Positions 1-64,000 of a DNA stretch of 64,000 bases are shown piece after piece (the first letter of the stretch is position 1; each line of letters opens with the position of its first letter). The stretch is taken from positions 1,963-65,962 of the forward strand of contig JBCCQH010000027.1 in the NCBI GenBank assembly GCA_039024435.1, written 5' to 3'. Below the pieces are notes generated by a model that saw only the letters and a list, made by a program, of their open reading frames with translations, did no database searches and was not told the DNA's origin. The stretch comes from Bacteroidota bacterium (GTDB lineage Bacteria; Bacteroidota; Bacteroidia; J057; JADKCL01). The position numbers and the translations under genes were made by a program.

Positions 1-534
1 GTCAACCTCGCCGTGCAACACGCCTACGGAGTGGAGTTCAACCTGGGGTTGGAACCGACCGACTGGTGGAACCTCAACGGCAATTTCAATTTCTACCGGG
101 CCATCACACGCGGCGACTACGAAGGCCAAAATTTTGATGCGGACACCTATACCTGGAATGCACGCCTGTCCAGCAAAATGAAGTTTCCCCGCCTGTTTGA
201 TGCCCAGGTGACCTTTGATTACCGAGCACCGGAGATTCGTCCGCAAGGCCGAATGCTGGCCATCTATTTTATGGACATCGGGCTGTCGCGGGACATTTTG
301 AAGCGCAAGGGTACGTTGACCTTCAGTGTGCGTGATCTTTTCAATAGCCGGCGCTGGCGCTGGACGGTCGAAGAAGAAGATTATTTCCTGGAAAGCGCAT
401 TTCAGTGGCGGCAGCGGCAGTTCCAGTTGAGCTTCAACTACCGACTGAACCAGGAAAAGAAGCGTGGCGGTCGCCGCGGAGGGCGTTCGGGAGGCAGCAA
501 TGGTGGCAGCGGCGGCGGTGGTGGCGACTTTTAA
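1..534 (+). CDS. C-terminal fragment of an outer-membrane beta-barrel (TonB-dependent-receptor-like) protein; the 5' end lies outside the window
   Basis: The frame is open from base 1 to TAA at 532-534. It shows an alternating beta-strand pattern (YGVEFNLGLE, VTFDYRAPE, LTFSVRDLFN, FQLSFNYRL) and a terminal aromatic residue (..GDF). A Gly/Arg-rich tail precedes the final Phe. Confidence 0.5.
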   Translation, partial: VNLAVQHAYGVEFNLGLEPTDWWNLNGNFNFYRAITRGDYEGQNFDADTYTWNARLSSKMKFPRLFDAQVTFDYRAPEIRPQGRMLAIYFMDIGLSRDILKRKGTLTFSVRDLFNSRRWRWTVEEEDYFLESAFQWRQRQFQLSFNYRLNQEKKRGGRRGGRSGGSNGGSGGGGGDF

Positions 535-647
535 ACCTTGGCTCGTCTCACTCCCGGGAGTCAAAGCAAAATCCCCGGATTAAATCAAAAGCGCCTCAGA
601 AGTTGGCAAAGTAAAACTATATTTACGGCGAAATTTTCTTTTCGCGC

Positions 648-1574
648 TTGAACGAAGACAACCAATACGATCTCTCTTCCATGTTCGCGTCCCCCTGGCG
701 CGCGCTGTTTTTGGGCTTCGTGTTGCTGCTGCTGTGCATCATGTTCAGCGCGGTCACCGGTCAGTGGTTGATGAGCCTGTTCGGCGGGGGGGCGGCGACC
801 TTCAATGAATTGGCGCGCACCCAGCCGGGATTTACCCGATTTCTCCAAGGTCTTTCCAATTTGCTTTCCTGGGGCTTGCCAGCCCTCTTCTGGGCGGTGT
901 ACACCGGAGGGTTTCGCCGGCGATTGGGTTTTACTACCCGTCCGCGCGGGATCTTTTTCGGACTGGCCGCCCTGACCATTGTGATCGCGCTGCCCTTCGT
1001 GGAGTCGTTGTTGATCCAAGAGGAAAGCCTGCACGTCACCGAGGGCCTGGAAGGGTTTGAAGAATGGGCCAAGGACCGTGAGGTCGACACCGGAAAAGTA
1101 ATTCTGACCTTGCTCAAGGACACTTCCTTTGTCGGACTCTTCGCCAACGTGATGGTATTTGCCGTGATCCCGGCGGTTTCGGAAGAGTTGTTTTTCCGGG
1201 GCTTTCTCCTGGGCACCCTGAAGCGCAGCGTGGGATTGCACGCGGCCGTTTGGATCAGTGCGACGATCTTTTCGATTGTCCATTTTCAGGTGCTAGGTCT
1301 TTTTTCGCGGATTGTGCTCGGGGCCATGCTGGGGTATTTTTATGCCTATTCTGGAAACCTATGGGCCAGCATTGTGGCGCATTTCACCCACAATCTGGTC
1401 AATATCGTGCTTGCAGTCCTGGCGCTGCGGGGCATTCTCCCGGGAGATGTCACCGTGGGCAGTTTTGATTTCGGGATCGTTGTGGTCATTTTGTCATTCT
1501 TTTTTACCACCTTGCTGGTTTACTATTTCTCCCGCAAAGCGCACCGGTTTAACTCGACATTGAAGTATGAATGA
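648..1574 (+). CDS. CPBP-family (CAAX-type) intramembrane metalloprotease
   Basis: Multi-TM protein with the EELFFRG (EExxxR) motif, FSIVHF, and HFTHNLVN (HxxxN) motifs. The listed start is TTG; an ATG at 681 is an alternative. Confidence 0.72.
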   Translation: MNEDNQYDLSSMFASPWRALFLGFVLLLLCIMFSAVTGQWLMSLFGGGAATFNELARTQPGFTRFLQGLSNLLSWGLPALFWAVYTGGFRRRLGFTTRPRGIFFGLAALTIVIALPFVESLLIQEESLHVTEGLEGFEEWAKDREVDTGKVILTLLKDTSFVGLFANVMVFAVIPAVSEELFFRGFLLGTLKRSVGLHAAVWISATIFSIVHFQVLGLFSRIVLGAMLGYFYAYSGNLWASIVAHFTHNLVNIVLAVLALRGILPGDVTVGSFDFGIVVVILSFFFTTLLVYYFSRKAHRFNSTLKYE

Positions 1575-2475
1575 GATCCTCAAACGCTTCCTGACCGCCG
1601 TCATCGCCGGAGGTACTCTGGTGACCGTCCTCGTGCTGTCGTCCTGGGGGTCGTGGGTCTTTGGGATCGTGGTAGGCCAATTGGGGCTGTACGAATTCTA
1701 CCGCATGACCGGGGTAAAATCGCAGGTCGGCAAGTGGTTCATGCTGGGGGTAGGGGTCGCGATCTGGCTCTACCTGGCTTTTTTCGTACTCTTCCCGATT
1801 TCGATTCAAGCTTCACAGTTTGCGCTCGTCATCGAGACCAATCTGCTTGTCATCAGCATGCTCCTGTTTAGCATCACCGCGATCATCTTGTTGTTCGAGC
1901 GGCAAGTCACTGCGCCGGCGCTGGAGATGAGTACCCTGGCTTTCGGCTTTTTGTACGCTTACCTGCCGATGGTCTTGCTGTTTTTATTGTCGCTGGACCC
2001 CACCCAAATGGCGGACAGCCTCGACTTCAAAAGCATGGAAATGGTGCGGGATCAACACTACAATTTTCGGATTCCGCTGGGCATCCTTATGATCGGCTGG
2101 GGAATGGACACCGCGGCGTACTTCGGCGGGCGGTTCATCGGCGGCAAAAAGCTGTTTGAGCGGATCAGCCCGAACAAAACCTGGGCCGGCGCCATCTGCG
2201 GCGCTGCGGCCAGCATTGCGGTGGGATTTTGGCTGAATGCCATGTGGACCCTGGCCTTCAGTTGGATTGTAGTCTCGGTGATCATCGCCATCTTTGGCCA
2301 ACTGGGGGACCTGGTGGAATCGAGCTTTAAACGGGGGCTCCAAGTCAAAGACTCCGGCGGCATCCTGCCCGGACACGGCGGTATGCTGGATCGTTTTGAC
2401 GGGGTATTCCTTTCGGTTCCGGTGATTTACCTCTACTATCTGATTCGGTTTGTGCTCGATTTCGGGTCGATTTGA
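1567..2475 (+). CDS. cdsA: phosphatidate cytidylyltransferase
   Basis: Polytopic membrane protein carrying the CdsA signature GDLVESSFKRGLQVKDSGGILPGHGGMLDRFDG. Its ATG overlaps the upstream stop by 8 nt. Confidence 0.85.
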   Translation: MNEILKRFLTAVIAGGTLVTVLVLSSWGSWVFGIVVGQLGLYEFYRMTGVKSQVGKWFMLGVGVAIWLYLAFFVLFPISIQASQFALVIETNLLVISMLLFSITAIILLFERQVTAPALEMSTLAFGFLYAYLPMVLLFLLSLDPTQMADSLDFKSMEMVRDQHYNFRIPLGILMIGWGMDTAAYFGGRFIGGKKLFERISPNKTWAGAICGAAASIAVGFWLNAMWTLAFSWIVVSVIIAIFGQLGDLVESSFKRGLQVKDSGGILPGHGGMLDRFDGVFLSVPVIYLYYLIRFVLDFGSI

Positions 2476-2603
2476 ACTTTCAATCGACATTCTTGTCCTT
2501 TTGACAAATATAAGCCGGAGGAAATCACACTTCGGCCCCGACTTAATTTGGGTGCTACGGTCGGATTCGATAAATTGGTGCCCGAACGAAAAAAAGTTCC
2601 TCT

Positions 2604-3875
2604 ATGGCATCTGTAAACACCATACCTTCAGTGGATAGACTTTCCCCGTACGATTCGCTGATGAAGCGCTTCAATGAAGCGGCTGACATCATAAATCTCG
2701 ACGAACGTTTCCGCCACGTCATTGCGGCCCCGGAGAAAATCGTCGAAGTCACTTTGCCGGTTAAACTCGACAACGGCAAGACCAAGGTTTACCGCGGTTA
2801 TCGGGTGATCCATTCCACCATTTTGGGTCCTTCCAAGGGGGGGATCCGTTACTCCACGCACGTCGACAGCAGCGAGGTCAAAGCCCTCGCCGGCTGGATG
2901 ACCCTCAAGTGTGCGATTGTGGGTCTGCCCTACGGCGGCGCCAAAGGCGGGATTGCCATCAATCCCCGCAACCGCAGCGAAGATGAATTGGAGCGGGTAA
3001 CGCGGGCCTACACCCGGGCGCTCAAAGAAGTGTTTGGAACGAACAAGGACATTCCCGCGCCGGATATGAATACCAGCGGGCGGGAAATGGCCTGGATCTT
3101 TGACGAGTACTCGCGCGTATTTGGCTACGAACCGGGCGTGGTGACCGGTAAACCCATCGAACTGGGCGGCTCCCGCGGTCGGGTTGCGGCTACGGGACGC
3201 GGGGTCATGACCACGGCAATGTGCGCCATGGAAAAACTCGGCTGGAACCCCAAGGACGTTTCGGTAGCCGTTCAGGGCTTCGGTAACGTGGGCACTTGGG
3301 CAGCACGCTTGCTCGCGGAAAAAGGGTGTACCGTCGTGGCGATTTCCGATGTTTCCGGGGCTTACTACAATCCCGAGGGTCTGGACATCGAAGCGGCCAT
3401 CGCCTACTGCGACCAGAACAACCGGACCCTGGAAGGGTTTACCGGTGGCGTGCAAATCTCGAATTCCGAATTGCTGGAACTGGACGTGGATCTGCTGGCT
3501 CCCTGCGCCCTAGAAGACCAGATCAACGACAAAAACGCAGCCAACATCAAGGCCAAGCTCATCGTCGAAGGCGCCAACGGCCCTGTTTCCGCCAACGCTG
3601 ACCCCATCCTCGACGAAAATGGCATCCTCATTGTACCCGATATCCTCGCCAATGCGGGCGGGGTGACGGTCTCCTACTTCGAGTGGGTCCAAAACCGCCG
3701 CGGTCACTACTACACCGAGGAAGAGATCAACGACAAAGCGGATCCCATGCTCAAGCGCGCTTTTGAAGACGTCTGGGCCACGCGCAAGCACTTCAATTGC
3801 TCCATGCGCCTGGCCGCCTACATCGTGGGCATCGCCAAAGTCGCCAAAGGCATCGAAATGAAAGGATTCTATTGA
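2604..3875 (+). CDS. gdhA: NAD(P)-specific glutamate dehydrogenase (Glu/Leu/Phe/Val dehydrogenase family)
   Basis: Contains KGGIRY, the catalytic block GLPYGGAKGGI, the Rossmann motif VQGFGNVG, and a C-terminal SYFEWVQN. Confidence 0.88.
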   Translation: MASVNTIPSVDRLSPYDSLMKRFNEAADIINLDERFRHVIAAPEKIVEVTLPVKLDNGKTKVYRGYRVIHSTILGPSKGGIRYSTHVDSSEVKALAGWMTLKCAIVGLPYGGAKGGIAINPRNRSEDELERVTRAYTRALKEVFGTNKDIPAPDMNTSGREMAWIFDEYSRVFGYEPGVVTGKPIELGGSRGRVAATGRGVMTTAMCAMEKLGWNPKDVSVAVQGFGNVGTWAARLLAEKGCTVVAISDVSGAYYNPEGLDIEAAIAYCDQNNRTLEGFTGGVQISNSELLELDVDLLAPCALEDQINDKNAANIKAKLIVEGANGPVSANADPILDENGILIVPDILANAGGVTVSYFEWVQNRRGHYYTEEEINDKADPMLKRAFEDVWATRKHFNCSMRLAAYIVGIAKVAKGIEMKGFY

Positions 3876-3910
3876 GCCGATTCGGCTGAATCCATTTCGT
3901 ACCCTATAGA

Positions 3911-3942
3911 AAAACGGCCCCTCCCCGATGCGGCCGTTTTTT
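3911..3942 (+). terminator. rho-independent terminator after gdhA
   Basis: Stem ACGGCC (3914-3919) pairs with GGCCGT (3932-3937), followed by a T-run to 3942. Confidence 0.6.
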
Positions 3943-3965
3943 ATTGGTTAAATTTGTCCACAACC

Positions 3966-4628
3966 ATGGCCCGCCCCCGCCGATATCGCTACGCTGAATC
4001 CCTCGCCTTGTTGCGGGCTTGGCGGGATGATCCCCCCGGTCACCTGGACTGGGACCGCGCAAAACAAAAATTGACTGTCCGCGATGACGCGGGAGTCAAA
4101 CAATTTACGTTTCGCTTGCCGTTGCCCTTTCCCCCCGCGTCCGAGGGCATTTCCCTGGCCGAATATCTGGAAGACGTACCGGAGACCCCACCACCCTACT
4201 TACTGCTGCTTTTGCAGGCCGGCCACAGCGCCCTGGGCTATTTCGAGGAAGGAGAAGTCGTCCACCACAAGGTGATCAAAAAGTACATGGTGCGGGCCCG
4301 GCAGGGCAAAGCCCAAATCGGCTATCTGAATACCCGCGGCAAGTCGAAGGCCGGTTCCCGGGTGCGCCTCGCCAACACCATCAGCTTCTTCGAAGCCATC
4401 AACGCCAAAGTCACCGAATGGGACATCATGAACGGGGTTGAGCGCATCTTGCTCAGTTGTCCGGTGCGCATGAAGCCCCTGCTGTTCCAATCAAAGGTGC
4501 CCCCGCCCTTCACGAAGGATGACCCGCGGCTGCTCAAGGTGCCGCTCGACATCCACCGGCCCGATTTGGAGGAGCTGAAGCGGGTGAACCGCATCATCCA
4601 AATGGGCGAACGCACCGAGGCGGGCTAA
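3966..4628 (+). CDS. VLRF1-family (Vms1/ANKZF1-like release-factor-like) protein, putative peptidyl-tRNA hydrolase
   Basis: The blocks QAGHSALGYF, HHKVIKKYMVRARQGKAQ and NTRGKSKAGSRVRLAN are colinear with yeast Vms1 as I recall it: GGHFAGA, HRYTTRRKQGGSQS and NAKGKANSAGS.LRRYN. Start taken at the first ATG; a TTG lies at 3954. Confidence 0.6.
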   Translation: MARPRRYRYAESLALLRAWRDDPPGHLDWDRAKQKLTVRDDAGVKQFTFRLPLPFPPASEGISLAEYLEDVPETPPPYLLLLLQAGHSALGYFEEGEVVHHKVIKKYMVRARQGKAQIGYLNTRGKSKAGSRVRLANTISFFEAINAKVTEWDIMNGVERILLSCPVRMKPLLFQSKVPPPFTKDDPRLLKVPLDIHRPDLEELKRVNRIIQMGERTEAG

Positions 4629-4634
4629 CTGACT

Positions 4635-5909
4635 TCAATTGTTGGTTTTGACGGTTGTGACCGTGCTCATCCAGCAGCGCAGCGGCCAGGTATCGCCGTC
4701 GGAGAGGCCCTTGAACTTGGCTTCTTTTACCGTCGGAGTGCTGAGATTGTACTGGTAGATGCGCCGGTCCGCTTCCAACGTAACCGAGGGATCTACATTT
4801 TTCGCATCCTGGCACAGACTTACCGCCAGCCAGTACACCGCTTTCCGATCAAAATCGGAGAATTCGCAAGCATTGCTGCCCTCCAGATAGAGTTCGGCCA
4901 GGCGGATGTAGGGGTAACCCCAGGTCGGCTGGAACTGCATGGCCCGCTCGATTTCGGTGCGGGCTGCGCGGTAATCGCCGTTCAGCGCCAAAATTTCGGC
5001 TACGTTTAGGCAGTCATTCGCCCGCAAGGCGGGATCTTCCCCCAATTCGACGGCCCGGTTCAGGAAGTTGATCGCGGCGAGGAATTCCTGCCGGTTCAAC
5101 GCGTCCGCCGCCGCGAGGCGAAACATCCAGGGCGCTTCCCCTTGTTCACGGGCGCAGTTAAACTCCACCTCCCAAAATTCGTGCTCGGTGTAGCAATCTT
5201 GCAGTGCGTACAGCACCAAAAAACCGGAACAGGTAACTGCCGTCGGATCATTGTGGACCAGGCGCAGCAGATCTTCGCATTCGGGTACGACCCGCCGGAG
5301 CCGCAGCAGAAGGGTCAGTTGCAATCGCCCGGCGGGTTCGGTCGGATCGCCGTGCCGGATCAGGCGGCTCTGCAATAGCTCTGAGGCTTGCCGCCAATCC
5401 GCCGCCAGTTCACCCAGGGTGGCGCGCCCACGCTGGTAATCCTGAATTTCGAATTCCAGCCAGTTTTCGTAAAGGACCAGCGGGCAGCCAAAGGGAGCGG
5501 CCAAAACGGCGCGTTTGATCATGTTGCGCCCTTTTTCCCGGTAAACCTCGGGGTAGCGCAGCACTAGCATGCCCTGGCGGAGGTGCCATTCATTGGGTCC
5601 CATCGGGTCGTAATTCGCACTGAGGCGGTAGACTTCCTGCAAAAGGGCGACCTCATCCGCACCGGGAGCTTGGGTATGGGATTGCCCGGGCAGGACAATG
5701 GACTCCGCAGCGTCTGCAAGGCGAAAAACTGCGGTGCTGTCCCGCATTACGATTTCGCGCAGCAGTCCCAGGGCGGCCTCGCGCTCATTGTCCAATACCA
5801 TCTCCAGGAAACGGTTCTGCCGATCCGGATACAACTGGCCCGCTAACGGTCCGCAACTGATCAGTGTCAGAACCAAGAGGGAAATGTATTTTGCGGGAAA
5901 GTGGGGCAT
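4635..5909 (-). CDS. hypothetical lipoprotein with TPR-like helical repeats
   Basis: Signal peptide with a lipobox-like LISCGP. The rest is helical-repeat-like sequence with no family recognised. ATG at 5909 preferred over TTG at 5915. Confidence 0.5.
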   Translation of the reverse strand: MPHFPAKYISLLVLTLISCGPLAGQLYPDRQNRFLEMVLDNEREAALGLLREIVMRDSTAVFRLADAAESIVLPGQSHTQAPGADEVALLQEVYRLSANYDPMGPNEWHLRQGMLVLRYPEVYREKGRNMIKRAVLAAPFGCPLVLYENWLEFEIQDYQRGRATLGELAADWRQASELLQSRLIRHGDPTEPAGRLQLTLLLRLRRVVPECEDLLRLVHNDPTAVTCSGFLVLYALQDCYTEHEFWEVEFNCAREQGEAPWMFRLAAADALNRQEFLAAINFLNRAVELGEDPALRANDCLNVAEILALNGDYRAARTEIERAMQFQPTWGYPYIRLAELYLEGSNACEFSDFDRKAVYWLAVSLCQDAKNVDPSVTLEADRRIYQYNLSTPTVKEAKFKGLSDGDTWPLRCWMSTVTTVKTNN

Positions 5910-5973
5910 TTGCAAGTCGTTTTATGTACTTACAATAACGCACCGGGGGAAAATCGGTTCATTTCCGGCTGAA

Positions 5974-7662
5974 TCAGTCGACCACGCGCTTGATGAACCA
6001 GACGTCGTTCAGGTTGACCCCGACGCGCAACTGGATCGTGGTTTCTTCCAGCAGGTTTCCCGCCCGGGTGCCGCGCCGTCCCACCGAGAGGCCGAGGTTG
6101 ACCCGAGAAAAATTCGCACCGACCGCATTGAAAAAGCCGATTGGCAGCCCTACCCCAAAGGTGACGCCGTACTCGGGAATGGGATTTCCTTCGAGGGTCA
6201 GGAAAGTCGAGTTGTAGTACCCACCGAGGCGGTAAGCAATCCGGTTGCGGTATTTGCGCGAAATCAAATCGGGGATGATTTCTCCGCCCACGTTGAGATT
6301 GAGTTGCCCGTTGAGCGAATTTGCGTCGTTGAAGTAGGAAAAATTGCTCCAGTCCTGGTAGCTGACGTCGGCGCCAAAAACCCAGCGGTTTGACCGCCCG
6401 AAGGTGAAGCCGAATCCGTACTTCGTGGGAAGGTTGACCTGTCCCTCATCGTTGAAGAGGGTATCAGCGATGAAGCTGTTGTTGAATTCGAGGAGGCGGT
6501 TGCCATTCAGGGAAGTTGCCGGTTCAAAAATGCCCCCAACGCGGATCACAAAGTTTTTCCGGCGCTCTACGGTAGCGGCGCGTTTTCCCGCCCGGATTTC
6601 CGCCAATTCGAGTTCAAGGGCCTCCTTGCGCACACTGAGCTTGCGGCGGCGACCTTTGATGTTGCCCCGGAGATCACTGATTTCTCGGGTCCGATTCTTG
6701 ATTTCGCGGACGACCTTTTTGCGCTGTTTTTCCACCCGGAAGAGCTTGTCCTGTAGCTTGCCGATTTCTTTTTTGTTTTCGTCTTCTTTCTTCATCAATT
6801 CGGCGACCCGGCTTTGCAGACTTTCTTTTTCTTTCTGCAATGCGTCGGCTTTGACCTGTTCTTTTTCCTGCCAGGCGAGCAACTTTTCATTGTCCTTGTC
6901 CAGTTGTTGGTCTTCCTTGTCCAGGTTGGCGAGGGCCTTGTCGATTTCGGCGATGTCTTGTTCGGTGGCTTTGGCCCGGTCGACATTCGTCTTTAGGCGG
7001 AGAGTGTCCCCGTACTGCAAGCCAAACTGAGGCAAAAGGCCACTGAGCTGGCTGCGGTTGAAGATGCTAATCGTATTGAAACCGGTGCTCGTGAAAACCG
7101 AAGTCGTCGTGTAGGTCGTGGATCCAAAAGCGAGGGTGAGGTTTGCGCCTGCGTAAAAGTGGCGAAAGAAGCGGAAACCTGCCCCCAGATAAAACTGGTT
7201 CAACCCACCATCCGAGTTGTAATTGACGGTATAGGGCTCGGAAGCGGTATCGATCTGCAGGGTCTGGGATACGGTCACGTCGTAGCCGGTGGAACTGTAT
7301 GGGGCCAGCCCGGCGACAAAGCCGAAGTTGCGCTTGTTCGAAAAGGCAAAGGAGACATTGTGAAAGCCGGCGGTGCCGACGTTTTGCGAGTTGATGTCCG
7401 ATTCCTGTAGACTGAAAGAGCCGAAGCCATTGATGTCGAGGGTCGTCAGGCGAATGTCGGCGTAGGAAGCGGGATTGATCCGGTTAACGGTGGTTCCATC
7501 GAAGGCCCCGATCCCCACGCTGCCCATGGAAAAGTTCCGGGTGCTGGTCGGATTGTACAGGTCGCCCAGTCCGTAGCGGGAGTAGGGCGAAAGCGAGATC
7601 TGCGCAGCCAGGGGGCTCAGCAGGACAAAGGTGAGGAGAAACAGCGCGATCCGTCTATGCAT
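5974..7662 (-). CDS. outer-membrane beta-barrel (porin-like) protein with a ~145-aa internal coiled-coil insert
   Basis: Signal peptide MHRRIALFLLTFVLLSPLAAQ begins at the internal ATG at 7662. Both halves are Gly/Tyr/Asn-rich with beta-strand periodicity. The central segment (6553-6993) is K/E/Q/R-rich with heptad character. Confidence 0.6.
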   Translation of the reverse strand: MHRRIALFLLTFVLLSPLAAQISLSPYSRYGLGDLYNPTSTRNFSMGSVGIGAFDGTTVNRINPASYADIRLTTLDINGFGSFSLQESDINSQNVGTAGFHNVSFAFSNKRNFGFVAGLAPYSSTGYDVTVSQTLQIDTASEPYTVNYNSDGGLNQFYLGAGFRFFRHFYAGANLTLAFGSTTYTTTSVFTSTGFNTISIFNRSQLSGLLPQFGLQYGDTLRLKTNVDRAKATEQDIAEIDKALANLDKEDQQLDKDNEKLLAWQEKEQVKADALQKEKESLQSRVAELMKKEDENKKEIGKLQDKLFRVEKQRKKVVREIKNRTREISDLRGNIKGRRRKLSVRKEALELELAEIRAGKRAATVERRKNFVIRVGGIFEPATSLNGNRLLEFNNSFIADTLFNDEGQVNLPTKYGFGFTFGRSNRWVFGADVSYQDWSNFSYFNDANSLNGQLNLNVGGEIIPDLISRKYRNRIAYRLGGYYNSTFLTLEGNPIPEYGVTFGVGLPIGFFNAVGANFSRVNLGLSVGRRGTRAGNLLEETTIQLRVGVNLNDVWFIKRVVD

Positions 7663-8419
7663 GATGCATTTGATGTAGTACAATGGCCCAAATTCCTCGC
7701 AGGAGCAAATTGGAATCCACAAAGTTGATGTTTTTCAGGTGATTTCCCAAAAATTCCGCGTCGCCTCCGGTCAGGGCCACTTGAAGGTCGGGACCGGCCA
7801 GTTTGCGGTACCGAGCAGCGATGCCTTCGACCTCCGCGAGCAGCCCATTGACCACGCCCGAGCGGATGCTGGTCGCGGTATCGTCCCCCACAAGTGGCCA
7901 GCGGCCCTCCTCGGAAATCAACGGCAGCGCCGCCGTATAATCGTTGAGGGCCCGAAATCGCGTGCGCAACCCAGGGGAAATGCCTCCCCCACGGTAATTG
8001 CCGTCCCGGTCAATGTAGTCGTAGGTAATCGCCGTTCCCGCGTCGATGGTCAACAACGGTCCGGCGCCGGCCAGGTGCCGGCCGCCCACCGCGGAGCACA
8101 CCCGGTCCATCCCTAGGGTCTCTGGCGTCCGGTAGCTGATCCCAACCGGCAGCGGGGTACTCCGGTTGATTTCGAGCCAGCCGGCGGCGGGAAATGTAGC
8201 TTGTAAAGGGGCGAGCGAACGCATCATATCCTCCTTCCCAACGCTGACCATGCCGATATATTGTACCTCTGAACCGTAGTTCCCGATTTTTGCCGCTTCC
8301 AGCAGGCGCCCGGGAAGCTCGGTGTGGGCGTAGCGGTGGACCGGACCGCAGACCCCATCGACGAAGGCGGCCGCTTTCACAAAAGTATTCCCGATGTCGA
8401 GGGTGAGAATTACAGGCAA
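7655..8419 (-). CDS. coaX: type III pantothenate kinase
   Basis: N-terminal LTLDIGNTFVK ATPase motif, later IDAGTAITYD, and a length of ~254 aa. TTG start. Confidence 0.85.
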   Translation of the reverse strand: MPVILTLDIGNTFVKAAAFVDGVCGPVHRYAHTELPGRLLEAAKIGNYGSEVQYIGMVSVGKEDMMRSLAPLQATFPAAGWLEINRSTPLPVGISYRTPETLGMDRVCSAVGGRHLAGAGPLLTIDAGTAITYDYIDRDGNYRGGGISPGLRTRFRALNDYTAALPLISEEGRWPLVGDDTATSIRSGVVNGLLAEVEGIAARYRKLAGPDLQVALTGGDAEFLGNHLKNINFVDSNLLLRGIWAIVLHQMHHA

Positions 8420-9192
8420 AATGCGACCTCCTTGATGTTGTAGTAATCGAGTTGCTGGCCGTTTTGCAGGGCGAGTCGGCCATGCCGGTCCACCCCCGCA
8501 AGGTAGCGGCGGACCGCCCGCCCATCAATCAGGAGATCAACCTCCTCCTGGTACCCAAAAAGGTGCCGCAGGTAATCGCGCTCGATTTGTTCGGTGCGTC
8601 CAGCGCGGACGGCGAGGATGCGGGCCTCAATCTGGACCAACAGTTTCTCCAGCAGGTACCGCAGCGCGTATTCGCCGCCCGTTTCCCGGCAGAGCGAGGT
8701 CGCGTTGCCGTAGAGCTCCGTGGGAAAAATCCGCTGATTGACATTCAGCCCAATGCCCGCTACGGTGCTGCCAATCACCGGTCCGTTGAACTGGTTTTCA
8801 ATGAGCATCCCCGCGACCTTTTGGCGATTGAGAAGCAAGTCATTTGGCCACTTGATCCAAAGGTCCGCCTCCGGCAACTCCACCCGCAAAAAGTCGTAGA
8901 GCGCGACGGAGAACAGCTTGTTCAGCAGGAAGATCTGTGGAGAAGATAGGTAATGGGGATACAGCACCAAACTAAAAGTGAGGTTCTTACCGGGAGCGCT
9001 GTGCCACTGATTGCCCTGCTGTCCCCGACCTGCCGTTTGGTGGTGGGCCAGGACCACCGTACCCTCCGGAATCCCCGTGGGCAAGAGCTTGGTTGCGTAG
9101 CGATTGGTGCTTTCCACCGCTTGCAGTTCTACAAAATTTTGGCCGATGAACAAGGTATTCAAAGTGATTCTTGTTAGTTTTGCCGGGTACAA
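8410..9192 (-). CDS. birA: biotin--[acetyl-CoA-carboxylase] ligase
   Basis: Contains ESTNRYA, the GRGQQGNQWHS motif (GRGRxGRxW type), and KWPNDLL. TTG start. Confidence 0.8.
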   Translation of the reverse strand: MYPAKLTRITLNTLFIGQNFVELQAVESTNRYATKLLPTGIPEGTVVLAHHQTAGRGQQGNQWHSAPGKNLTFSLVLYPHYLSSPQIFLLNKLFSVALYDFLRVELPEADLWIKWPNDLLLNRQKVAGMLIENQFNGPVIGSTVAGIGLNVNQRIFPTELYGNATSLCRETGGEYALRYLLEKLLVQIEARILAVRAGRTEQIERDYLRHLFGYQEEVDLLIDGRAVRRYLAGVDRHGRLALQNGQQLDYYNIKEVAFCL

Positions 9193-9207
9193 AGATAATG
9201 ATCATGC

Positions 9208-9576
9208 ATGACGCGTAAAATTACCACCGCCGCCGAAGTTTTGTCGGACATCATCATCCAGGGCCTTCAAGAAAAAAAGGGCAATTCCATCACGCGCATG
9301 GACCTGCGCAACGTGAACGGAGCCATCACCGATTATTTTGTGATCTGTACGGGCACCTCAGACCGCCACGTACAAGCCCTGGCCGAGAGTGTAGAAGAAG
9401 TGGTACGCAAAGACCTGCAAGACAAGCCCATCAGCCGGGAAGGCACCCAAAAGGGCGAATGGGTCTTGCTGGACTACGTGGACGTGGTCGTGCATATTTT
9501 CCTTTCGGACAAGCGCCGCTTCTATGACATTGAAGGGTTGTGGGGCGATGCCGAATTCGAGGAAATCGAAGCGTAA
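9208..9576 (+). CDS. rsfS: ribosome silencing factor
   Basis: 122-aa protein with DYFVICTGTSDRHVQALAESV and WVLLDYVDVVVHIF, typical of RsfS/Iojap. Confidence 0.85.
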   Translation: MTRKITTAAEVLSDIIIQGLQEKKGNSITRMDLRNVNGAITDYFVICTGTSDRHVQALAESVEEVVRKDLQDKPISREGTQKGEWVLLDYVDVVVHIFLSDKRRFYDIEGLWGDAEFEEIEA

Positions 9577-9772
9577 CTTCACTACTTGCACCAATAAAAA
9601 CGAGAACGGGGCGCTTTTGCGTCCCGTTTTCATTTTGCGATGCACCTTGACAATGATCCCTGTCCTGCGCAGGGGAAACATTGAAAGTCTGGCGTAGATT
9701 CGTTATTTTCCTACGGTCAATCAACGGTTGCTGGTACAATACCAGTCCATTAAGTCTTACCTATTTTCCCTC

Positions 9773-10897
9773 ATGAAGCCACTGCAAATCACCCTCATCG
9801 TGGCGCTGTTGGGATTGGGCGCTTCGCTCGATGCCCAGACCACGATCACTGCCGGCGCTGCGCCCGGCACCCTTACGCTTATTCCCTTTGTTCCGACCTG
9901 TTTTGGCAATGGATCTACCTCCGCCTCGGCGTGTGGAAACACGGTCACCTTTAACTTCACCAGTTTCCAAATCTCGAGTTGTCCGAGTTCGGGGCAGATG
10001 CCAGCTCCCGGCTCGGTGGCCTTCGGTGGTCCCGGGAGTTCGGCCTCATTTGCTTTTTACCACACGTTGAGCTATTCCCCGGCCAATGAGCACCAACAAC
10101 TTCTTTTCAGCGCACCGATCACAACCTTTCAGTTTTCCTGTTCGGGGCCGTTTGGCGCAGGGGAAGTCTTCAGCGTGCAGGTATACAATGGGGCCACGCA
10201 GGTGGGCAATCACACGTTCAATGTCCCAGGACAGGGCGTCAACCTGACCTACTACATCGGTGGGGCCCCTTTTGACCGGGTCCAATTCACGGAAATCAAT
10301 GCCATCAGTGCCGACGACGAATTGTTCGGCGATTTTTTCGTTGATGGACCGGGCTGTCCCTTGCCGGTAGAAATGATTTCCGCTGAAGCCCGCTTCGAAC
10401 ACGGCCATGCAGTCCACGTCGAATGGGAAACGCACGGGGAATCGGCCCTCAATCACTTTGCGGTGGAGCGCTCCCGAGACGGTCACATCTGGACCGAACT
10501 CGGTCGCAGGGCGGCCCGCAACGCTCCCGGACCCAATTTTTACCAGTATGAGGACCGCGATCCCCGGGTTGGGGCGAACTACTACCGGATTGCCGTTACC
10601 GGACAGAATGGTGAGCAGGAATTCAGTCCGGTACTACAGGTAGCGGTGGAGCGGGCCCCGAATCCGACGGTGTACCTGCTCCCGAATCCTGCCCGCGAAA
10701 CAACGGTCCTGGAACTGAACGGGATGCCCGGCCGCAAGATGGTCAAAATCTCCACTCTGCTCGGGCGCGTGGTGGACCAGTTTTCGGTGGAATCCTCCCG
10801 CGGGGAACTCGACCTCAACGGCTACCCCGCCGGAATTTACCTGATTCAAGTAATCCACGCGGGCACAGTGCGCAATCGCAGACTCATCGTAGAGTAA
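9773..10897 (+). CDS. secreted protein with T9SS C-terminal sorting domain
   Basis: Signal peptide MKPLQITLIVALLGLGASLDAQ. The C-terminal ~80 aa (VYLLPNPARETTVLEL ... GIYLIQV ... RRLIVE) match the Por secretion-tail pattern. Confidence 0.72.
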   Translation: MKPLQITLIVALLGLGASLDAQTTITAGAAPGTLTLIPFVPTCFGNGSTSASACGNTVTFNFTSFQISSCPSSGQMPAPGSVAFGGPGSSASFAFYHTLSYSPANEHQQLLFSAPITTFQFSCSGPFGAGEVFSVQVYNGATQVGNHTFNVPGQGVNLTYYIGGAPFDRVQFTEINAISADDELFGDFFVDGPGCPLPVEMISAEARFEHGHAVHVEWETHGESALNHFAVERSRDGHIWTELGRRAARNAPGPNFYQYEDRDPRVGANYYRIAVTGQNGEQEFSPVLQVAVERAPNPTVYLLPNPARETTVLELNGMPGRKMVKISTLLGRVVDQFSVESSRGELDLNGYPAGIYLIQVIHAGTVRNRRLIVE

Positions 10898-10904
10898 GTA
10901 CTTT

Positions 10905-11870
10905 TCAAGTTGAGGGGGGTGTACTCGCCGTGGGTCGCAGGGCCCCGGGTTTGCGACCGAGGCGGCGTTCCCTCGCCAGATTTGCCGCCTTGACCGCTTC
11001 GGAGGCCCCGGGTGAGAAAGGATAAGTGTGGATCGTACCGAAGGTTTCGGCTTCATCGTCGATGTACCAGATGCCCATTTCGGTGCCCTCCGCCGGAGCG
11101 GGTGCAACCAGGGTGCCAAACACCCAGTCCCACATCGGCCAGACGGAGGCGTAGTTTAACGCTTGGTCCATTTCCTGGCGGTGGTGGGCGCGGTGCATTT
11201 CCGGCCCGGGAAAAATGTAGTTGAAGACTCCGAGTCGCATATCCAGATTCGAATGGTGGATGCCCCCAAGGGCGGTCGGGTGGAACATGACCCAGAAAAA
11301 CGCCTCGTTGGACATCCCGAGGCTGCGGGTAATCGCCAGGACCACAATCAGCGATAGCAAGTCAAAGGTGTGTGCCCGTGCACCGGAGAGTACGGTCAAG
11401 CGGCGCGGTGCGTGGTGGCCCAGGTGCAATTTCCAGAGGAAGCTGTCGCCGGTTTCGTGTTCCAGGCGGTGCCACCAGTACAGCAGCAGGTCGTGAAACG
11501 CGGTCCCCCAGAGGATCTGCGCCCAAATCGGCAAGTCCGCAAAGGGCAAAGCGCCCGGGAACAGACCTTCTTCGGGGATGAACAGCAGAAGGGGATGAAA
11601 GATGCCCAAAAAAACAATTGACCAGGTCGCAAATGCAAAATCGGTCACTCGCTGGCGGGTATTCAGCTCGTAGTGCTGGCTGCGGTGGCGCCACTCAAAG
11701 CCCAGAAGAACGATGCTCAACGCGGTCAGGGCAGCCACAAAGGCGATAAAGTCGGTCAGGATGGGCCCCAGTTGCGCGTGCAGGGTGTCATGGTAGATAA
11801 AAAAGGCGTAGATGCCGTAGGTAATGAGCGCCGAGAAGGGAAAAAGGAAATACCGAACGAAAAATTGCAT
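10905..11870 (-). CDS. fatty acid hydroxylase / sterol desaturase family membrane protein
   Basis: Multi-TM N-terminal region plus histidine boxes HRLEHE, HLGHHAPRR and HRAHH. Confidence 0.75.
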   Translation of the reverse strand: MQFFVRYFLFPFSALITYGIYAFFIYHDTLHAQLGPILTDFIAFVAALTALSIVLLGFEWRHRSQHYELNTRQRVTDFAFATWSIVFLGIFHPLLLFIPEEGLFPGALPFADLPIWAQILWGTAFHDLLLYWWHRLEHETGDSFLWKLHLGHHAPRRLTVLSGARAHTFDLLSLIVVLAITRSLGMSNEAFFWVMFHPTALGGIHHSNLDMRLGVFNYIFPGPEMHRAHHRQEMDQALNYASVWPMWDWVFGTLVAPAPAEGTEMGIWYIDDEAETFGTIHTYPFSPGASEAVKAANLARERRLGRKPGALRPTASTPPST

Positions 11871-12033
11871 GTCAAAATGAAAGTGGCGTTGCGGAAGGTT
11901 TTAGGATCTTTCCGTAAGCTAATGCCACTTGCGACCGGTGTCGTCCGGTCCCGGTCGCGCATACGTCCGCCTGGTCTGGGGGAAGTCCGGCTGCTGGGGC
12001 GCCCCACCAGTCGAACGCTTTAATCACTGATTT

Positions 12034-12408
12034 TCAACGGCTTGCCGACTCAGCGGTTGCGGTTAATGCACTGGTTTCGATCTTCTGGGTGAAGTGCTGT
12101 CCGACTCGGTTTTCTGACCAAATGAAGACCCTGACTTTGTAATGTCCGGGAAACCGGTAGCGGTGCGAAGCGGTGCTTGATTCGGCCACTTCACCATCCC
12201 CAAAGTCCCAGAGCAGTGAAGCGCGGTCGGGCAGCTCGATTCCTACCAATTTAAAGGTGATTTTGCCGCTCAGTGCGTCGGTCCGAAATTCGATGTGGGG
12301 AACATTGTCCTGGGCGCAAACGCAACTTGCAGTTCCCCAAAGCATGACCAGCGGCAAAACAAGGCGAAAAAATGTGGCGGCTTTGGTGGTGGTTTGTGTT
12401 TGATTCAT
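12034..12408 (-). CDS. small secreted PKD-domain protein
   Basis: Signal peptide plus the PKD signature WDFGDGE...HRYRFPGHYKVRV. Confidence 0.65.
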   Translation of the reverse strand: MNQTQTTTKAATFFRLVLPLVMLWGTASCVCAQDNVPHIEFRTDALSGKITFKLVGIELPDRASLLWDFGDGEVAESSTASHRYRFPGHYKVRVFIWSENRVGQHFTQKIETSALTATAESASR

Positions 12409-12513
12409 ACTTCAATATAGGAACGGGTATTGACAACATTTGTCAGTGGGCAGAGGGATTTTTCCTAGGGTTATTTTCGATCAATTGCACCGTGAAAGCG
12501 CTCGCCTTTTTTA

Positions 12514-12677
12514 AGAGGCTGTTTAAATTTAATTCTGCGATTTTGCTATGGCATCTTTTTCCGCCCCTCTTCAGCTATTTTCTCGCCCATAGCTTTGGCT
12601 ATGGACTCCAAAATGAGCTTCGATGGACAAAAAAATCTGCGATAGCAAATTTCACAAACCAATTTTAAACAGCCTCT
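12514..12677. repeat. MITE-like 164-bp repeat, copy A (full length)
   Basis: Perfect 14-bp terminal inverted repeat AGAGGCTGTTTAAA ... TTTAAACAGCCTCT. It has an internal hairpin CCATAGC/GCTATGG. By-eye alignment gives roughly 88 percent identity to 57358-57521. Confidence 0.8.
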
Positions 12678-12792
12678 AAGACGTTGCTTATAAGGCTCTG
12701 GTAGTCCCTCGTCGGTCATCCCGACGACTGGGACAAGGTCAGGAACCCGCCTCACTTGACCAAACAAAAGAACTGACATTTCTAGCTATTCA

Positions 12793-12906
12793 CGCCAATT
12801 TGGCAGCGGCCCGAAACCGAATTGGCGCCATTTTGGCAGTAATAATTTGTGGGTGGCGCCATTTTGGCAGCTTTTGGCACGAAAAATCGACTGGCACGGG
12901 AATTGA
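12793..12906 (+). promoter_or_regulatory. tandem repeats plus sigma-54-like -24/-12 element upstream of the hsp20 gene
   Basis: Three copies of CGCCA(A/T)TTTGGCAG lie at 12793, 12826 and 12857; two carry the palindrome TGGCGCCA. TGGCAC-N5-TTGA follows at 12892-12906, with GG-to-GA spacing equal to the TGGCAC-N5-TTGC consensus and the -12 GC degraded to GA. Confidence 0.3.
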
Positions 12907-12964
12907 AAGCAATGGAGCGTAATCAAAATCCAAAATTGAACGAAAACTTAAAACCGATACAAAA

Positions 12965-13429
12965 ATGAAAATCGCAAAATTTAACCCCCGCCCGAACACG
13001 AACTTCGTCATGGACCGCTTTTTCAACGAAGACTTCTTCAAGCCGTTTTTCGACGATGAGTTCCTTCGCCCCTCTTTCCGCAACCACGTATTCGGGGCCA
13101 CAGTACCGTTTGTGAACATTGCCGAAACCACCGACAGCTTCCGGATTGAAGTTGCCGCTCCGGGCCAGGAAAAGGATGACTTCAAAGTCAACCTGGACAA
13201 AAACCTGCTCAAGATCTCGGTCAAAAACGAAACCAACCCCGATGCGTCCAAGGACAACTACCGCCGGCGTGAATTTAACTTCAGCTCCTTTGAGCGTTCT
13301 TTCCGCCTACCCGAAACGGTCGACCGCGACAAGATCGACGCCAAATACATCAACGGTGTGCTGAACATCATCCTTCCCAAGCTGGAAGCCGCGATTGAAA
13401 AGCCCGCCCGCGACATTGAGATTGGATAA
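12965..13429 (+). CDS. Hsp20/alpha-crystallin family small heat-shock protein
   Basis: Alpha-crystallin domain: VNIAETTDSFRIEVAAPGQEKDDFKV, FERSFRLPETVD, YINGVLNIILPK. Confidence 0.85.
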   Translation: MKIAKFNPRPNTNFVMDRFFNEDFFKPFFDDEFLRPSFRNHVFGATVPFVNIAETTDSFRIEVAAPGQEKDDFKVNLDKNLLKISVKNETNPDASKDNYRRREFNFSSFERSFRLPETVDRDKIDAKYINGVLNIILPKLEAAIEKPARDIEIG

Positions 13430-13650
13430 CCCTCCAACCCGCAGTACAGACCTGCCGGCGCGGAGTTCCGACCAACGGTCCGAACAAACCCGGGCTTAGC
13501 GCCGGCAACCTTACCGCAGACAACCTGCCGTACATAGAAGTGATTATCTGAAGAATATTAGTGGCAAGCTTTTTATATACACAGCCAATCGTGGCGCAAA
13601 GACTCGCAGAGTGGAGTTGGCTGAAATAGTGTTTTGTTTGTAATTCAGGG

Positions 13651-13697
13651 TTTTTATCGAGGTCGGCTCATGGGAATTGGAGCCGACCTCGTTTTTT
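13651..13697. terminator. bidirectional intrinsic terminator between hsp20 and the convergent kinase gene
   Basis: An 11-bp stem, CGAGGTCGGCT (13658-13668) with AGCCGACCTCG (13681-13691), is flanked by T-runs readable on both strands. Confidence 0.65.
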
Positions 13698-13785
13698 ATC
13701 GGCCCGGCACCACTTGACGGTCGATTCAATGGCCGTAGAAAAATTTGAAATTGGGATTTTGCTGCGAAAATTTGGGGAAATCCGC

Positions 13786-15777
13786 TCAATTTTCGAGGGG
13801 CAGGCGAATGAGAAACACCGCGCCGCCACCTTCGGCATCCTGCACCGTGATTTGCCCCTGATGACCCTTGGCGACGGTCTCAAACGCGAGACTCAACCCC
13901 AAGCCCGTGCCCTGATTCGGTGGTTTCGTGGTGAAAAACGGCTCGAATACCTTATCCTTGTGGTCATCGGGAACTCCGGGACCATTGTCCTGAACCCGAA
14001 TCTCCAATTCTGACCCCACCCTTTGCGTCACCACTTTCAGTCGCGGCCCAAATTCCGGCCCTTCCTGGGCGACCCGGCTCCCCAGCGCCTCAAATGCATT
14101 CCCGATCACATTCAGCAAGGCCCGGCCCAGGTCCGCCCGCACCATGGGCACCGCCTTATCGGCCATACCCGGCACGAACTCCACCGCACAATCAAAAGCG
14201 CCGGGCTTTCCGCGCATGCTGTGAAACGCCACCTGTAGGTATTCCTCCACAAACTGATCGACGGCAACGGATTCCTTTTGCTTCTCACTGCCCCCCGCGT
14301 GACGCAACATATCGGTCACGATGCGGCTGGCCCGTTGGCCGTGCTCAAGTACCTTCCCCGAATTCGTACGGATGTCACGGAAATATTCAAATACCGTATC
14401 CGCCGAATCCCCGGAAAAGGGCTGCCCCTGCAAATCAGTCAATTCTTCCGCCGCCTCATCCACCATATCCACACTGAGCCGGGAAAGGCTGTTTACGAAG
14501 TTCAGTGGATTGCGGATTTCGTGGGCAATACCGGCCGTAACCTGCCCCAACGACGCAAGCTTTTCCGTGCGCACCAACTGGTTTTGTGCCCGCTGCAAAC
14601 TGTCTAGCGCAGCCCGCAAACGCCGATTGGCCCGGTTTTTTAGAATGACCGCCCGCGCGAGAACTGCCAGGAAAATCCCCACCAGAATGAGTCCCCCCAG
14701 GATGATGTAAGAGCGCAGGCGCTCGGTCTTCAATTCTTCCTCCGCCAGGGCCGTTTTCGCTCGTTCAAGGTCGACCTGCTGGGCGATTTTTTCATTTTCC
14801 AAGCGCAATTGTTTCTTCTCGTAGCCCGCCACGATGTCCGACAGTTGGCGGGCATTCACGTCCCCGAGCAGGCTGTCGCGCACGACATTGTTCAGTTGGT
14901 AATACTCAGCGGCTTCGGCATCCCGGCCGCGCTCCTTCATCAGGTCCCCCAGCAATTGGTAGAGATCCATGGTGCTGGCGCGCGACCCGATTTCTCGGGC
15001 CAATTTTAGCCCCTTGCGCGCATAGTTTTCGGCGACCAAGTATTTCTTTTCCCCCTGGCTCACCCGGGCCAGCCCGTATTGGGCCCGAACGGTGCGCTCC
15101 CGGTCATTGGTCCGTTCAAACTGATTCAGGGCATCGCGGAAACGCCCTCGAGACAGGGTAAACCGCTTTTTGTCGAGAAAGAGAAATCCCAATTGCAAAT
15201 TGGCGAGGGCAGCGGTTTCCCGATCTTCGACCTTCCGGGCCAGGCGGGCCGCGTCGACGTACATCTTGTGGGCCAGGTTTTGGTTTCCGGCTCCCTCTTC
15301 CAGTTCACCCAAGGCCAGGTAGACCTTGGCCTGGCGTCCCACGTCTTCCGCCTTGCCCAAGCGGTCCAATGCTGCACGATAATACACGCGCGCCGAATCC
15401 AGGGTGTCGAGTTCCCGGTAGACCTCTCCGATTGAAGTCAGGTCCCGCGCTTCTCCGCCGTAATTGCCCAGGATATCTTCGAGCTCGCGGCTGCGCAGCA
15501 AGTCAGGCAGTGCCTCCCGGTAGTGGTTGGCTTGGATCAGGATTTCCGCGCGGTGGCGCACCGCCCGTACGATCAGCCGATCTTTTTCTTCAAATTCCGC
15601 CAGGATCACTGCCCGGTCCGCATAGGCCAGTGCCGAGTCCACCTGCTCCGGCATGAAACGGGTAGAGCGTTGCAAGAGATCCCGGAGGGCGTCCTGGGCC
15701 AAAGTCGACGGGCCAATCAGCCCCCCCAGCAACAGACACAATCCGGCGCGGATCAGTAGAAGGTGCCAATGTTTCAT
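13786..15777 (-). CDS. sensor histidine kinase with N-terminal TPR-like repeats
   Basis: Signal/TM segment, TPR-like repeats, a coiled coil and a TM, then the H-box AHEIRNPLNF and G-box GTGLGLSL. Start chosen at the ATG at 15777, which forms an ATGA overlap with the upstream stop. Confidence 0.8.
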   Translation of the reverse strand: MKHWHLLLIRAGLCLLLGGLIGPSTLAQDALRDLLQRSTRFMPEQVDSALAYADRAVILAEFEEKDRLIVRAVRHRAEILIQANHYREALPDLLRSRELEDILGNYGGEARDLTSIGEVYRELDTLDSARVYYRAALDRLGKAEDVGRQAKVYLALGELEEGAGNQNLAHKMYVDAARLARKVEDRETAALANLQLGFLFLDKKRFTLSRGRFRDALNQFERTNDRERTVRAQYGLARVSQGEKKYLVAENYARKGLKLAREIGSRASTMDLYQLLGDLMKERGRDAEAAEYYQLNNVVRDSLLGDVNARQLSDIVAGYEKKQLRLENEKIAQQVDLERAKTALAEEELKTERLRSYIILGGLILVGIFLAVLARAVILKNRANRRLRAALDSLQRAQNQLVRTEKLASLGQVTAGIAHEIRNPLNFVNSLSRLSVDMVDEAAEELTDLQGQPFSGDSADTVFEYFRDIRTNSGKVLEHGQRASRIVTDMLRHAGGSEKQKESVAVDQFVEEYLQVAFHSMRGKPGAFDCAVEFVPGMADKAVPMVRADLGRALLNVIGNAFEALGSRVAQEGPEFGPRLKVVTQRVGSELEIRVQDNGPGVPDDHKDKVFEPFFTTKPPNQGTGLGLSLAFETVAKGHQGQITVQDAEGGGAVFLIRLPLEN

Positions 15778-17765
15778 CCCCGGTCGACCGCCTCCCGCGG
15801 ACTGATTCCGTAGTGGTCTTTGAAGCATTTTGTAAAGTATGAAGAACTGCCAAACCCAGTTTTCAAAGCGACCTCCCAGACCGGGGCCGAACGCGTAACC
15901 AACATTTGCCGGGCGCGTTCCAAGCGGTAGTTGCGGATAAAGCGTACCGGGGATTCGCCGGTCAGGGCATTCAGTTTGCGGCCCAAAGTCCGGCGGCTCA
16001 TCGCCAGTTCATCGGCCATCATCTCTACCCCAAAAAGTTCATCGTTCAGGTGCGCTTCCATGACGCGCTTGACCTCGCCGAGGAATTGATCTTCCATGGA
16101 GGGGGCTTTGACCTTTTCCGGCCGCAGAAAATCGCGGCGAAATCGTTCCCGCAACCGCTCGCGCTGGTCCAGCAGGGCTTGGATCTGCGCCCGCAGTTCT
16201 TCAGGGTGGAAAGGTTTGCTGAGGTAGGCTTCCGCACCGGTTTGCAGGCCTTCGACGCGGTGGTCCGCTTGGGCCTTTGCCGTGAGAAGGATCACGGGGA
16301 TGTGGCTGGTACTGCGCTCGTGGCGGAGCAATTCCAGCATGCCCACCCCATCCAGCTCCGGCATCATCCAATCGGAAATGATGAGGTCGGGCACGGTTTT
16401 CCGGGCTTTCTCCCAGCCTATTTGTCCATTTTCAGCGGTTTCCAGCCGGAAGCCACCTTGCAACAGATCCACAATGTAGCGGCGCATATCCGGATTGTCC
16501 TCCACCAACAACAAATGCGGTGCATCCTCGGTCGCCGGGTTCTGTACCTCAGGGGAAGGCATTGTGGGGGCAGCCTCGGGCAATTCCGGAGTCTGACTGG
16601 AAAAGCCGCCGGCGGTGCGTTGGGCAGAAAGATGGCGCGGCAGTTGGAGGATAAATTCTGATCCCACCCCAGGCTCGGAATGCAGCTCGATTTGGCCACC
16701 GTGCAGTTCTGCGAGGGCGCGTGACAGCGCCAGTCCAATCCCCGTACCCGGATAGGCGCTGTTTTCGCCGGCGTCGCCTCGACCGAAGCGTTCAAAAATG
16801 CGGTCCAGTTGCTCCGCTGGGATACCGGAGCCATTGTCTTTGACGTGGAAATCGACTCGATTTTCCCGCGGAACCAGCCGGAGTTCCACCCGGCCACCCG
16901 CGGAGGTGAATTTGACCGCATTTGAGAGCAGGTTCATCAGGATGCGAAGCAATTTGGGCGGATCGGCGGTCAGTTCAATGTTTTCCTCGGACGCAGAAAA
17001 TTGCAATTGGAGGTCTTTTTCTTCGGCCAAGGGTCGGAAGGCAGCGATCAAGTCCCGGCCCAGGGCCACGGCTTCCACGGGCTGGAGTTCCAGGTCCATG
17101 CGCCGGGCATCGATTCGGGCAAAGTCCAGCAACTGGTTGATGAGGTCGAGGAGCAGCCGGCCATTGCGCTTGGCTTGGTTGAGGAAGCGGCGCACCGCTT
17201 CTTCCTGGCTCAGGTCAAAGGCCGATTCCAGCGGCCCGAGCAATAGGGTGAGCGGCGTGCGCAATTCGTGAGTGACATTTTCGAAGAACTCCTTTTGCAG
17301 GCGGCGGCTGTACTCGATGCGCTCCTTTTCCCGGCGGGTCTCCTCCAATTGCCGGCTGGCTTCGATGGCTTGCTGGGTCTTCGCCAATTCGCGGACGGCT
17401 TTGTCCAGCACCCGTTCCAACTCTTCCACATCCAAGGGCTTGGTCACAAAGTCGTAGGCCCCCTGGTTCATCGCCTCACGGATATTGGCCATGTCGTCGT
17501 AAGCCGAGATGATGAGGGGAACCAGCAGGGCGCGGTCCAGGGTGCGGATTTCCCGGAGCAGGGCCAGGCCATTCATGACCGGCATGTTGATATCGGTAAA
17601 GACAATGGAAACGGTGGGATCGGCCCGCAAGACTTCCAGGGCAGCCCGACCGTGCTCGGCAAAGGCAAACTCGAGTTCGCCCTTCCGGATACGGCGGCGA
17701 AACTTTTGGCGAAATATGAGTTGGACGTCCGGTTCGTCGTCAACAACAAGGATCTTCAGGCTCAC
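15774..17765 (-). CDS. hybrid REC-HisKA-HATPase-REC-AraC(HTH) regulator
   Basis: Contains ILVVDDEPD and DINMP (REC), THELRTPLT (H-box), GTGIGLAL, a second REC (LLLVEDNPDMR, SDWMMPELDG), and a C-terminal AraC-type HTH. Start moved to GTG at 17765 because the longer ORF would run through the yegP terminator. Confidence 0.8.
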   Translation of the reverse strand: MSLKILVVDDEPDVQLIFRQKFRRRIRKGELEFAFAEHGRAALEVLRADPTVSIVFTDINMPVMNGLALLREIRTLDRALLVPLIISAYDDMANIREAMNQGAYDFVTKPLDVEELERVLDKAVRELAKTQQAIEASRQLEETRREKERIEYSRRLQKEFFENVTHELRTPLTLLLGPLESAFDLSQEEAVRRFLNQAKRNGRLLLDLINQLLDFARIDARRMDLELQPVEAVALGRDLIAAFRPLAEEKDLQLQFSASEENIELTADPPKLLRILMNLLSNAVKFTSAGGRVELRLVPRENRVDFHVKDNGSGIPAEQLDRIFERFGRGDAGENSAYPGTGIGLALSRALAELHGGQIELHSEPGVGSEFILQLPRHLSAQRTAGGFSSQTPELPEAAPTMPSPEVQNPATEDAPHLLLVEDNPDMRRYIVDLLQGGFRLETAENGQIGWEKARKTVPDLIISDWMMPELDGVGMLELLRHERSTSHIPVILLTAKAQADHRVEGLQTGAEAYLSKPFHPEELRAQIQALLDQRERLRERFRRDFLRPEKVKAPSMEDQFLGEVKRVMEAHLNDELFGVEMMADELAMSRRTLGRKLNALTGESPVRFIRNYRLERARQMLVTRSAPVWEVALKTGFGSSSYFTKCFKDHYGISPREAVDRG

Positions 17766-17777
17766 CCCGGAAGATAC

Positions 17778-17806
17778 AAAAAAAAGGGCCGACAAATTGC
17801 CGGCCC
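17778..17806 (-). terminator. rho-independent terminator after the YegP-like gene
   Basis: The minus strand reads GGGCCGGCAATTTGTCGGCCC followed by T8. Confidence 0.7.
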
Positions 17807-17824
17807 GGGTGGGTTTACTTGCGG

Positions 17825-18175
17825 TCAATTGGCTTGCAAGAGGCCCAGGTCGTTGACCCGGCCGAATTGTGCGGCTTTCATCACCGCCCGTACCCCATTG
17901 TCCCGACCCTGTTTCGATTCGTACAATTCGCTCCAGCCGATGATCCGGCCGCTTTTGGAGCGCAACTGGAAGTAAAATTTATGGTTGGCGGAGCGCTTAA
18001 GGGTAAATCGTCCCTCTTCGATGGCATTTTCCATCACGTGGGCGATGCCGTGCAATACCGAAAACTTAGAGCTGTATCCGCGACCGGTCATGATCGGTTC
18101 ACCGTTGGCCGCTTTGAGGCGATAGTAAAACTTGCCGTCCTCGGCGGCGAAGATTTCAAATTTTGGTCTTCTCAT
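17825..18175 (-). CDS. YegP/DUF1508 family protein (two tandem repeats)
   Basis: Duplicated motif: FYYRLKAANGEPIMTGRGYSSK and FYFQLRSKSGRIIGWSELYESK. Confidence 0.75.
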   Translation of the reverse strand: MRRPKFEIFAAEDGKFYYRLKAANGEPIMTGRGYSSKFSVLHGIAHVMENAIEEGRFTLKRSANHKFYFQLRSKSGRIIGWSELYESKQGRDNGVRAVMKAAQFGRVNDLGLLQAN

Positions 18176-18433
18176 AATTTGCAGTTTGAATTGAGGTTTT
18201 TGATGGGGGAGTTCGGATCTTATGCTGCACTTGGCTCGGCAGATTTCAAAATTCCAGTTTGAACCCCTTACCAGCGATTTGTTACTTAAATATACGGGCG
18301 CACCTTGACATCATGTGTCAATGTAAACCGGAAAAACTGTTCCCATACAAGGAAAATGGGGAAACAATTACAGTACAAGTGGGCGGTACAATTGGAATAT
18401 GGGAGACGATGGAAAGCGGTCCATTCGCAATGT

Positions 18434-19168
18434 TTATCGGCGGCGAAGTAAAATTCGGATGAAATTGAGTCCTTCGCCCAGGAGAATGCGCGGATTGACT
18501 TTCGAAAAAACCACGTCGGGCTTCAGTTCGACCGGAGCCGGAAGCAAGCGAATTCCCTTCGCATTCGAAGCGAGGTAGATAAATTCCAGGTCAAAGAGGA
18601 AACGCCGGATGCTGGTTTGGAGAAATAGCTTACGGCCCGTAGCATTGAAGCCCTTGAGGCCACATTGGGTATCGGTGAGGCGAAGGCGGAGAAAGGTCCG
18701 TAGCATCCAGCGCAGCAAGCGAGATATGCGGCGGCGACCCGCGGGAACATTGGTGTAATACCCTTCATCGCGCACCCCGGCGACGATATCGGCTTGCCCC
18801 TCCGCCAGCATCCGGTAGAGGCCGATCAGGCTGTGCTCGCGATAGGGAAAGTCCACATCGGTGTAAATCTGCACTTGTGAGGTCGCCGTCTGCATTCCGG
18901 TGCGCAGAGCGTGGCCTTTCCCACGGTTGGGCGCGTAGGCCAGGTAGCGAAATTGAATTCCGGCGGCGTGAAGTGCCCGCTCCAACTCCAATTCCTCCCC
19001 CCCGGCTTTGGGCAAGCCACGTGTCGAACCATCATTGACCAAAATCACACACAGGTCCGTTTCCACCAACTCCGCCGCAATCTTCCCGAGTGCCTCCACT
19101 ACCCGCTGCCGCCAGCCCGCCGCCGGATTGTAACAAGGCAATACGATATCGAGTGAGGGAAGTGCCAA
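18434..19168 (-). CDS. family 2 glycosyltransferase
   Basis: N-terminal LDIVLPCYNP, VNDGS, and the DxD-like YTDVDFPY. TTG start. Confidence 0.7.
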   Translation of the reverse strand: MALPSLDIVLPCYNPAAGWRQRVVEALGKIAAELVETDLCVILVNDGSTRGLPKAGGEELELERALHAAGIQFRYLAYAPNRGKGHALRTGMQTATSQVQIYTDVDFPYREHSLIGLYRMLAEGQADIVAGVRDEGYYTNVPAGRRRISRLLRWMLRTFLRLRLTDTQCGLKGFNATGRKLFLQTSIRRFLFDLEFIYLASNAKGIRLLPAPVELKPDVVFSKVNPRILLGEGLNFIRILLRRR

Positions 19169-19196
19169 AGGGTAGTCCTGCAGTTGTCGACGGGTT

Positions 19197-19233
19197 TTAA
19201 AAATGCCACCTCATTCTTGCGAATCAGGTGGCA
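19197..19233 (-). terminator. rho-independent terminator after accC
   Basis: Minus-strand hairpin TGCCACCT...AGGTGGCA followed by TTTTT. Confidence 0.6.
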
Positions 19234-19272
19234 GTGGCTCAGGAGCAGAAAGCGGGGACAGAAGCCGTTACC

Positions 19273-20628
19273 TCAGCCCTTTTTCATGATCTCGCTCTGC
19301 TCCAAGTATTTCGTTGAATACACACCCGAACGAAAGACCTCGTCGCGCATGAGGCGCTTGTGAAAAGGAATCGTCGTATGCACCCCTTCCACGATGAACT
19401 CTTCTAGGGCGCGTTCCATCTTGGCGATGACTTCCTCGCGGGTACGCGCGGTCACGATCAGTTTCCCGATCATCGAGTCGTAGTACGGCGGAATCACGTA
19501 ACCGGAGTAGGCGTGGGTATCGACCCGTACCCCATGTCCGCCCGGCTTGTGGAACTCCTTGATGCGTCCCGGACTGGGCCGGAAATCATTGAAGGGGTCC
19601 TCCGCATTGATGCGCACCTCCATGGAGTGGATGTCCTTGGGGAAGTAGTGATTTCCGGAAACCTCGATCCCGGCCGCCGCCTTGATTTGTTCCTTGATCA
19701 AGTCATAATTGAACACTTCCTCGGTCACCGGGTGCTCGACCTGGATCCGGGTGTTCATCTCCATGAAGTAAAACTTGCCGGTATCATCCACGATGAACTC
19801 GACGGTACCGGCACCTTCGTACTGGACTGATTTTGCGGCTTTGATGGCAGCATCGCCCATCTTTTTCCGGAGCTTGTCCGTCATGAAGGGAGCGGGGCTC
19901 GGGCTTTCTTCCACAAGTTTTTGGTGGCGGCGCTGGATCGTGCAGTCGCGCTCGCTCAAGTGGGAAACGTTGCCGTATTGGTCGCCGACCACCTGAATCT
20001 CGATGTGGCGGGGATTGACGATGAATTTCTCCATGTACATCCCATCGTTGCCAAATGCTGCGCCGGCTTCTTTGCGGGCCGATTCCCAGGCTGCCTCGAT
20101 TTCTTCTTCTTCATTGACGATGCGCATCCCTTTGCCGCCCCCGCCCGCGGTGGCTTTGAGCAGTACTGGATATCCGATTTTCGCGCCGACCTTTCTGGCG
20201 TGCTCCAAGTCGCGCAAGAGGCCGTCGGAACCAGGCACCACCGGAACTCCGGCTTTTTTCATCGTCGATTTTGCGGAGGCCTTGTCGCCCATGCCGTTGA
20301 TGGCTTCCGGCGACGGCCCGATGAATTTGATGCCGTAATCACCGCATACCTGAGCAAATTCGGCGTTTTCCGCAAGAAATCCGTATCCTGGGTGAATGCC
20401 ATCGACACCGGTAATTTCGGCCGCCGCGATGATATTCGGGATGTTCAGGTAGCTTTCTTTGCCGGAAGGCGGGCCAATGCAGACCGCTTCATCAGCAAAT
20501 CGTACGTGCAGGGAGTCGCGGTCGGCGGTAGAGTAGACCGCGACCGTTCCGATTCCCATTTCTTTTGCGGTACGTATAATGCGGAGCGCGATCTCACCGC
20601 GGTTCGCAATCAGTATTTTGTTGAACAC
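19273..20628 (-). CDS. accC: acetyl-CoA carboxylase biotin carboxylase subunit
   Basis: Colinear throughout with AccC: [49 protein letters not shown] start. Confidence 0.95.
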
Positions 20629-20640
20629 AAGCGTCCTCCT

Positions 20641-21150
20641 TTATGCAAGCTCAATCAGGAAAAGGGGCTGCTCATATTCGACTGGCTGAGCATTTTCCAC
20701 CAGGACTTTGACCACCGTCCCCGACACGTCGGATTCGATCTCATTGAAGAGTTTCATGGCTTCAATGATGCCGAGCAGGTCACCCGGACTCACCTGGTCG
20801 CCGGCCTTGACGAAGGGTGGCTTGTCCGGCGAGGGCGCACGGTAAAACGTTCCAATGAAGGGCGCTTTGAATTCGAAGAGATTTTTGTTGCTGTCTTCAG
20901 CGGCAGCTTTTGCCGGAGCGGCATCTTTGGCCGGCTCTTCCTTAGCGACCGGAGCCGGAACTTGCGGAACTGCCGCGACCGGAGCCTGCGCCTGCGGGAC
21001 AACTTGCTGGGCGGGAACCGTATTGTAAATGATATTTTCCGGAAGACGACGCTGTACGCGAAGTTTGAAATCTTTCATCTCAAGCTCTACGTCGGTCAAG
21101 TTCGTCCGATTGATGTATTTCAGGAGTTCCTGGATCTCTTTGATTTCCAT
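20641..21150 (-). CDS. accB: acetyl-CoA carboxylase biotin carboxyl carrier protein
   Basis: Ala/Pro-rich linker and the biotinylation motif [10 protein letters not shown]. Confidence 0.9.
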
Positions 21151-21180
21151 GATTGAGTGTTTTGGACGGTGAATGGAGAA

Positions 21181-21747
21181 CTATGCTCTGGAACGTTCCA
21201 TGTAGGAGCCGTCCTCGGTGTTGATTTTCACCCGATCACCGATGTTGATGAACAGTGGGACCCGAATTTCGGCACCCGTTTCCACCGTGGCCGGCTTGAG
21301 GGTATTGGTGGCGGTATCGCCCTTGATCCCGGGTTCGGTATAGGTCACTTCCAGTACCACCGTGGCCGGAGGATCCACCGTCAAAATGGACTCGTCGGCA
21401 GTATTGAACAGGATTTCAACCATGTCACCTTCCTTGATAAACTTAGCGGCAGGTATGTTTTCGGCCAATACCGGAATCTGCTCAAATGTCTCGGTGTCCA
21501 TCAGCATGTAGCTGTCCGATTCCCGATACAAGTACTGGTACTTGCGCCGCTCTACCCGAACGATGTCAATCTTGGCCCCGGAGGGGTAAGTGTTGTCGAG
21601 CACCTTGCCGGTAGTAAGGCTTTTGAGCTTCGTGCGCACAAATGCCGGACCTTTACCGGGTTTCACGTGCAGGAACTCCACAATCGTGAAAATGTCGCTA
21701 TTGTGCCTGATGGTCAGGCCTTTCCGAATTTCAGAGGTTGAACCCAT
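21181..21747 (-). CDS. efp: elongation factor P
   Basis: Starts at the internal ATG (MGSTSEIRKGL..). Contains HVKPGKGPAFVRTKLK and is 188 aa long. Confidence 0.92.
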   Translation of the reverse strand: MGSTSEIRKGLTIRHNSDIFTIVEFLHVKPGKGPAFVRTKLKSLTTGKVLDNTYPSGAKIDIVRVERRKYQYLYRESDSYMLMDTETFEQIPVLAENIPAAKFIKEGDMVEILFNTADESILTVDPPATVVLEVTYTEPGIKGDTATNTLKPATVETGAEIRVPLFINIGDRVKINTEDGSYMERSRA

Positions 21748-22012
21748 ATTGTTACGCGTTTTTTCAGGCGTGCAAAATAATAAAAAAAAGAACACCGCAT
21801 TGAACCGTGATTGCTGCGGGGGGACGGGCATTTTGCCCCGAGCAAGGCAATCTTCGAAGGTTTGAAGTTGATCGTTGGGCCTGCTCGGCTAGCTCGATAA
21901 GCATCGTGATCCTGATCTCCTCCCGCTGACCTCTCGACGCAAGGAGGGATCTTTCACGCGGTGATTTTCCGCTCTCCCAACCCCATAAGCCCACCAGAAA
22001 GAACAAAAACCC

Positions 22013-23677
22013 ATGAACGTGGTCGCCGCGTTTGATCGTAACCGGTCCTCCCGGACCGTTGATCACTCCTTCGCTCGTGGCTTTGCAATTTGTGTAACTT
22101 GCGCCATGGCCAATGCGGTTTCTGTGCGCGAATCATTGGGGCGCTCGCTGCTTTTGTTCCTGGCGGCGCTGCTGCCATCGGCACTGGTGGCCATTTTCCG
22201 CTACGACTGGAGTCTACCCCCCTTCGAAGATGCAGCCATGCTTATGCGGTACGCCGGCCATTTTGCGGAGGGATACGGCATCGTTTGGAATCCGGGCGAT
22301 CCTCCAGTCGACGGTGCTACCGATTTTCTTTTCATGGTGCTGGTCGCCGGAGTTCACAAGCTGGGATTTTCCCTGCCGGATGCAGTGCGGCTGTTGAGTA
22401 CATTGGCCCATGTCGCAACCCTGTGGCTGGTCTTTCGGATCAATGTCCGCCGGCATCGTACGGGGGTGGGCATCGCTTTGGCTTCGGTGGCTTACTTGAG
22501 CTTGGGACCGGGGCTGGTGTACCTAGAATCGTACTTTGGTACGCCGGTGTTTGCGCTGGCCGGGCTGCTGACCTACCGGAGTTTTCTCTGGTTGTTGCAG
22601 CGGGACCGGCCCTCGGATGCCCTTCAGTTTGCGATTTGGGGATTGGTCACGGGCTTGATCCGGCCGGAAGGCGTCTTGCTGGCGGGGGCCATGCTGGTGA
22701 CCTTATTCGTGGCCAAAGGGGGAAAGGCATTTCGCCCGATTGTCCTCGCCTTTGGGATGGTTTTCGGGGTCCTCGGCGGGGCGTATTTCATTTGGCACTG
22801 GTGGTACTTTGGCCATCCCCTGCCGAATCCGTTTTACATCAAAGGTGGGGGCGCGATCTATGTGTCCAGCCTCCGGGCCGCGGTCATCAATACCATGTTG
22901 CTGGCCCTGCCCTTGCTTCCGCTGTTTCTCTACGGAATGTGGAAACAGCGGATGCGCCCCCGGGTGATCATTCTGCTGGCCCCCGTCGTAGGGTTCGTGG
23001 TGGTCTGGATCCTCATGTCCAATGCCATGAATTACGCCATGCGGTTCCAGTATGTCCTGCTTCCCATCCTCATGGTGGCCTGGACGCCGATCCTACAGGA
23101 TCTCCTGCGGAACTATCCGCAGCGCGCCTGGTTGCGCATCGCGGGCAGCGTCCTGGTGGTCGCTGCATTGACTTACCAATACCTCCGCTACCACGATGCG
23201 GCGCGCATGTTTCCGGATGGTCGGGTGGAGTTGGCCAGGACCCTGGCACCCTTTGCCGGGAAGGGCTATACTATGGCGGTCACCGAAGCGGGCAATTTGC
23301 CTCTGTTCAGCCAGTGGCGCGCAGTCGATACCTGGGGATTGAATGACCGGGAAATCGCCCACGCGGGCAGCGTGACCACGGAGTATCTGGACCGTTACCG
23401 CCCGGAGATGATCGTGGTCCACGACTATTGGGCGCCGGGCTACGAAAAGCGCATTCAGGAACCCAAATGGGCCCGGATGACGGACACCTTGGAAACTTAC
23501 GTGGCGGCGCGGGGATACAAACTGGTGGCGTGCTACGGGGCAGATCCCCACAATACGCATTTTTACTACCTGCTTCCCGACTTTCCCGATTTTGCGCGCA
23601 TCCGAACCCTGATTCGCAATCTCCCCTATCCCTGGTACGAAAATGGACGTCCCGCGGTGAACTTTGTCCCCAAGTAG
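22013..23677 (+). CDS. polytopic membrane protein, possibly a GT-C-type glycosyl/arabinosyltransferase
   Basis: At least 10 hydrophobic segments. The N-terminal block EDAAMLMRYAGHFAEGYGIVWNPGDPPVDGATDFLF resembles membrane arabinofuranosyl/mannosyltransferase N-termini. ATG at 22106 is an alternative start. Confidence 0.4.
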   Translation: MNVVAAFDRNRSSRTVDHSFARGFAICVTCAMANAVSVRESLGRSLLLFLAALLPSALVAIFRYDWSLPPFEDAAMLMRYAGHFAEGYGIVWNPGDPPVDGATDFLFMVLVAGVHKLGFSLPDAVRLLSTLAHVATLWLVFRINVRRHRTGVGIALASVAYLSLGPGLVYLESYFGTPVFALAGLLTYRSFLWLLQRDRPSDALQFAIWGLVTGLIRPEGVLLAGAMLVTLFVAKGGKAFRPIVLAFGMVFGVLGGAYFIWHWWYFGHPLPNPFYIKGGGAIYVSSLRAAVINTMLLALPLLPLFLYGMWKQRMRPRVIILLAPVVGFVVVWILMSNAMNYAMRFQYVLLPILMVAWTPILQDLLRNYPQRAWLRIAGSVLVVAALTYQYLRYHDAARMFPDGRVELARTLAPFAGKGYTMAVTEAGNLPLFSQWRAVDTWGLNDREIAHAGSVTTEYLDRYRPEMIVVHDYWAPGYEKRIQEPKWARMTDTLETYVAARGYKLVACYGADPHNTHFYYLLPDFPDFARIRTLIRNLPYPWYENGRPAVNFVPK

Positions 23678-23752
23678 CTCGGCAAGTCATATATTTGCCC
23701 CTGAGTAAGCAGACAGCTCAATCAAGTTCAACTTTACCGCGATTTTTCGGTT

Positions 23753-24871
23753 ATGCAGACGATGAAACATTCTATCCGATTTTGGGTCGTACTCCCTCTG
23801 CTCGTGGCGCTGGGCGGCGGGCTGCCGGCTCAGGACTGCAATTGGCGGGCCCTTCCCGGTATCCAGGGCCAGCCGACGGTGCTGGAACTGCTGACCGGGC
23901 GCTTTTCCGTGGGACAAGGCCGCGAACTGGTCGCCGCCCGCGAGAGTGCTTTTCCGGAGAAATGGCTGGACTATCCCCTCGAAACCCTGCCGCTTGACTC
24001 CGGCGAAACCCGGGGGGCGATTTTTCAGGCTGCCTGGGCGGACATGTCCGGCTGGACCTTCACCGAGGGCGGCCAAGGCGATTTCACGTTCCCTTCTCCG
24101 GATGGCGCCCACATGTTTGCCATGGCCGGTTACGGTTTGAATGAAGACACCGATTGCGGGCTGCGGTTTTTCCGCCTGGCGGGAAGTTACCTGCAGACCT
24201 ACGGAGATGGTCAAACCCCGATTTTCCCCAATTTCAATGGTGGGTTTTACAACTACCTCAAGGACTCCCTGTTCTGGGGAGCGGCGGATACGCTGGACTA
24301 CGACCGGGCGCTGGCGGCGACCGTGGAAATGGTGCAACTCACCCGGGCCCAGACCCCAGCATTCCTGGAGTTGCTGGGCGATCTACTGGTACAGCACCGC
24401 AATTCATTCGTGGGCAATTACTTCGGCTACCTGGCCTACATGAAAGCAGGACTGGCCTCAGGGGAGGGCTTTCGGGAAGAATACGAACGCAAGGCGATTT
24501 TTGCCCTGGAAGCACCGCGCACCAGTGAAGACCGCTTTGATCGGTACCGCTACACCCAATTGCGCAAAGCACTCGCGGAAGATTCGCGCGACGTAAAAGT
24601 GGTCGCGGACGTTGCAGAAGTGGACTTGGCCCCTCCGGTGCGCTTTTTCCCCGACCGCTACGATGGCCGCCTGCAGGGCATGCTGGAAACATCCCAGGCC
24701 CAGCTCAAAAAGCGCGCTGAACGCAAGCTAAAATTTGCCGAAGAGGTGGACCGCGGCGACGTCAAAAGCGATGGCCGCTTCAATTCTTATGCCCTGTTCC
24801 TGATCGCCGTGATCCTCGGTTCGGTGGTCTTTTTCTGGATCCGCCTGCGCCGGGCCGCCCGCACGCGGTAG
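23753..24871 (+). CDS. hypothetical exported protein with C-terminal TM anchor
   Basis: Signal peptide (WVVLPLLVALGGGLPAQ) and a C-terminal TM (YALFLIAVILGSVVFFWI) with a basic tail. No family recognised. Confidence 0.5.
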   Translation: MQTMKHSIRFWVVLPLLVALGGGLPAQDCNWRALPGIQGQPTVLELLTGRFSVGQGRELVAARESAFPEKWLDYPLETLPLDSGETRGAIFQAAWADMSGWTFTEGGQGDFTFPSPDGAHMFAMAGYGLNEDTDCGLRFFRLAGSYLQTYGDGQTPIFPNFNGGFYNYLKDSLFWGAADTLDYDRALAATVEMVQLTRAQTPAFLELLGDLLVQHRNSFVGNYFGYLAYMKAGLASGEGFREEYERKAIFALEAPRTSEDRFDRYRYTQLRKALAEDSRDVKVVADVAEVDLAPPVRFFPDRYDGRLQGMLETSQAQLKKRAERKLKFAEEVDRGDVKSDGRFNSYALFLIAVILGSVVFFWIRLRRAARTR

Positions 24872-24910
24872 TCATCGGCAGAAGTCCCGCATTCTCCCAA
24901 AATTCAACTT

Positions 24911-25384
24911 ATGTCCTGGACCCGAAGCAAAGGCATGCAGCAAATGGGGCGCTACTGCGCTTACCAAGAGCGGAGCCACTCCGAGGTCCGCCGGAAACTG
25001 CGGCAACTCAAGTGTCCTCCCGATGAAGCCGAGGAGGTCATGGTGCAGTTGATTGAAATGGGATTCCTGAACGAAGAGCGGTTCGCGCGGAGCTACGCCC
25101 GGGGAAAATTCCGGCAAAAATCCTGGGGCCGGCACAAAATTCGCCAGGGACTTCGGGAAAAAGGCATCGGGGAACACCTGCTCGAAATGGCCCTGCGGGA
25201 AGAGATTTCCGAGACCGATTACCGGGACACTTTGCGGCGGGAAATGCAGAAAAAATGGCCCACCGAAACGCCTCCCGGCTACGAAGACCGGCAGAAAGTC
25301 CGCCAACATTTCATCCGGCGCGGATTTGAATGGGAACTGGTCGACGAAATCGCAAATGCGCTTTTTGGTTCGGACCGTGCTTAA
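24911..25384 (+). CDS. recX: RecX family regulatory protein
   Basis: 157 aa with CAYQERSHSEVRRKL and repeated three-helix units (FLNEERFARSYARGK, IRQGLREKGI). Confidence 0.72.
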   Translation: MSWTRSKGMQQMGRYCAYQERSHSEVRRKLRQLKCPPDEAEEVMVQLIEMGFLNEERFARSYARGKFRQKSWGRHKIRQGLREKGIGEHLLEMALREEISETDYRDTLRREMQKKWPTETPPGYEDRQKVRQHFIRRGFEWELVDEIANALFGSDRA

Positions 25385-25505
25385 AATTGCGGGGCTTTGC
25401 CTATCTTACGCCCTCCATCTTCATCGTTCAAGTTTTCCGAATCGGCGGGCAGTACGCCCGGCGGTCTCTCGGGCAAACCCAACCGACAATCGATACCGAC
25501 ACCTG

Positions 25506-28500
25506 ATGGTTTCCAAATTTCCATTCTGGTTGCTGCACGCGAGCTTACTGCTGCTGCTCAATGGGCCGATGAATCACCTGCGCGCCCAGGTGATCGCGGC
25601 GACCCACTTTGATGTGGAAGAGGGGCTGCCCAGCAACAATGTCTACCGGGCCATGCAGGACACCAAGGGATTCATGTGGTTCCCCACCGATGCGGGCGTG
25701 GTGCGCTACGACGGCAAAACGTTTGAGATTTTTACCCGGGAGGATGGGGTCACCAACAATGACGTCCTCGGGATTTACGAAGACTCACAGGGAAGGATTT
25801 GGTTTCTGACCCTGGCCGGAGGGCTGTGTTACTACTACAAAGGTCGGATCTACCATCCCAAGAACCATCCGGCCCTGGCGGATGGCCCCAAGGACTCTTT
25901 TGTCGGAATGGCGTTTGAAGATTCCCGCCGCCGTCTCTGGTTCGCGACCCGCAGTGAAGGGGTATACTGCCTCGATGGCCGGAAGCTGATTCATTACTCC
26001 ATGCCCTACGATGTCTTCAAAATGGGTACCGGCGGCTTCATCGAGGAAGAAGGTCGCATCTACGCCCGGCTGTACGGCGAGCTGTGGCAGATTTACCCCG
26101 AAGAAAAGTGCATCCGGGAAATGGACGTGGGATTTACCCTCCAGTCGGCAAACTACTCGCGCTGGGACCTCGCCTGCGCCCTGCTCTGCGATTTCAACGG
26201 CCAACTCATCCGGCAGTCCGTGCGCACGGACTCGGTGATTGTTGTTTCAAGCCGGGCGCCCTACAAGACTTATTACACCAATCTCATCGGCGATACGGCC
26301 ATCTGGCTGAACAACAATTCGGGAGGGGTCGAGGAGTTTCGGATGGACCCGGCGACCGCTCACTGGCAAAGTCACCGGACATTGCTGGAAAATGAAATGG
26401 TCAACTCGGTGGAAGTGGACCGTGAAGGCAACACCTGGGTCACTACCCGCGGCAATGGCGTGTTCATGTACCGTCCCCAAAAGATCATCAATGTCCCCGG
26501 GAAAGACGGGGAAGGGATTCGCAGCCTTTTTCGGCGCGCAGATGGCTACTACTGGATGACCACGACCGACCAGCACCTGGCGCGTTCTCGAACCACCAAT
26601 TTGCAAGATGGATATACCGTCTTCAATTACTTCTTCGGGTCGGAATTCAATGGTTTTGTGGAACTGAAAGACAAGCGGCTGCTGGCCTACGGGCCGGGGG
26701 CGGTGCTGATGAAGCGGTTTGACTTTGACTCGATTTCCCTCGAGCAGTCCTTTACACCAGTTCACCCTCTGGACGACGAACCCCCGATCTACGAGTCTAC
26801 CGAAGTCAATCACATCGGGGGAGCAGGAAGCATCAAAAAAATTTACCTCAGCGAGGAAAATACCATCTGGATCGTCAGCAACCGGTACTTCGCGTCATTC
26901 AACTACCATTCAGTGGACCAGTACGAAATCAAACGCATTTTTCCGGGACGATTTACTTCCGTGACCGAGGACGATGGGGGCACGCTGTGGATCGGCAAGG
27001 ACAATGGCTTGTTCCGCTACGTGGACGGTGAGCTGGTGAGTTACCAGGACAAGCACACGGCGTTTTCCACTGCGCCACTGGACCTGGCATTCAGCAACCG
27101 GACCGGACTTTGGATCGCAACCAATGGGCAGGGCCTGATCAACTACGATCCCCGCACCGGCAAGATCATCGCCATCGGGGAGGAAGAGGGCCTGGCCGCC
27201 AATCTGTGCCAGCGCATCTACCTCCGCGGTGACGAGCAACTCTGGGTGGCGACCAAGCGCGGTATCAGTTGCATCAATTTGCGGGGTGACATGACGAATC
27301 TGCCCGGCACCACGATCAATTCCATGAGCCGAGAGGAGGGCCTGATCGCCAATGAGGTGTTCAGCCTCGCATTTGTGGGGGACACGGTGGTAGCGGCGAC
27401 CCCCAAGGGCCTTTCCATTTTCCACAAAAAGGAAATCGACTACGAGCTGCCGCCGCCTTTTACCGTTCTGAAAAATATCCGGCAGGGCAACCAAATCTAT
27501 CTGCCGGACGAGTCGCTCTCGTTTTCCTTCCAGGAGAATTCGCCGATCTTTTACCCCGCCGGAATTTCGTTTGGCAGTGGCAAGGAAATCGACTTTCGCT
27601 ACCGCCTCGACCCCATCGACGACCAGTGGCACGAGACTGAACTGCCGGAGATCGTCTACAACCAGCTTCCACCAAACGATTATGTATTCCGGCTGCGCTC
27701 CATCAACAAGGACGGGATCATTTCGGACTCCGAAGCCCGGTACACCTTTAAGGTGCGCAAAGCCTGGTGGCACACCTGGTGGTTCCGCAGTGGGGGGATC
27801 TTTTTGGCCTTTGGGCTACTTTGGGTGGGGATCAATTGGCGGTACCAACAGCGCAACGTGCGGGTTGAGATGCAGCGGAAACTGGTCGATGCCGAGCGCA
27901 AAGCCCTCCGCGCCCAGATGAACCCGCACTTCATCTTCAACTCCTTGAATTCCATTCAGAATTTTCTGGCCCGCAACGACCGCAAAGCGGCCTACACTTA
28001 TCTGGCACGGTTCGGGAAGCTGATGCGCAACATCTTAGAGAACTCGGACAAAACCAGCGTCTCGGTCGACGAGGAATTAACGGTGCTGCGGTTGTATTTG
28101 CAGATGGAAGCCCTCCGGGCGGATCACCGATTCCAATATGCAATCACCCTCGACGATTCCATCCGCCCCCTCAACGACCGCATCCCACCCATGCTCCTCC
28201 AACCCTACGTGGAAAACGCCATCTGGCACGGGGTCATGCCCCTGGAGTCAGGGGGCCGCATCGATGTCCATTTGCAGCGGGAAAACGATGGCATCCTGTG
28301 CCGAATCGAAGACAACGGTGTCGGGCGGGAAGCCGCTTCCCGGAACCGCAACCAACCCGGCCAGGTCAAGGTCCGTTCATTTGGCACCCGGATCACCGAG
28401 GAGCGCCTGGACCTGATGAACAATCGCCAGAAGCGCAACATCACAGTGCGCATCACCGACCTCAAAAACCCCGAAGACCAGGCCTGTGGCACCCGGGTCG

Positions 28501-28532
28501 AACTGTTTGTACCGCTATTTTCCGTCGAATAG
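25506..28532 (+). CDS. sensor histidine kinase: periplasmic two-component-regulator propeller repeats + TM + LytS/YehU-type kinase
   Basis: Signal peptide at the internal ATG at 25506. Repeated propeller motifs (MWFPTDAGVVRYDG, IWFLTLAGGLCYY, LWIGKDNGLFRY, LWIATNGQGLINY, LWVATKRGISCI) and a TM (FLAFGLLWVGI) follow. The kinase part shows LRAQMNPHFIFNSLNSI and LLQPYVENAIWHG. Confidence 0.82.
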   Translation: MVSKFPFWLLHASLLLLLNGPMNHLRAQVIAATHFDVEEGLPSNNVYRAMQDTKGFMWFPTDAGVVRYDGKTFEIFTREDGVTNNDVLGIYEDSQGRIWFLTLAGGLCYYYKGRIYHPKNHPALADGPKDSFVGMAFEDSRRRLWFATRSEGVYCLDGRKLIHYSMPYDVFKMGTGGFIEEEGRIYARLYGELWQIYPEEKCIREMDVGFTLQSANYSRWDLACALLCDFNGQLIRQSVRTDSVIVVSSRAPYKTYYTNLIGDTAIWLNNNSGGVEEFRMDPATAHWQSHRTLLENEMVNSVEVDREGNTWVTTRGNGVFMYRPQKIINVPGKDGEGIRSLFRRADGYYWMTTTDQHLARSRTTNLQDGYTVFNYFFGSEFNGFVELKDKRLLAYGPGAVLMKRFDFDSISLEQSFTPVHPLDDEPPIYESTEVNHIGGAGSIKKIYLSEENTIWIVSNRYFASFNYHSVDQYEIKRIFPGRFTSVTEDDGGTLWIGKDNGLFRYVDGELVSYQDKHTAFSTAPLDLAFSNRTGLWIATNGQGLINYDPRTGKIIAIGEEEGLAANLCQRIYLRGDEQLWVATKRGISCINLRGDMTNLPGTTINSMSREEGLIANEVFSLAFVGDTVVAATPKGLSIFHKKEIDYELPPPFTVLKNIRQGNQIYLPDESLSFSFQENSPIFYPAGISFGSGKEIDFRYRLDPIDDQWHETELPEIVYNQLPPNDYVFRLRSINKDGIISDSEARYTFKVRKAWWHTWWFRSGGIFLAFGLLWVGINWRYQQRNVRVEMQRKLVDAERKALRAQMNPHFIFNSLNSIQNFLARNDRKAAYTYLARFGKLMRNILENSDKTSVSVDEELTVLRLYLQMEALRADHRFQYAITLDDSIRPLNDRIPPMLLQPYVENAIWHGVMPLESGGRIDVHLQRENDGILCRIEDNGVGREAASRNRNQPGQVKVRSFGTRITEERLDLMNNRQKRNITVRITDLKNPEDQACGTRVELFVPLFSVE

Positions 28533-28597
28533 CCTTTGCCCGGATGATTCCAACCCGCAATTTTAAATGATCGCTTAATCAACAAAACCCAAGTAAA

Positions 28598-29353
28598 ATG
28601 TCAGAATTTACCGCCTTGATCGTCGACGATGAACGCAGCAACCGCGAATTTCTCACGGTAATCCTGGAAGATTTCTGCCCGGAAATCCGGGTGGTGGGCC
28701 AGGCTGATTCGGTGAAAATGGGATTGGAGCAGTTGGAGGAGCACGATCCGGACATTCTGTTTCTGGACGTTAAAATGCCGAATGGAGATGGCTTTCAACT
28801 CTTGGAACAAGTCGAGAAGCCACGGTTCCAGCTCATCTTCACTACCGCCTACGACCAGTACGCGATCCGATCATTCAAGTACAGCGCGGTCGATTACCTC
28901 CTCAAGCCAGTAGATCCCGAAGACATGGTCCGGGCGGTCAATCGCGCCAAGGAGCGCCTAAGCAAAGGCGAACTCAACGTACAGTTGGAAGCCTTGCTGG
29001 AAAATCTGCGGCAGCAAGGATCTGGCCCCCGTAAGCTCATCGTACCCGACCAGCACGGATTCGTTGTGATCCGCGTAGAGGAAGTCATCCGGGTAGAAGC
29101 CGAAGGGAATTATTCCACCATTGTGCTGACTTCTCGCAAGGAGATACTCGCCTCCAAACCAATCAAGTACTTTGAAAAGCTGCTGGAGGGGAAGGAATTT
29201 GCCCGAATCCACAACAAATACCTGGTGAACTTGGACCACGTAGTAAAGTACCTACGGCGGCGGCGGCCGGTCGTGGTCACCAGCGACGGAATGGAATTGG
29301 AAGTTTCGCGGCGAAAAAAAGAGGAGTTCCTAAAGCGCCTGATCGGCCAGTGA
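28598..29353 (+). CDS. LytR/AlgR-family response regulator (REC + LytTR)
   Basis: REC domain: ALIVDDE, LFLDVKMPNGDG. LytTR domain: IRVEAEGNYSTIVL, HNKYLVNLDHV. Confidence 0.88.
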   Translation: MSEFTALIVDDERSNREFLTVILEDFCPEIRVVGQADSVKMGLEQLEEHDPDILFLDVKMPNGDGFQLLEQVEKPRFQLIFTTAYDQYAIRSFKYSAVDYLLKPVDPEDMVRAVNRAKERLSKGELNVQLEALLENLRQQGSGPRKLIVPDQHGFVVIRVEEVIRVEAEGNYSTIVLTSRKEILASKPIKYFEKLLEGKEFARIHNKYLVNLDHVVKYLRRRRPVVVTSDGMELEVSRRKKEEFLKRLIGQ

Positions 29354-29359
29354 GGGGAC

Positions 29360-29887
29360 TCAATACGTCAAGTCGACCCGAGGCATCATGTTGCGGATGG
29401 CAATCACCTCATCCGGGGTAATGCGGTTCCGGGAGATGTCCAGGCGGCGCAGACGGCCCATTCCTCCCACCCAAACCGGCAAGAAAGTCAGGCGATTGCG
29501 CCCCAAATAGAGGACTTCCAGTTTGGAGAGTTCCCGGAATTCCGGAGGGATAAATTTGAGCTTGTTGCCGTAGAGGCTGAGCATTTGCAGGTGCTTCAGA
29601 TTTTTAATTTCGATGGGCAATGCTTTGAGACCGCAGTTGCTGAGGTTGAGCACCTGTAAGTTTTTGAGTTTGCCGATTTCCGGGGGGAGAGCTTTGAGTT
29701 GCTGATCCGAGAGGGACAGTTTGTACACCTTATCTGGATCGGCGAGGGCGGATTCCAAGTCGTAGAACCAGTTTTTATCGCGCAGTTGCGAGGCGCTCAA
29801 CAACCGGCCATTGCTGCCCTCATTTTGGGCCAGCAGCGGAAGACTCAACAAGGAAAAAGCAAAGAATAATACAGCAACTCTTTTCAT
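29360..29887 (-). CDS. secreted leucine-rich-repeat protein
   Basis: Signal peptide MKRVAVLFFAFSLLSLPLLAQ at the internal ATG at 29887, followed by LRR units (LQVLNLSNCGLKALP, LQMLSLYGNKLKFIP, LEVLYLGRNRLTFLP, LRRLDISRNRI). Confidence 0.72.
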   Translation of the reverse strand: MKRVAVLFFAFSLLSLPLLAQNEGSNGRLLSASQLRDKNWFYDLESALADPDKVYKLSLSDQQLKALPPEIGKLKNLQVLNLSNCGLKALPIEIKNLKHLQMLSLYGNKLKFIPPEFRELSKLEVLYLGRNRLTFLPVWVGGMGRLRRLDISRNRITPDEVIAIRNMMPRVDLTY

Positions 29888-30079
29888 ACAGTAAAATCGT
29901 TTATCGGCGGTCCGAGTGGGGACATTGCGCGACACCATGCGGCAGTTTGAAAATAGCATTAATCCCGAAGCGTGTTTATTCATTGCGGAACAATTGGCCC
30001 GGCCTGCCTCAACAGGAATACCAAAAATAACAAATCTCCGCAAATGCCCCAACAAAAGGGGAAATTGACGGGAAAAACG

Positions 30080-30137
30080 GATCACGCTTTCTTGGGGTCG
30101 ATCTGGATCTTTTCCGAAGATTGATCTACATTAGATC
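30080..30137. promoter_or_regulatory. cluster of five GATC sites (four as GATCT) in the divergent intergenic region at the island's left edge
   Basis: GATC at 30080, 30100, 30106, 30123 and 30134, i.e. five within 58 bp. The cluster lies 39-96 nt upstream of the ATG at 30176. Confidence 0.35.
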
Positions 30138-30175
30138 TATTCATTGCCTTTTCATTTAACTAAGGATTGATTGAC

Positions 30176-31828
30176 ATGCCGAATAAGTACAACCTCTACC
30201 GGGTAGAGGCATCCCGTTATGCCTCCCTGGTAAAAAGCTTGGAGGATGCCGGATTTTCAAAAACGGATGCCTCCGCCCAAACCCGCGGTTTCACCCTGGA
30301 TTTTTACCTGGGACACGACGCTCCCCGTACCCCGCGCTGGTTGGGGTTGTACCGGGCTTTTCTGCCCCCGGAGACGGTGCTCCGCAATCAAATGCACTCG
30401 GCAGCCCTGGTGATCCACAATGAACAACACTGCTACGTTGCCGCCATCGGCCGCGCCTTCCACCCGATCCAAAAAGTCTGTGACCGGGAATTTGGGCTGA
30501 ACCTGGCCGAACGGATCGCCAACCCGGAGGAAGTCAAACAGAAAGCTTCCCGCTTCTTCCAAAGCCAGCGGAGAAAATCCATCCAGTCTTTCCTGCGCAA
30601 CAATCCCTTTTCCTACGACAGCGGCGAGTCGGTCACCTACATGAAGGCCCGAACCCTTGACGCCAAATTGTGGGGCGAAAGGGCCGAATTCGGGGTTTCC
30701 TTTCGCTTCCACTCCCACCTGGATCCCGGACGCCTCGTCGAGCTGGTGGAAATCATCATCGGGAAACTGCAAGGCAAGGGCAATTTTGCCTTTCCCCGGA
30801 CCGAAGTGGTCAAAGACGTCGCTTTGCGCACGACCCTCGACCAGATCCTCGCCGGTCAGATTCTCAGCGATCAGGATGGCGCATCCGGCCACGTAGCGGT
30901 GGATGATTTCCAGTTGCAGGGCTGCGACTTTGTGTTCTACAATGCCCTGGATTTCCAAGCATTTGTGTACGGGCAAATGAAAGCCACCCTGACCCCACTG
31001 CCCAACCGCAGCCTCGCCGACCTCCGGGCATTCATTGCGGATCAGTCCCTGGACGAAGCGGAACTCCTGCGCCAGGTACGAATCCAGGTGGTCCGGGACG
31101 AAGGCTCCAAGCTCAAGTTCAAGCTCGCCGGAATCCTGGACATCGTAGTCGAACAGGGCAACAAAAGTTACTGCCTGATTTCAGGAGAATGGGTGAAATT
31201 TTCCCGCTCTTACCTCGACTTTCTCAACGAGCAAATTGCCGCGCTGGAGCACGAGAATGCCCACCTTTACGACTTCATCGAAGGCAAAGGTGAGCCCAAC
31301 CGCAAAGGCCAGAAGGGCGCTGCGGGCCGGGATGAAGAGTGGTTCATCGCCCAGGTCCGGAAGCATGATCCGAGCTATGAATCCTACCACAACACAGATT
31401 TTGCCCGGAACTTCAAGGCAAAAATGCTCCGGCACAAGGTAGAACTGATGGATCTGCTCCGCGAGAAAACCCTGTACGTAGTCAAGCGGGGGAAGACCCA
31501 AAAGCTCGGCTATGCCCTCGATCAGGCCATCGCTACGGTCAATCTCCTGAAGGACCTGCGGTTCAAACTCAAACTGCCCTGGGAAAAAGCGCGCCGCACC
31601 AAGACCATCCGTCCCAAAGTCATCACGGTCTGGCTCGTGGTCACCCGCAAGGCCCCAATTGCTCAACTTTCTGAACTCAATTCCACCATTCTCAAGATGA
31701 AACTCCTCGAGTTTAACCGCGTGGCCCGGGATGCGGGCTTGCAGCCGCAAATCCGGTTTTCCTACGAAATCGCTCCCCGGCACCAAAAAAACTATCCGCT
31801 GGCGCAATCGGTCATTGAACGCAGTTGA
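30176..31828 (+). CDS. hypothetical defence-island protein, possibly TIGR04141/DUF6119-like with a PD-(D/E)xK-like C-terminal module
   Basis: Length is ~550 aa. The C-terminal block VELMDLLREKTLYVVKRGKTQKLGYALDQAIATV resembles the E.cD......hhh.K......LSHL..Q pattern I associate with that family. Assigned from memory only. TTG at 30167 is an alternative start. Confidence 0.35.
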   Translation: MPNKYNLYRVEASRYASLVKSLEDAGFSKTDASAQTRGFTLDFYLGHDAPRTPRWLGLYRAFLPPETVLRNQMHSAALVIHNEQHCYVAAIGRAFHPIQKVCDREFGLNLAERIANPEEVKQKASRFFQSQRRKSIQSFLRNNPFSYDSGESVTYMKARTLDAKLWGERAEFGVSFRFHSHLDPGRLVELVEIIIGKLQGKGNFAFPRTEVVKDVALRTTLDQILAGQILSDQDGASGHVAVDDFQLQGCDFVFYNALDFQAFVYGQMKATLTPLPNRSLADLRAFIADQSLDEAELLRQVRIQVVRDEGSKLKFKLAGILDIVVEQGNKSYCLISGEWVKFSRSYLDFLNEQIAALEHENAHLYDFIEGKGEPNRKGQKGAAGRDEEWFIAQVRKHDPSYESYHNTDFARNFKAKMLRHKVELMDLLREKTLYVVKRGKTQKLGYALDQAIATVNLLKDLRFKLKLPWEKARRTKTIRPKVITVWLVVTRKAPIAQLSELNSTILKMKLLEFNRVARDAGLQPQIRFSYEIAPRHQKNYPLAQSVIERS

Positions 31829-31840
31829 GAATTGGCGAAT

Positions 31841-31930
31841 GAGAATTTCCAATTGGCGCATTCCGAACGCGCAACCAACAATTCCATCTATTTGCAATGC
31901 ACTCCAGCGAAGCGCCAATTGAAAATTCTC
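31841..31930. repeat. 19-nt inverted repeat between convergent genes (possible bidirectional terminator or protein-binding site)
   Basis: GAGAATTTCCAATTGGCGC (31841-31859) pairs with GCGCCAATTGAAAATTCTC (31912-31930) with one mismatch. No flanking T-run. Confidence 0.35.
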
Positions 31931-31942
31931 CACCCCGGCAAT

Positions 31943-33448
31943 TTAACGGATCAAGTCTGCGATCTGCCGGCCCAGCAGCTTGCTCTTGGTCCAGTAAAGG
32001 ACTTCCTCCATTCCTGGCCGCAGCTTTTGGGCCGACATTTGTTCCAACTCGTCGTGGAGTTGGCGGATGACGTTGTGCCGGGCTTTGGGGTCGCCGCGCT
32101 GCATCAGGCGGACCATTCCGTTTAGCACGCTCCGCGCAAAGGAGCGGGCCAGTCCCTTTTTGCGCAACCATTCGGCCCCAGCCTTCGCGCGGGAAATCAG
32201 GTGCTCGTAATCGCCGTCGTCCACCAACTCATAGGCGGTAACCACCGAAAATATCCGGGCCAAGCCTTGCAGGTCCACCCGCTGTTGGGTCAAAGGGTGC
32301 CGTTGCAATTGTTCGGCCCAGTGATTCGCCTGGCGAAAATCACCCGCCCAAAAGTGCGTCAGCAGCAGATTTGCCTGGAAGCCCAGCCGGGTCGAATCTA
32401 CGAGCTTGGTCCCGTAGCGGTCCAGCTTTTCCGGCACCGTCGCCATGAGCGCCAGGGCGTCATCGAGCCGCCGTTCATTCAGCGCGAGCAGGTGCCGGTA
32501 AAACAATCCCACCGAAAAGGCTTCGATTTCGTCTTCCTCACTCTCTACCGGTAGACTTTCCAATCGGTCCAGCACCGGGGCAAAAGCATCGTACCGAGAA
32601 TTGTTCGCCGCGCAGTGCAGGAAATTGCAGAGGAAAAGCCGGAACTCAGGGTACAACTCCTCCTGCTGGTGGGGATGCGCCTCCCAATGGGCCAGCAACT
32701 GGCGGTAGGCGGTAAATTCCTGCTCCCGCTGCTCGTGAAAACCCAGGAGAAAACAGCGCGATTGCAGGTAGAGCCGGCGCGCGGTGAATCCCGCGGGCCG
32801 GTAGTCGGGCTGCAGCGCAGGATGCTGGGCCACCGCTTCGATTTCGCGGAGGTGCTCGGCCGAAAGCTGGCTGAGGTTGAGGCGGATGTAGATGCCCAGC
32901 CGGTCGTAGAGTACTTCCTGTTGTTCCCGTTCTTCCCGGCGCGCCTTCAAGGCAGTTTGGGTGCTCAGCAGGTCCGCGAGGGCCTGCTGAAATTTTTTGC
33001 GCTGGTACAGCTTCAGGATGTTCCGTTCCAAGCGGTTGAGCTGCAATTGCAGGTCGATGAATTCGTACTCGTCCGCGATCTTGTGCGCCGTGCGGAGTTC
33101 CTTGCGGGCTGCGGAGACGATTCCGCGTTGGTGCAGGAGGTGCGCCCGGTCGAGGCACCGCCGGCACTGGTCGTACTTGTGATTTTCCGGAGCGTAAATC
33201 AGCAGGAAGTCATTCAGCAGATTCCAAAGGTAATTCTTCGCCGCGGCAAAACTGCGGTCTTCGAATTCGTCGGCGACCGCCGCTTTCAGCGCCTTTTCGT
33301 CGTAGTGTGACTGGCGCTGCATCTTGGTAAAGAGCAGCCAGTACTTTTTTTCTCCGTCGCGGTATTTCTGCGTGTACAGCCGAAAGTTCCGTTTCTCCGA
33401 ACGGCTCATCCGCTGAATCAATTGAAATAAATCGTCACTTGGCTTCAT
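31943..33448 (-). CDS. hypothetical all-alpha (TPR-like) protein
   Basis: 501-aa ORF with helical-repeat composition. N-terminus: LFQLIQRMSRSEKRNFRLY. No catalytic motif recognised. Transcribed divergently from the pAgo operon. Confidence 0.5.
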   Translation of the reverse strand: MKPSDDLFQLIQRMSRSEKRNFRLYTQKYRDGEKKYWLLFTKMQRQSHYDEKALKAAVADEFEDRSFAAAKNYLWNLLNDFLLIYAPENHKYDQCRRCLDRAHLLHQRGIVSAARKELRTAHKIADEYEFIDLQLQLNRLERNILKLYQRKKFQQALADLLSTQTALKARREEREQQEVLYDRLGIYIRLNLSQLSAEHLREIEAVAQHPALQPDYRPAGFTARRLYLQSRCFLLGFHEQREQEFTAYRQLLAHWEAHPHQQEELYPEFRLFLCNFLHCAANNSRYDAFAPVLDRLESLPVESEEDEIEAFSVGLFYRHLLALNERRLDDALALMATVPEKLDRYGTKLVDSTRLGFQANLLLTHFWAGDFRQANHWAEQLQRHPLTQQRVDLQGLARIFSVVTAYELVDDGDYEHLISRAKAGAEWLRKKGLARSFARSVLNGMVRLMQRGDPKARHNVIRQLHDELEQMSAQKLRPGMEEVLYWTKSKLLGRQIADLIR

Positions 33449-33650
33449 CTTTTTATCTCAAAAAAGCAAAATTTTGTTTCTCTCTGAACCTCTATTGATC
33501 TCTTCCGGAATATCCGCAATTCTGAGATAAAACGTGCGGTTTCCCCCCAAATTCTTGTCCGTGAACTTCTGATAATCCCAAAAAAATCTGGTGGTCTGCC
33601 GGATCCTTTTCCCGCTACTTGCCGGCAGTTAAACCACAAAAAATACCATT

Positions 33651-34079
33651 ATGTCTGACACGTATTCCATTTCCAACCACCAGCCCCAGTTCAATGCGGA
33701 CTTCAGCGAGTTGGAGATCCACAACCTCACCACGGGAACCATCGAAGAAACCTACGATCTCACCCAATCCACCAAAGTATCGGTCACCTCGGGCAATTAT
33801 GTCGTCGACCAAAATACCTGTACCGGGTGCTTCTCCCAATCTTTTGACGCGGACGAACAGGAAACGGTCTCGTTCAGCGGGGCCCGCATGGCCGGCGTGA
33901 CCATCATGCGACTGGAAGGAACGCTCAAGCCCCATTTAGAGTACGACTTTGATCTGGATGCCTGTCCGGTGTACCTGAAGTACGACGGCGACAAGCTCAA
34001 GGTCGAGGCCTCCCAGGACAGCGGTGGAGCCGGGTTTGATCCTTGCTGCGTGACCATTCGCCAGCTCACTTCTGCCTGA
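33651..34079 (+). CDS. hypothetical 142-aa protein, first gene of the pAgo operon
   Basis: ATG start, with the stop 6 nt before the next ATG. Beta-rich composition with several Cys (CTGC, DACP, DPCC). No family recognised. Confidence 0.5.
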   Translation: MSDTYSISNHQPQFNADFSELEIHNLTTGTIEETYDLTQSTKVSVTSGNYVVDQNTCTGCFSQSFDADEQETVSFSGARMAGVTIMRLEGTLKPHLEYDFDLDACPVYLKYDGDKLKVEASQDSGGAGFDPCCVTIRQLTSA

Positions 34080-34085
34080 TCGCCG

Positions 34086-35201
34086 ATGCTTCCGGAAAAT
34101 CCATCCTTGTCGACGATCTCGGAAGTGGCGGTTCTCCAGGTCCGCACCCCGGAGCACCCGGAGGAATTCCGCTCGGAATTCCCGGGCCTGGAGGCCGTCT
34201 TCCCGAACCCGGTCCGGGTCTATTGGCTGTTTCCGGAGATGGCGTCCCGCCCCCGGATCGCCCCGTTTTCCTGGCGGCACCTGACCATCCATCCGGTTCC
34301 CTTTCCGCGGGTGGATGCTCGGGTCCGCAGCGGGAACTGGGAGTGGCTGCAGGACCCTTTCCTGGTCGTTCCGGGAGACCGGCCCCGCTTCGTCATTCCC
34401 GCCCAAGCGACGGTCCAGGATCAACTGATCGTGACCGCGCTGGCCCGTGCCGCGGGCGCTTACGTGCGCATGGCCGGGACCTACTTTGAAGGGGGAAATC
34501 TGTTCTGGATGGGCCAGCACATCCTCGCCGGTCGCGATACCCTGCTGCACAATCCCGCACTCCTGGCGGAAGGCGACCTTTTCTCCACCCAGCGGCGAAT
34601 CGAAGCGGATTTCCGGCCGGCCGAGATCCACTGGATCGGGGATCACCTGACGCAGACCCGATCTCCCTGGCAGCCTTGTGGTGAGGCGGACAGCTTCCAA
34701 CCCTTTTTTCACCTGGATCTGTACGTGATGCCCGCCGGGAGAAACTTGCAAGGAAATGCCCGCGTTGCCGTGGCGGACCTGCCGGCCGATCTCACCGACG
34801 CCGATGGCGTCGCGGCGCAGGCGCTGGTCACCCGGTTGCGGCAGCAATTGGCCCGCACCGAGGAGCAAGTCCGCGCCTCGGCTGGCCCCGAGACCGAAGT
34901 GATCCGGGTACCCATGGTGCTGCGTTGCCACGCGTCCCAGCCCCGGGTGTTCTCCCCTTGCAATGGACTCTACGAATCCACCCCGGCGGGCGACCGGATC
35001 TTGCTTCCGGATTATGTCACCCACGCTCCGGTCCGCTACTGGCGACCGCGACTGAAAGCCCAAAAACGGCAGATTGAAGCCCTCTGGGAAGCCCGCGGGG
35101 CCAGCGTCCACTGGGTCACGGGAAACTATTTCGAGGACTCCGACAAGTGCGGGGCCTTGCACTGCCGCATCAAAATCATTCAACGTGTATCCACTTCCTG
35201 A
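34086..35201 (+). CDS. guanidino-group-modifying (pentein fold) enzyme-like protein, agmatine/peptidyl-arginine-deiminase-like
   Basis: The motif order matches the agmatine deiminase/PAD_porph layout: NWEWLQDPFLVV (W..D.GP-like), YFEGGNLFWMGQHILAGRDTLL (EGG...G), FFHLDLYV (H.D), SPCNGLY (SY.N-like), and C-terminal GALHCRIKI (GG..HC). Confidence 0.55.
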   Translation: MLPENPSLSTISEVAVLQVRTPEHPEEFRSEFPGLEAVFPNPVRVYWLFPEMASRPRIAPFSWRHLTIHPVPFPRVDARVRSGNWEWLQDPFLVVPGDRPRFVIPAQATVQDQLIVTALARAAGAYVRMAGTYFEGGNLFWMGQHILAGRDTLLHNPALLAEGDLFSTQRRIEADFRPAEIHWIGDHLTQTRSPWQPCGEADSFQPFFHLDLYVMPAGRNLQGNARVAVADLPADLTDADGVAAQALVTRLRQQLARTEEQVRASAGPETEVIRVPMVLRCHASQPRVFSPCNGLYESTPAGDRILLPDYVTHAPVRYWRPRLKAQKRQIEALWEARGASVHWVTGNYFEDSDKCGALHCRIKIIQRVSTS

Positions 35202-35203
35202 TT

Positions 35204-37054
35204 ATGAATTTGCAACAAAACTGGTTTCCCATTGTCTTCCGGGGAGATGCAATTCCCCTTTGGCAGACGGGACGGGCCAATGACCACAATGCTCCCACTC
35301 ACCGCACACTTCCAAACTGGACGGAAAATGGCAAGCAGTACTTCTGGCCCCCCGCTGGGCAGACGCTTCCCGAGGGAGGAACCCTCCAAAAACTCTCTCC
35401 GCACCTCATTCCGCAACTGACGGCGGAGATCGTCCGCTGGGCCTTGCTCCAGCTTCCCCATCCCGGTTTGGAGCGCGACGAGGACGAGATCATTTTTCCG
35501 CATCAAGGGTCCACCCTGCGCCTGGCGGTGATTCCTCCCGCCCCGCACAACACAGAATTCTGCCTGAGCATCCGCCCGGAAGATCCGCCCCCCGCCGCCA
35601 AAGAAGCTTACCGCCAAGTCCACGATGCCTTCGCCGTACTGGCGCAATCCCCCTTTACCAATGGTGCCGGCACAGAATTCACCCTGGAATCGGAGCGGGT
35701 GGAAGTCGAGTACCCCTCTTTTGCCCGCCCCCGACTCTATTTCCAGCCCAGCGGCATCGGCAATACCAATGACAAGTGGAAAGGCATCCTGAACAAAGGG
35801 CCCTTCAGCAAAGCCCACTTCCGCCACCGGGAACTGCACTGTCTGGTGATCGCCGGGGCCCGGGACGAGGGCGTGACCAAGCGGGCCCTCGGTGAACTGG
35901 AACGGGGGCTCCCGAGTGTGGACCACACCTCCGAGTTCCAGAGTCCATTCCCGAAAGGCTGGGCCGAACTCTTCCGGTTCAAAAGCTGGACCCCGTATTA
36001 CCTTTGGCTCCGCGGCCCCGCCGAGTGGGAGAATCTGGAACAACAGGTGCAGGAAGCGGTCCAGGCGCAGTGCCGGGAAGGACGGGAAGGCTTTGATCTG
36101 GCCTGGATCATGCCGCCGCGGGCCCATCGCAATGCGCCCCAGCTCATTGCCGGTGCGACGGCTACCCTGCTCGAATTTGGCATTCCGGCTCAGGTCTGGG
36201 ACCTGGATCCCTTCCGGCCCGGAGCCCCGCCCGGGAGCGCCGGCCAACGGCTGCGCGAACTCGCCCTCAAGAGCTACGTCAAGGTCGGGGGGATCCCCTG
36301 GCTGCTGCCGAGTGACCGGTCCAGCGACCGCCTCGTGGTCATCGGGGTGGGCAGCACCGAGCTTACGGAGGGTGTCGCTGGATTCTGCACCATTTTTGAA
36401 CGGGACGGGACCTTCCGCCTGGGCAATGCTTCGGCCCAGCCGAGCTTCCGGGACTGGCTGCGGGACCTGAGTGGTTTCGTCCGGGCCCAGGTGCGAAAAC
36501 TCGCCGATCAGGACAACTGGCAAGCGGGGGATCGGGTCGAGCTGGTCTTTCACCTTCCGGGGCCCGAATACTTCGGGCAGGTGGGCGCATTGCGGGAACA
36601 GTTGACCGGGGTGACCCTGGCCCAGTACCAGGTCTCGATGAGTTTTCTTGGGATCGACTACGCCCACCGGGACCGCCTCTGGGACTTGGAACGCCGGGGA
36701 CGGGGCGCAGAAAGCCGGGCCGCCTACATTCCCAAAATCGGTCAGGCCAGCATCGGCGGAGAAGAAGCCTGGTTGCAGTTGCGCGGAATCGAGCACGAGC
36801 GGGCCGAGGATCCCCCCTTGCGGATCTTGCTCCATCCCGACTCGGAAAACCTGGACCTCACCGAATTCACCCACCAGATATTCCGCTTTGCCGCCTTGTC
36901 CTGGCGCACCTACGGCCTGGAAGATCTGCCCGCGACGCTGGCCTACGGCAATGCCCTCACCGACCTGCTTTACCGCATCCACCAAGCGGGGCGCAGTACC
37001 GAGGTCGCCCGCGCCCTCCACAACTTTCCCCACCTCAAAACCTGGTTCCTATGA
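35204..37054 (+). CDS. short prokaryotic Argonaute (MID-PIWI), predicted catalytically inactive
   Basis: PIWI blocks: LKSYVKVGGIPWLL (36281-36301 encodes KVGGIPW), VVIGVGS, VFHLPGPEYFGQ, YAHRDRLWD, LPATLAYGNALTDL. The DEDX positions read G, L and N. The ATG lies 2 nt after the upstream stop. Confidence 0.8.
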   Translation: MNLQQNWFPIVFRGDAIPLWQTGRANDHNAPTHRTLPNWTENGKQYFWPPAGQTLPEGGTLQKLSPHLIPQLTAEIVRWALLQLPHPGLERDEDEIIFPHQGSTLRLAVIPPAPHNTEFCLSIRPEDPPPAAKEAYRQVHDAFAVLAQSPFTNGAGTEFTLESERVEVEYPSFARPRLYFQPSGIGNTNDKWKGILNKGPFSKAHFRHRELHCLVIAGARDEGVTKRALGELERGLPSVDHTSEFQSPFPKGWAELFRFKSWTPYYLWLRGPAEWENLEQQVQEAVQAQCREGREGFDLAWIMPPRAHRNAPQLIAGATATLLEFGIPAQVWDLDPFRPGAPPGSAGQRLRELALKSYVKVGGIPWLLPSDRSSDRLVVIGVGSTELTEGVAGFCTIFERDGTFRLGNASAQPSFRDWLRDLSGFVRAQVRKLADQDNWQAGDRVELVFHLPGPEYFGQVGALREQLTGVTLAQYQVSMSFLGIDYAHRDRLWDLERRGRGAESRAAYIPKIGQASIGGEEAWLQLRGIEHERAEDPPLRILLHPDSENLDLTEFTHQIFRFAALSWRTYGLEDLPATLAYGNALTDLLYRIHQAGRSTEVARALHNFPHLKTWFL

Positions 37055-38061
37055 TTTTGATCCCCGATTTTTTCGCCCGGACCGCGGTATTCTTGGAAGG
37101 AACCCATCCGGTGCAGCAAGCATTTCTCCACCATTTGTTCCCGGAATCGGTGCCCTTTCCCCACGCCACTGCCCCCGGCGCCATCAAAGGCAACAATGCC
37201 GACTACCCCAAAGTGGCCCTGCTCGGTTTCTGGTCCCTCTTCGCGCCGGAGTTTGCCGCGCGCTTTCGGGTGGCCTTCTCGCGCTACCGCTTCCGCAAGC
37301 TCGAAAGTGAGCACTACATCCTCGAAGATCTGGCCGCCCTGATCGGGATCTCCCAAGGTTTGCGGAAACACGGTGGCCCGGAAGACCACAAGTGGTGGAT
37401 CCGGCAAGTGGAACTCTGGCAACTGGCCTTTCCGGAAATGGAGGAAGTGCGGCAGTTCATCCGCTACCTCACCCAGGGAGGACTCCCGCCGGCCGGCCGC
37501 ATTTCACCGACCTACCTCGTCTACCTCGTGGTTCAGGAGCAGGACTGGAATCCGCAGTTTGCCGAGGTTGTGAGGCGATTTTACCTGCGCACCCGGAAGT
37601 TGCCGATGCCCGGGCCGGATGATCACTTTGGGCAAACGATGCTCAACCACTACGGTCTGGATGCCTGTTTCCGGCGCTGTATCTGGGAAGAAGACAAGAT
37701 CCTCACCTTGCAGCAAGCCGCGGTGGCCGGGGTTCACCACCGGGTAGAGGCCCGGGCCGTACGCCGGGCCAAGCGCCTGGTCGCCGCCGCTTACCTCCTG
37801 GGCATCCCCGGAATCGCGCTCTGCAACATCGCCTTCTTCTCGAATCTGGACGCGTTTGCCGAGTGGCGGAACCTTTGGGATGTCGCCGAAGACACCTTGC
37901 TTTTCGCCGGAGGCCCCTTTTCCGCCGCCTTGCTGTTCGTAAATGTGCTTTTGCAACTGGCGGGCCGCCACCCCCTTTCCCTCAAGTACGCCGGTCTGAC
38001 CCGGAGCCTGGCCGCCCGACTCACCAAACGGCACAAGCACCGCCTGGGCCTCGCCGGATAA
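37051..38061 (+). CDS. pAgo-associated protein with C-terminal two-TM hairpin
   Basis: ATGA overlap with the pAgo stop. The ~240-aa N-terminal domain is soluble. TM1 is LVAAAYLLGIPGIALCNIAFF (37777-37839) and TM2 is TLLFAGGPFSAALLFVNVLLQLA (37894-37962). The tail RLTKRHKHRLGLAG is basic. Confidence 0.6.
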   Translation: MILIPDFFARTAVFLEGTHPVQQAFLHHLFPESVPFPHATAPGAIKGNNADYPKVALLGFWSLFAPEFAARFRVAFSRYRFRKLESEHYILEDLAALIGISQGLRKHGGPEDHKWWIRQVELWQLAFPEMEEVRQFIRYLTQGGLPPAGRISPTYLVYLVVQEQDWNPQFAEVVRRFYLRTRKLPMPGPDDHFGQTMLNHYGLDACFRRCIWEEDKILTLQQAAVAGVHHRVEARAVRRAKRLVAAAYLLGIPGIALCNIAFFSNLDAFAEWRNLWDVAEDTLLFAGGPFSAALLFVNVLLQLAGRHPLSLKYAGLTRSLAARLTKRHKHRLGLAG

Positions 38062-38175
38062 TCCGCCGGTTCCCCGTTGATCCACCGAATCCTTCCCGGT
38101 GACCGCCTCGGTCGCCCCCAATCCCCATGTCTTTTCACCTCCAAAATTCCGGGCACAGGCCCGGACCGGAAACCT

Positions 38176-39246
38176 ATGTCATTTACCGTTAAAACATTCA
38201 CTTTGAAGCCCTTGAGAGCCGAACAACGCGAACACTTGGTGCGTCCATTTATGCGCTGGGTCGGAGGAAAGCAACGATTGGTCGGACAGTTGTTGAATTA
38301 TCTCCCTCCGGAGGACACCTATTCCCGCTACTACGAATTGTTCCTCGGGGCTGGATCCTTGTTCCTGGCCCGGAACTTCCCCAATCCGGTCCTGAACGAC
38401 CTCAATTTCCACCTGATCAATACCTACCAGCAGGTGCGCTCCCGTCCGGAAGCGGTTCACCGTTTGATCACGGAGCACGCCCGCCAACTCACCCGGGACC
38501 ACCGCCGCAACTTCGGCGGAGATTGGGAAAACTACCGGGGCAAGCGGGGCCGAGGCTCCTACTACTACACGGTCCGGGATGCCTACAACGCCCACCTTGA
38601 ACTGCCGGACGATATTTTTGATCCCGAACGTCTGCGGCAGGCGGCGCGTTTCCTCTTCCTGATCCATTCCAATTACAACGGCCTCTTCCGCGTGAACCAG
38701 CGGGGCGCTTACAATGTCCCCTTCGGCAAAAAACTGACCCACGTGCCGGACCTGGAACAACTCAATCGGATCAGCGCCCGGCTCCAAAACGCCCGGCTCA
38801 CCAATCACAGCTTTGAAGAACTGGAACCGGAAATCGGGGCTGGCGCCTTTGTCTACCTGGATCCTCCGTACCCGGATTTGCAGCCCCAGGATCTTTTTCA
38901 CCAGACAAACCGGTCCCAGAAAGCTTCCTTTACCGCGTACAATGCCCCGCCTTTTGAAACTCCGGAACACCAACAACTCGCCGCTTTTGCCGACCGCATC
39001 CGCCGGCGTGGGGCCAAAGTCATGGTGTCTATCGTGGAGCCTTTTGGCGTCCACAAAGCGGATCCCCGTCGAACCATGTTGCGGGAGTGGTATCCCGAAG
39101 CCCACTGGTGCTACCACCGAACGAAGTTCAAGCGCACCCTCGGTCCCCGCAAGGATCCCCAATTGGTACACGAGCTCATTCTCACCTCCTACGAGACGAA
39201 AAAGTGCCGCCCCGGTCACAAACTCAAAAGAAACCGCCGAAAATGA
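38176..39246 (+). CDS. Dam-family (D12 class) N6-adenine DNA methyltransferase
   Basis: Contains RWVGGKQRL, ELFLGAGSLF, NDLNFHLINTY, FRVNQRGAYNVPFG, and YLDPPYP (DPPY at 38860-38871). Start chosen at the internal ATG at 38176. Confidence 0.85.
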   Translation: MSFTVKTFTLKPLRAEQREHLVRPFMRWVGGKQRLVGQLLNYLPPEDTYSRYYELFLGAGSLFLARNFPNPVLNDLNFHLINTYQQVRSRPEAVHRLITEHARQLTRDHRRNFGGDWENYRGKRGRGSYYYTVRDAYNAHLELPDDIFDPERLRQAARFLFLIHSNYNGLFRVNQRGAYNVPFGKKLTHVPDLEQLNRISARLQNARLTNHSFEELEPEIGAGAFVYLDPPYPDLQPQDLFHQTNRSQKASFTAYNAPPFETPEHQQLAAFADRIRRRGAKVMVSIVEPFGVHKADPRRTMLREWYPEAHWCYHRTKFKRTLGPRKDPQLVHELILTSYETKKCRPGHKLKRNRRK

Positions 39247-41774
39247 ACTACTGGAAATGGAACACCGCCCTCGGGGATTTCTTTTTCCGGAATTCCCGCA
39301 AAGGCCAGCGCATCCTGTTTTACCTGGACCGCAAACTCATCGACCGGATCGGACAGGAACAAGGTCTCCCCGGCTGGGAAGATTTCTGCGCCAGCGTCCG
39401 CCAGGGTCCGCTGGAAGCATCCTGGCCCCACTACCTGCCGGAACTCGTGCAAGTGTGGTCCGATGGTCCCGAGTTTCACTACCCCTTTTTCCTGAATGGG
39501 ATTGCGGCCCTCATCCTGGCCCACACCGAACGCCCGCATCCCGATATGGGCTATTATGAATCCCTGGCCCATTTCGGGAAGCACCACCTGCATTCCACTG
39601 CCGATGCCCGGTCTGTGGTCCCACCGCTGGTCAATGCCTTTGCCCACATCCGGGAGTGGTCGGAAGCCTGGCCGGAAGTCCCCGGAACCTTCATCGACGA
39701 ACCGATCCAGGAGTACCGCTACGTGGGCCGCATCCGCCACCACGCCCTGATCTCCCCGGCCGAACGCCGCAATCTCCACCTGATCTGGCGGGACCTCACC
39801 CTAGAACCGGGACAGGGTCCCCACCTCGAATGGCTGATCTATACGCTGGAGCAGCACCCCGAATCGGCGAGCTGGATTCCGGGAATGCTGACCTTGTTCG
39901 GGCACCGCAGTCCTGAGGTACGGAAGGTGGTCCACCACTGGCTGCTGGAAGAACTGCGCACTTGGGATGGCAGTGCCCCGCCGACGCCCCAGTTGTACGA
40001 GCCGCCTTTTGAGGAAGGATTTGCCCTGCGGATGTCTTGGAGTCGCCGGGTGGGGATGGGCCTGCGCTTGCACCACCCCGACTGGAGCGGAGAGGTAACC
40101 CTGCGCCGGAAAGAAGCCCAAATCACCCTGCAAATCGGGGCGGATGGCTGGTCCCGGAACTTTACCTTTCCCGGAGGTGGAATAAATTTTACCGCGGAGG
40201 CCCCGGAGATCCGGGTACAAATGATCCAGCCCGTCCCGCGGGAGCTGTCGGCGTCTGTGTTTTCCTACTACTACCCCGCCGATGCCCTGGGCACCCTGGG
40301 ATCGGATTACATCGGGCACGACCGGATGCTCCGGGAACGGCCGCTGCAGCACTGCTTTCCGGCGCGTGAGCTGGCGTCCTGGCGGCAGTGGGCAAAAGAA
40401 CACCGGGTAGAAAACTGGCGGGCAAAAGAAGCTCCGGCGGGATTTCCTCCCGGCTGGAAATTCTACGCTGCCGAGCAGATTCCCCCGCCGGAAACTTCTC
40501 CTGGCGCACACCTGCCCCGGGTTCGGCCCCCGGCTCCGCTGAGCAAAGTATTTCCGCTTTCGGCCGCGCACCGCACGCAACAGTGGCAGTATGCCGCGGA
40601 TGGTCGCCGCTTGTCGCCTCCGGAAAGTGGAATCGGCCATTTCTTCCTGGATGGAGTAGAGCACCGGTGCGTGGCAACTTGCGAATGGACCCTGGACCTC
40701 TCGGGCAAAGCGGATCCGCCCCCACCGGAAGCGGATCGGCTGGCCCCTCTGCTGGCGAAAAGGCAGGCGGTTATCCCCTTTCGGCAGTACTACGATCTAT
40801 TGCAAGCGATTGCGGCGGAGCGGGGCGAGTCCCTGGACACCGTCGAAGCGCGCTACTACCGGCGCCTGACGGCGGCTTTGGGGTATTTTTTCGAAGATTC
40901 CCCCCGGCAGCAATTGCAACTGGCCCCCCCGGCGTTTGCCCTGTTGCCGGACAATCACCACGCAATCCGGGCTTCGCTCACCGGGATCTGGACGGCGGAC
41001 TTGCGGAACATCGTGGTACAATGGTGCCAGGATCCGGCGCACGGACTTCAATTGGCGTGGGAGGAATCTACTGATCCCTACCTGCCCGCCGCCGGGTTCC
41101 TTACTTGTTTCCGCTTGGACTACCTGGTCGCCTTGCACGCCGAATTGGAGCGCCGCTTTCCGGGGGTGGTCGGTCGGTGGACCCCTTGTTCCTATTCCCA
41201 AGCCCTGATCGAACGGCTCACCGTGCCGCGCCACCGCGGCTGGTTCAGCGAAGCGGAGGGATTGCGGAAACAAGTGGGTTCACCGGAAGCCCATTTCCTT
41301 TCCCCGGAAGACTACCGCTTCATCCCCCAAACGGGCGCGCCCATCTTCCCGATGCTCACCCGCAGCTACCACGAATGGTACGGCTACCCGATTTATACCT
41401 GGTGGGAAAGTGAGCAACAAGGTCACGACTGCAACGGCAACTGGGCGGTTTGGCGGCTGCTCCACGCCCATGGGGTTCCGGTCCTGTTCTCGGATCACCG
41501 CTGGAGCGACCACCTGTTGCTTCCGGTCCACTTGCCGCTGCCGGCGCTGGTGCGGCGGGCCCTCACCATGGCTTCTGGACTTCCGGGGAGTCCGGAAACC
41601 CATCCGCTTCCCGGCGGGCCGGAGCTGACCTGGCAACGCTACCCCAACATTCGCTACCCGATTCGGCGCCACCTGCCGCGTTTGCTTCTGGGCGCCACCG
41701 GTGTTTCCGCCCCTGAGTCGTTTTTCCACCGTCTCCATCCCCAACCGCACAACCATGGACCAATTAATCAGTAA
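39243..41774 (+). CDS. hypothetical 843-aa protein (position-equivalent to Druantia DruH or DISARM DrmE; no motif recognised)
   Basis: ATGA overlap with the methyltransferase stop and a 20-nt overlap with the downstream helicase start. Composition is coding-like. No domain recognised by eye. Confidence 0.45.
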   Translation: MNYWKWNTALGDFFFRNSRKGQRILFYLDRKLIDRIGQEQGLPGWEDFCASVRQGPLEASWPHYLPELVQVWSDGPEFHYPFFLNGIAALILAHTERPHPDMGYYESLAHFGKHHLHSTADARSVVPPLVNAFAHIREWSEAWPEVPGTFIDEPIQEYRYVGRIRHHALISPAERRNLHLIWRDLTLEPGQGPHLEWLIYTLEQHPESASWIPGMLTLFGHRSPEVRKVVHHWLLEELRTWDGSAPPTPQLYEPPFEEGFALRMSWSRRVGMGLRLHHPDWSGEVTLRRKEAQITLQIGADGWSRNFTFPGGGINFTAEAPEIRVQMIQPVPRELSASVFSYYYPADALGTLGSDYIGHDRMLRERPLQHCFPARELASWRQWAKEHRVENWRAKEAPAGFPPGWKFYAAEQIPPPETSPGAHLPRVRPPAPLSKVFPLSAAHRTQQWQYAADGRRLSPPESGIGHFFLDGVEHRCVATCEWTLDLSGKADPPPPEADRLAPLLAKRQAVIPFRQYYDLLQAIAAERGESLDTVEARYYRRLTAALGYFFEDSPRQQLQLAPPAFALLPDNHHAIRASLTGIWTADLRNIVVQWCQDPAHGLQLAWEESTDPYLPAAGFLTCFRLDYLVALHAELERRFPGVVGRWTPCSYSQALIERLTVPRHRGWFSEAEGLRKQVGSPEAHFLSPEDYRFIPQTGAPIFPMLTRSYHEWYGYPIYTWWESEQQGHDCNGNWAVWRLLHAHGVPVLFSDHRWSDHLLLPVHLPLPALVRRALTMASGLPGSPETHPLPGGPELTWQRYPNIRYPIRRHLPRLLLGATGVSAPESFFHRLHPQPHNHGPINQ

Positions 41775-44700
41775 AGAACCGATTTCCGCTTTTGAAGCCA
41801 TCCGGGACAAATTCATCTTGTACCTGCAGACCGCTTACCGGACCCGCTTCCGGTCCCTCGAACAGGAAAAGGAAGCCCTGCTGAAGCAGGCGCCCAACCT
41901 GTTTCAGTGGCCCTATGTGGAATTACAGCCAGACTACGCTTCTTCGGGAAAAAAGATCCCTGAACTCAGCCTCGAAGATCTGCCCGCGCTGGGAGCGTTG
42001 CTGGACCGGTTCAAGCTTCTAGTGGGCGGCAATCTCTTTTCGAACAAATACGCCCTCTACACCCACCAGTACGAGATGCTGTGTACCGCCCTGAGCGGTC
42101 GCCACAGCCTGATCACCTCGGGCACGGGCTCCGGAAAAACCGAATCGTTTTTGCTGCCCCTGGTGGCCCAGTTGGTGAAGGAGTCGGGTCACTGGGGACC
42201 GATCAACCGCCACGAACTGGGGGACCGGTCCTGGTACGAGCAAGAAGGGGCAACGGCCCGGGCCCATCCCTACCGCGCCCACGAAACCCGTCCCGCCGCA
42301 GTCCGGGCCTTGGTGGTCTACCCGATGAATGCCTTGGTGGAAGACCAGCTCACCCGCCTGCGCAAGGCCCTGGACGGTCCCCGGGTGTGGGACATCTACG
42401 ACGATCCGGAAGGATTTGCCGGGAACCGCATCTACTTCGGACGCTACATCGGGCCGACGCCGGTCTCCGGAACCGAAGAGCCAGAAACCACCGGCGACTC
42501 TGGAGATGCTACCCGGCAGGTCAACCGCAAGTCAAAGTCATTTGCCAACCGCAGCCGCATCCAGGCGATGCGCAGCGATTACGAAAAGATCACGACTTTT
42601 CTCAGTCAGGAATTTATCCCCGAAACCCTGCGGGACGAGGACATCCAATTCACCGTGCCGGCTTTTCCCGAGTGCCGCCAGGGGGTGGAGCTTCCGGTCA
42701 GTGCAGAAATGCGCACCCGGTGGGACATGCAGGCCACGCCCCCCGATATCCTGATCACCAACTTTTCCATGTTGAGCATCATGCTGATGCGGGCGGTTGA
42801 AGCGCCGATCTGGTCCCAGACCCAGGCCTGGTTTCACGGGGAAGACCTCACGGACCGCGATGCGCTTTCCCGGGAAGTCGTCCTCCAGGACCGCATCTTC
42901 CACGTCATCATCGATGAGCTGCACTTGTACCGCAATTCCGAGGGCATGGAAGATGCGGCCCTGCTGCGGAGTCTGCTCCTGAGCCTCAACATGATCGATG
43001 CCGACGGCCAACTGCATCCCCGGGTCCGGATCCTCACCTCGAGTGCTTCCCTGGGCGACGGCCAAGAAACCCAAGACTTCCTCGCGAAGTTTTTTGGGGT
43101 ATTTGCCTCCGGAGAGGCGAAAACTCCGGCTTTTTCGGTCATCAACGGTGATTCGCGCCCATTTGACCGGGAGGTCCCCGCAACGATGCCCCACGCCGAA
43201 GAACTGGTGCGCCTGGCGGAACTGCCCGGATTTCCCGAGCCCGATCCCGGAGAGGTCGCGGATATTTTGCGGAAAATGGTCGCGTCGCCGGTGGATCACG
43301 CTGCTTCGGGTCCGGAATTGATTCGGATCTGGTACGCCGAACACCAACTGAAAGACCGCATCAAGGCGACCTTTCAACGGCATCCCCGACGGGAAGATGA
43401 GCCGGCGACCATTCCCCGGAGCGTAGAAGTGCTGGGTCAAAAGTGGTTTCCGAAGCTTGCTGATTTCGCAGCGATCAAGGCCCTGAAGGCATTTTTCTAC
43501 CTCCGGGGACGCCTGCACGACCGCGAATACCCCAGCCTGCGGTTCCACTACTTCTTCAAGTTCATCCAGGGACTTTGGGCGGAAGCCCAACCCAATCGCG
43601 GGACCAAGCCCGAACCGGGCCACCACCTCAAGGAGCAGAAGCCGGTCGGGCAACTCTCCTACACCCCGCGCCAACTGGCCCCGGGGAGCAACAACCGGAT
43701 GTTTGACTTTTTGCGCTGCGAAGTCTGCGGTACGGTATTCCTCGGCGGACAAAAGAAATACATCTCCCCGAACAACCACGCCGAGTGCCAGGTCACCATT
43801 TCCAGTCCCGATCTCGAAAGCCCCCTGGGCAATCTCCCCACGATATCCCGCCAAAACTACCTCGATTACGCAGTGTTTTGGCCATTTTCGGATGCCCTCG
43901 ACGATGAGGTCGATTCCCAAAAGCCCTACCTCAAGCGGGACATCCCCATGGACTGGAACCAGCGGATCCCCAACTCGGGCAAGCGCGACCGGGGCACCTG
44001 GGTAAAGGCCAGCCTCAATACCGAGCTGGGGATCCTAAGCGAGGGCACAGCAATCGGCGATGCGTACGCCAATGGCTACTGGTTCCAAGTGCGACGCATA
44101 AAGAATGGGGCGCTCGTCCACCAGCGGGATCCTATGAAAATAGCACTGCACGCTGCCTTGCCCAACGCCTGTCCCTGTTGCAAGCAGAATTGGGGCAATC
44201 GCCAGTTTGTGAAATCTCCCATCCGGTCTTTTCGCACGGGTTTTGGCAAGATGAATCAGGTTTTGCTCAAGGAGCTGGCCTACCAGCTCGACCACGATCC
44301 CGACCAGGGACACTTCCGCAAGCTGGTGGCCTTTTCCGACTCCCGGGAAGATGCAGCCCGCCTGGCGTTTGACATCGAAAACCAGCATTTTCTGAATGTG
44401 GTGGAGGAGTACATGATGGAAATCTTCCAGCACCACCGGAAGGAAGAACAGGTAGAAGAAGAGCAGTTGCGCGGCATCCGCAAGCGGCAAATCGAGATGC
44501 TGGACCGCCTGCAGCGGGAGGAGGATGGCCCGGAAATCAAGGAATGGGCGCAAGCAAATCCCGACGCCTACCGGGAGGTCGCACAACTCCACAATTGGAG
44601 CAAAAGTTTCCTCGAAGAAGAGCAGGCCCAAGCCCAAGCCCAACGGGAAAAGTGGCAGCGCAAGGTGGATGGGCCCATTGAAGAGGTGCGGGTGGTGCCG

Positions 44701-47700
44701 GCCTGGAAATTGCTGGGCAAAGCGGGCAATACCACCGAGATGGGGCTGCTGATCGTGCGCTTGCTCCAGAAGGGAATCAATCCCGCCGGGGCCGATTCCC
44801 ACGCCCAGTTCCACCAGGGATTTCCCTGGTATGAGTTCCTGAAAGTGGACCTCAGCAACGAACAGTTTGCCTGGAAAACCCCCGAGGAGATGGACCTGCG
44901 CACCGGGGAGGAGGACGTGATTCAGGAGTTTCAAAAAAAGGTCATCCGCAAACTGCGCGACTCGATCAGCGATGTGTTCTTCTCGAAGTTGGTGTACAGC
45001 CTGGAAGCGGCGGGGCAGGGCTATGCCTGCGTAAAGGCCGATCCGGATGAGCTGGAAACACATTTCCAAAGCTACGGCGACACGAAGGTGGCGGGCGAAT
45101 TGCTGTATCAGTTTCTCAATGCGACGATCCGGGTGCTGGGCAACAATTTCAAGTACGAGATGGCAAGTTCGCGCTACGCACCGAATGTCCTGCCTTTTGA
45201 TGCGCAAAACGATTGGGGCAAACAGGTGGAACGTTACCTGGCGCAGGCGGCGGAGGTGCTGCAAGTGGAAGATCCCCGGGTGCTGAAGCAGTTCTTTCTC
45301 GACCAGGCCCGGAAACAAAAAGTGCTCAAGGAATACCGCCCTTCTCGGGAAGGCTCCCAGGCGGGGGAAAGTTCGGGCTACTTGCTCTCACCGGATGACC
45401 TGCACCTGTACCTGGCCGAGCCACCGGATCCGGTGTGGCGTTGCGGCAAGTGCCAGCGCGATCACTTGCACCCATCGGCGGGGGTCTGTACGTTTTGTTT
45501 TTCGCCCTTGGCGGCGGAGCCCACTCCCGAACTCAGCAGCCGCAAGCTGGCGGTGCAGAATTACATTTCCCATCCCATCGTCCACCGGCGGGAGCCCATC
45601 CGAATCCACTGCGAAGAATTGAGTGGGCAAACCGACGATCCCACCGCCCGCCAGATCGAGTTCAAGGGGGTCTTTCCGGAGGAGAACGAGCAAAAGTACC
45701 GGGTGGCGCGGCAGTTCCGGGAGATCGACGTGCTCAGCGTGACCACCACCATGGAAGTCGGGGTGGACATCGGGTCGCTGCAGGCGGTGTACCAGGCAAA
45801 TATGCCGCCGACCCGCTACAACTACCAGCAGCGTGTGGGCCGCGGCGGGCGCAGTGGACAGGCGTTCAGTGTGGCCTTGACGCTGTGCCGGGGACGCAGC
45901 CACGACCAGTACTATTTTGAAAATGGCCTGCACCGCATCACCGGAGATCCCGCGCCGCCGCCCAAGTTGTCTTTTCGCTACGAAGTCATTCGCCGGAGCA
46001 TCACCAAGCACGTCCTGCGCCTGGCGTTTGCTCACCTGAAGACGGAGCACGAAGTCGCGCTGTCGTCCTCCCACAAGGACATGCACGGCGAGTTTGGCAG
46101 CCTGGGCGATTGGGTGGGAGGCACCAATTTCGTCGAGCAGTTGCGCGCCTGGTTGGGCGGTGACCGCTGTACCGGCGAAGTCCGCAAGATGTGGAAGGCG
46201 CTGGTCCCCCCGGATTCTGACCTCACGGACAAGGTGGGCGACTACCTGAACTGGCTCCGCTACGCGGAAAGCGGCTTGGTCGACCAGATCGATCAGGCCA
46301 TTCGCAAAGACCTGGATATTCAACCCCACGAAACCCTCCAGGACCTCCGACGGGAGAACCAGCCCAAGGGACAGCTTCGTTTGTCCGAGCGCCTGTCCGA
46401 GTATGGTTTCCTCCCCGCCTACGGCATGCCGAGCAACGTGCGGAGCTTTTTTCACGGGAGTAAAAAAGGGGAGATGCTATCGATTGATCGGGACCTCGAA
46501 CTGGCGATATTTGAGTTTTCGCCCGGTGCAGTGCGCACCAAGGACAAGGCCGAGTACCAGGTCGCGGGCCTCAGCTACCCGATGTACTTCGGCAAACAAC
46601 GGAAGCGAAACCAATACCCCTTTCTCCCCGCTGATCCCAATGATCGCTCGGCGATCATCGACCAGATCAATGCTTTTCCGGTGATGCGCTGCAAGGAATG
46701 CGGCAAAATCCACGGGCGCGCGGAAATCGAGGCCCAGGAATACGCCTGCGATTGTGGCCGCACCGATGAGGCAAGCCATTTTGACGACTTCACGATTGTC
46801 ATTCCCAAGGCGTTCCGGGCGACCTATCTCGGCACCCAAAATGGCAAAACGGTCAAGCAGGAAGATTCCCGGTTTGCCTCGGCGGGATCGGTGACCATTG
46901 CCCAACCGCACAACCTGGAGGAGGTGCCACTGCTGGAGCAAAATGTCAAGCTGGAATTTTCCGACAGCCACCGGGAGCACCCCAGTTTTGTCTGGAAACT
47001 CAACACCAATGGCGGCAACTACTTCCGGGGCCACCTGTACGATGACGGTGAACTGGTCAATCAGTGGTTCCCGGAAAATATGCAACCCAGATCGGCCCAA
47101 CTGAGCAAAGAAAAAGCCCCGGAAAACATCGCTTTGGGAATGAAGAAGGTGACCGATTTGTTGTTCATTTCGCCGCGGGAGATTCCCGCGGGACTCAAGT
47201 TGCAGCCTCCCGGCAAAACCGAGGATCCGCAAGTCATTGCCCTCAATACGGCCCGGCAGGCGGCGGTCCTCTCCGGAGCGTACATCCTGCAGAAGGTGTT
47301 TGCCGAGCGGATGGACATTGCCCCGGAGGAGATCGAGATTCCCCAATTGGATTTTGACGGCGCGCATCCCCGGATTGTGCTGGCGGACAAGCTCGCCAAT
47401 GGGGCCGGCTTCGTCGCCGAGCTCAAGGACAACTTTGGGCGGATCCTCACCGCGGCGATCGATGCCGGGCCGGGGACTTTTCTCAGTCATGCATTGGCGC
47501 ACGCCACGGGGCCCGATGCATGTGTTTCGAGTTGTCCGCAGTGCTTGCAGACCTACCTCAACCGGCAGGTCCACCACTTGCTGGACTGGCGGCTGGGGAT
47601 TTCTTATCTGCGCTTGCTGGCCCAAGGCGAGAAATTTGATGCCCACCTGGGGTTTGCTTCGTGGGAGAACGAAGCGTATCCCGAAATCACCGACTATTTC

Positions 47701-47994
47701 CGCCTGGCGGATGAATTTGCCGAGCGCATCGTCAAGTGGACCCACGAAAGCTACGCCCGGGTGGAGCAAGCGGGCCTGCACCTGCCGGTGCTTCTCAGCA
47801 AGGGCCCAGGGTTGCCGCGGGCCATCTTGTTGGTGCATCCGTTTTGGGATTTGGACCGTCCGGGGGAGGTGCTTGAGGGGGCGATTCAGCTTGCGCTGGA
47901 CCACACGGAGAAGCGGGCGCACTTGCGGTTTTTGGACGTGTTCAATCTGGTGCGCCGCCCGGCTTGGGTCAAGCAGTTCCTGATCGATGATTGA
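41755..47994 (+). CDS. 2079-aa SF2 (DEAD/DEAH-like) helicase with C-terminal DUF1998-like zinc domain; DruE-like or fused DrmA-DrmB-like
   Basis: Motif I TSGTGSGKTE (42121-42141), motif II IIDELHLY (DELH at 42913-42924), SSASLG, motifs V/VI VTTTMEVGVDIG ... QQRVGRGGRSGQ. Several Cys4 ribbons are present (CEVCG, CPCC, CGKC..CTFC, CKECG..CDCG). The C-terminal CVSSCPQCLQTYLNRQVHHLLDW is DUF1998-like. Confidence 0.75.
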   Translation: MDQLISKEPISAFEAIRDKFILYLQTAYRTRFRSLEQEKEALLKQAPNLFQWPYVELQPDYASSGKKIPELSLEDLPALGALLDRFKLLVGGNLFSNKYALYTHQYEMLCTALSGRHSLITSGTGSGKTESFLLPLVAQLVKESGHWGPINRHELGDRSWYEQEGATARAHPYRAHETRPAAVRALVVYPMNALVEDQLTRLRKALDGPRVWDIYDDPEGFAGNRIYFGRYIGPTPVSGTEEPETTGDSGDATRQVNRKSKSFANRSRIQAMRSDYEKITTFLSQEFIPETLRDEDIQFTVPAFPECRQGVELPVSAEMRTRWDMQATPPDILITNFSMLSIMLMRAVEAPIWSQTQAWFHGEDLTDRDALSREVVLQDRIFHVIIDELHLYRNSEGMEDAALLRSLLLSLNMIDADGQLHPRVRILTSSASLGDGQETQDFLAKFFGVFASGEAKTPAFSVINGDSRPFDREVPATMPHAEELVRLAELPGFPEPDPGEVADILRKMVASPVDHAASGPELIRIWYAEHQLKDRIKATFQRHPRREDEPATIPRSVEVLGQKWFPKLADFAAIKALKAFFYLRGRLHDREYPSLRFHYFFKFIQGLWAEAQPNRGTKPEPGHHLKEQKPVGQLSYTPRQLAPGSNNRMFDFLRCEVCGTVFLGGQKKYISPNNHAECQVTISSPDLESPLGNLPTISRQNYLDYAVFWPFSDALDDEVDSQKPYLKRDIPMDWNQRIPNSGKRDRGTWVKASLNTELGILSEGTAIGDAYANGYWFQVRRIKNGALVHQRDPMKIALHAALPNACPCCKQNWGNRQFVKSPIRSFRTGFGKMNQVLLKELAYQLDHDPDQGHFRKLVAFSDSREDAARLAFDIENQHFLNVVEEYMMEIFQHHRKEEQVEEEQLRGIRKRQIEMLDRLQREEDGPEIKEWAQANPDAYREVAQLHNWSKSFLEEEQAQAQAQREKWQRKVDGPIEEVRVVPAWKLLGKAGNTTEMGLLIVRLLQKGINPAGADSHAQFHQGFPWYEFLKVDLSNEQFAWKTPEEMDLRTGEEDVIQEFQKKVIRKLRDSISDVFFSKLVYSLEAAGQGYACVKADPDELETHFQSYGDTKVAGELLYQFLNATIRVLGNNFKYEMASSRYAPNVLPFDAQNDWGKQVERYLAQAAEVLQVEDPRVLKQFFLDQARKQKVLKEYRPSREGSQAGESSGYLLSPDDLHLYLAEPPDPVWRCGKCQRDHLHPSAGVCTFCFSPLAAEPTPELSSRKLAVQNYISHPIVHRREPIRIHCEELSGQTDDPTARQIEFKGVFPEENEQKYRVARQFREIDVLSVTTTMEVGVDIGSLQAVYQANMPPTRYNYQQRVGRGGRSGQAFSVALTLCRGRSHDQYYFENGLHRITGDPAPPPKLSFRYEVIRRSITKHVLRLAFAHLKTEHEVALSSSHKDMHGEFGSLGDWVGGTNFVEQLRAWLGGDRCTGEVRKMWKALVPPDSDLTDKVGDYLNWLRYAESGLVDQIDQAIRKDLDIQPHETLQDLRRENQPKGQLRLSERLSEYGFLPAYGMPSNVRSFFHGSKKGEMLSIDRDLELAIFEFSPGAVRTKDKAEYQVAGLSYPMYFGKQRKRNQYPFLPADPNDRSAIIDQINAFPVMRCKECGKIHGRAEIEAQEYACDCGRTDEASHFDDFTIVIPKAFRATYLGTQNGKTVKQEDSRFASAGSVTIAQPHNLEEVPLLEQNVKLEFSDSHREHPSFVWKLNTNGGNYFRGHLYDDGELVNQWFPENMQPRSAQLSKEKAPENIALGMKKVTDLLFISPREIPAGLKLQPPGKTEDPQVIALNTARQAAVLSGAYILQKVFAERMDIAPEEIEIPQLDFDGAHPRIVLADKLANGAGFVAELKDNFGRILTAAIDAGPGTFLSHALAHATGPDACVSSCPQCLQTYLNRQVHHLLDWRLGISYLRLLAQGEKFDAHLGFASWENEAYPEITDYFRLADEFAERIVKWTHESYARVEQAGLHLPVLLSKGPGLPRAILLVHPFWDLDRPGEVLEGAIQLALDHTEKRAHLRFLDVFNLVRRPAWVKQFLIDD

Positions 47995-48945
47995 TCATTC
48001 CAGGAGGCCGTCGAGCAGCAGTTCGCGGTAGGTGCGGCCATTTTCTGTATGAACCCAAGACCGAGGTCCGGCAGTCTGGCGACCTAGAACGGTAGAAGAG
48101 GCCGCACTTGTGGAACTAAAGACGACATCTTCGGTGAATCGGTAGTGTTTTCCATCTCGTACTACCAACCCTTCGAGCATGAGCTTTTCCCGCAGCCGGA
48201 TCCAGTTGGCACCAATCGACTTTGAGACGCCGTATTTCATCTGTGAGCCCTTGGTTACGACGATGTGGCCGTCTTTGATGTACATGAATGCTTTGAGTCT
48301 GGTCGACTTTATCCGGTACAGGTCTACCGCTTGCTGAATGGGCGACTCCTCTTTCTTCGAAGGAGGTGTCACAGGGTCAGGAGCAGGTTCTTTTTCCGGC
48401 GAAGGCGCACTTTCCTGATTCGGAGCGGTAAGTAGTACGGTCGGATTGGTAAACTCAAACCCCAACAGCGGAAGCAATATCTGCATGTTGCCCAGAAAGT
48501 CGTTCATGCTGTAGCGTTTGCCTTCCGACATGGGCGGCGCTTTGGAGTCTTGTTTGTTTTCGACTTCGGAGGTTTTGTTGTCGTGGGCGAGTTTGATCAA
48601 ACGGTGTTCCAGGTACTTGATGCTGTTGATGTTGAGCAGGGTATCGGTGCTGGTAAAGGCCACAAAAGCATCAAAGGAGCGCCGAGAGCTTTTCGCCAGA
48701 TGGGTCCGCAAACGGTCCCGCAAAGTGCCCGATTGCCCGATGTAAACGCGTTCGGTAAAAGCGTGTCTCTGAGGGGGAGATTTCAATATGTAGACCCCCG
48801 GACGGTCAAATTCGGCGCGTTTCAGGATTTCCCCGGCCCGTTCCACCGGCGAATAGGTCGCCCGGCCCACCCAACTGGTGATCAAGGCCGTCTTAGGACC
48901 TTCCGGAGTTCCGTCCAAAAGCAGCATTTCAATCTCTTTGGCCAT
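47995..48945 (-). CDS. GIY-YIG nuclease domain protein with DUF4357-like C-terminal domain
   Basis: Internal ATG at 48945 (MAKEIEMLLLDG). GIY-YIG motifs: GVYILK ... RVYIGQSGTLRDRLRTH ... YLEHRL. C-terminus: FMYIKDGHIVVTKGS ... FSSTSAASSTVLG. The longer 514-aa ORF extension was rejected. Confidence 0.68.
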   Translation of the reverse strand: MAKEIEMLLLDGTPEGPKTALITSWVGRATYSPVERAGEILKRAEFDRPGVYILKSPPQRHAFTERVYIGQSGTLRDRLRTHLAKSSRRSFDAFVAFTSTDTLLNINSIKYLEHRLIKLAHDNKTSEVENKQDSKAPPMSEGKRYSMNDFLGNMQILLPLLGFEFTNPTVLLTAPNQESAPSPEKEPAPDPVTPPSKKEESPIQQAVDLYRIKSTRLKAFMYIKDGHIVVTKGSQMKYGVSKSIGANWIRLREKLMLEGLVVRDGKHYRFTEDVVFSSTSAASSTVLGRQTAGPRSWVHTENGRTYRELLLDGLLE

Positions 48946-49230
48946 CGCTATACCCTCACAATTTTGCCCTAAATATACAATTTGTCGAATTAATTCATTG
49001 GCGGGTGCTTTGCACGGACGGATGGCACTTTTGCCTGAGAGACCGGGATAGTCCAAACTTTGCTCAGTTGTCGTCTTTTCATGGATTAACTGCCCAATTC
49101 TCAAGCAGTCGTACCGAGAAAGCTGGGGCTGATTCATCGCAACTGCGATGCCGAGGGCGCGTTTTCGGTCGATGATTGGGGACGGAACAATTGCATTGCG
49201 CGGCGGTGGCGGAGCGCGTAAATTATCGGC

Positions 49231-49647
49231 ATGCCATTCCCTTCGTCCACTTCCCGAATCGAGGCATACCCACCCCAAAAAGAAAACCGGGGGACCCGAT
49301 TCCTCCGGATCGCGCTGTACGTGCTGATTGTTCCGCCCCTGGCGTGGACCGCCAGCCTCTTTGCGCTGTATTGCCACGCCGCTTACCTGCTGGGCCATTT
49401 TCCGCACTACAACTTCCCCGACCCCGAACAATTGTTTATTTACGACAGCTATGCCCCGGTCGTAGATTCGGCATTTTCCGTTTGGTTCCTGAGTTTTATT
49501 CCCTGGCTGATTTTGCTGATCACTGCAATTGCCCTCCACTACCGGCGGACCAGTCGGGTGGCGCTACCCATCCTGCTCGGTGGGATCGCTCGGTGCCTAG
49601 CGGTTGGGATTGCCCTGTCGGAAATATTTACCTGGTACGGCGCTTGA
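49231..49647 (+). CDS. hypothetical small membrane protein (3-4 TM)
   Basis: Hydrophobic segments IALYVLIVPPLAWTASLFALY, FSVWFLSFIPWLILLITAIAL and LPILLGGIARCLAVGIAL. Confidence 0.5.
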   Translation: MPFPSSTSRIEAYPPQKENRGTRFLRIALYVLIVPPLAWTASLFALYCHAAYLLGHFPHYNFPDPEQLFIYDSYAPVVDSAFSVWFLSFIPWLILLITAIALHYRRTSRVALPILLGGIARCLAVGIALSEIFTWYGA

Positions 49648-49858
49648 GCCCAGCCCGAGCCCAAGCGCACCAATTCGGGACCGCAAGGTCCAGAAAACAA
49701 CAATACCAGACGAAAACGTGTGCCGGCCCGGCGGTGCTGACCGGACTGGGGTTTCGCCGGGGAGGGGGACTACAAGGAAATGAATACCGTGCCCCGCCAG
49801 GATCACTTTCTCATGATCACATCGGTCGCCGATCCGTTCTCAACCGGCGCGCTCCGGT

Positions 49859-51217
49859 TTAGAGCAATTCCCCGATCAACTGCTCGGCTTGCGCCAGATC
49901 GGCGTGGTCGGCGTGGTCGATGTCTTCGGCCAAAGTGTGCAAGATCTGCTCGTTGATCTCACCCTTGCGCATCGCTTCCGCGTAGGGAGTCCGGGTAAAT
50001 GACACCATCTCGTACAGCGAAATGTAGCGCTCGGGGAAGGTCCGCTCCAGGCGGAATTCAATGGCCTTGCGCAGCAACCAGTCGGAATCCCCGACGCTGT
50101 CGCGCATCTCGATGTAGTGCTCCTGGGCCAAGGTGGCAATGGCCTGGCCATTGGCGACGCGGCGGGAATTGTAGCGTTCAAAGGCGGTCTGCCAGTCCCG
50201 CGATGCTTGAATGCATTCGTGCATCACGGTGCAGTCTTCAAAGGCCGCATTCATGCCCTGGCCGTAAAAGGGCACCACGGCGTGAGCGGCATCGCCCAGC
50301 AGCGCGACTTTGTCCCGGTACACCCAAGGGGAACAACGTACGGTGACCAGATCGGCGGTGGGATTGGCGGTGAATTCCTCGGCAAAATCTGGAATTAGAT
50401 CGAGGGCATCCGGGAATTCGCGGCGGAAAAAGGCTTCGGCCTCGGCTACGGAAGCGTCCAGCGTGGCGAAGCTCTCCTCGCCTTCGCGGGGATAGAACAG
50501 CGTCACGGTAAAGCTGCCGTCCAGATTGGGCAAGGCGATCAGCATGTAGCCACCCCGCGGCCAGATGTGCAGTGCGTGCTTGTCCACCCGCCAGCCTCCA
50601 CCGGCAGCGGGAGGAAAACTCAGCTCTTTGTAAGCGTGACTGTGGAACTCCTGGGAATAGTTGAAGCGCGGAGTTTTTTGCAGGCTGTAGCGCACACCCG
50701 AAAAAGCGCCGTCGCAGGCGAGTACGACCTGACCCTGCACCGAGTGGGTCTCCCCGGTGGCCTCGTGGCGCATTTCTACCGCCCCGGTATCGACATCCAG
50801 CCCCACACAGCGGTAGCGGAAATGAAACCGGATATTGTCGTAGGCGTCCGCCTCGTTGATGAGTAGAAGGTTGAGATCGCCCCGGGAAATGGAGTTGATC
50901 GCGGTGGTGCCGTCCTTGCTGTAGGGCTGGAAATTCGTGTCACCGGCGAGGTCGTGGACGACCCGCCCGCGCATGGGGACGCACATTTTTTTGACCTCTT
51001 CCAGCAGGCCCACTTCCTCCATGGCGTGGAGGCCGCGTACCGAAATCGCCAAATTGATCGAGCGGCCCGCGTACTGTTCGGTGGTCCGCATGTCGGGGCG
51101 GCGTTCGTAGACTTCGACCCGGTAGCCCTGCCGGGCCAGGTACAAGGCCATGAGTGAACCGGCCAGTCCGGCTCCTTGGATGACAATGGGTTCTTGCTTA
51201 TTGATTGACTTCACCAT
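49859..51217 (-). CDS. kmo: kynurenine 3-monooxygenase (FAD-dependent)
   Basis: Start at the internal ATG at 51217. Contains IVIQGAGLAGSLMALYLARQGYRVEVYERRPD, AGRSINLAISVRG, VPMRGRVVH, and LLGDAAHAVVPFYGQGMN. Confidence 0.82.
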   Translation of the reverse strand: MVKSINKQEPIVIQGAGLAGSLMALYLARQGYRVEVYERRPDMRTTEQYAGRSINLAISVRGLHAMEEVGLLEEVKKMCVPMRGRVVHDLAGDTNFQPYSKDGTTAINSISRGDLNLLLINEADAYDNIRFHFRYRCVGLDVDTGAVEMRHEATGETHSVQGQVVLACDGAFSGVRYSLQKTPRFNYSQEFHSHAYKELSFPPAAGGGWRVDKHALHIWPRGGYMLIALPNLDGSFTVTLFYPREGEESFATLDASVAEAEAFFRREFPDALDLIPDFAEEFTANPTADLVTVRCSPWVYRDKVALLGDAAHAVVPFYGQGMNAAFEDCTVMHECIQASRDWQTAFERYNSRRVANGQAIATLAQEHYIEMRDSVGDSDWLLRKAIEFRLERTFPERYISLYEMVSFTRTPYAEAMRKGEINEQILHTLAEDIDHADHADLAQAEQLIGELL

Positions 51218-51323
51218 GCGCGAAAGTATTGAATTTAAAACAACTAGGGCCTGCGATTGTTGGGATTCTCGCTGAATTGCACCGTCGGCAATTTGACGCT
51301 GCCGCAATTCCAAACAATCCGCT

Positions 51324-52058
51324 TTGTTTTCCCGTAATATGAACACTATGGCTCAAAACGACGGCAAACGCATCCTGCGCAGTCTGAAGGTCGCTGGCAT
51401 TGTGGTCGGCCTTCTCTGGGTCATCCATTTTGCCCTGTGGCTCCTGGAGGTAAACGTCGGGGTGCTCGGCATTGTTCCGCGCAGTGTGGCCGGCCTCTCG
51501 GGAATTTTGACCGCACCGCTGGTGCACGGCGATATATTTCACCTGATGTCAAACAGTGCCCCGCTCTTCTTCTTCACCGCCGGCATGCTCTATTTTTATC
51601 CGCGCATCTCCGCGAAGGCATTCGCCTGGATGTATCTGATGACCGGGGTTTGGGTGTGGATTGCGGCCCACGAGGGCTCCCACATTGGGGCTTCGGGGAT
51701 CGTCTATGCTCTGGCGGGGTTTCTCTTTTTCAGTGGGGTGTTTCGGCGGGAAACCCGCAGCATCGCACTGTCTTTGGTGATTGCATTCTTTTACGGAGGA
51801 ATGGTCTGGGGCGTGCTGCCGGGACAGGAAGGCATCTCCTGGGAGTCGCATTTGTTCGGATTGGTGGCCGGTGCGGTGTGTGCATTTTTCTACCGCAAAC
51901 AAGATCTGCCCCTCCGCAAAAAGTACAATTGGGAAGACGACCCAGAATGGGATCCCAACGACGACAAAGCAGTCTGGAACTACGAAAAAAACTGGTCCGG
52001 CGCCCGCGTGGTCTACGTACCGAATTCGTCCGGACCGGACAATGCCGGGGAAGATTGA
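51324..52058 (+). CDS. rhomboid family intramembrane serine protease
   Basis: Six TM-like segments with HGDIFHLMSN, the catalytic GASGIVYALAG, and a His in SHLFGLVAG. The listed start is TTG; ATGs at 51339 and 51348 are alternatives. Confidence 0.75.
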   Translation: MFSRNMNTMAQNDGKRILRSLKVAGIVVGLLWVIHFALWLLEVNVGVLGIVPRSVAGLSGILTAPLVHGDIFHLMSNSAPLFFFTAGMLYFYPRISAKAFAWMYLMTGVWVWIAAHEGSHIGASGIVYALAGFLFFSGVFRRETRSIALSLVIAFFYGGMVWGVLPGQEGISWESHLFGLVAGAVCAFFYRKQDLPLRKKYNWEDDPEWDPNDDKAVWNYEKNWSGARVVYVPNSSGPDNAGED

Positions 52059-52698
52059 CCGCCGGGCTCCCGCAACTATCATCCACACGAAATTTACTGG
52101 GTCGCCCGTAGCGTACCGTACTTGGGACACTACGGGCGATGGATGTATGGTTGGAGTTCGGAGGCAATCAAGGGAATGGCGTCCTCGGCGATTGCCTTCC
52201 ATCGAAGCGTGGATCCTTGCGGCGCGCAGGTTTTGATCAGATTTGTGGTATGGTTCAAGCTGCCGCCCGAAATGGGTGGTTTGCTACGGTCATGAAAAAG
52301 GCTTGCAATAAGGTAGGCGCGGCGGATAGGATCGCAAATTGCCGGGGATTGCTACCGCGCACTCAGGCGGCTTGGGTGTGCGGTTACCGTGGAAGGAAGG
52401 ATGATAAAAGCAGAGACAAGTTGCAATGGCATTGCAAATCGGTACATGGCGTAGATGTTGGTGTTGGTACTAATGTGGGACCAGTTGATCCGGAATGCTA
52501 GTTACCGATTTCTGAGGGCGTCGACAATTGGACCTCGGGCATTTCTTACCCCGATTCGGTTTCCAAAGGAGCTTTTTTCGCCGAAAACTGGGTTTTTATC
52601 GGCCAATGCCTTACGCCTTCAGCCGATCCGCTCACCGGTGTACTTACACTTTGCCCCCACAATTTTTTCAATGCGGTCTCTCCCCAGTGCCACAAAGG

Positions 52699-52734
52699 AA
52701 AAGCGCCCACAGTCTACCGAGCCGGGGCGCTTTT
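52699..52734. terminator. bidirectional intrinsic terminator downstream of the SDR gene
   Basis: AAAAGCGCCC (stem 52702-52708) ... GGGCGCTTTT (stem 52725-52731), with an A-run before and a T-run after. Confidence 0.55.
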
Positions 52735-52826
52735 ATCAAAATAATGAGGAGCTACAAATTTTTCTCAGTCCAGGGCATCGGAGGTCCGAAACCGAGAGGA
52801 CTGCTTTCCGAGCCAGAAGCGAGGGG

Positions 52827-53801
52827 TCAGCCTTCCAGGGGAGAAGCCGGAAACTGTAGCGGAATATTTTGCAACATCTCTTCCGTCATGCGGACGAGGT
52901 CATATTCTGGCTGCCAGCCCCAATCCTGTCTTGCTGCCGAATCATCAATGCTGCTCGGCCAGGAATCGGCAATCGCTTGGCGAAAATCCGTAGAGTAATT
53001 TACTACAAAATTTGGAATAAAGGATTGAATTTGCGCCGCAATTTCCGCCGGGGTAAAACTCAAGGCTCCAATGTTATAGCTGGAGCGAATCTTAATTTGT
53101 TCGGCGGGGGCGTCCATCAATTGCACGGTGGCCCGGATTGCATCCTCCATGTACATCATAGGCAGACAGGCATCGGGCTGTAAAAAGCACTCGTAACGGC
53201 GAGCGGGCGCCAAGGCGTGGTGAAAAATGTCCACCGCATAGTCGGTTGTTCCGCCGCCGGGCAGCGATTTGTATCCGATCAGGCCCGGATAGCGGAGGCT
53301 GCGCACGTCTACCTCGTAGCGCTGGAAGTAGTATTCACACCAGCGTTCCCCGGCCAGCTTGGAGATCCCGTACACCGTATTGGGATCCATCACCGTGTCC
53401 TGTGGCGTCGCTTCCCGCGGGGTTCCTGGACCAAACACCGCAATCGAACTTGGCCAAAACACCTTTTCCAGAGAGGGGCAATCCCGGGCGCAGTTCAGCA
53501 CGTTGAAGAGGCCGTCCATGTTCAGCCGCCAAGCAAATTCCGGATTCTTTTCGCTGGTCGCCGACAGCAGAGCAGCCAGCAGGTAAACCTGGGTGATCCG
53601 CTCGTATTCGACCAGTTCGTAGATGGCTTCGCGGTCCAGGACATCGAGGATCCGAAACGGGCCTTCCTGGGGACGGTCGGGCACCCGCAGATCGCTGGCA
53701 ATGACCGCATTGACTCCGTGACGGGCGCGCAGGAACTGAGTCAGTTCCGTTCCGATTTGGCCGTTGGCTCCGAGAATCAACACCTTGTCTTTTCCTGACA
53801 T
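52827..53801 (-). CDS. NAD-dependent epimerase/dehydratase family protein, likely SDR-type L-threonine 3-dehydrogenase
   Basis: Contains VLILGANGQIGTEL, the catalytic YGISK, and RYPGLIG. The overall layout matches extended-SDR TDHs. Confidence 0.62.
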   Translation of the reverse strand: MSGKDKVLILGANGQIGTELTQFLRARHGVNAVIASDLRVPDRPQEGPFRILDVLDREAIYELVEYERITQVYLLAALLSATSEKNPEFAWRLNMDGLFNVLNCARDCPSLEKVFWPSSIAVFGPGTPREATPQDTVMDPNTVYGISKLAGERWCEYYFQRYEVDVRSLRYPGLIGYKSLPGGGTTDYAVDIFHHALAPARRYECFLQPDACLPMMYMEDAIRATVQLMDAPAEQIKIRSSYNIGALSFTPAEIAAQIQSFIPNFVVNYSTDFRQAIADSWPSSIDDSAARQDWGWQPEYDLVRMTEEMLQNIPLQFPASPLEG

Positions 53802-54020
53802 AGCGATAATGGTTTGGTAGGAAATACGGTACTAAAAATAAAGTATTTTACTCCTCGAACCAAACGATTGTTCGTTTTGTTTTTCCGCTTCACCGGAAAG
53901 ACAAAGTGACAAAATTGGGCTGGAGACCCGGGAAAATGATCCAGTATTTTTTTGCGGTTAAGCTCGTTTGCTCCGGACCATTCCCCTGCGGTGCGCCGGA
54001 ATTTTCCGCATATTTGGAGC

Positions 54021-54680
54021 ATGAAACTCAACTGGCGCACGGTCAAAAGCTACCTCCGGGATGAAGTCGTAGAGGTCAGCGACAGTCCACACAATGGACG
54101 GTTAGAAGTTGGGTACGCCTACGGCAAACTGATGCTGAATACAGAAAATGTAAACTACAGTTACGGGTTGCTGGACAAGGTCATGCGCACGGCGATCTAC
54201 CGGTTGAAGGTTGAGCGCCGGGCGGTCCACGATGTCCTTTTGCTCGGCTTGGGGGCGGGAAATCTCGCCGCGATCCTCGGTGAGCACAAACGGCCCTACC
54301 GCATGGTGGGGGTGGAAATCGATCCCGAGGTGGTGCGACTGGGAAGGAGACACTTTGGGCTGGACGCCTACCCCAGCCTGGAAGTGGTTGTGGCGGATGC
54401 CGTCGACTACATCCGCCAGTGTACCGATCGTTACGATCTCATCATTGTGGACCTGTTTCGGGACGCCTACGTGCCCCGTACCGCCGAGACGGACCAATTT
54501 ATGCTCGGCCTCGCCCGCTGCTTGCACCGGGAAGGCTTGCTGATGTGGAACCGGCTCATGCTGGATGCGGAATTGCGTCAACAAACGGAATCCTTCACCC
54601 GTAAAATGCAGGGCATATTGCCGGGAACCAGCTACATTTCAGCGGCCGGAAATCGCATGTTGTACTATGAAAGAAAATGA
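54021..54680 (+). CDS. spermidine-synthase-like SAM-dependent methyltransferase
   Basis: Contains VLLLGLGAGNLA, VGVEIDPEVV, and YDLIIVDLF. Start at the internal ATG at 54021. Confidence 0.6.
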   Translation: MKLNWRTVKSYLRDEVVEVSDSPHNGRLEVGYAYGKLMLNTENVNYSYGLLDKVMRTAIYRLKVERRAVHDVLLLGLGAGNLAAILGEHKRPYRMVGVEIDPEVVRLGRRHFGLDAYPSLEVVVADAVDYIRQCTDRYDLIIVDLFRDAYVPRTAETDQFMLGLARCLHREGLLMWNRLMLDAELRQQTESFTRKMQGILPGTSYISAAGNRMLYYERK

Positions 54681-55218
54681 ATTTCTGATGACGGTTCTGG
54701 CCGCGGTGGTCCTGGTCCTCGCCGTGAGTGGCTGCGGACCGGGGAAAAATATCATTGGGGCCAATGGAATTAAGGGCGTGCGGCTGGGCGACGAAATGCC
54801 CGCCTACGACGTGGAAAAGGTTGCGGGGATTCCGGTGACTGGCGACAGCATCGCCGAGGAAGGCGAATTTACCTGGCGGGTAGCCACCCTGGGCTACAAG
54901 AAAGGGCCAGTCTACCTGGAAAGTGATTTTTACGGGGCAGAAAATCTCAACCGCATCCGCATCGAAACCCCGGAACTGCGCTTGCGCAATGGCCTCCGCG
55001 TGGGCATGACCGTCGGTGACCTCACCCAAAAGTCGAGTAACTGGATCATTTCCCCGCTGCCCAAGTACAAGCTGTTTGATTTTTACTCCCGCCGCTATCC
55101 CGGAACCCATTTTCTGGTCCACGACCCCGGCCGGTCAATGGAGGACCCCGATTGGGAGAGCTATCGCCCGGACCAGTTTGCGACCGAAGCACCGATTGTG
55201 GCCATCGTGGTGTTGTAA
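54667..55218 (+). CDS. hypothetical lipoprotein
   Basis: Signal peptide with lipobox LAVSGCG. Start at the internal ATG at 54667, overlapping the upstream stop by 14 nt. Confidence 0.55.
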   Translation: MKENEFLMTVLAAVVLVLAVSGCGPGKNIIGANGIKGVRLGDEMPAYDVEKVAGIPVTGDSIAEEGEFTWRVATLGYKKGPVYLESDFYGAENLNRIRIETPELRLRNGLRVGMTVGDLTQKSSNWIISPLPKYKLFDFYSRRYPGTHFLVHDPGRSMEDPDWESYRPDQFATEAPIVAIVVL

Positions 55219-55339
55219 ATGCACAGTGTTAAGGAGCAAAATCCGGGTGGTTCCAGCACAATTTCTGCTCCCCCCACCAACGCGTCGCCCACATTGCTTG
55301 CAGGTTGCAACATTTGTCCCACGACTCCGTTATCACTCT

Positions 55340-55636
55340 ATGAATAAGTTCATGGTCACTATGAGTTTTCCGCCATTCTTGACCGACGAGTTCGTCGCGT
55401 TGATCCCGCGGCAGCGCGCCATGATCGTACAGCTGCTGTCAAATGGAAAACTGACCAACTTTAGCTTGAACGATCAGCGCAGCAATGCCTGGATGGTCAT
55501 CAATGCCAAGTCGGAACAAGAAGTCGAAGAACTGCTTGCACGATTTCCCTTGCACGACTTCTTCGATTATGAGATCCATACGCTCGTCGTACACGATACG
55601 GCATTCATGGGACTTCCGAAAGTTGTGCTCAATTGA
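55340..55636 (+). CDS. small conserved hypothetical protein (98 aa)
   Basis: Internal ATG at 55340 (MNKFMVTMSFPPFLTDEFVALIP...). Composition suggests a compact alpha/beta protein. The long upstream ORF extension is Pro/Arg-rich and implausible. Confidence 0.5.
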   Translation: MNKFMVTMSFPPFLTDEFVALIPRQRAMIVQLLSNGKLTNFSLNDQRSNAWMVINAKSEQEVEELLARFPLHDFFDYEIHTLVVHDTAFMGLPKVVLN

Positions 55637-55946
55637 CACATCGTCCAAAAAACTAAACGTTTTTCTTGCAAAAAAGAGCAGTCCACGCGCGGTGGGCTGC
55701 TCTTTTTCCTTGGGGTTTCCGGGCCAGCTTTTTGCCCACACCCAATTATCTGAATCCTTTTACCCGGCGAGGAGATAAGATTCACCGCTCAATCCGCGCC
55801 CTTTCCCGTTACATTTTTGTTTTTGCGGGTCGCAATGAGCAGGATCTTTGCTCATTCTTTTTCGTAGTCCAGAGACGAATTGTATCTTTCGTCACCCGTA
55901 ATCACTTGCCGGCCTCACTACCCGGCGCAAAACATTCTGTGCTGTC

Positions 55947-57305
55947 ATGAAAAGCTTCTCCCAAACGAGCAAGTGGATCACGGTCTTGTGTTCCATTTTA
56001 ATTCTTGCTGGATGCCGATTGGATCCCCAGGTCGGCACCGACCTCGATTCTGAACTCGATGCGGCCTTGCGCGCCGCCTCTAACGGGCGGGGACGCGCCC
56101 ATTTTGTCTTGCCGGATGACGGCCAGTACAGCCGATTGCCCCAGGATCCCCGCAATCCGATTACCCAACAAAAGGTTGAACTGGGCAAACTGCTCTTTCA
56201 CGAAACTGCTTTGGGGACCAATCCCCGCATTGCTAGTGGAACCGGAAAATATTCTTGCGCCAGTTGCCACCACGCAGCGGGGGGATTTCAGGCCGCCCTG
56301 AAACAAGGCATCGGTGAAGGCGGAGTCGGTTTTGGGACGACGGGGGAAGCCCGGGTTCCGGACGCGCGCTACCCCATCGACTCGATTGACGTCCAGCCCA
56401 TCCGCACGCCTTCGGCGCTCAACATCACCTACCAAGAAATCTTGCTTTGGAATGGGCAGTTTGGAGCTACGGGAATGAACGCCGGTACGCAGGCTCAGTG
56501 GACGCCCGGCACGCCGAAAGCGGTCAACAACCTGGGTTACCACGGCACCGAAATTCAGGCGATTGCCGGGATGGATGTACACCGCTTGGTAGTCGATCCG
56601 GCCACCCTCGCCGGGGCATCGACCGATTATGAAGCCTTGTTTGCGGCGGCCTTTCCCTCGGTTCCGGCCGGGGAGCGGCTGGACAACGAACACGCGGGGC
56701 TGGCCATCGCCGCTTTCGAACGGACCCTTCTGGCAAATCGCGCGCCCTTCCAGCGCTGGTTGCGGGGTGAACACGGTGCTATGACCGAGCAGGAAAAGCG
56801 CGGTGCCATCACCTTCTTTGGCAAGGCCAACTGTGGGTCCTGTCACGGTGGCCCCGCTCTGAACTCTATGGACTTTCACGCCCTGGGCATGGGCAATCTG
56901 GACGGTTCCGGCACCTACGGGGTCAACCCCACCCACGTCGCTCATCTGGGCCGGGGCGGATTTACGGGCCACGCGGAGGACAACTACAAGTTCAAAGTCC
57001 CGCAATTGTACAACCTGAAAGATTCGCCGTTTTACGGCCACGGCGGTACTTTCACCACCCTGGAAGCGGTCGTGCGCTACAAAAATGCGGCGGTTCCACA
57101 GAACCCCGACGTCCCCGTAGCGCAATTGGCGACGCAGTTCCGCCCGCTGAATCTGAGCGAACAGGAAGTCACCGATCTGGTGGCCTTCCTCGAGCGCGGC
57201 CTGCACGACAACAGCCTCTACCGGTACGAACCGTCTTCGCTACCCTCCGGGAACTGCTTCCCGAACAACGATATGGAGTCGCGTTACGATTTGGGCTGCA
57301 ACTGA
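55947..57305 (+). CDS. di-haem cytochrome c peroxidase family protein
   Basis: Lipoprotein-like signal (LILAGC) and two CxxCH haem motifs (CASCHH, CGSCHG). Also contains FKVPQLYNL and PFYGHGG. Confidence 0.85.
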   Translation: MKSFSQTSKWITVLCSILILAGCRLDPQVGTDLDSELDAALRAASNGRGRAHFVLPDDGQYSRLPQDPRNPITQQKVELGKLLFHETALGTNPRIASGTGKYSCASCHHAAGGFQAALKQGIGEGGVGFGTTGEARVPDARYPIDSIDVQPIRTPSALNITYQEILLWNGQFGATGMNAGTQAQWTPGTPKAVNNLGYHGTEIQAIAGMDVHRLVVDPATLAGASTDYEALFAAAFPSVPAGERLDNEHAGLAIAAFERTLLANRAPFQRWLRGEHGAMTEQEKRGAITFFGKANCGSCHGGPALNSMDFHALGMGNLDGSGTYGVNPTHVAHLGRGGFTGHAEDNYKFKVPQLYNLKDSPFYGHGGTFTTLEAVVRYKNAAVPQNPDVPVAQLATQFRPLNLSEQEVTDLVAFLERGLHDNSLYRYEPSSLPSGNCFPNNDMESRYDLGCN

Positions 57306-57357
57306 GCGCAGCCGCTGGCCGGACTTTCCCACGCACCGGCAGGGATCGCTTGTCCTC

Positions 57358-57521
57358 AGAGGCGGTTTAAATTTAATCCTGTGATTTTGCTCTGGCATCT
57401 TTTTCCGGCCCTCTTCAGTTATTTTCTCACCCATAGCTCGGGCTATGGACTCCAAAATGAGCTTCGAGGAACAAAAAATCTGCACTAACAAATTTCACCA
57501 ACCAAGTTTTAAACCGCCTCT
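57358..57521. repeat. MITE-like 164-bp repeat, copy B (full length)
   Basis: Terminal inverted repeat AGAGGCGGTTTAAA ... TTTAAACCGCCTCT. Same length and internal hairpin as copy A. Confidence 0.8.
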
Positions 57522-57552
57522 CGGGGTTCTGCATTTTGCGTACCTTGGAAAT

Positions 57553-57981
57553 ATGGACTATCATTTTTCCAGGGAGCCGGAGGCTTCTGCCGAGGACCAG
57601 GAGTACGTCATCGACCGCTTGCGGGCATACAACGATTCCCAGGTGAAGAGACATTGGGAGCGGCGCATGGTGCGCGTATTTGTCCGGGACGAAACCGGGG
57701 AAATCCTAGCCGGTGTATTTGGGATGGTCAGCATGCACGCTCTGGTGATCGATACCATGTGGGTGGATCCCCGCTGCCGGGGAAAAGGCATTGGAGGAGA
57801 ATTGCTGGCCCGCGCGGAAGCAGAAGCCCGGGAAGCCGGCGCGATCTGGTCCCTGGTGGATACGACTTCTTTTCAAGCCCGGCCCTTTTACGAGCAGCAC
57901 GGATACCAGGTGTTTGGTCAAGTGGCGGACCTGCCCATCGGTCACACAAGTTTCTTTATGCGGAAGCGGTTGAACAGATAG
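57553..57981 (+). CDS. GNAT family N-acetyltransferase
   Basis: Motif A: WVDPRCRGKGIGGELLARAE. Also contains FYEQHGYQVFG. Start at the internal ATG at 57553, outside the repeat. Confidence 0.72.
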   Translation: MDYHFSREPEASAEDQEYVIDRLRAYNDSQVKRHWERRMVRVFVRDETGEILAGVFGMVSMHALVIDTMWVDPRCRGKGIGGELLARAEAEAREAGAIWSLVDTTSFQARPFYEQHGYQVFGQVADLPIGHTSFFMRKRLNR

Positions 57982-58810
57982 TGCTTTAGGTGCTTTTCTG
58001 GCGCCGGGGGATTCATCTTGGGACGTTGCTCGAATGGCGTCGGAGAGGGTGGAGAGCTTTTCGATGCCGCGCAGAAGAGGCTGGCGGGTGCGCTGAATTC
58101 CGGCCTCCATTTCTTGGAGGGCCTGATCGATTTCTTGGGGAGATTTGGGTTTCATGGGGGGGGGGTTGGAAGGAGGGGCGGCGGATTAGCAGAAATGTGC
58201 GCAATGAAAGTGGCGGGACCGTCAACGCCGAATTGCGCTCATGGGGCCTTTTCTGGCCCGACTAATCTCAACCTGCCCCCCCTCCAAACAGTCAACCTTG
58301 GTCGTCAGTTTGGCCCTAAATCGCTGGGATCCGAGGAGACCGGAACACTCTGCCGCACCGGCAAATGGCGGAGACGAGACCGGCCCAAGTGGATGGCGAT
58401 GGCTTCTTTCGGGCAGTTCTCTACGCTTCCGAAACATCTCAGATGACGTCGAAAAGCGGTAAGAACGCATTACAGCTCGAAATTTACAGCCTGGGCTCCA
58501 CGACTACCCTGGGCAGTATGCGGGGGCTTCCTCGTTTTTGTTAGAACGACGCTTCAATGATACATGGATAACTTAGTTTGTGAAAGTAAAAAGTGCTTTT
58601 GCGTACGGAACGTTTATTTTCGTCGGGAAAAAGAGGTTATACTGTTCCGTGGAAGGTGAGATCGTAATCAGTTATCAATGGCCCGCGCTATCAGCGGTGA
58701 TATTCACCGAATAGCCCCCCCTCACTTTGGGTGAATATCAGACATTGATTGACCAAGCGATGCGCGGTGTCCATTCCCACGTAAAAAAGTGAGAGAAGCC
58801 TACGGATCTG

Positions 58811-58870
58811 AGAGGCTGTTTAAATTTAATCCTGTGATTTTGCTATGGCATCTTTTTCCGCCTCTTACGA
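58811..58870. repeat. MITE-like repeat, truncated copy C (left ~55-60 bp only)
   Basis: AGAGGCTGTTTAAATTTAATCCTGTGATTTTGCTATGGCATCTTTTTCCGCC matches the left end of copies A and B and then diverges. Confidence 0.7.
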
Positions 58871-58943
58871 TAGCGGGCAAAATCACTCAACGATCTTGAA
58901 AGGAAATCGTCCAGCAGCGTAATCACGGGATTCCCCTCGCACG

Positions 58944-59204
58944 TCACCCGGTACTGCCCTCCCCCAGATATTCCACGGTCACCGTCCCGTTCCGGTAGCC
59001 GTTCTGCAATGCCACCGGGGAAATTTCGCCTCCGTGTTGGTTGGCAAACTTAGGAACGGCCTCCGCAAAGACTTGGTACAGGGTCAACTCATCAATCGTT
59101 GGGTACAACTGAACGACACCCGAGGCAGGCAAAAACCCAATCGGTGAAACCACACTCACCCACAGCATACCCAGCATGAAGAGCAGTAGCAACGCTTTTT
59201 TCAC
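58944..59204 (-). CDS. hypothetical small secreted protein (86 aa)
   Basis: Clear signal peptide MKKALLLLFMLGMLWVSVV. No family recognised. Confidence 0.45.
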   Translation of the reverse strand: MKKALLLLFMLGMLWVSVVSPIGFLPASGVVQLYPTIDELTLYQVFAEAVPKFANQHGGEISPVALQNGYRNGTVTVEYLGEGSTG

Positions 59205-59550
59205 GATCTTAATTTAAAATTTCAAGTGTGTAACGAACGCAAAATACAATTTTTCCGGGCGGGGAACTGCCTCAGAAATCAATGGCGCGCCACCATTGCT
59301 CGGATCCGAAAGCATCCCGGAGGTTCTCAAGTGCCCTGACTGATACGGCGAAACGACATTTCGAACCAAAAAACCCGCCATTCAGGCCCCAAATGTAACG
59401 GTGGAATCCGATTTTACGTTTAAAAAGTTAAAGATCTTTGAAAATAGCAATTGCGGTGCGCGCATAGCGCCATGTAAGTTTTAATGTACAGCATTTGTCG
59501 ACAAACCGGCTGTATTTTATCTCAGTTTAAAAGAAAGAAAGGAAAAAAGC

Positions 59551-59640
59551 ATGACACCAGAAACAATCACAGGCCTGGTGGTACTTGCAGCCGTTATCGT
59601 AACGGGATTACTCACTGCAGTACGACTGTCCAAAAGGTAA
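59551..59640 (+). CDS. possible 29-aa single-TM peptide
   Basis: ATG preceded by a purine-rich AAGAAAGAAAGGAAAAAAGC. The peptide reads MTPETITGLVVLAAVIVTGLLTAVRLSKR and is followed by a strong terminator. It is below the ORF-track length cut-off. Confidence 0.3.
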   Translation: MTPETITGLVVLAAVIVTGLLTAVRLSKR

Positions 59641-59674
59641 AATGACCCGGCGCATCCAGGATGCGTCCCAAAAT

Positions 59675-59711
59675 AAAAAGCCGGTTACATCAATAACCGG
59701 CTTATTTTTTT
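59675..59711. terminator. bidirectional intrinsic terminator (small ORF and bcp)
   Basis: AAGCCGGTTA (59678-59687) pairs with TAACCGGCTT (59694-59703), with an A-run before and a T-run after. Confidence 0.7.
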
Positions 59712-59751
59712 GCGGAGGCCCGGGAAAATCCCGGCCGCAACGAAGAGAAAA

Positions 59752-60222
59752 TCAATTGTAGAGGGCAAGCACCTGTGCGGTGTGCTCCCCGGCTTTGACC
59801 TTGGGAATCACGTGCTCAATCTTTCCGTTTTCGTCGATCACGTAGGTCACGCGGTAGGTACCTTCGTACTTGCGGCCGTACATGCTTTTCTCTCCCCAGA
59901 CCTTGTATTTGTTCACGATGTCGTGTTCAGTATCCGCCAGCAGGGCAAACGGCAAATCGTACTTCTTGATGAACTTTTGGTGGGAAGCTTCGCTGTCTAC
60001 ACTCACCCCGAGTACCACAAATCCCTGTTCGGTCAGGACCGCGTGGTTGTCGCGGAGGTTGCAAGCCTCTTTGGTGCAGCCGGGAGTATTGTCCTTGGGG
60101 TAGAAATAAAGGATGACCTTCTGACCGCGGAAATCAGTGAGGGAGACATCTTCACCGGCTTGGTTCTTGACGGTGAACTCGGGAGCGTCCGCTCCGGCTT
60201 CGAGCAATTCGAGTTTGGGCAT
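59752..60222 (-). CDS. bcp: thioredoxin-dependent thiol peroxidase (peroxiredoxin Bcp)
   Basis: Contains FYPKDNTPGCTKEAC and VLGVSVDS. Length 156 aa. Confidence 0.9.
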   Translation of the reverse strand: MPKLELLEAGADAPEFTVKNQAGEDVSLTDFRGQKVILYFYPKDNTPGCTKEACNLRDNHAVLTEQGFVVLGVSVDSEASHQKFIKKYDLPFALLADTEHDIVNKYKVWGEKSMYGRKYEGTYRVTYVIDENGKIEHVIPKVKAGEHTAQVLALYN

Positions 60223-60299
60223 AATTACAAGAAAAGATCAGTTTTACCATTTCGGAGGCGGTAGTTTTGGGCGCAGCGACGCTGCATCCGACCCCCGTT

Positions 60300-62270
60300 T
60301 CAAAAGTATAGGTAAAACGACTGCTGGGCTAAATTGTTCGCATTGTCGTAGACCATGACGTCGAGGCGGTGGCGGCCCGAAGAAGGGCGCCGGCGCAGGC
60401 GGTGGGTGATACTGCTCGACTTCGCATCGAATTCAAATAGTACCCAGCGGTCGTCGAGCGTGCAGTGGATCCGTGGGCTTTGGATGCCGGAGAAGTTGTC
60501 GCTGAGGCGCAGGCGCAGGGTTTTTTGCCGCTCGGTGATCCGGTCACCATTGCGGAAATTTGTGGGCTTGAGCCGGGGAGGCACGCTGTCGCCCATCACA
60601 CAAAAGGTGCCGAAGCTGCCGGACGAAGCGTAAATGCTGCCGTCTTCCTTGATTTCATTTCCGATGTAGCGCCAGTTGCCGTTGCGGGTGCGGGCGGCGA
60701 TGATCATGTGATTGGGATTGCCGGTTTTGTTGGGGGAGAAGTTCAGCACAAAGGACTTGAGCAGCGGTACTTCTGTATTGCCCACTTCGTAGATGTCCGA
60801 GTACATCTTGCGGTCCCCGGGATAGCGGCGCACGTGCAGGGCCAGGGTGTCGAAGACCGCCGTGTAGGGAAAGTAGGCTTGCAGTTCGCCGGTGTCGACG
60901 ATGTTGTTCTTATCTGGCAATACCGTTTGGGCGAGGTGCAGATTGATCTCCTTACCGGTAATGGGGTCGGTGACCTTTTCCGGCAGCCTCCACTTAGCGA
61001 GATTCAGCAGGAAGACGAGGTTTTTTCCCTCTAAATAGGCCGGGCGCAGGCGTTCGGTTGCGCCGTCCTGGAACTGCACGTCGATGCCCCGCAGGTGGGC
61101 CGTCGACGGGTTACTGACCGTGATGACAAAAACATTGCGCTTGGCCTTGCCCCGCAAGGTGGTTGTCCCGGGAAAACTCAGGGACGCCGGCAGATTGACC
61201 GCGCGGGCGTCTTTGCGGATGCGGGCCTTTACCACCGTCGTATTGTGGTAACCGTCGCCCAATTCCAAGCGCAGCTTGTGCGTTGCGTAGTCCTTGAGGT
61301 GAAGCACCCCGCCGTTGACCAGGTTTTTGTACGTCGCCAATTGGTTGCCCCGGTCCAGGTAGCACTTTTGGAATTTGCGGCCGGTGCGCTTGTGGTACAG
61401 ATAGTCAAAGTGGACGTTGATGTATTTCTTCTCGTCAAAGCTGAACCGATCAATCTCAAATTCATAGACGAGTTTGTCGTCCAGGTAGAGCCGCGCGTAG
61501 TTGATCCCGCAGTGATTGCCCGCGCCGTCGAGCAGGTCAAAGGCCATGTACTCCATGCCTACCGGCCCGCGGACCTCGATCAGGTCGCGCACGGTGTAGT
61601 TGCCATTGCTGCCTTCGGGCACAATTTCCACCTTGCCGAATTTGCCTCTCACCCGGGAGGTGACGTCCAAAGCTTCAAACGCGATCCGCTGTACGATCGG
61701 TTTCTTATTGTCCCGCACGTAGCGGCGGTAGTGCTTGAGCGGATTGGTGATGCGTTCGTCCGGATCCCGAATCTCAAAGTGCAGGTGTGGCCCCAGCGAA
61801 CTGCCCGAGTTGCCGCTGTAACCAATCAGTTGGCCTTGCTTCACCGGCATCTGATGCTCCGGCAGGTAGATTTCTTGTTCGTATTTTTTGGAGGCGTATT
61901 GCTTCTGGTAGACAAACTCTTCAATCGCCTCGTTGAAACCGTTCATGTGGCCGTAGACGGAAAACTGGCCGTCGGGATGCCGGAGGTAGATCGCCTTGCC
62001 GAAACCGTAAGGACTGACCTTAATTCGATATATGTACCCGTCACGCACCGCATAGAGGGGAATGCCCACCTCGCCGCCGGTCTTGATGTCGATGCCGGAG
62101 TGAAAATGATTGGACCGGAGCTCGGCAAATGATCCCGAGAGCAAAAAGTCAGAGCCGTTCATCGGGAAGCGGTACAAGCCCGCCGGGGGGTCGGGTTCCA
62201 CCATCCCCGCCGCCAGCCAAAAGATCAAGGTGAGCGCGGCTACCGCGCCGATGGTACGTTTACCTGACAT
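60300..62270 (-). CDS. M23 family metallopeptidase with large C-terminal extension
   Basis: Signal/TM at the N-terminus. Contains HSGIDI (HxxxD) and GPHLHFEIR (HxH). Confidence 0.8.
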   Translation of the reverse strand: MSGKRTIGAVAALTLIFWLAAGMVEPDPPAGLYRFPMNGSDFLLSGSFAELRSNHFHSGIDIKTGGEVGIPLYAVRDGYIYRIKVSPYGFGKAIYLRHPDGQFSVYGHMNGFNEAIEEFVYQKQYASKKYEQEIYLPEHQMPVKQGQLIGYSGNSGSSLGPHLHFEIRDPDERITNPLKHYRRYVRDNKKPIVQRIAFEALDVTSRVRGKFGKVEIVPEGSNGNYTVRDLIEVRGPVGMEYMAFDLLDGAGNHCGINYARLYLDDKLVYEFEIDRFSFDEKKYINVHFDYLYHKRTGRKFQKCYLDRGNQLATYKNLVNGGVLHLKDYATHKLRLELGDGYHNTTVVKARIRKDARAVNLPASLSFPGTTTLRGKAKRNVFVITVSNPSTAHLRGIDVQFQDGATERLRPAYLEGKNLVFLLNLAKWRLPEKVTDPITGKEINLHLAQTVLPDKNNIVDTGELQAYFPYTAVFDTLALHVRRYPGDRKMYSDIYEVGNTEVPLLKSFVLNFSPNKTGNPNHMIIAARTRNGNWRYIGNEIKEDGSIYASSGSFGTFCVMGDSVPPRLKPTNFRNGDRITERQKTLRLRLSDNFSGIQSPRIHCTLDDRWVLFEFDAKSSSITHRLRRRPSSGRHRLDVMVYDNANNLAQQSFYLYF

Positions 62271-62871
62271 AAAAATCCAACAGGTCTTGGTTCTCCAATG
62301 AGGCTTGTAACCGGTCGCCCCGCTTAACCGCCGCTACCCCAGAGGGCGTCCCGGTAAAAAGCAAATCTCCAGGCTTCAGGGTGATAAAACGCGTGACGTA
62401 TTCGATTAAGTATCCAAGGTCAAAAATCATGTCCCCGGTCCAGCCCTGCTGCCGGGGTTCCCCGTTGATCCGCAGTTCGAAGCGCAGGTTCTTGTGGTCG
62501 GCAAACTGGTCCGGATCCAGGAATTCCGAAACTGGAGCCGAATCATTGAACATTTTGGCGAGGGTCCAGGGATGTCCTTTCTTCTTGAGGATGCTTTGGA
62601 CATCGCGGGCGGTAAAATCGATTCCCAGCCCGACACCGTCTACGTAGTTCCGGGCAAAGCGCCGGTTGACAAACTTGCCTTCCCGAGCGATACGGTACAC
62701 CAATTCGCATTCGTGGTGGACATCCTGGCTGTGTTCCGGATGGTAGAAATCTTCGTTTTCCCGCAGCAGTGCCGTGTCCGGCTTCATAAAAATGAGCGGT
62801 TCCGAGGGCACCGGATTCGCCAGTTCCTTTGCGTGCTCCTGGTAGTTCCGACCGATGCAAATGATCTTCAT
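62260..62871 (-). CDS. fumarylacetoacetate hydrolase family protein
   Basis: Starts at the internal ATG (MKIICIGRNYQEHAKEL). Contains HECELV, GIDFTARD, and LLFTGTPSGV. Confidence 0.8.
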   Translation of the reverse strand: MKIICIGRNYQEHAKELANPVPSEPLIFMKPDTALLRENEDFYHPEHSQDVHHECELVYRIAREGKFVNRRFARNYVDGVGLGIDFTARDVQSILKKKGHPWTLAKMFNDSAPVSEFLDPDQFADHKNLRFELRINGEPRQQGWTGDMIFDLGYLIEYVTRFITLKPGDLLFTGTPSGVAAVKRGDRLQASLENQDLLDFYVR

Positions 62872-63323
62872 CAGAGGTCTCCGCATTTATTGCTCTGTAG
62901 CTCCGATTCGGAGAACGGATCTTTGAACTTGACCGGCCCTTCGCCGAAGCTGTAGCCAGATTCCGCTTGCCAGATTTCCAGTGCGGCGGCGGCGCACTTG
63001 ACCAGCGGGTTGGAGGATTCGTCGCTTTTGGCGAATTCTACTGTCCAGACGTTGCGCTCGTCGTTATAGGTCAGCGTGTAGTTGCCTTCGCATTTTTCCG
63101 GCAGCAAGCCGTTTCCAAATGGATTGGGCTTGTTGCGGCGGCTGAGGTAGCGGCCTTCAGCGGTCAGTTCGAGGCGGCTGCGGAAATCACCCGAGCAAAA
63201 TTCGCCTACCACTTTGGCTCTGACCTCTTCCTCGGAAGGGTGCTCCGGTCCGGTGTCGCAGCCGGTAAGGGCAACGCCCAGGAACAAGGCCAGCAGGCAG
63301 ATTGATTGTGTCACTTTTCTCAT
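62871..63323 (-). CDS. hypothetical lipoprotein
   Basis: Signal peptide with lipobox LALFLGVALTGCD. Its stop shares one base with the downstream start. Confidence 0.55.
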   Translation of the reverse strand: MRKVTQSICLLALFLGVALTGCDTGPEHPSEEEVRAKVVGEFCSGDFRSRLELTAEGRYLSRRNKPNPFGNGLLPEKCEGNYTLTYNDERNVWTVEFAKSDESSNPLVKCAAAALEIWQAESGYSFGEGPVKFKDPFSESELQSNKCGDL

Positions 63324-63596
63324 GGTAAAGACGAAATTACAAAACCCAGCTCATTATGAAAATCAACCCTGTGGAGGCGGGTGTGTACTTTGTCGGACGT
63401 TGGGGGATTTGCCTGTCCCAAATTGGATATTAAGTGCCGAAAAAATTCCTCTCCGGCGCATCGGGGGGCTGTACGTTTAAATAGCCTCTCCCGATAATAG
63501 TTTACGATTCTCCTCGCCTCCGCCTTTTTGCGGCTCACCGACGTTTGCGCCCAGCGTCCGGATACTGCGTTTTCCTTCGTTCCGCCGGAAGCCGGC

Positions 63597-63998
63597 ATGG
63601 GAGAAACGCGCTATTTGCTGGTCAAATGGACCAACCAGACGGGCCAAACCTTCCAGCCGACCAACTTTGTTGCTGCAATCAGTCGGGATGAACCTACTTA
63701 CGTGGAACCCCGATTTGCCAACTTCTACGGGGAATGGTACCGTGCCCCTTACCAGGAGACTTACGGTATCGCCCAGAGCGAAAATCGCATCGGGATCCTT
63801 CATCCTTACGATGCTGGTTGCGGCGGCGGGGGAATCAGCCTGATTTCAGAATGGGCTCCGGCAGGCGAAGGATATCGTCTGGTCCAGATCTACAACATTG
63901 GCATTGCGACGTCGGCCGGTGTGGTCATTGGTTCGCTGCACGTGCTGGATGATGAGCGGGCCTTGCTGTTCGGTGCGCTGTTCGCCCCCCGGGATTAA
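63597..63998 (+). CDS. hypothetical protein
   Basis: ORF with coding-like composition, taken from the first ATG (MGETRYLLVKW...). No family recognised. Confidence 0.35.
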   Translation: MGETRYLLVKWTNQTGQTFQPTNFVAAISRDEPTYVEPRFANFYGEWYRAPYQETYGIAQSENRIGILHPYDAGCGGGGISLISEWAPAGEGYRLVQIYNIGIATSAGVVIGSLHVLDDERALLFGALFAPRD

Positions 63999-64000
63999 AT

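Follow-up and report, generated by a model that had tools for sequence, protein, structure and literature searches.

What kind of defence system is encoded by three overlapping genes that together specify a Dam-family methylase, an 843-residue protein, and a helicase of 2079 residues? The genes lie on the forward strand of a 64,000-nucleotide stretch of DNA (the window, meaning the whole of the stretch that was analysed), whose source is a marine metagenome. From the sequence alone, the first-pass annotation had proposed a Druantia-like system or, as an alternative, a DISARM-like one. The coordinates that it gave for the three linked open reading frames stand, as do both overlaps read from the sequence: M and FL share an ATGA (39243-39246), and FL and DruE share 20 nt (41755-41774).

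M, 38176..39246, + strand, 356 aa: Dam-family (D12, alpha-group) N6-adenine DNA methyltransferase, occupying the place of DruM
FL, 39243..41774, + strand, 843 aa: fused DruF-DruL protein
DruE, 41755..47994, + strand, 2079 aa: YprA-family SF2 helicase with a C-terminal MrfA-type zinc-binding domain

The DruE helicase and its fused partner

The Druantia-like reading is borne out by the PADLOC models DruE2 and DruE4, which match the giant protein end to end with 1404 bits (residues 7-2074) and 1233 bits; DruE1 and DruE3 follow with 544 and 275 bits. Identity to the canonical DruE proteins of three related loci (L008, L009, and L094) is 32-35% end to end (34% for L008 and L009). The MethyltransfD12, Helicase_C, and MZB/DUF1998 domains that had been expected in the trio were confirmed with Pfam and NCBIfam, and DEAD was found as well; the Pfam domains of DruE are DEAD, Helicase_C, and MZB. 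The methylase and helicase motifs named earlier are all there and are conserved in 10-13 homologues. In DruE they are GSGKT (K128), DELH (D387-H390), QRVGRGGR, and a CPQC...LLDW block that falls inside the Pfam MZB/DUF1998 match, and across 13 homologues the helicase motifs I, II, III, V, and VI and the CxxC are invariant or nearly so. No nuclease domain is recognisable in DruE, and Pfam finds no PLD domain. NCBIfam returns weak local matches to DEAH and Lhr-type helicases, far under their cutoffs (e.g., 58 versus 874 bits). As judged by these profiles, the giant protein is a full-length DruE, and neither a DISARM helicase nor a repair helicase.

FL had been described as a DruH-like or DruH-sized unknown, but none of the PADLOC DruH models matches it. 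Instead, it is DruF fused to DruL: residues 1-245 match DruF4 (2.7e-20) and residues 709-780 match DruL4 (4.6e-9) in PADLOC, and hhalign aligns FL with DruF at 99.5% (E 2.7e-23, 445 columns) and with DruL at 97.1% (E 6.3e-11, DruL positions 4-311 of 336). The DruL part is the C-terminal half of the FL polypeptide, with no separate gene, and an HMM of the FL family also hits DruF and DruL in L008 and L009, where they are separate genes. Because FL is made of DruF and DruL, the reference frame for the trio is types II and IV rather than type III. The AF2 model of FL (pLDDT 85.7, pTM 0.72) had no Foldseek match in PDB or BFVD at E<=0.001; SUI1-like local matches of about 90 residues were disregarded (E>0.1). 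A word-indexed homologue search found 2 proteins with FL and 4 with the FL family alignment, and an exhaustive HMMER search is needed for FL homologues. Open reading frames of 843 and 2079 codons (FL and DruE) that carry family-level HMM matches are far beyond what chance would be expected to give.

In PADLOC, type IV is defined by DruF, DruL, and DruE. The trio resembles it in that DruE is homologous end to end, DruF and DruL are both present in the partner protein (they are also fused in the type IV locus L094), and a methylase lies inside the operon. The canonical relatives L008, L009, and L094 have the order DruF(+DruL)-DruE-DruK-DruM(C5) and no Argonaute, and the methylases of L008 and L009 match the DruM2 model with 458-579 bits. 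Whereas these type IV relatives carry a C5 methylase, the PD-(D/E)xK nuclease DruK, and often Vsr 3' of DruE, the clade formed by the window and its relatives has a D12 N6-adenine methylase, placed upstream, and lacks DruK and Vsr; its DruE is about 130-160 aa longer, and a five-gene Argonaute cassette is attached. No DruK homologue was found in 7 clade loci by blastp or tblastn, and no gene of the window matches DruK in PADLOC.

Type II, reportedly described by Doron and colleagues in 2018, is said to consist of DruM-DruF-DruG-DruE. The trio shares a methylase, DruF, and DruE with it, and its best DruE HMM is DruE2. The PADLOC DruF2 models are about 1010-1030 aa long, and the C-terminus of one of them (PDLC00016) matches DruL, so that model represents the fused form. 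Unlike type II, the locus has no DruG (no PADLOC match in 13 window ORFs), and its methylase is adenine-specific (D12), not cytosine C5. Overall, the family assignments indicate that the trio is a genuine, putatively anti-phage Druantia module belonging to the type II/IV family, composed of an adenine methylase, a DruF-DruL fusion, and a giant DruE. By the same comparisons, what is new in the clade relative to the canonical members is the D12 adenine methylase in place of DruM, the lack of DruK, and the attached Argonaute cassette.

The Argonaute cassette and the eight-gene array

Five further genes lie upstream of M:

A, 31943..33448, - strand, 501 aa: conserved, no detectable family; divergent from B
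B, 33651..34079, + strand, 142 aa: conserved; first gene of the + strand run
C, 34086..35201, + strand, 371 aa: probable pentein-fold (agmatine/peptidyl-arginine deiminase-like) enzyme
D, 35204..37054, + strand, 616 aa: N-terminally truncated, apparently inactive long-B-type Argonaute (MID-PIWI)
E, 37051..38061, + strand, 336 aa: putative Argonaute-associated effector with an N-terminal helical adaptor and two C-terminal transmembrane segments, bAgaM-like

The first-pass annotation mentioned neither these conserved genes (31943-38061, including the Argonaute) nor the absence of DruK. Genes A and B are transcribed divergently from 135-238 nt apart; A has no match in Pfam, PADLOC, or PDB, and B has none in Pfam or PADLOC. 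C is probably a pentein-fold, deiminase-like enzyme. Four of its motifs are invariant in 10 sequences (W87-x-Q-D90, F134-x-G-G-N138, H209-x-D211, and G-A-L-H-C360), and its profile matches are weak, with E-values of 0.005-0.5 overall (PDB 1xkn, 0.005; 6b10, 0.14). Matches to Pfam PAD_porph in 3 members (0.02-0.15) are below the Pfam cutoffs, and a single-sequence AF2 model of C (pLDDT 34) was unusable.

We set the start of D at 35204 by alignment with homologues; the open reading frame is open from a GTG at 35147. D matches PADLOC pAgo_II at 1e-64. A profile of D finds EcAgo (23wq; 3e-64) and RsAgo (3e-63), and the aligned stretch covers profile positions 144-613 and positions 261-731 of the chain. 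At 616 aa, D is shorter than the EcAgo and RsAgo chains of solved structure (731-778 aa); some 120 residues are missing from its N-terminus (N/PAZ region), and it so departs from the full N-L1-PAZ*-L2-MID-PIWI architecture. The catalytic positions of PIWI are occupied by GVGS and YGN, without conservation of RDG. The alignments thus identify D as a catalytically dead, truncated long-B-type pAgo. In the subclade of the window, two of the four residues of the 5'-phosphate pocket are also lost (I and T, versus Y and K in RsAgo), and because of this loss, guide binding by D may be impaired there.

E matches the PADLOC model Aga_Helical-REase in its N-terminal region only (7.6e-6 here and as low as 7.6e-11 in L003); we take these pAgo-associated models to be the bAgaN-type family. 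Two hydropathy maxima, near residues 240-265 and 280-303, recur in all seven E proteins tested (at least 1.6 in a 19-residue window) and are predicted to be transmembrane segments. Among 80 unrelated long-B pAgo loci, 10 have an E-like gene 3' of the pAgo.

These features recall BPAM systems, in which a long-B pAgo is paired with the transmembrane effector bAgaM (PMC10620215). In the related EcBPAN, for which there is a structure (23wq; PMC13535254), EcAgo with an RNA guide binds its DNA target and recruits the effector via the effector's N-terminal domain (PMC13535254). As in BPAM, D matches EcAgo and RsAgo over MID-PIWI without the catalytic residues, and E has an N-terminal helical domain and two predicted transmembrane segments at its C-terminus. 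Unlike BPAM, D is short of the N-terminal residues noted above, and the cassette includes the additional conserved genes A, B, and C and is followed by Druantia genes in all ten complete loci, neither of which is true of any of the 80 ordinary long-B loci. Indeed, A, B, C, M, and FL were found in 0/80 of them, and 1/80 had a weak, distant match to the DruE profile. On these comparisons, the upstream half (A-E) is a BPAM-like Argonaute cassette.

Gene order across the clade indicates that the trio is not free-standing but forms the 3' half of an array of fixed order, A<- ->B-C-D-E-M-FL-DruE. The same eight genes occur in identical order in all ten complete loci (the window, L001, L002, L003, L005, L006, L007, L090, L092, and L093), of which L090, L092, and L093 were left out of HMM building; the sample, a small one, comprises these 10 loci and about 19 DruE clusters. 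DruE identity across the complete relatives is 37-64%, the flanks are unrelated, with no housekeeping gene in common, and GC content is 47-57% in the 7 loci measured. D and E overlap by 4 nt in 10/10 loci. Pairwise identities of the array genes track those of DruE: Mantel r ranges from 0.72 to 0.95 overall (D, 0.95; FL, 0.94; M, 0.92; E, 0.91; C, 0.86; p<=0.0005 for each of these five; A, 0.78), and this co-divergence holds at minimum identities of 18-37%. The fixed order in 10/10 loci points to an eight-gene immune unit, of which we found no description in the literature searched.

A scan of genome representatives from 185,579 species gave a single MAG, and a metagenome scan with the D alignment returned ordinary long-B pAgos only (at most 29% identity) and no member of the D clade. 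We found no FL match by tblastn against plasmids, which gave only distant pAgos, and no match to FL or C in viral contigs. Promoter and terminator scans did no better than shuffles, no tRNA or flanking direct repeats were found at the ends of the island, and no RNA-seq runs holding the locus were found. A frequent neighbour is encoded directly downstream of DruE:

PDC-S14 candidate, 47995..49539, - strand, 514 aa: GIY-YIG + DUF4357 protein

This gene matches PADLOC PDC-S14 (2.6e-72) and DUF4357 (6e-15), and its GIY-YIG match (0.003, 18.2 bits) is below the Pfam cut-off of 22.6. Homologues with GIY-YIG/DUF4357 lie beside the array in 6/10 loci, in varying position and orientation.

Proposed mechanism and its alternatives

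The literature searched yielded neither a mechanistic study nor any experimental paper on Druantia types II and IV; only type III has been worked out. We consider it somewhat probable that the Druantia helicase, gated by methylation, works together with a BPAM-like Argonaute module for abortive infection, a coupling that we infer from the array. M would methylate adenines in a host motif and so mark self DNA, and a complex of FL and DruE would engage unmarked or replicating foreign DNA. DruE would then translocate and unwind with ATP, by analogy with the type III DruE, which is a helicase on forked or single-stranded DNA (bioRxiv 10.64898/2026.05.13.724313). Because the clade has lost DruK, killing would be delegated to the Argonaute cassette, which would read invader nucleic acid through guide complementarity and then activate the membrane effector E, and possibly C, leading to abortive infection. 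If killing is delegated in this way, then the two halves would act as one cooperating unit or, at minimum, as two obligatorily co-inherited layers.

A tighter arrangement is conceivable, and we hold it only tentatively: the eight genes might work as a single integrated machine of immunity, with Druantia and Argonaute coupled in mechanism. Methylation-gated unwinding of non-self duplex by FL-DruE would yield single-stranded targets or guide precursors for Argonaute, which could not by itself get them from duplex DNA, and target-bound Argonaute would fire the membrane effector and the deiminase-like enzyme.

Alternatively, the locus may hold two autonomous systems, a variant of Druantia II/IV and a BPAM-like Argonaute, that are inherited together as a defence-island cassette and work separately or additively, without a molecular hand-off. 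We think this rather unlikely. Autonomous relatives of each half do exist elsewhere (D-E pairs, and sets of DruF/L-DruE-DruK-DruM), and conserved multi-system arrays are known, e.g., Zorya II-Druantia III-ARMADA II (PMC12458937). Also, in 8/10 loci, E and M are separated by 55-203 nt, so the halves may have separate promoters; but in L007 and L090 the gap is 10-12 nt, which implies one transcript there. Two independent systems would also have to account for the same gene order in every complete locus despite minimum identities of 18-37% and unrelated flanks, for the loss of DruK coinciding with the linkage to Argonaute, and for the fact that, within the clade, we found no example of either half alone. 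If the GIY-YIG/DUF4357 neighbour is the missing nuclease, as it may be, no coupling to Argonaute would be needed.

It is very unlikely that M is an orphan or an ordinary Dam-type enzyme, regulatory or from another restriction-modification system, rather than a Druantia component. M is hit by Pfam MethyltransfD12 (1.9e-39, 136 bits versus a cutoff of 22) and TIGR00571 dam (181 bits versus a cutoff of 115, NCBIfam). In favour of an orphan or ordinary enzyme, the best PADLOC matches are to generic MTase_II (5.4e-59) and orphan methylase models, with none to the DruM models, and among solved structures M is closest to DpnM, E. coli Dam, and T4 Dam. M has the motifs RWVGGK, FLGAGS, and DPPY, and the SAM-binding FxGxG and catalytic DPPY are conserved in 10/10 loci. 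However, M is present in all ten loci, its 3' end always overlaps FL (by 4 or 23 nt), and its divergence follows that of DruE (r = 0.92), which upholds the earlier view of it as a component of the system. The operons of canonical relatives likewise contain a methylase, DruM, and no restriction endonuclease partner for M was recognised among the array genes. The equivalog NF008152 gives 108 bits against a cutoff of 441. The target motif is probably not GATC; GATC is disfavoured, indirectly, because a gene with PLD and DpnI_C (GmATC-reading) domains adjoins the array in L006. The domains were scanned in the L006 gene, of which L002 has a homologue.

A DISARM-like module with fused DrmA and DrmB, the alternative offered by the first-pass annotation, is extremely improbable. 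DISARM likewise combines a YprA-family helicase, DUF1998, and a methylase, which suggests methylation-aware logic, and PADLOC does find local DrmA matches (3e-9, 33 bits; 32-34 bits overall). These span about 90 residues of a generic helicase C-terminal domain, as against the full-length DruE2 match, and the helicase belongs to the DruE branch. Across the 13 window ORFs scanned (29360-53801), there is no match to DrmC (PLD) or DrmD (SNF2), as had been claimed, and PADLOC finds no DrmB, DrmE, or DrmMI/MII; the partner is DruF/DruL. DISARM is thus refuted at the level of sequence families.

We give equally little credence to a type III Druantia (DruH + DruE) with an added methylase. Type III has a large unknown protein 5' of DruE, as here, and shares the YprA-family helicase core, but the large protein here is not DruH, the DruE3 models match in pieces with at most 275 bits, DruE lacks the PLD nuclease domains of type III, and a methylase is present; the profile comparisons refute this reading. 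Finally, a housekeeping MrfA/Lhr-type repair helicase, set beforehand as the refutation of the Druantia reading, is next to inconceivable and is refuted by score comparison: the MZB (MrfA zinc-binding) domain and weak local NCBIfam matches would fit it, but those matches are all far under their cutoffs, the DruE match is full-length, and the gene sits in a defence island beside an Argonaute and PDC-S14.

A natural experiment in Druantia and Argonaute defence

The clade amounts to a natural experiment: it has lost the nuclease, carries a methylase of another class, and has gained an Argonaute cassette, and it thereby separates the sensing part (methylase, DruF-L, and DruE) from the killing part. 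If the eight genes do form an integrated machine, then the DruK nuclease would have given way to the Argonaute cassette as output of the Druantia sensor. For prokaryotic Argonautes, there is the question of how an invader's DNA is reached by guide-loaded proteins that are unable to open a duplex, and a helicase in fixed genetic linkage with an Argonaute is a direct candidate for giving such access. The list of Argonaute-associated genes also gains a deiminase-like enzyme and two unknown proteins. Classifiers now in use would probably call two systems here, partial or unrelated, and overlook the unit.

The DruE helicase, its fused partner and the methylase

The first-pass annotation had read three linked genes as a Druantia-like system or a fused DISARM DrmA-DrmB-like module. 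All three forward-strand open reading frames lie exactly where it placed them, and they overlap as it described, by ATGA and by 20 nt. The motifs it quoted, which predict an active methylase and an active helicase, are all present and are kept across 10–13 homologues.

38176-39246, + strand: M, methylase, 356 aa
39243-41774, + strand: FL, DruF-DruL protein, 843 aa
41755-47994, + strand: DruE, helicase, 2079 aa

The giant protein matches the PADLOC models for DruE2 (1404 bits) and DruE4 (1233 bits) over its whole length, and all of its matches to NCBIfam repair or RNA helicases are far under the cutoffs, so it is a DruE of the type II/IV branch. This bears out the Druantia half of the original reading. 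The DISARM half fails because the DrmA match is only local, as are those to DruE1, DruE3, DpdJ and BrxH. A non-defence helicase of the MrfA/Lhr type, which had been named as a possible better match, is rejected on the NCBIfam scores; the protein scores best as DruE.

FL has no Pfam match, but PADLOC models match its N-terminus to DruF and its C-terminus to DruL. When compared with the proteins of two canonical Druantia loci, the FL family profile matched the separate DruF (99.5%, E = 2.7e-23) and nearly all of the separate DruL (97.1%, E = 6.3e-11). Judging from these profiles, FL is a DruF-DruL fusion and not the DruH-like partner first proposed. Such a fusion is already known per se: the C-terminus of one PADLOC DruF2 model (about 1030 aa) resembles DruL, and L094, a canonical relative, carries a 944-aa DruF-DruL fusion. 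An AlphaFold model of FL, built with 73 homologues from an exhaustive search, is confident (pLDDT 85.7, pTM 0.72) and has no significant structural neighbour in the PDB or BFVD.

M matches Pfam MethyltransfD12 (1.9e-39) and TIGR00571 (181 bits; cutoff 115), and it scores 108 bits against the E. coli Dam equivalog, well under the cutoff of 441. Among solved structures, DpnM, E. coli Dam, and T4 Dam lie closest to it. By sequence, M is a Dam-family D12 N6-adenine methyltransferase. Its target is probably not GATC, because two related loci carry genes of the following kind:

L006 16223-17005, - strand: PLD-like nuclease with DpnI_C, directly after DruE
L002 17376-18011, - strand: homologue of the L006 protein (28% identity; the domain scan covered the L006 protein)

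DpnI_C is a winged helix that reads GmATC, and an enzyme of the L006 type would be self-lethal if M made GmATC. In two loci, a second, paralogous D12 methylase lies directly downstream of DruE (L005 16261-17112 and L091 9145-10002).

A fixed array of eight genes

The sole close homologue of FL is on a contig that carries the whole trio, with five size-matched genes before it. We collected further loci by following DruE homologues down the identity ladder. Every complete locus whose DruE is at least 37% identical to the window's has the same eight genes in identical order: A (501 aa, - strand), then B (142 aa), C, D, E, M, FL, and DruE (+ strand). The complete loci are the window, L001, L002, L003, L005, L006, L007, L090, L092, and L093; L091 is left incomplete by a contig end. 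HMMs from seven loci recovered 8/8 genes in each of three held-out loci.

34086-35201, + strand: C, probable pentein-fold enzyme
35204-37054, + strand: D, Argonaute
37051-38061, + strand: E, predicted membrane effector, overlapping D by 4 nt in 10/10 loci

The loci have diverged (37–64% identity for DruE and 20–51% for D), their GC content is 47–57% (seven loci measured), and no housekeeping genes are common to their visible flanks. The genes co-diverge: pairwise identity matrices correlate with that of DruE for D (Mantel r = 0.95), FL (0.94), M (0.92), E (0.91), C (0.86), A (0.78), and B (0.72), all with p ≤ 0.0005. Junctions range from -44 to +24 nt, except that the E-to-M gap is 10–203 nt. 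Two loci have a gap of just 10–12 nt here, which implies that B through DruE would be co-transcribed there as a single transcript.

The array is assembled from known families. Four motifs of C are invariant (W-x-Q-D, F-x-G-G-N, H-x-D, and G-A-L-H-C), and we take them to run in the same order as the catalytic motifs of two kinds of pentein-superfamily enzyme, agmatine deiminases and peptidyl-arginine deiminases; the HMM matches of C to deiminase families are weak. Family searches detected no relatives of A or B. The array is also rare: its DruE sequences form 19 clusters at 90% identity, FL forms about a dozen at 50% identity, and a scan of 185,579 species representatives yielded one MAG. The window itself comes from a marine metagenome. 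Full-text literature searches found no paper linking Druantia to Argonaute or describing a D12 methylase in Druantia.

Left of A, the window encodes two further proteins:

29360-30085, - strand: LRR protein
30167-31828, + strand: DUF6119 protein (553 aa, 1.8e-30)

The DUF6119 gene is also left of A in L001 (1124-2704) and at the left end of L002, which with the window are the three most closely related loci; its product has a weak PADLOC pAgo_I match (2e-4). At 13786-17828 and 25326-29353 are a LytTR regulator and two-component sensors of the hybrid type (Reg_prop/Y_Y_Y histidine kinase; HisKA-HATPase-receiver-AraC), as is typical of Bacteroidota; the hybrid sensor kinases point to a probable Bacteroidota host.

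The Argonaute cassette

The D profile matches EcAgo (23wq; 3e-64) and RsAgo (3e-63) across L2-MID-PIWI. D is about 120 N-terminal residues shorter than a full long-B protein, and its PIWI domain carries substitutions at the catalytic positions, as long-B pAgos do. Near residues 312–317, D of the window subclade has I and T at the Y and K of RsAgo PYIHTK, presumably the 5'-phosphate pocket residues Y463 and K467. Two of the four pocket residues are lost and the aligned Q and K further on are kept, so guide binding may be altered in this subclade; D of L003 and L005 retains YxxxK.

The N-terminal helical domain of E matches the PADLOC Aga_Helical-REase models, which we take to represent the bAgaN-type family. 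In the EcBPAN structure, the bAgaN N-terminal domain docks onto EcAgo (PMC13535254). The C-terminus of E has two hydrophobic segments of transmembrane length in 7/7 members tested, and the D-E arrangement is that of BPAM, an Argonaute with a transmembrane effector (PMC10620215). Among 80 unrelated long-B pAgo loci, 10 have a D-E-type pair, none has A, B, C, M, or FL, and one has a weak, distant match to the DruE profile. In locus L021, beside an ordinary long-B Argonaute, the Aga helical adaptor is joined not to a nuclease but to a CHAT protease domain (3.3e-17; 7184-8533); this looks like a further effector swap.

Canonical relatives and a proposed mechanism

DruE proteins at 32–35% identity (about 1920–2046 aa, somewhat shorter than in the window clade) are in DruF-DruL-DruE-DruK-DruM(C5)(-Vsr) or FL-DruE-DruK-DruM operons. 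These canonical relatives have a downstream C5 methylase and a DruK, whereas the window clade has an upstream D12 adenine methylase and has lost DruK (seven loci searched); conversely, the Argonaute cassette of the window clade is absent from the canonical loci L008, L009, and L094. These four differences, counting DruE length, are linked. In these three loci (3335-14870, 5442-17641, and 6594-16945, respectively), genes match the type IV models DruF4 and DruL4, and the same loci carry a DruK nuclease, a C5 methylase matching DruM2 (458–579 bits), and often Vsr. Since the DruE2 and DruE4 HMMs also give them nearly equal scores, the line drawn in the literature between types II and IV looks blurred. 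A tyrosine integrase and a resolvase (L094 382-4137) adjoin the FL-DruE-DruK-DruM set of L094, which suggests that it is carried on a mobile element; around the window array no integrase or resolvase genes, tRNAs, or flanking repeats were found.

A candidate nuclease that could replace DruK adjoins the array in 6/10 loci, with varying side and orientation:

Window 47995-49539, - strand: GIY-YIG + DUF4357 protein (PADLOC candidate PDC-S14, 2.6e-72)
L002 16247-17187: homologue, split in two ORFs
L003 1-231: homologue
L007 16231-16627: homologue
L092 17100-18482: homologue
L093 16159-17427: homologue

We lean slightly towards the view that both halves of the array cooperate as one unit. The main rival view, that they are two independent systems inherited together, has a precedent in the Zorya II-Druantia III-ARMADA II arrays (PMC12458937), and we consider it rather unlikely. 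In the proposed mechanism, M would mark self DNA, and FL-DruE would engage and unwind unmarked or replicating invader DNA. This step is proposed from the logic of methylase-containing Druantia and DISARM systems and by analogy with type III DruE, whose substrates are forked or single-stranded DNA (10.64898/2026.05.13.724313). A direct hand-off of single-stranded DNA from DruE to Argonaute is a stronger claim, which we also consider rather unlikely. With DruK absent, the lethal output would come from the Argonaute cassette: D would bind its target by guide and recruit E through the helical domain, and the membrane effector would then cause abortive infection (PMC10620215, PMC13535254).
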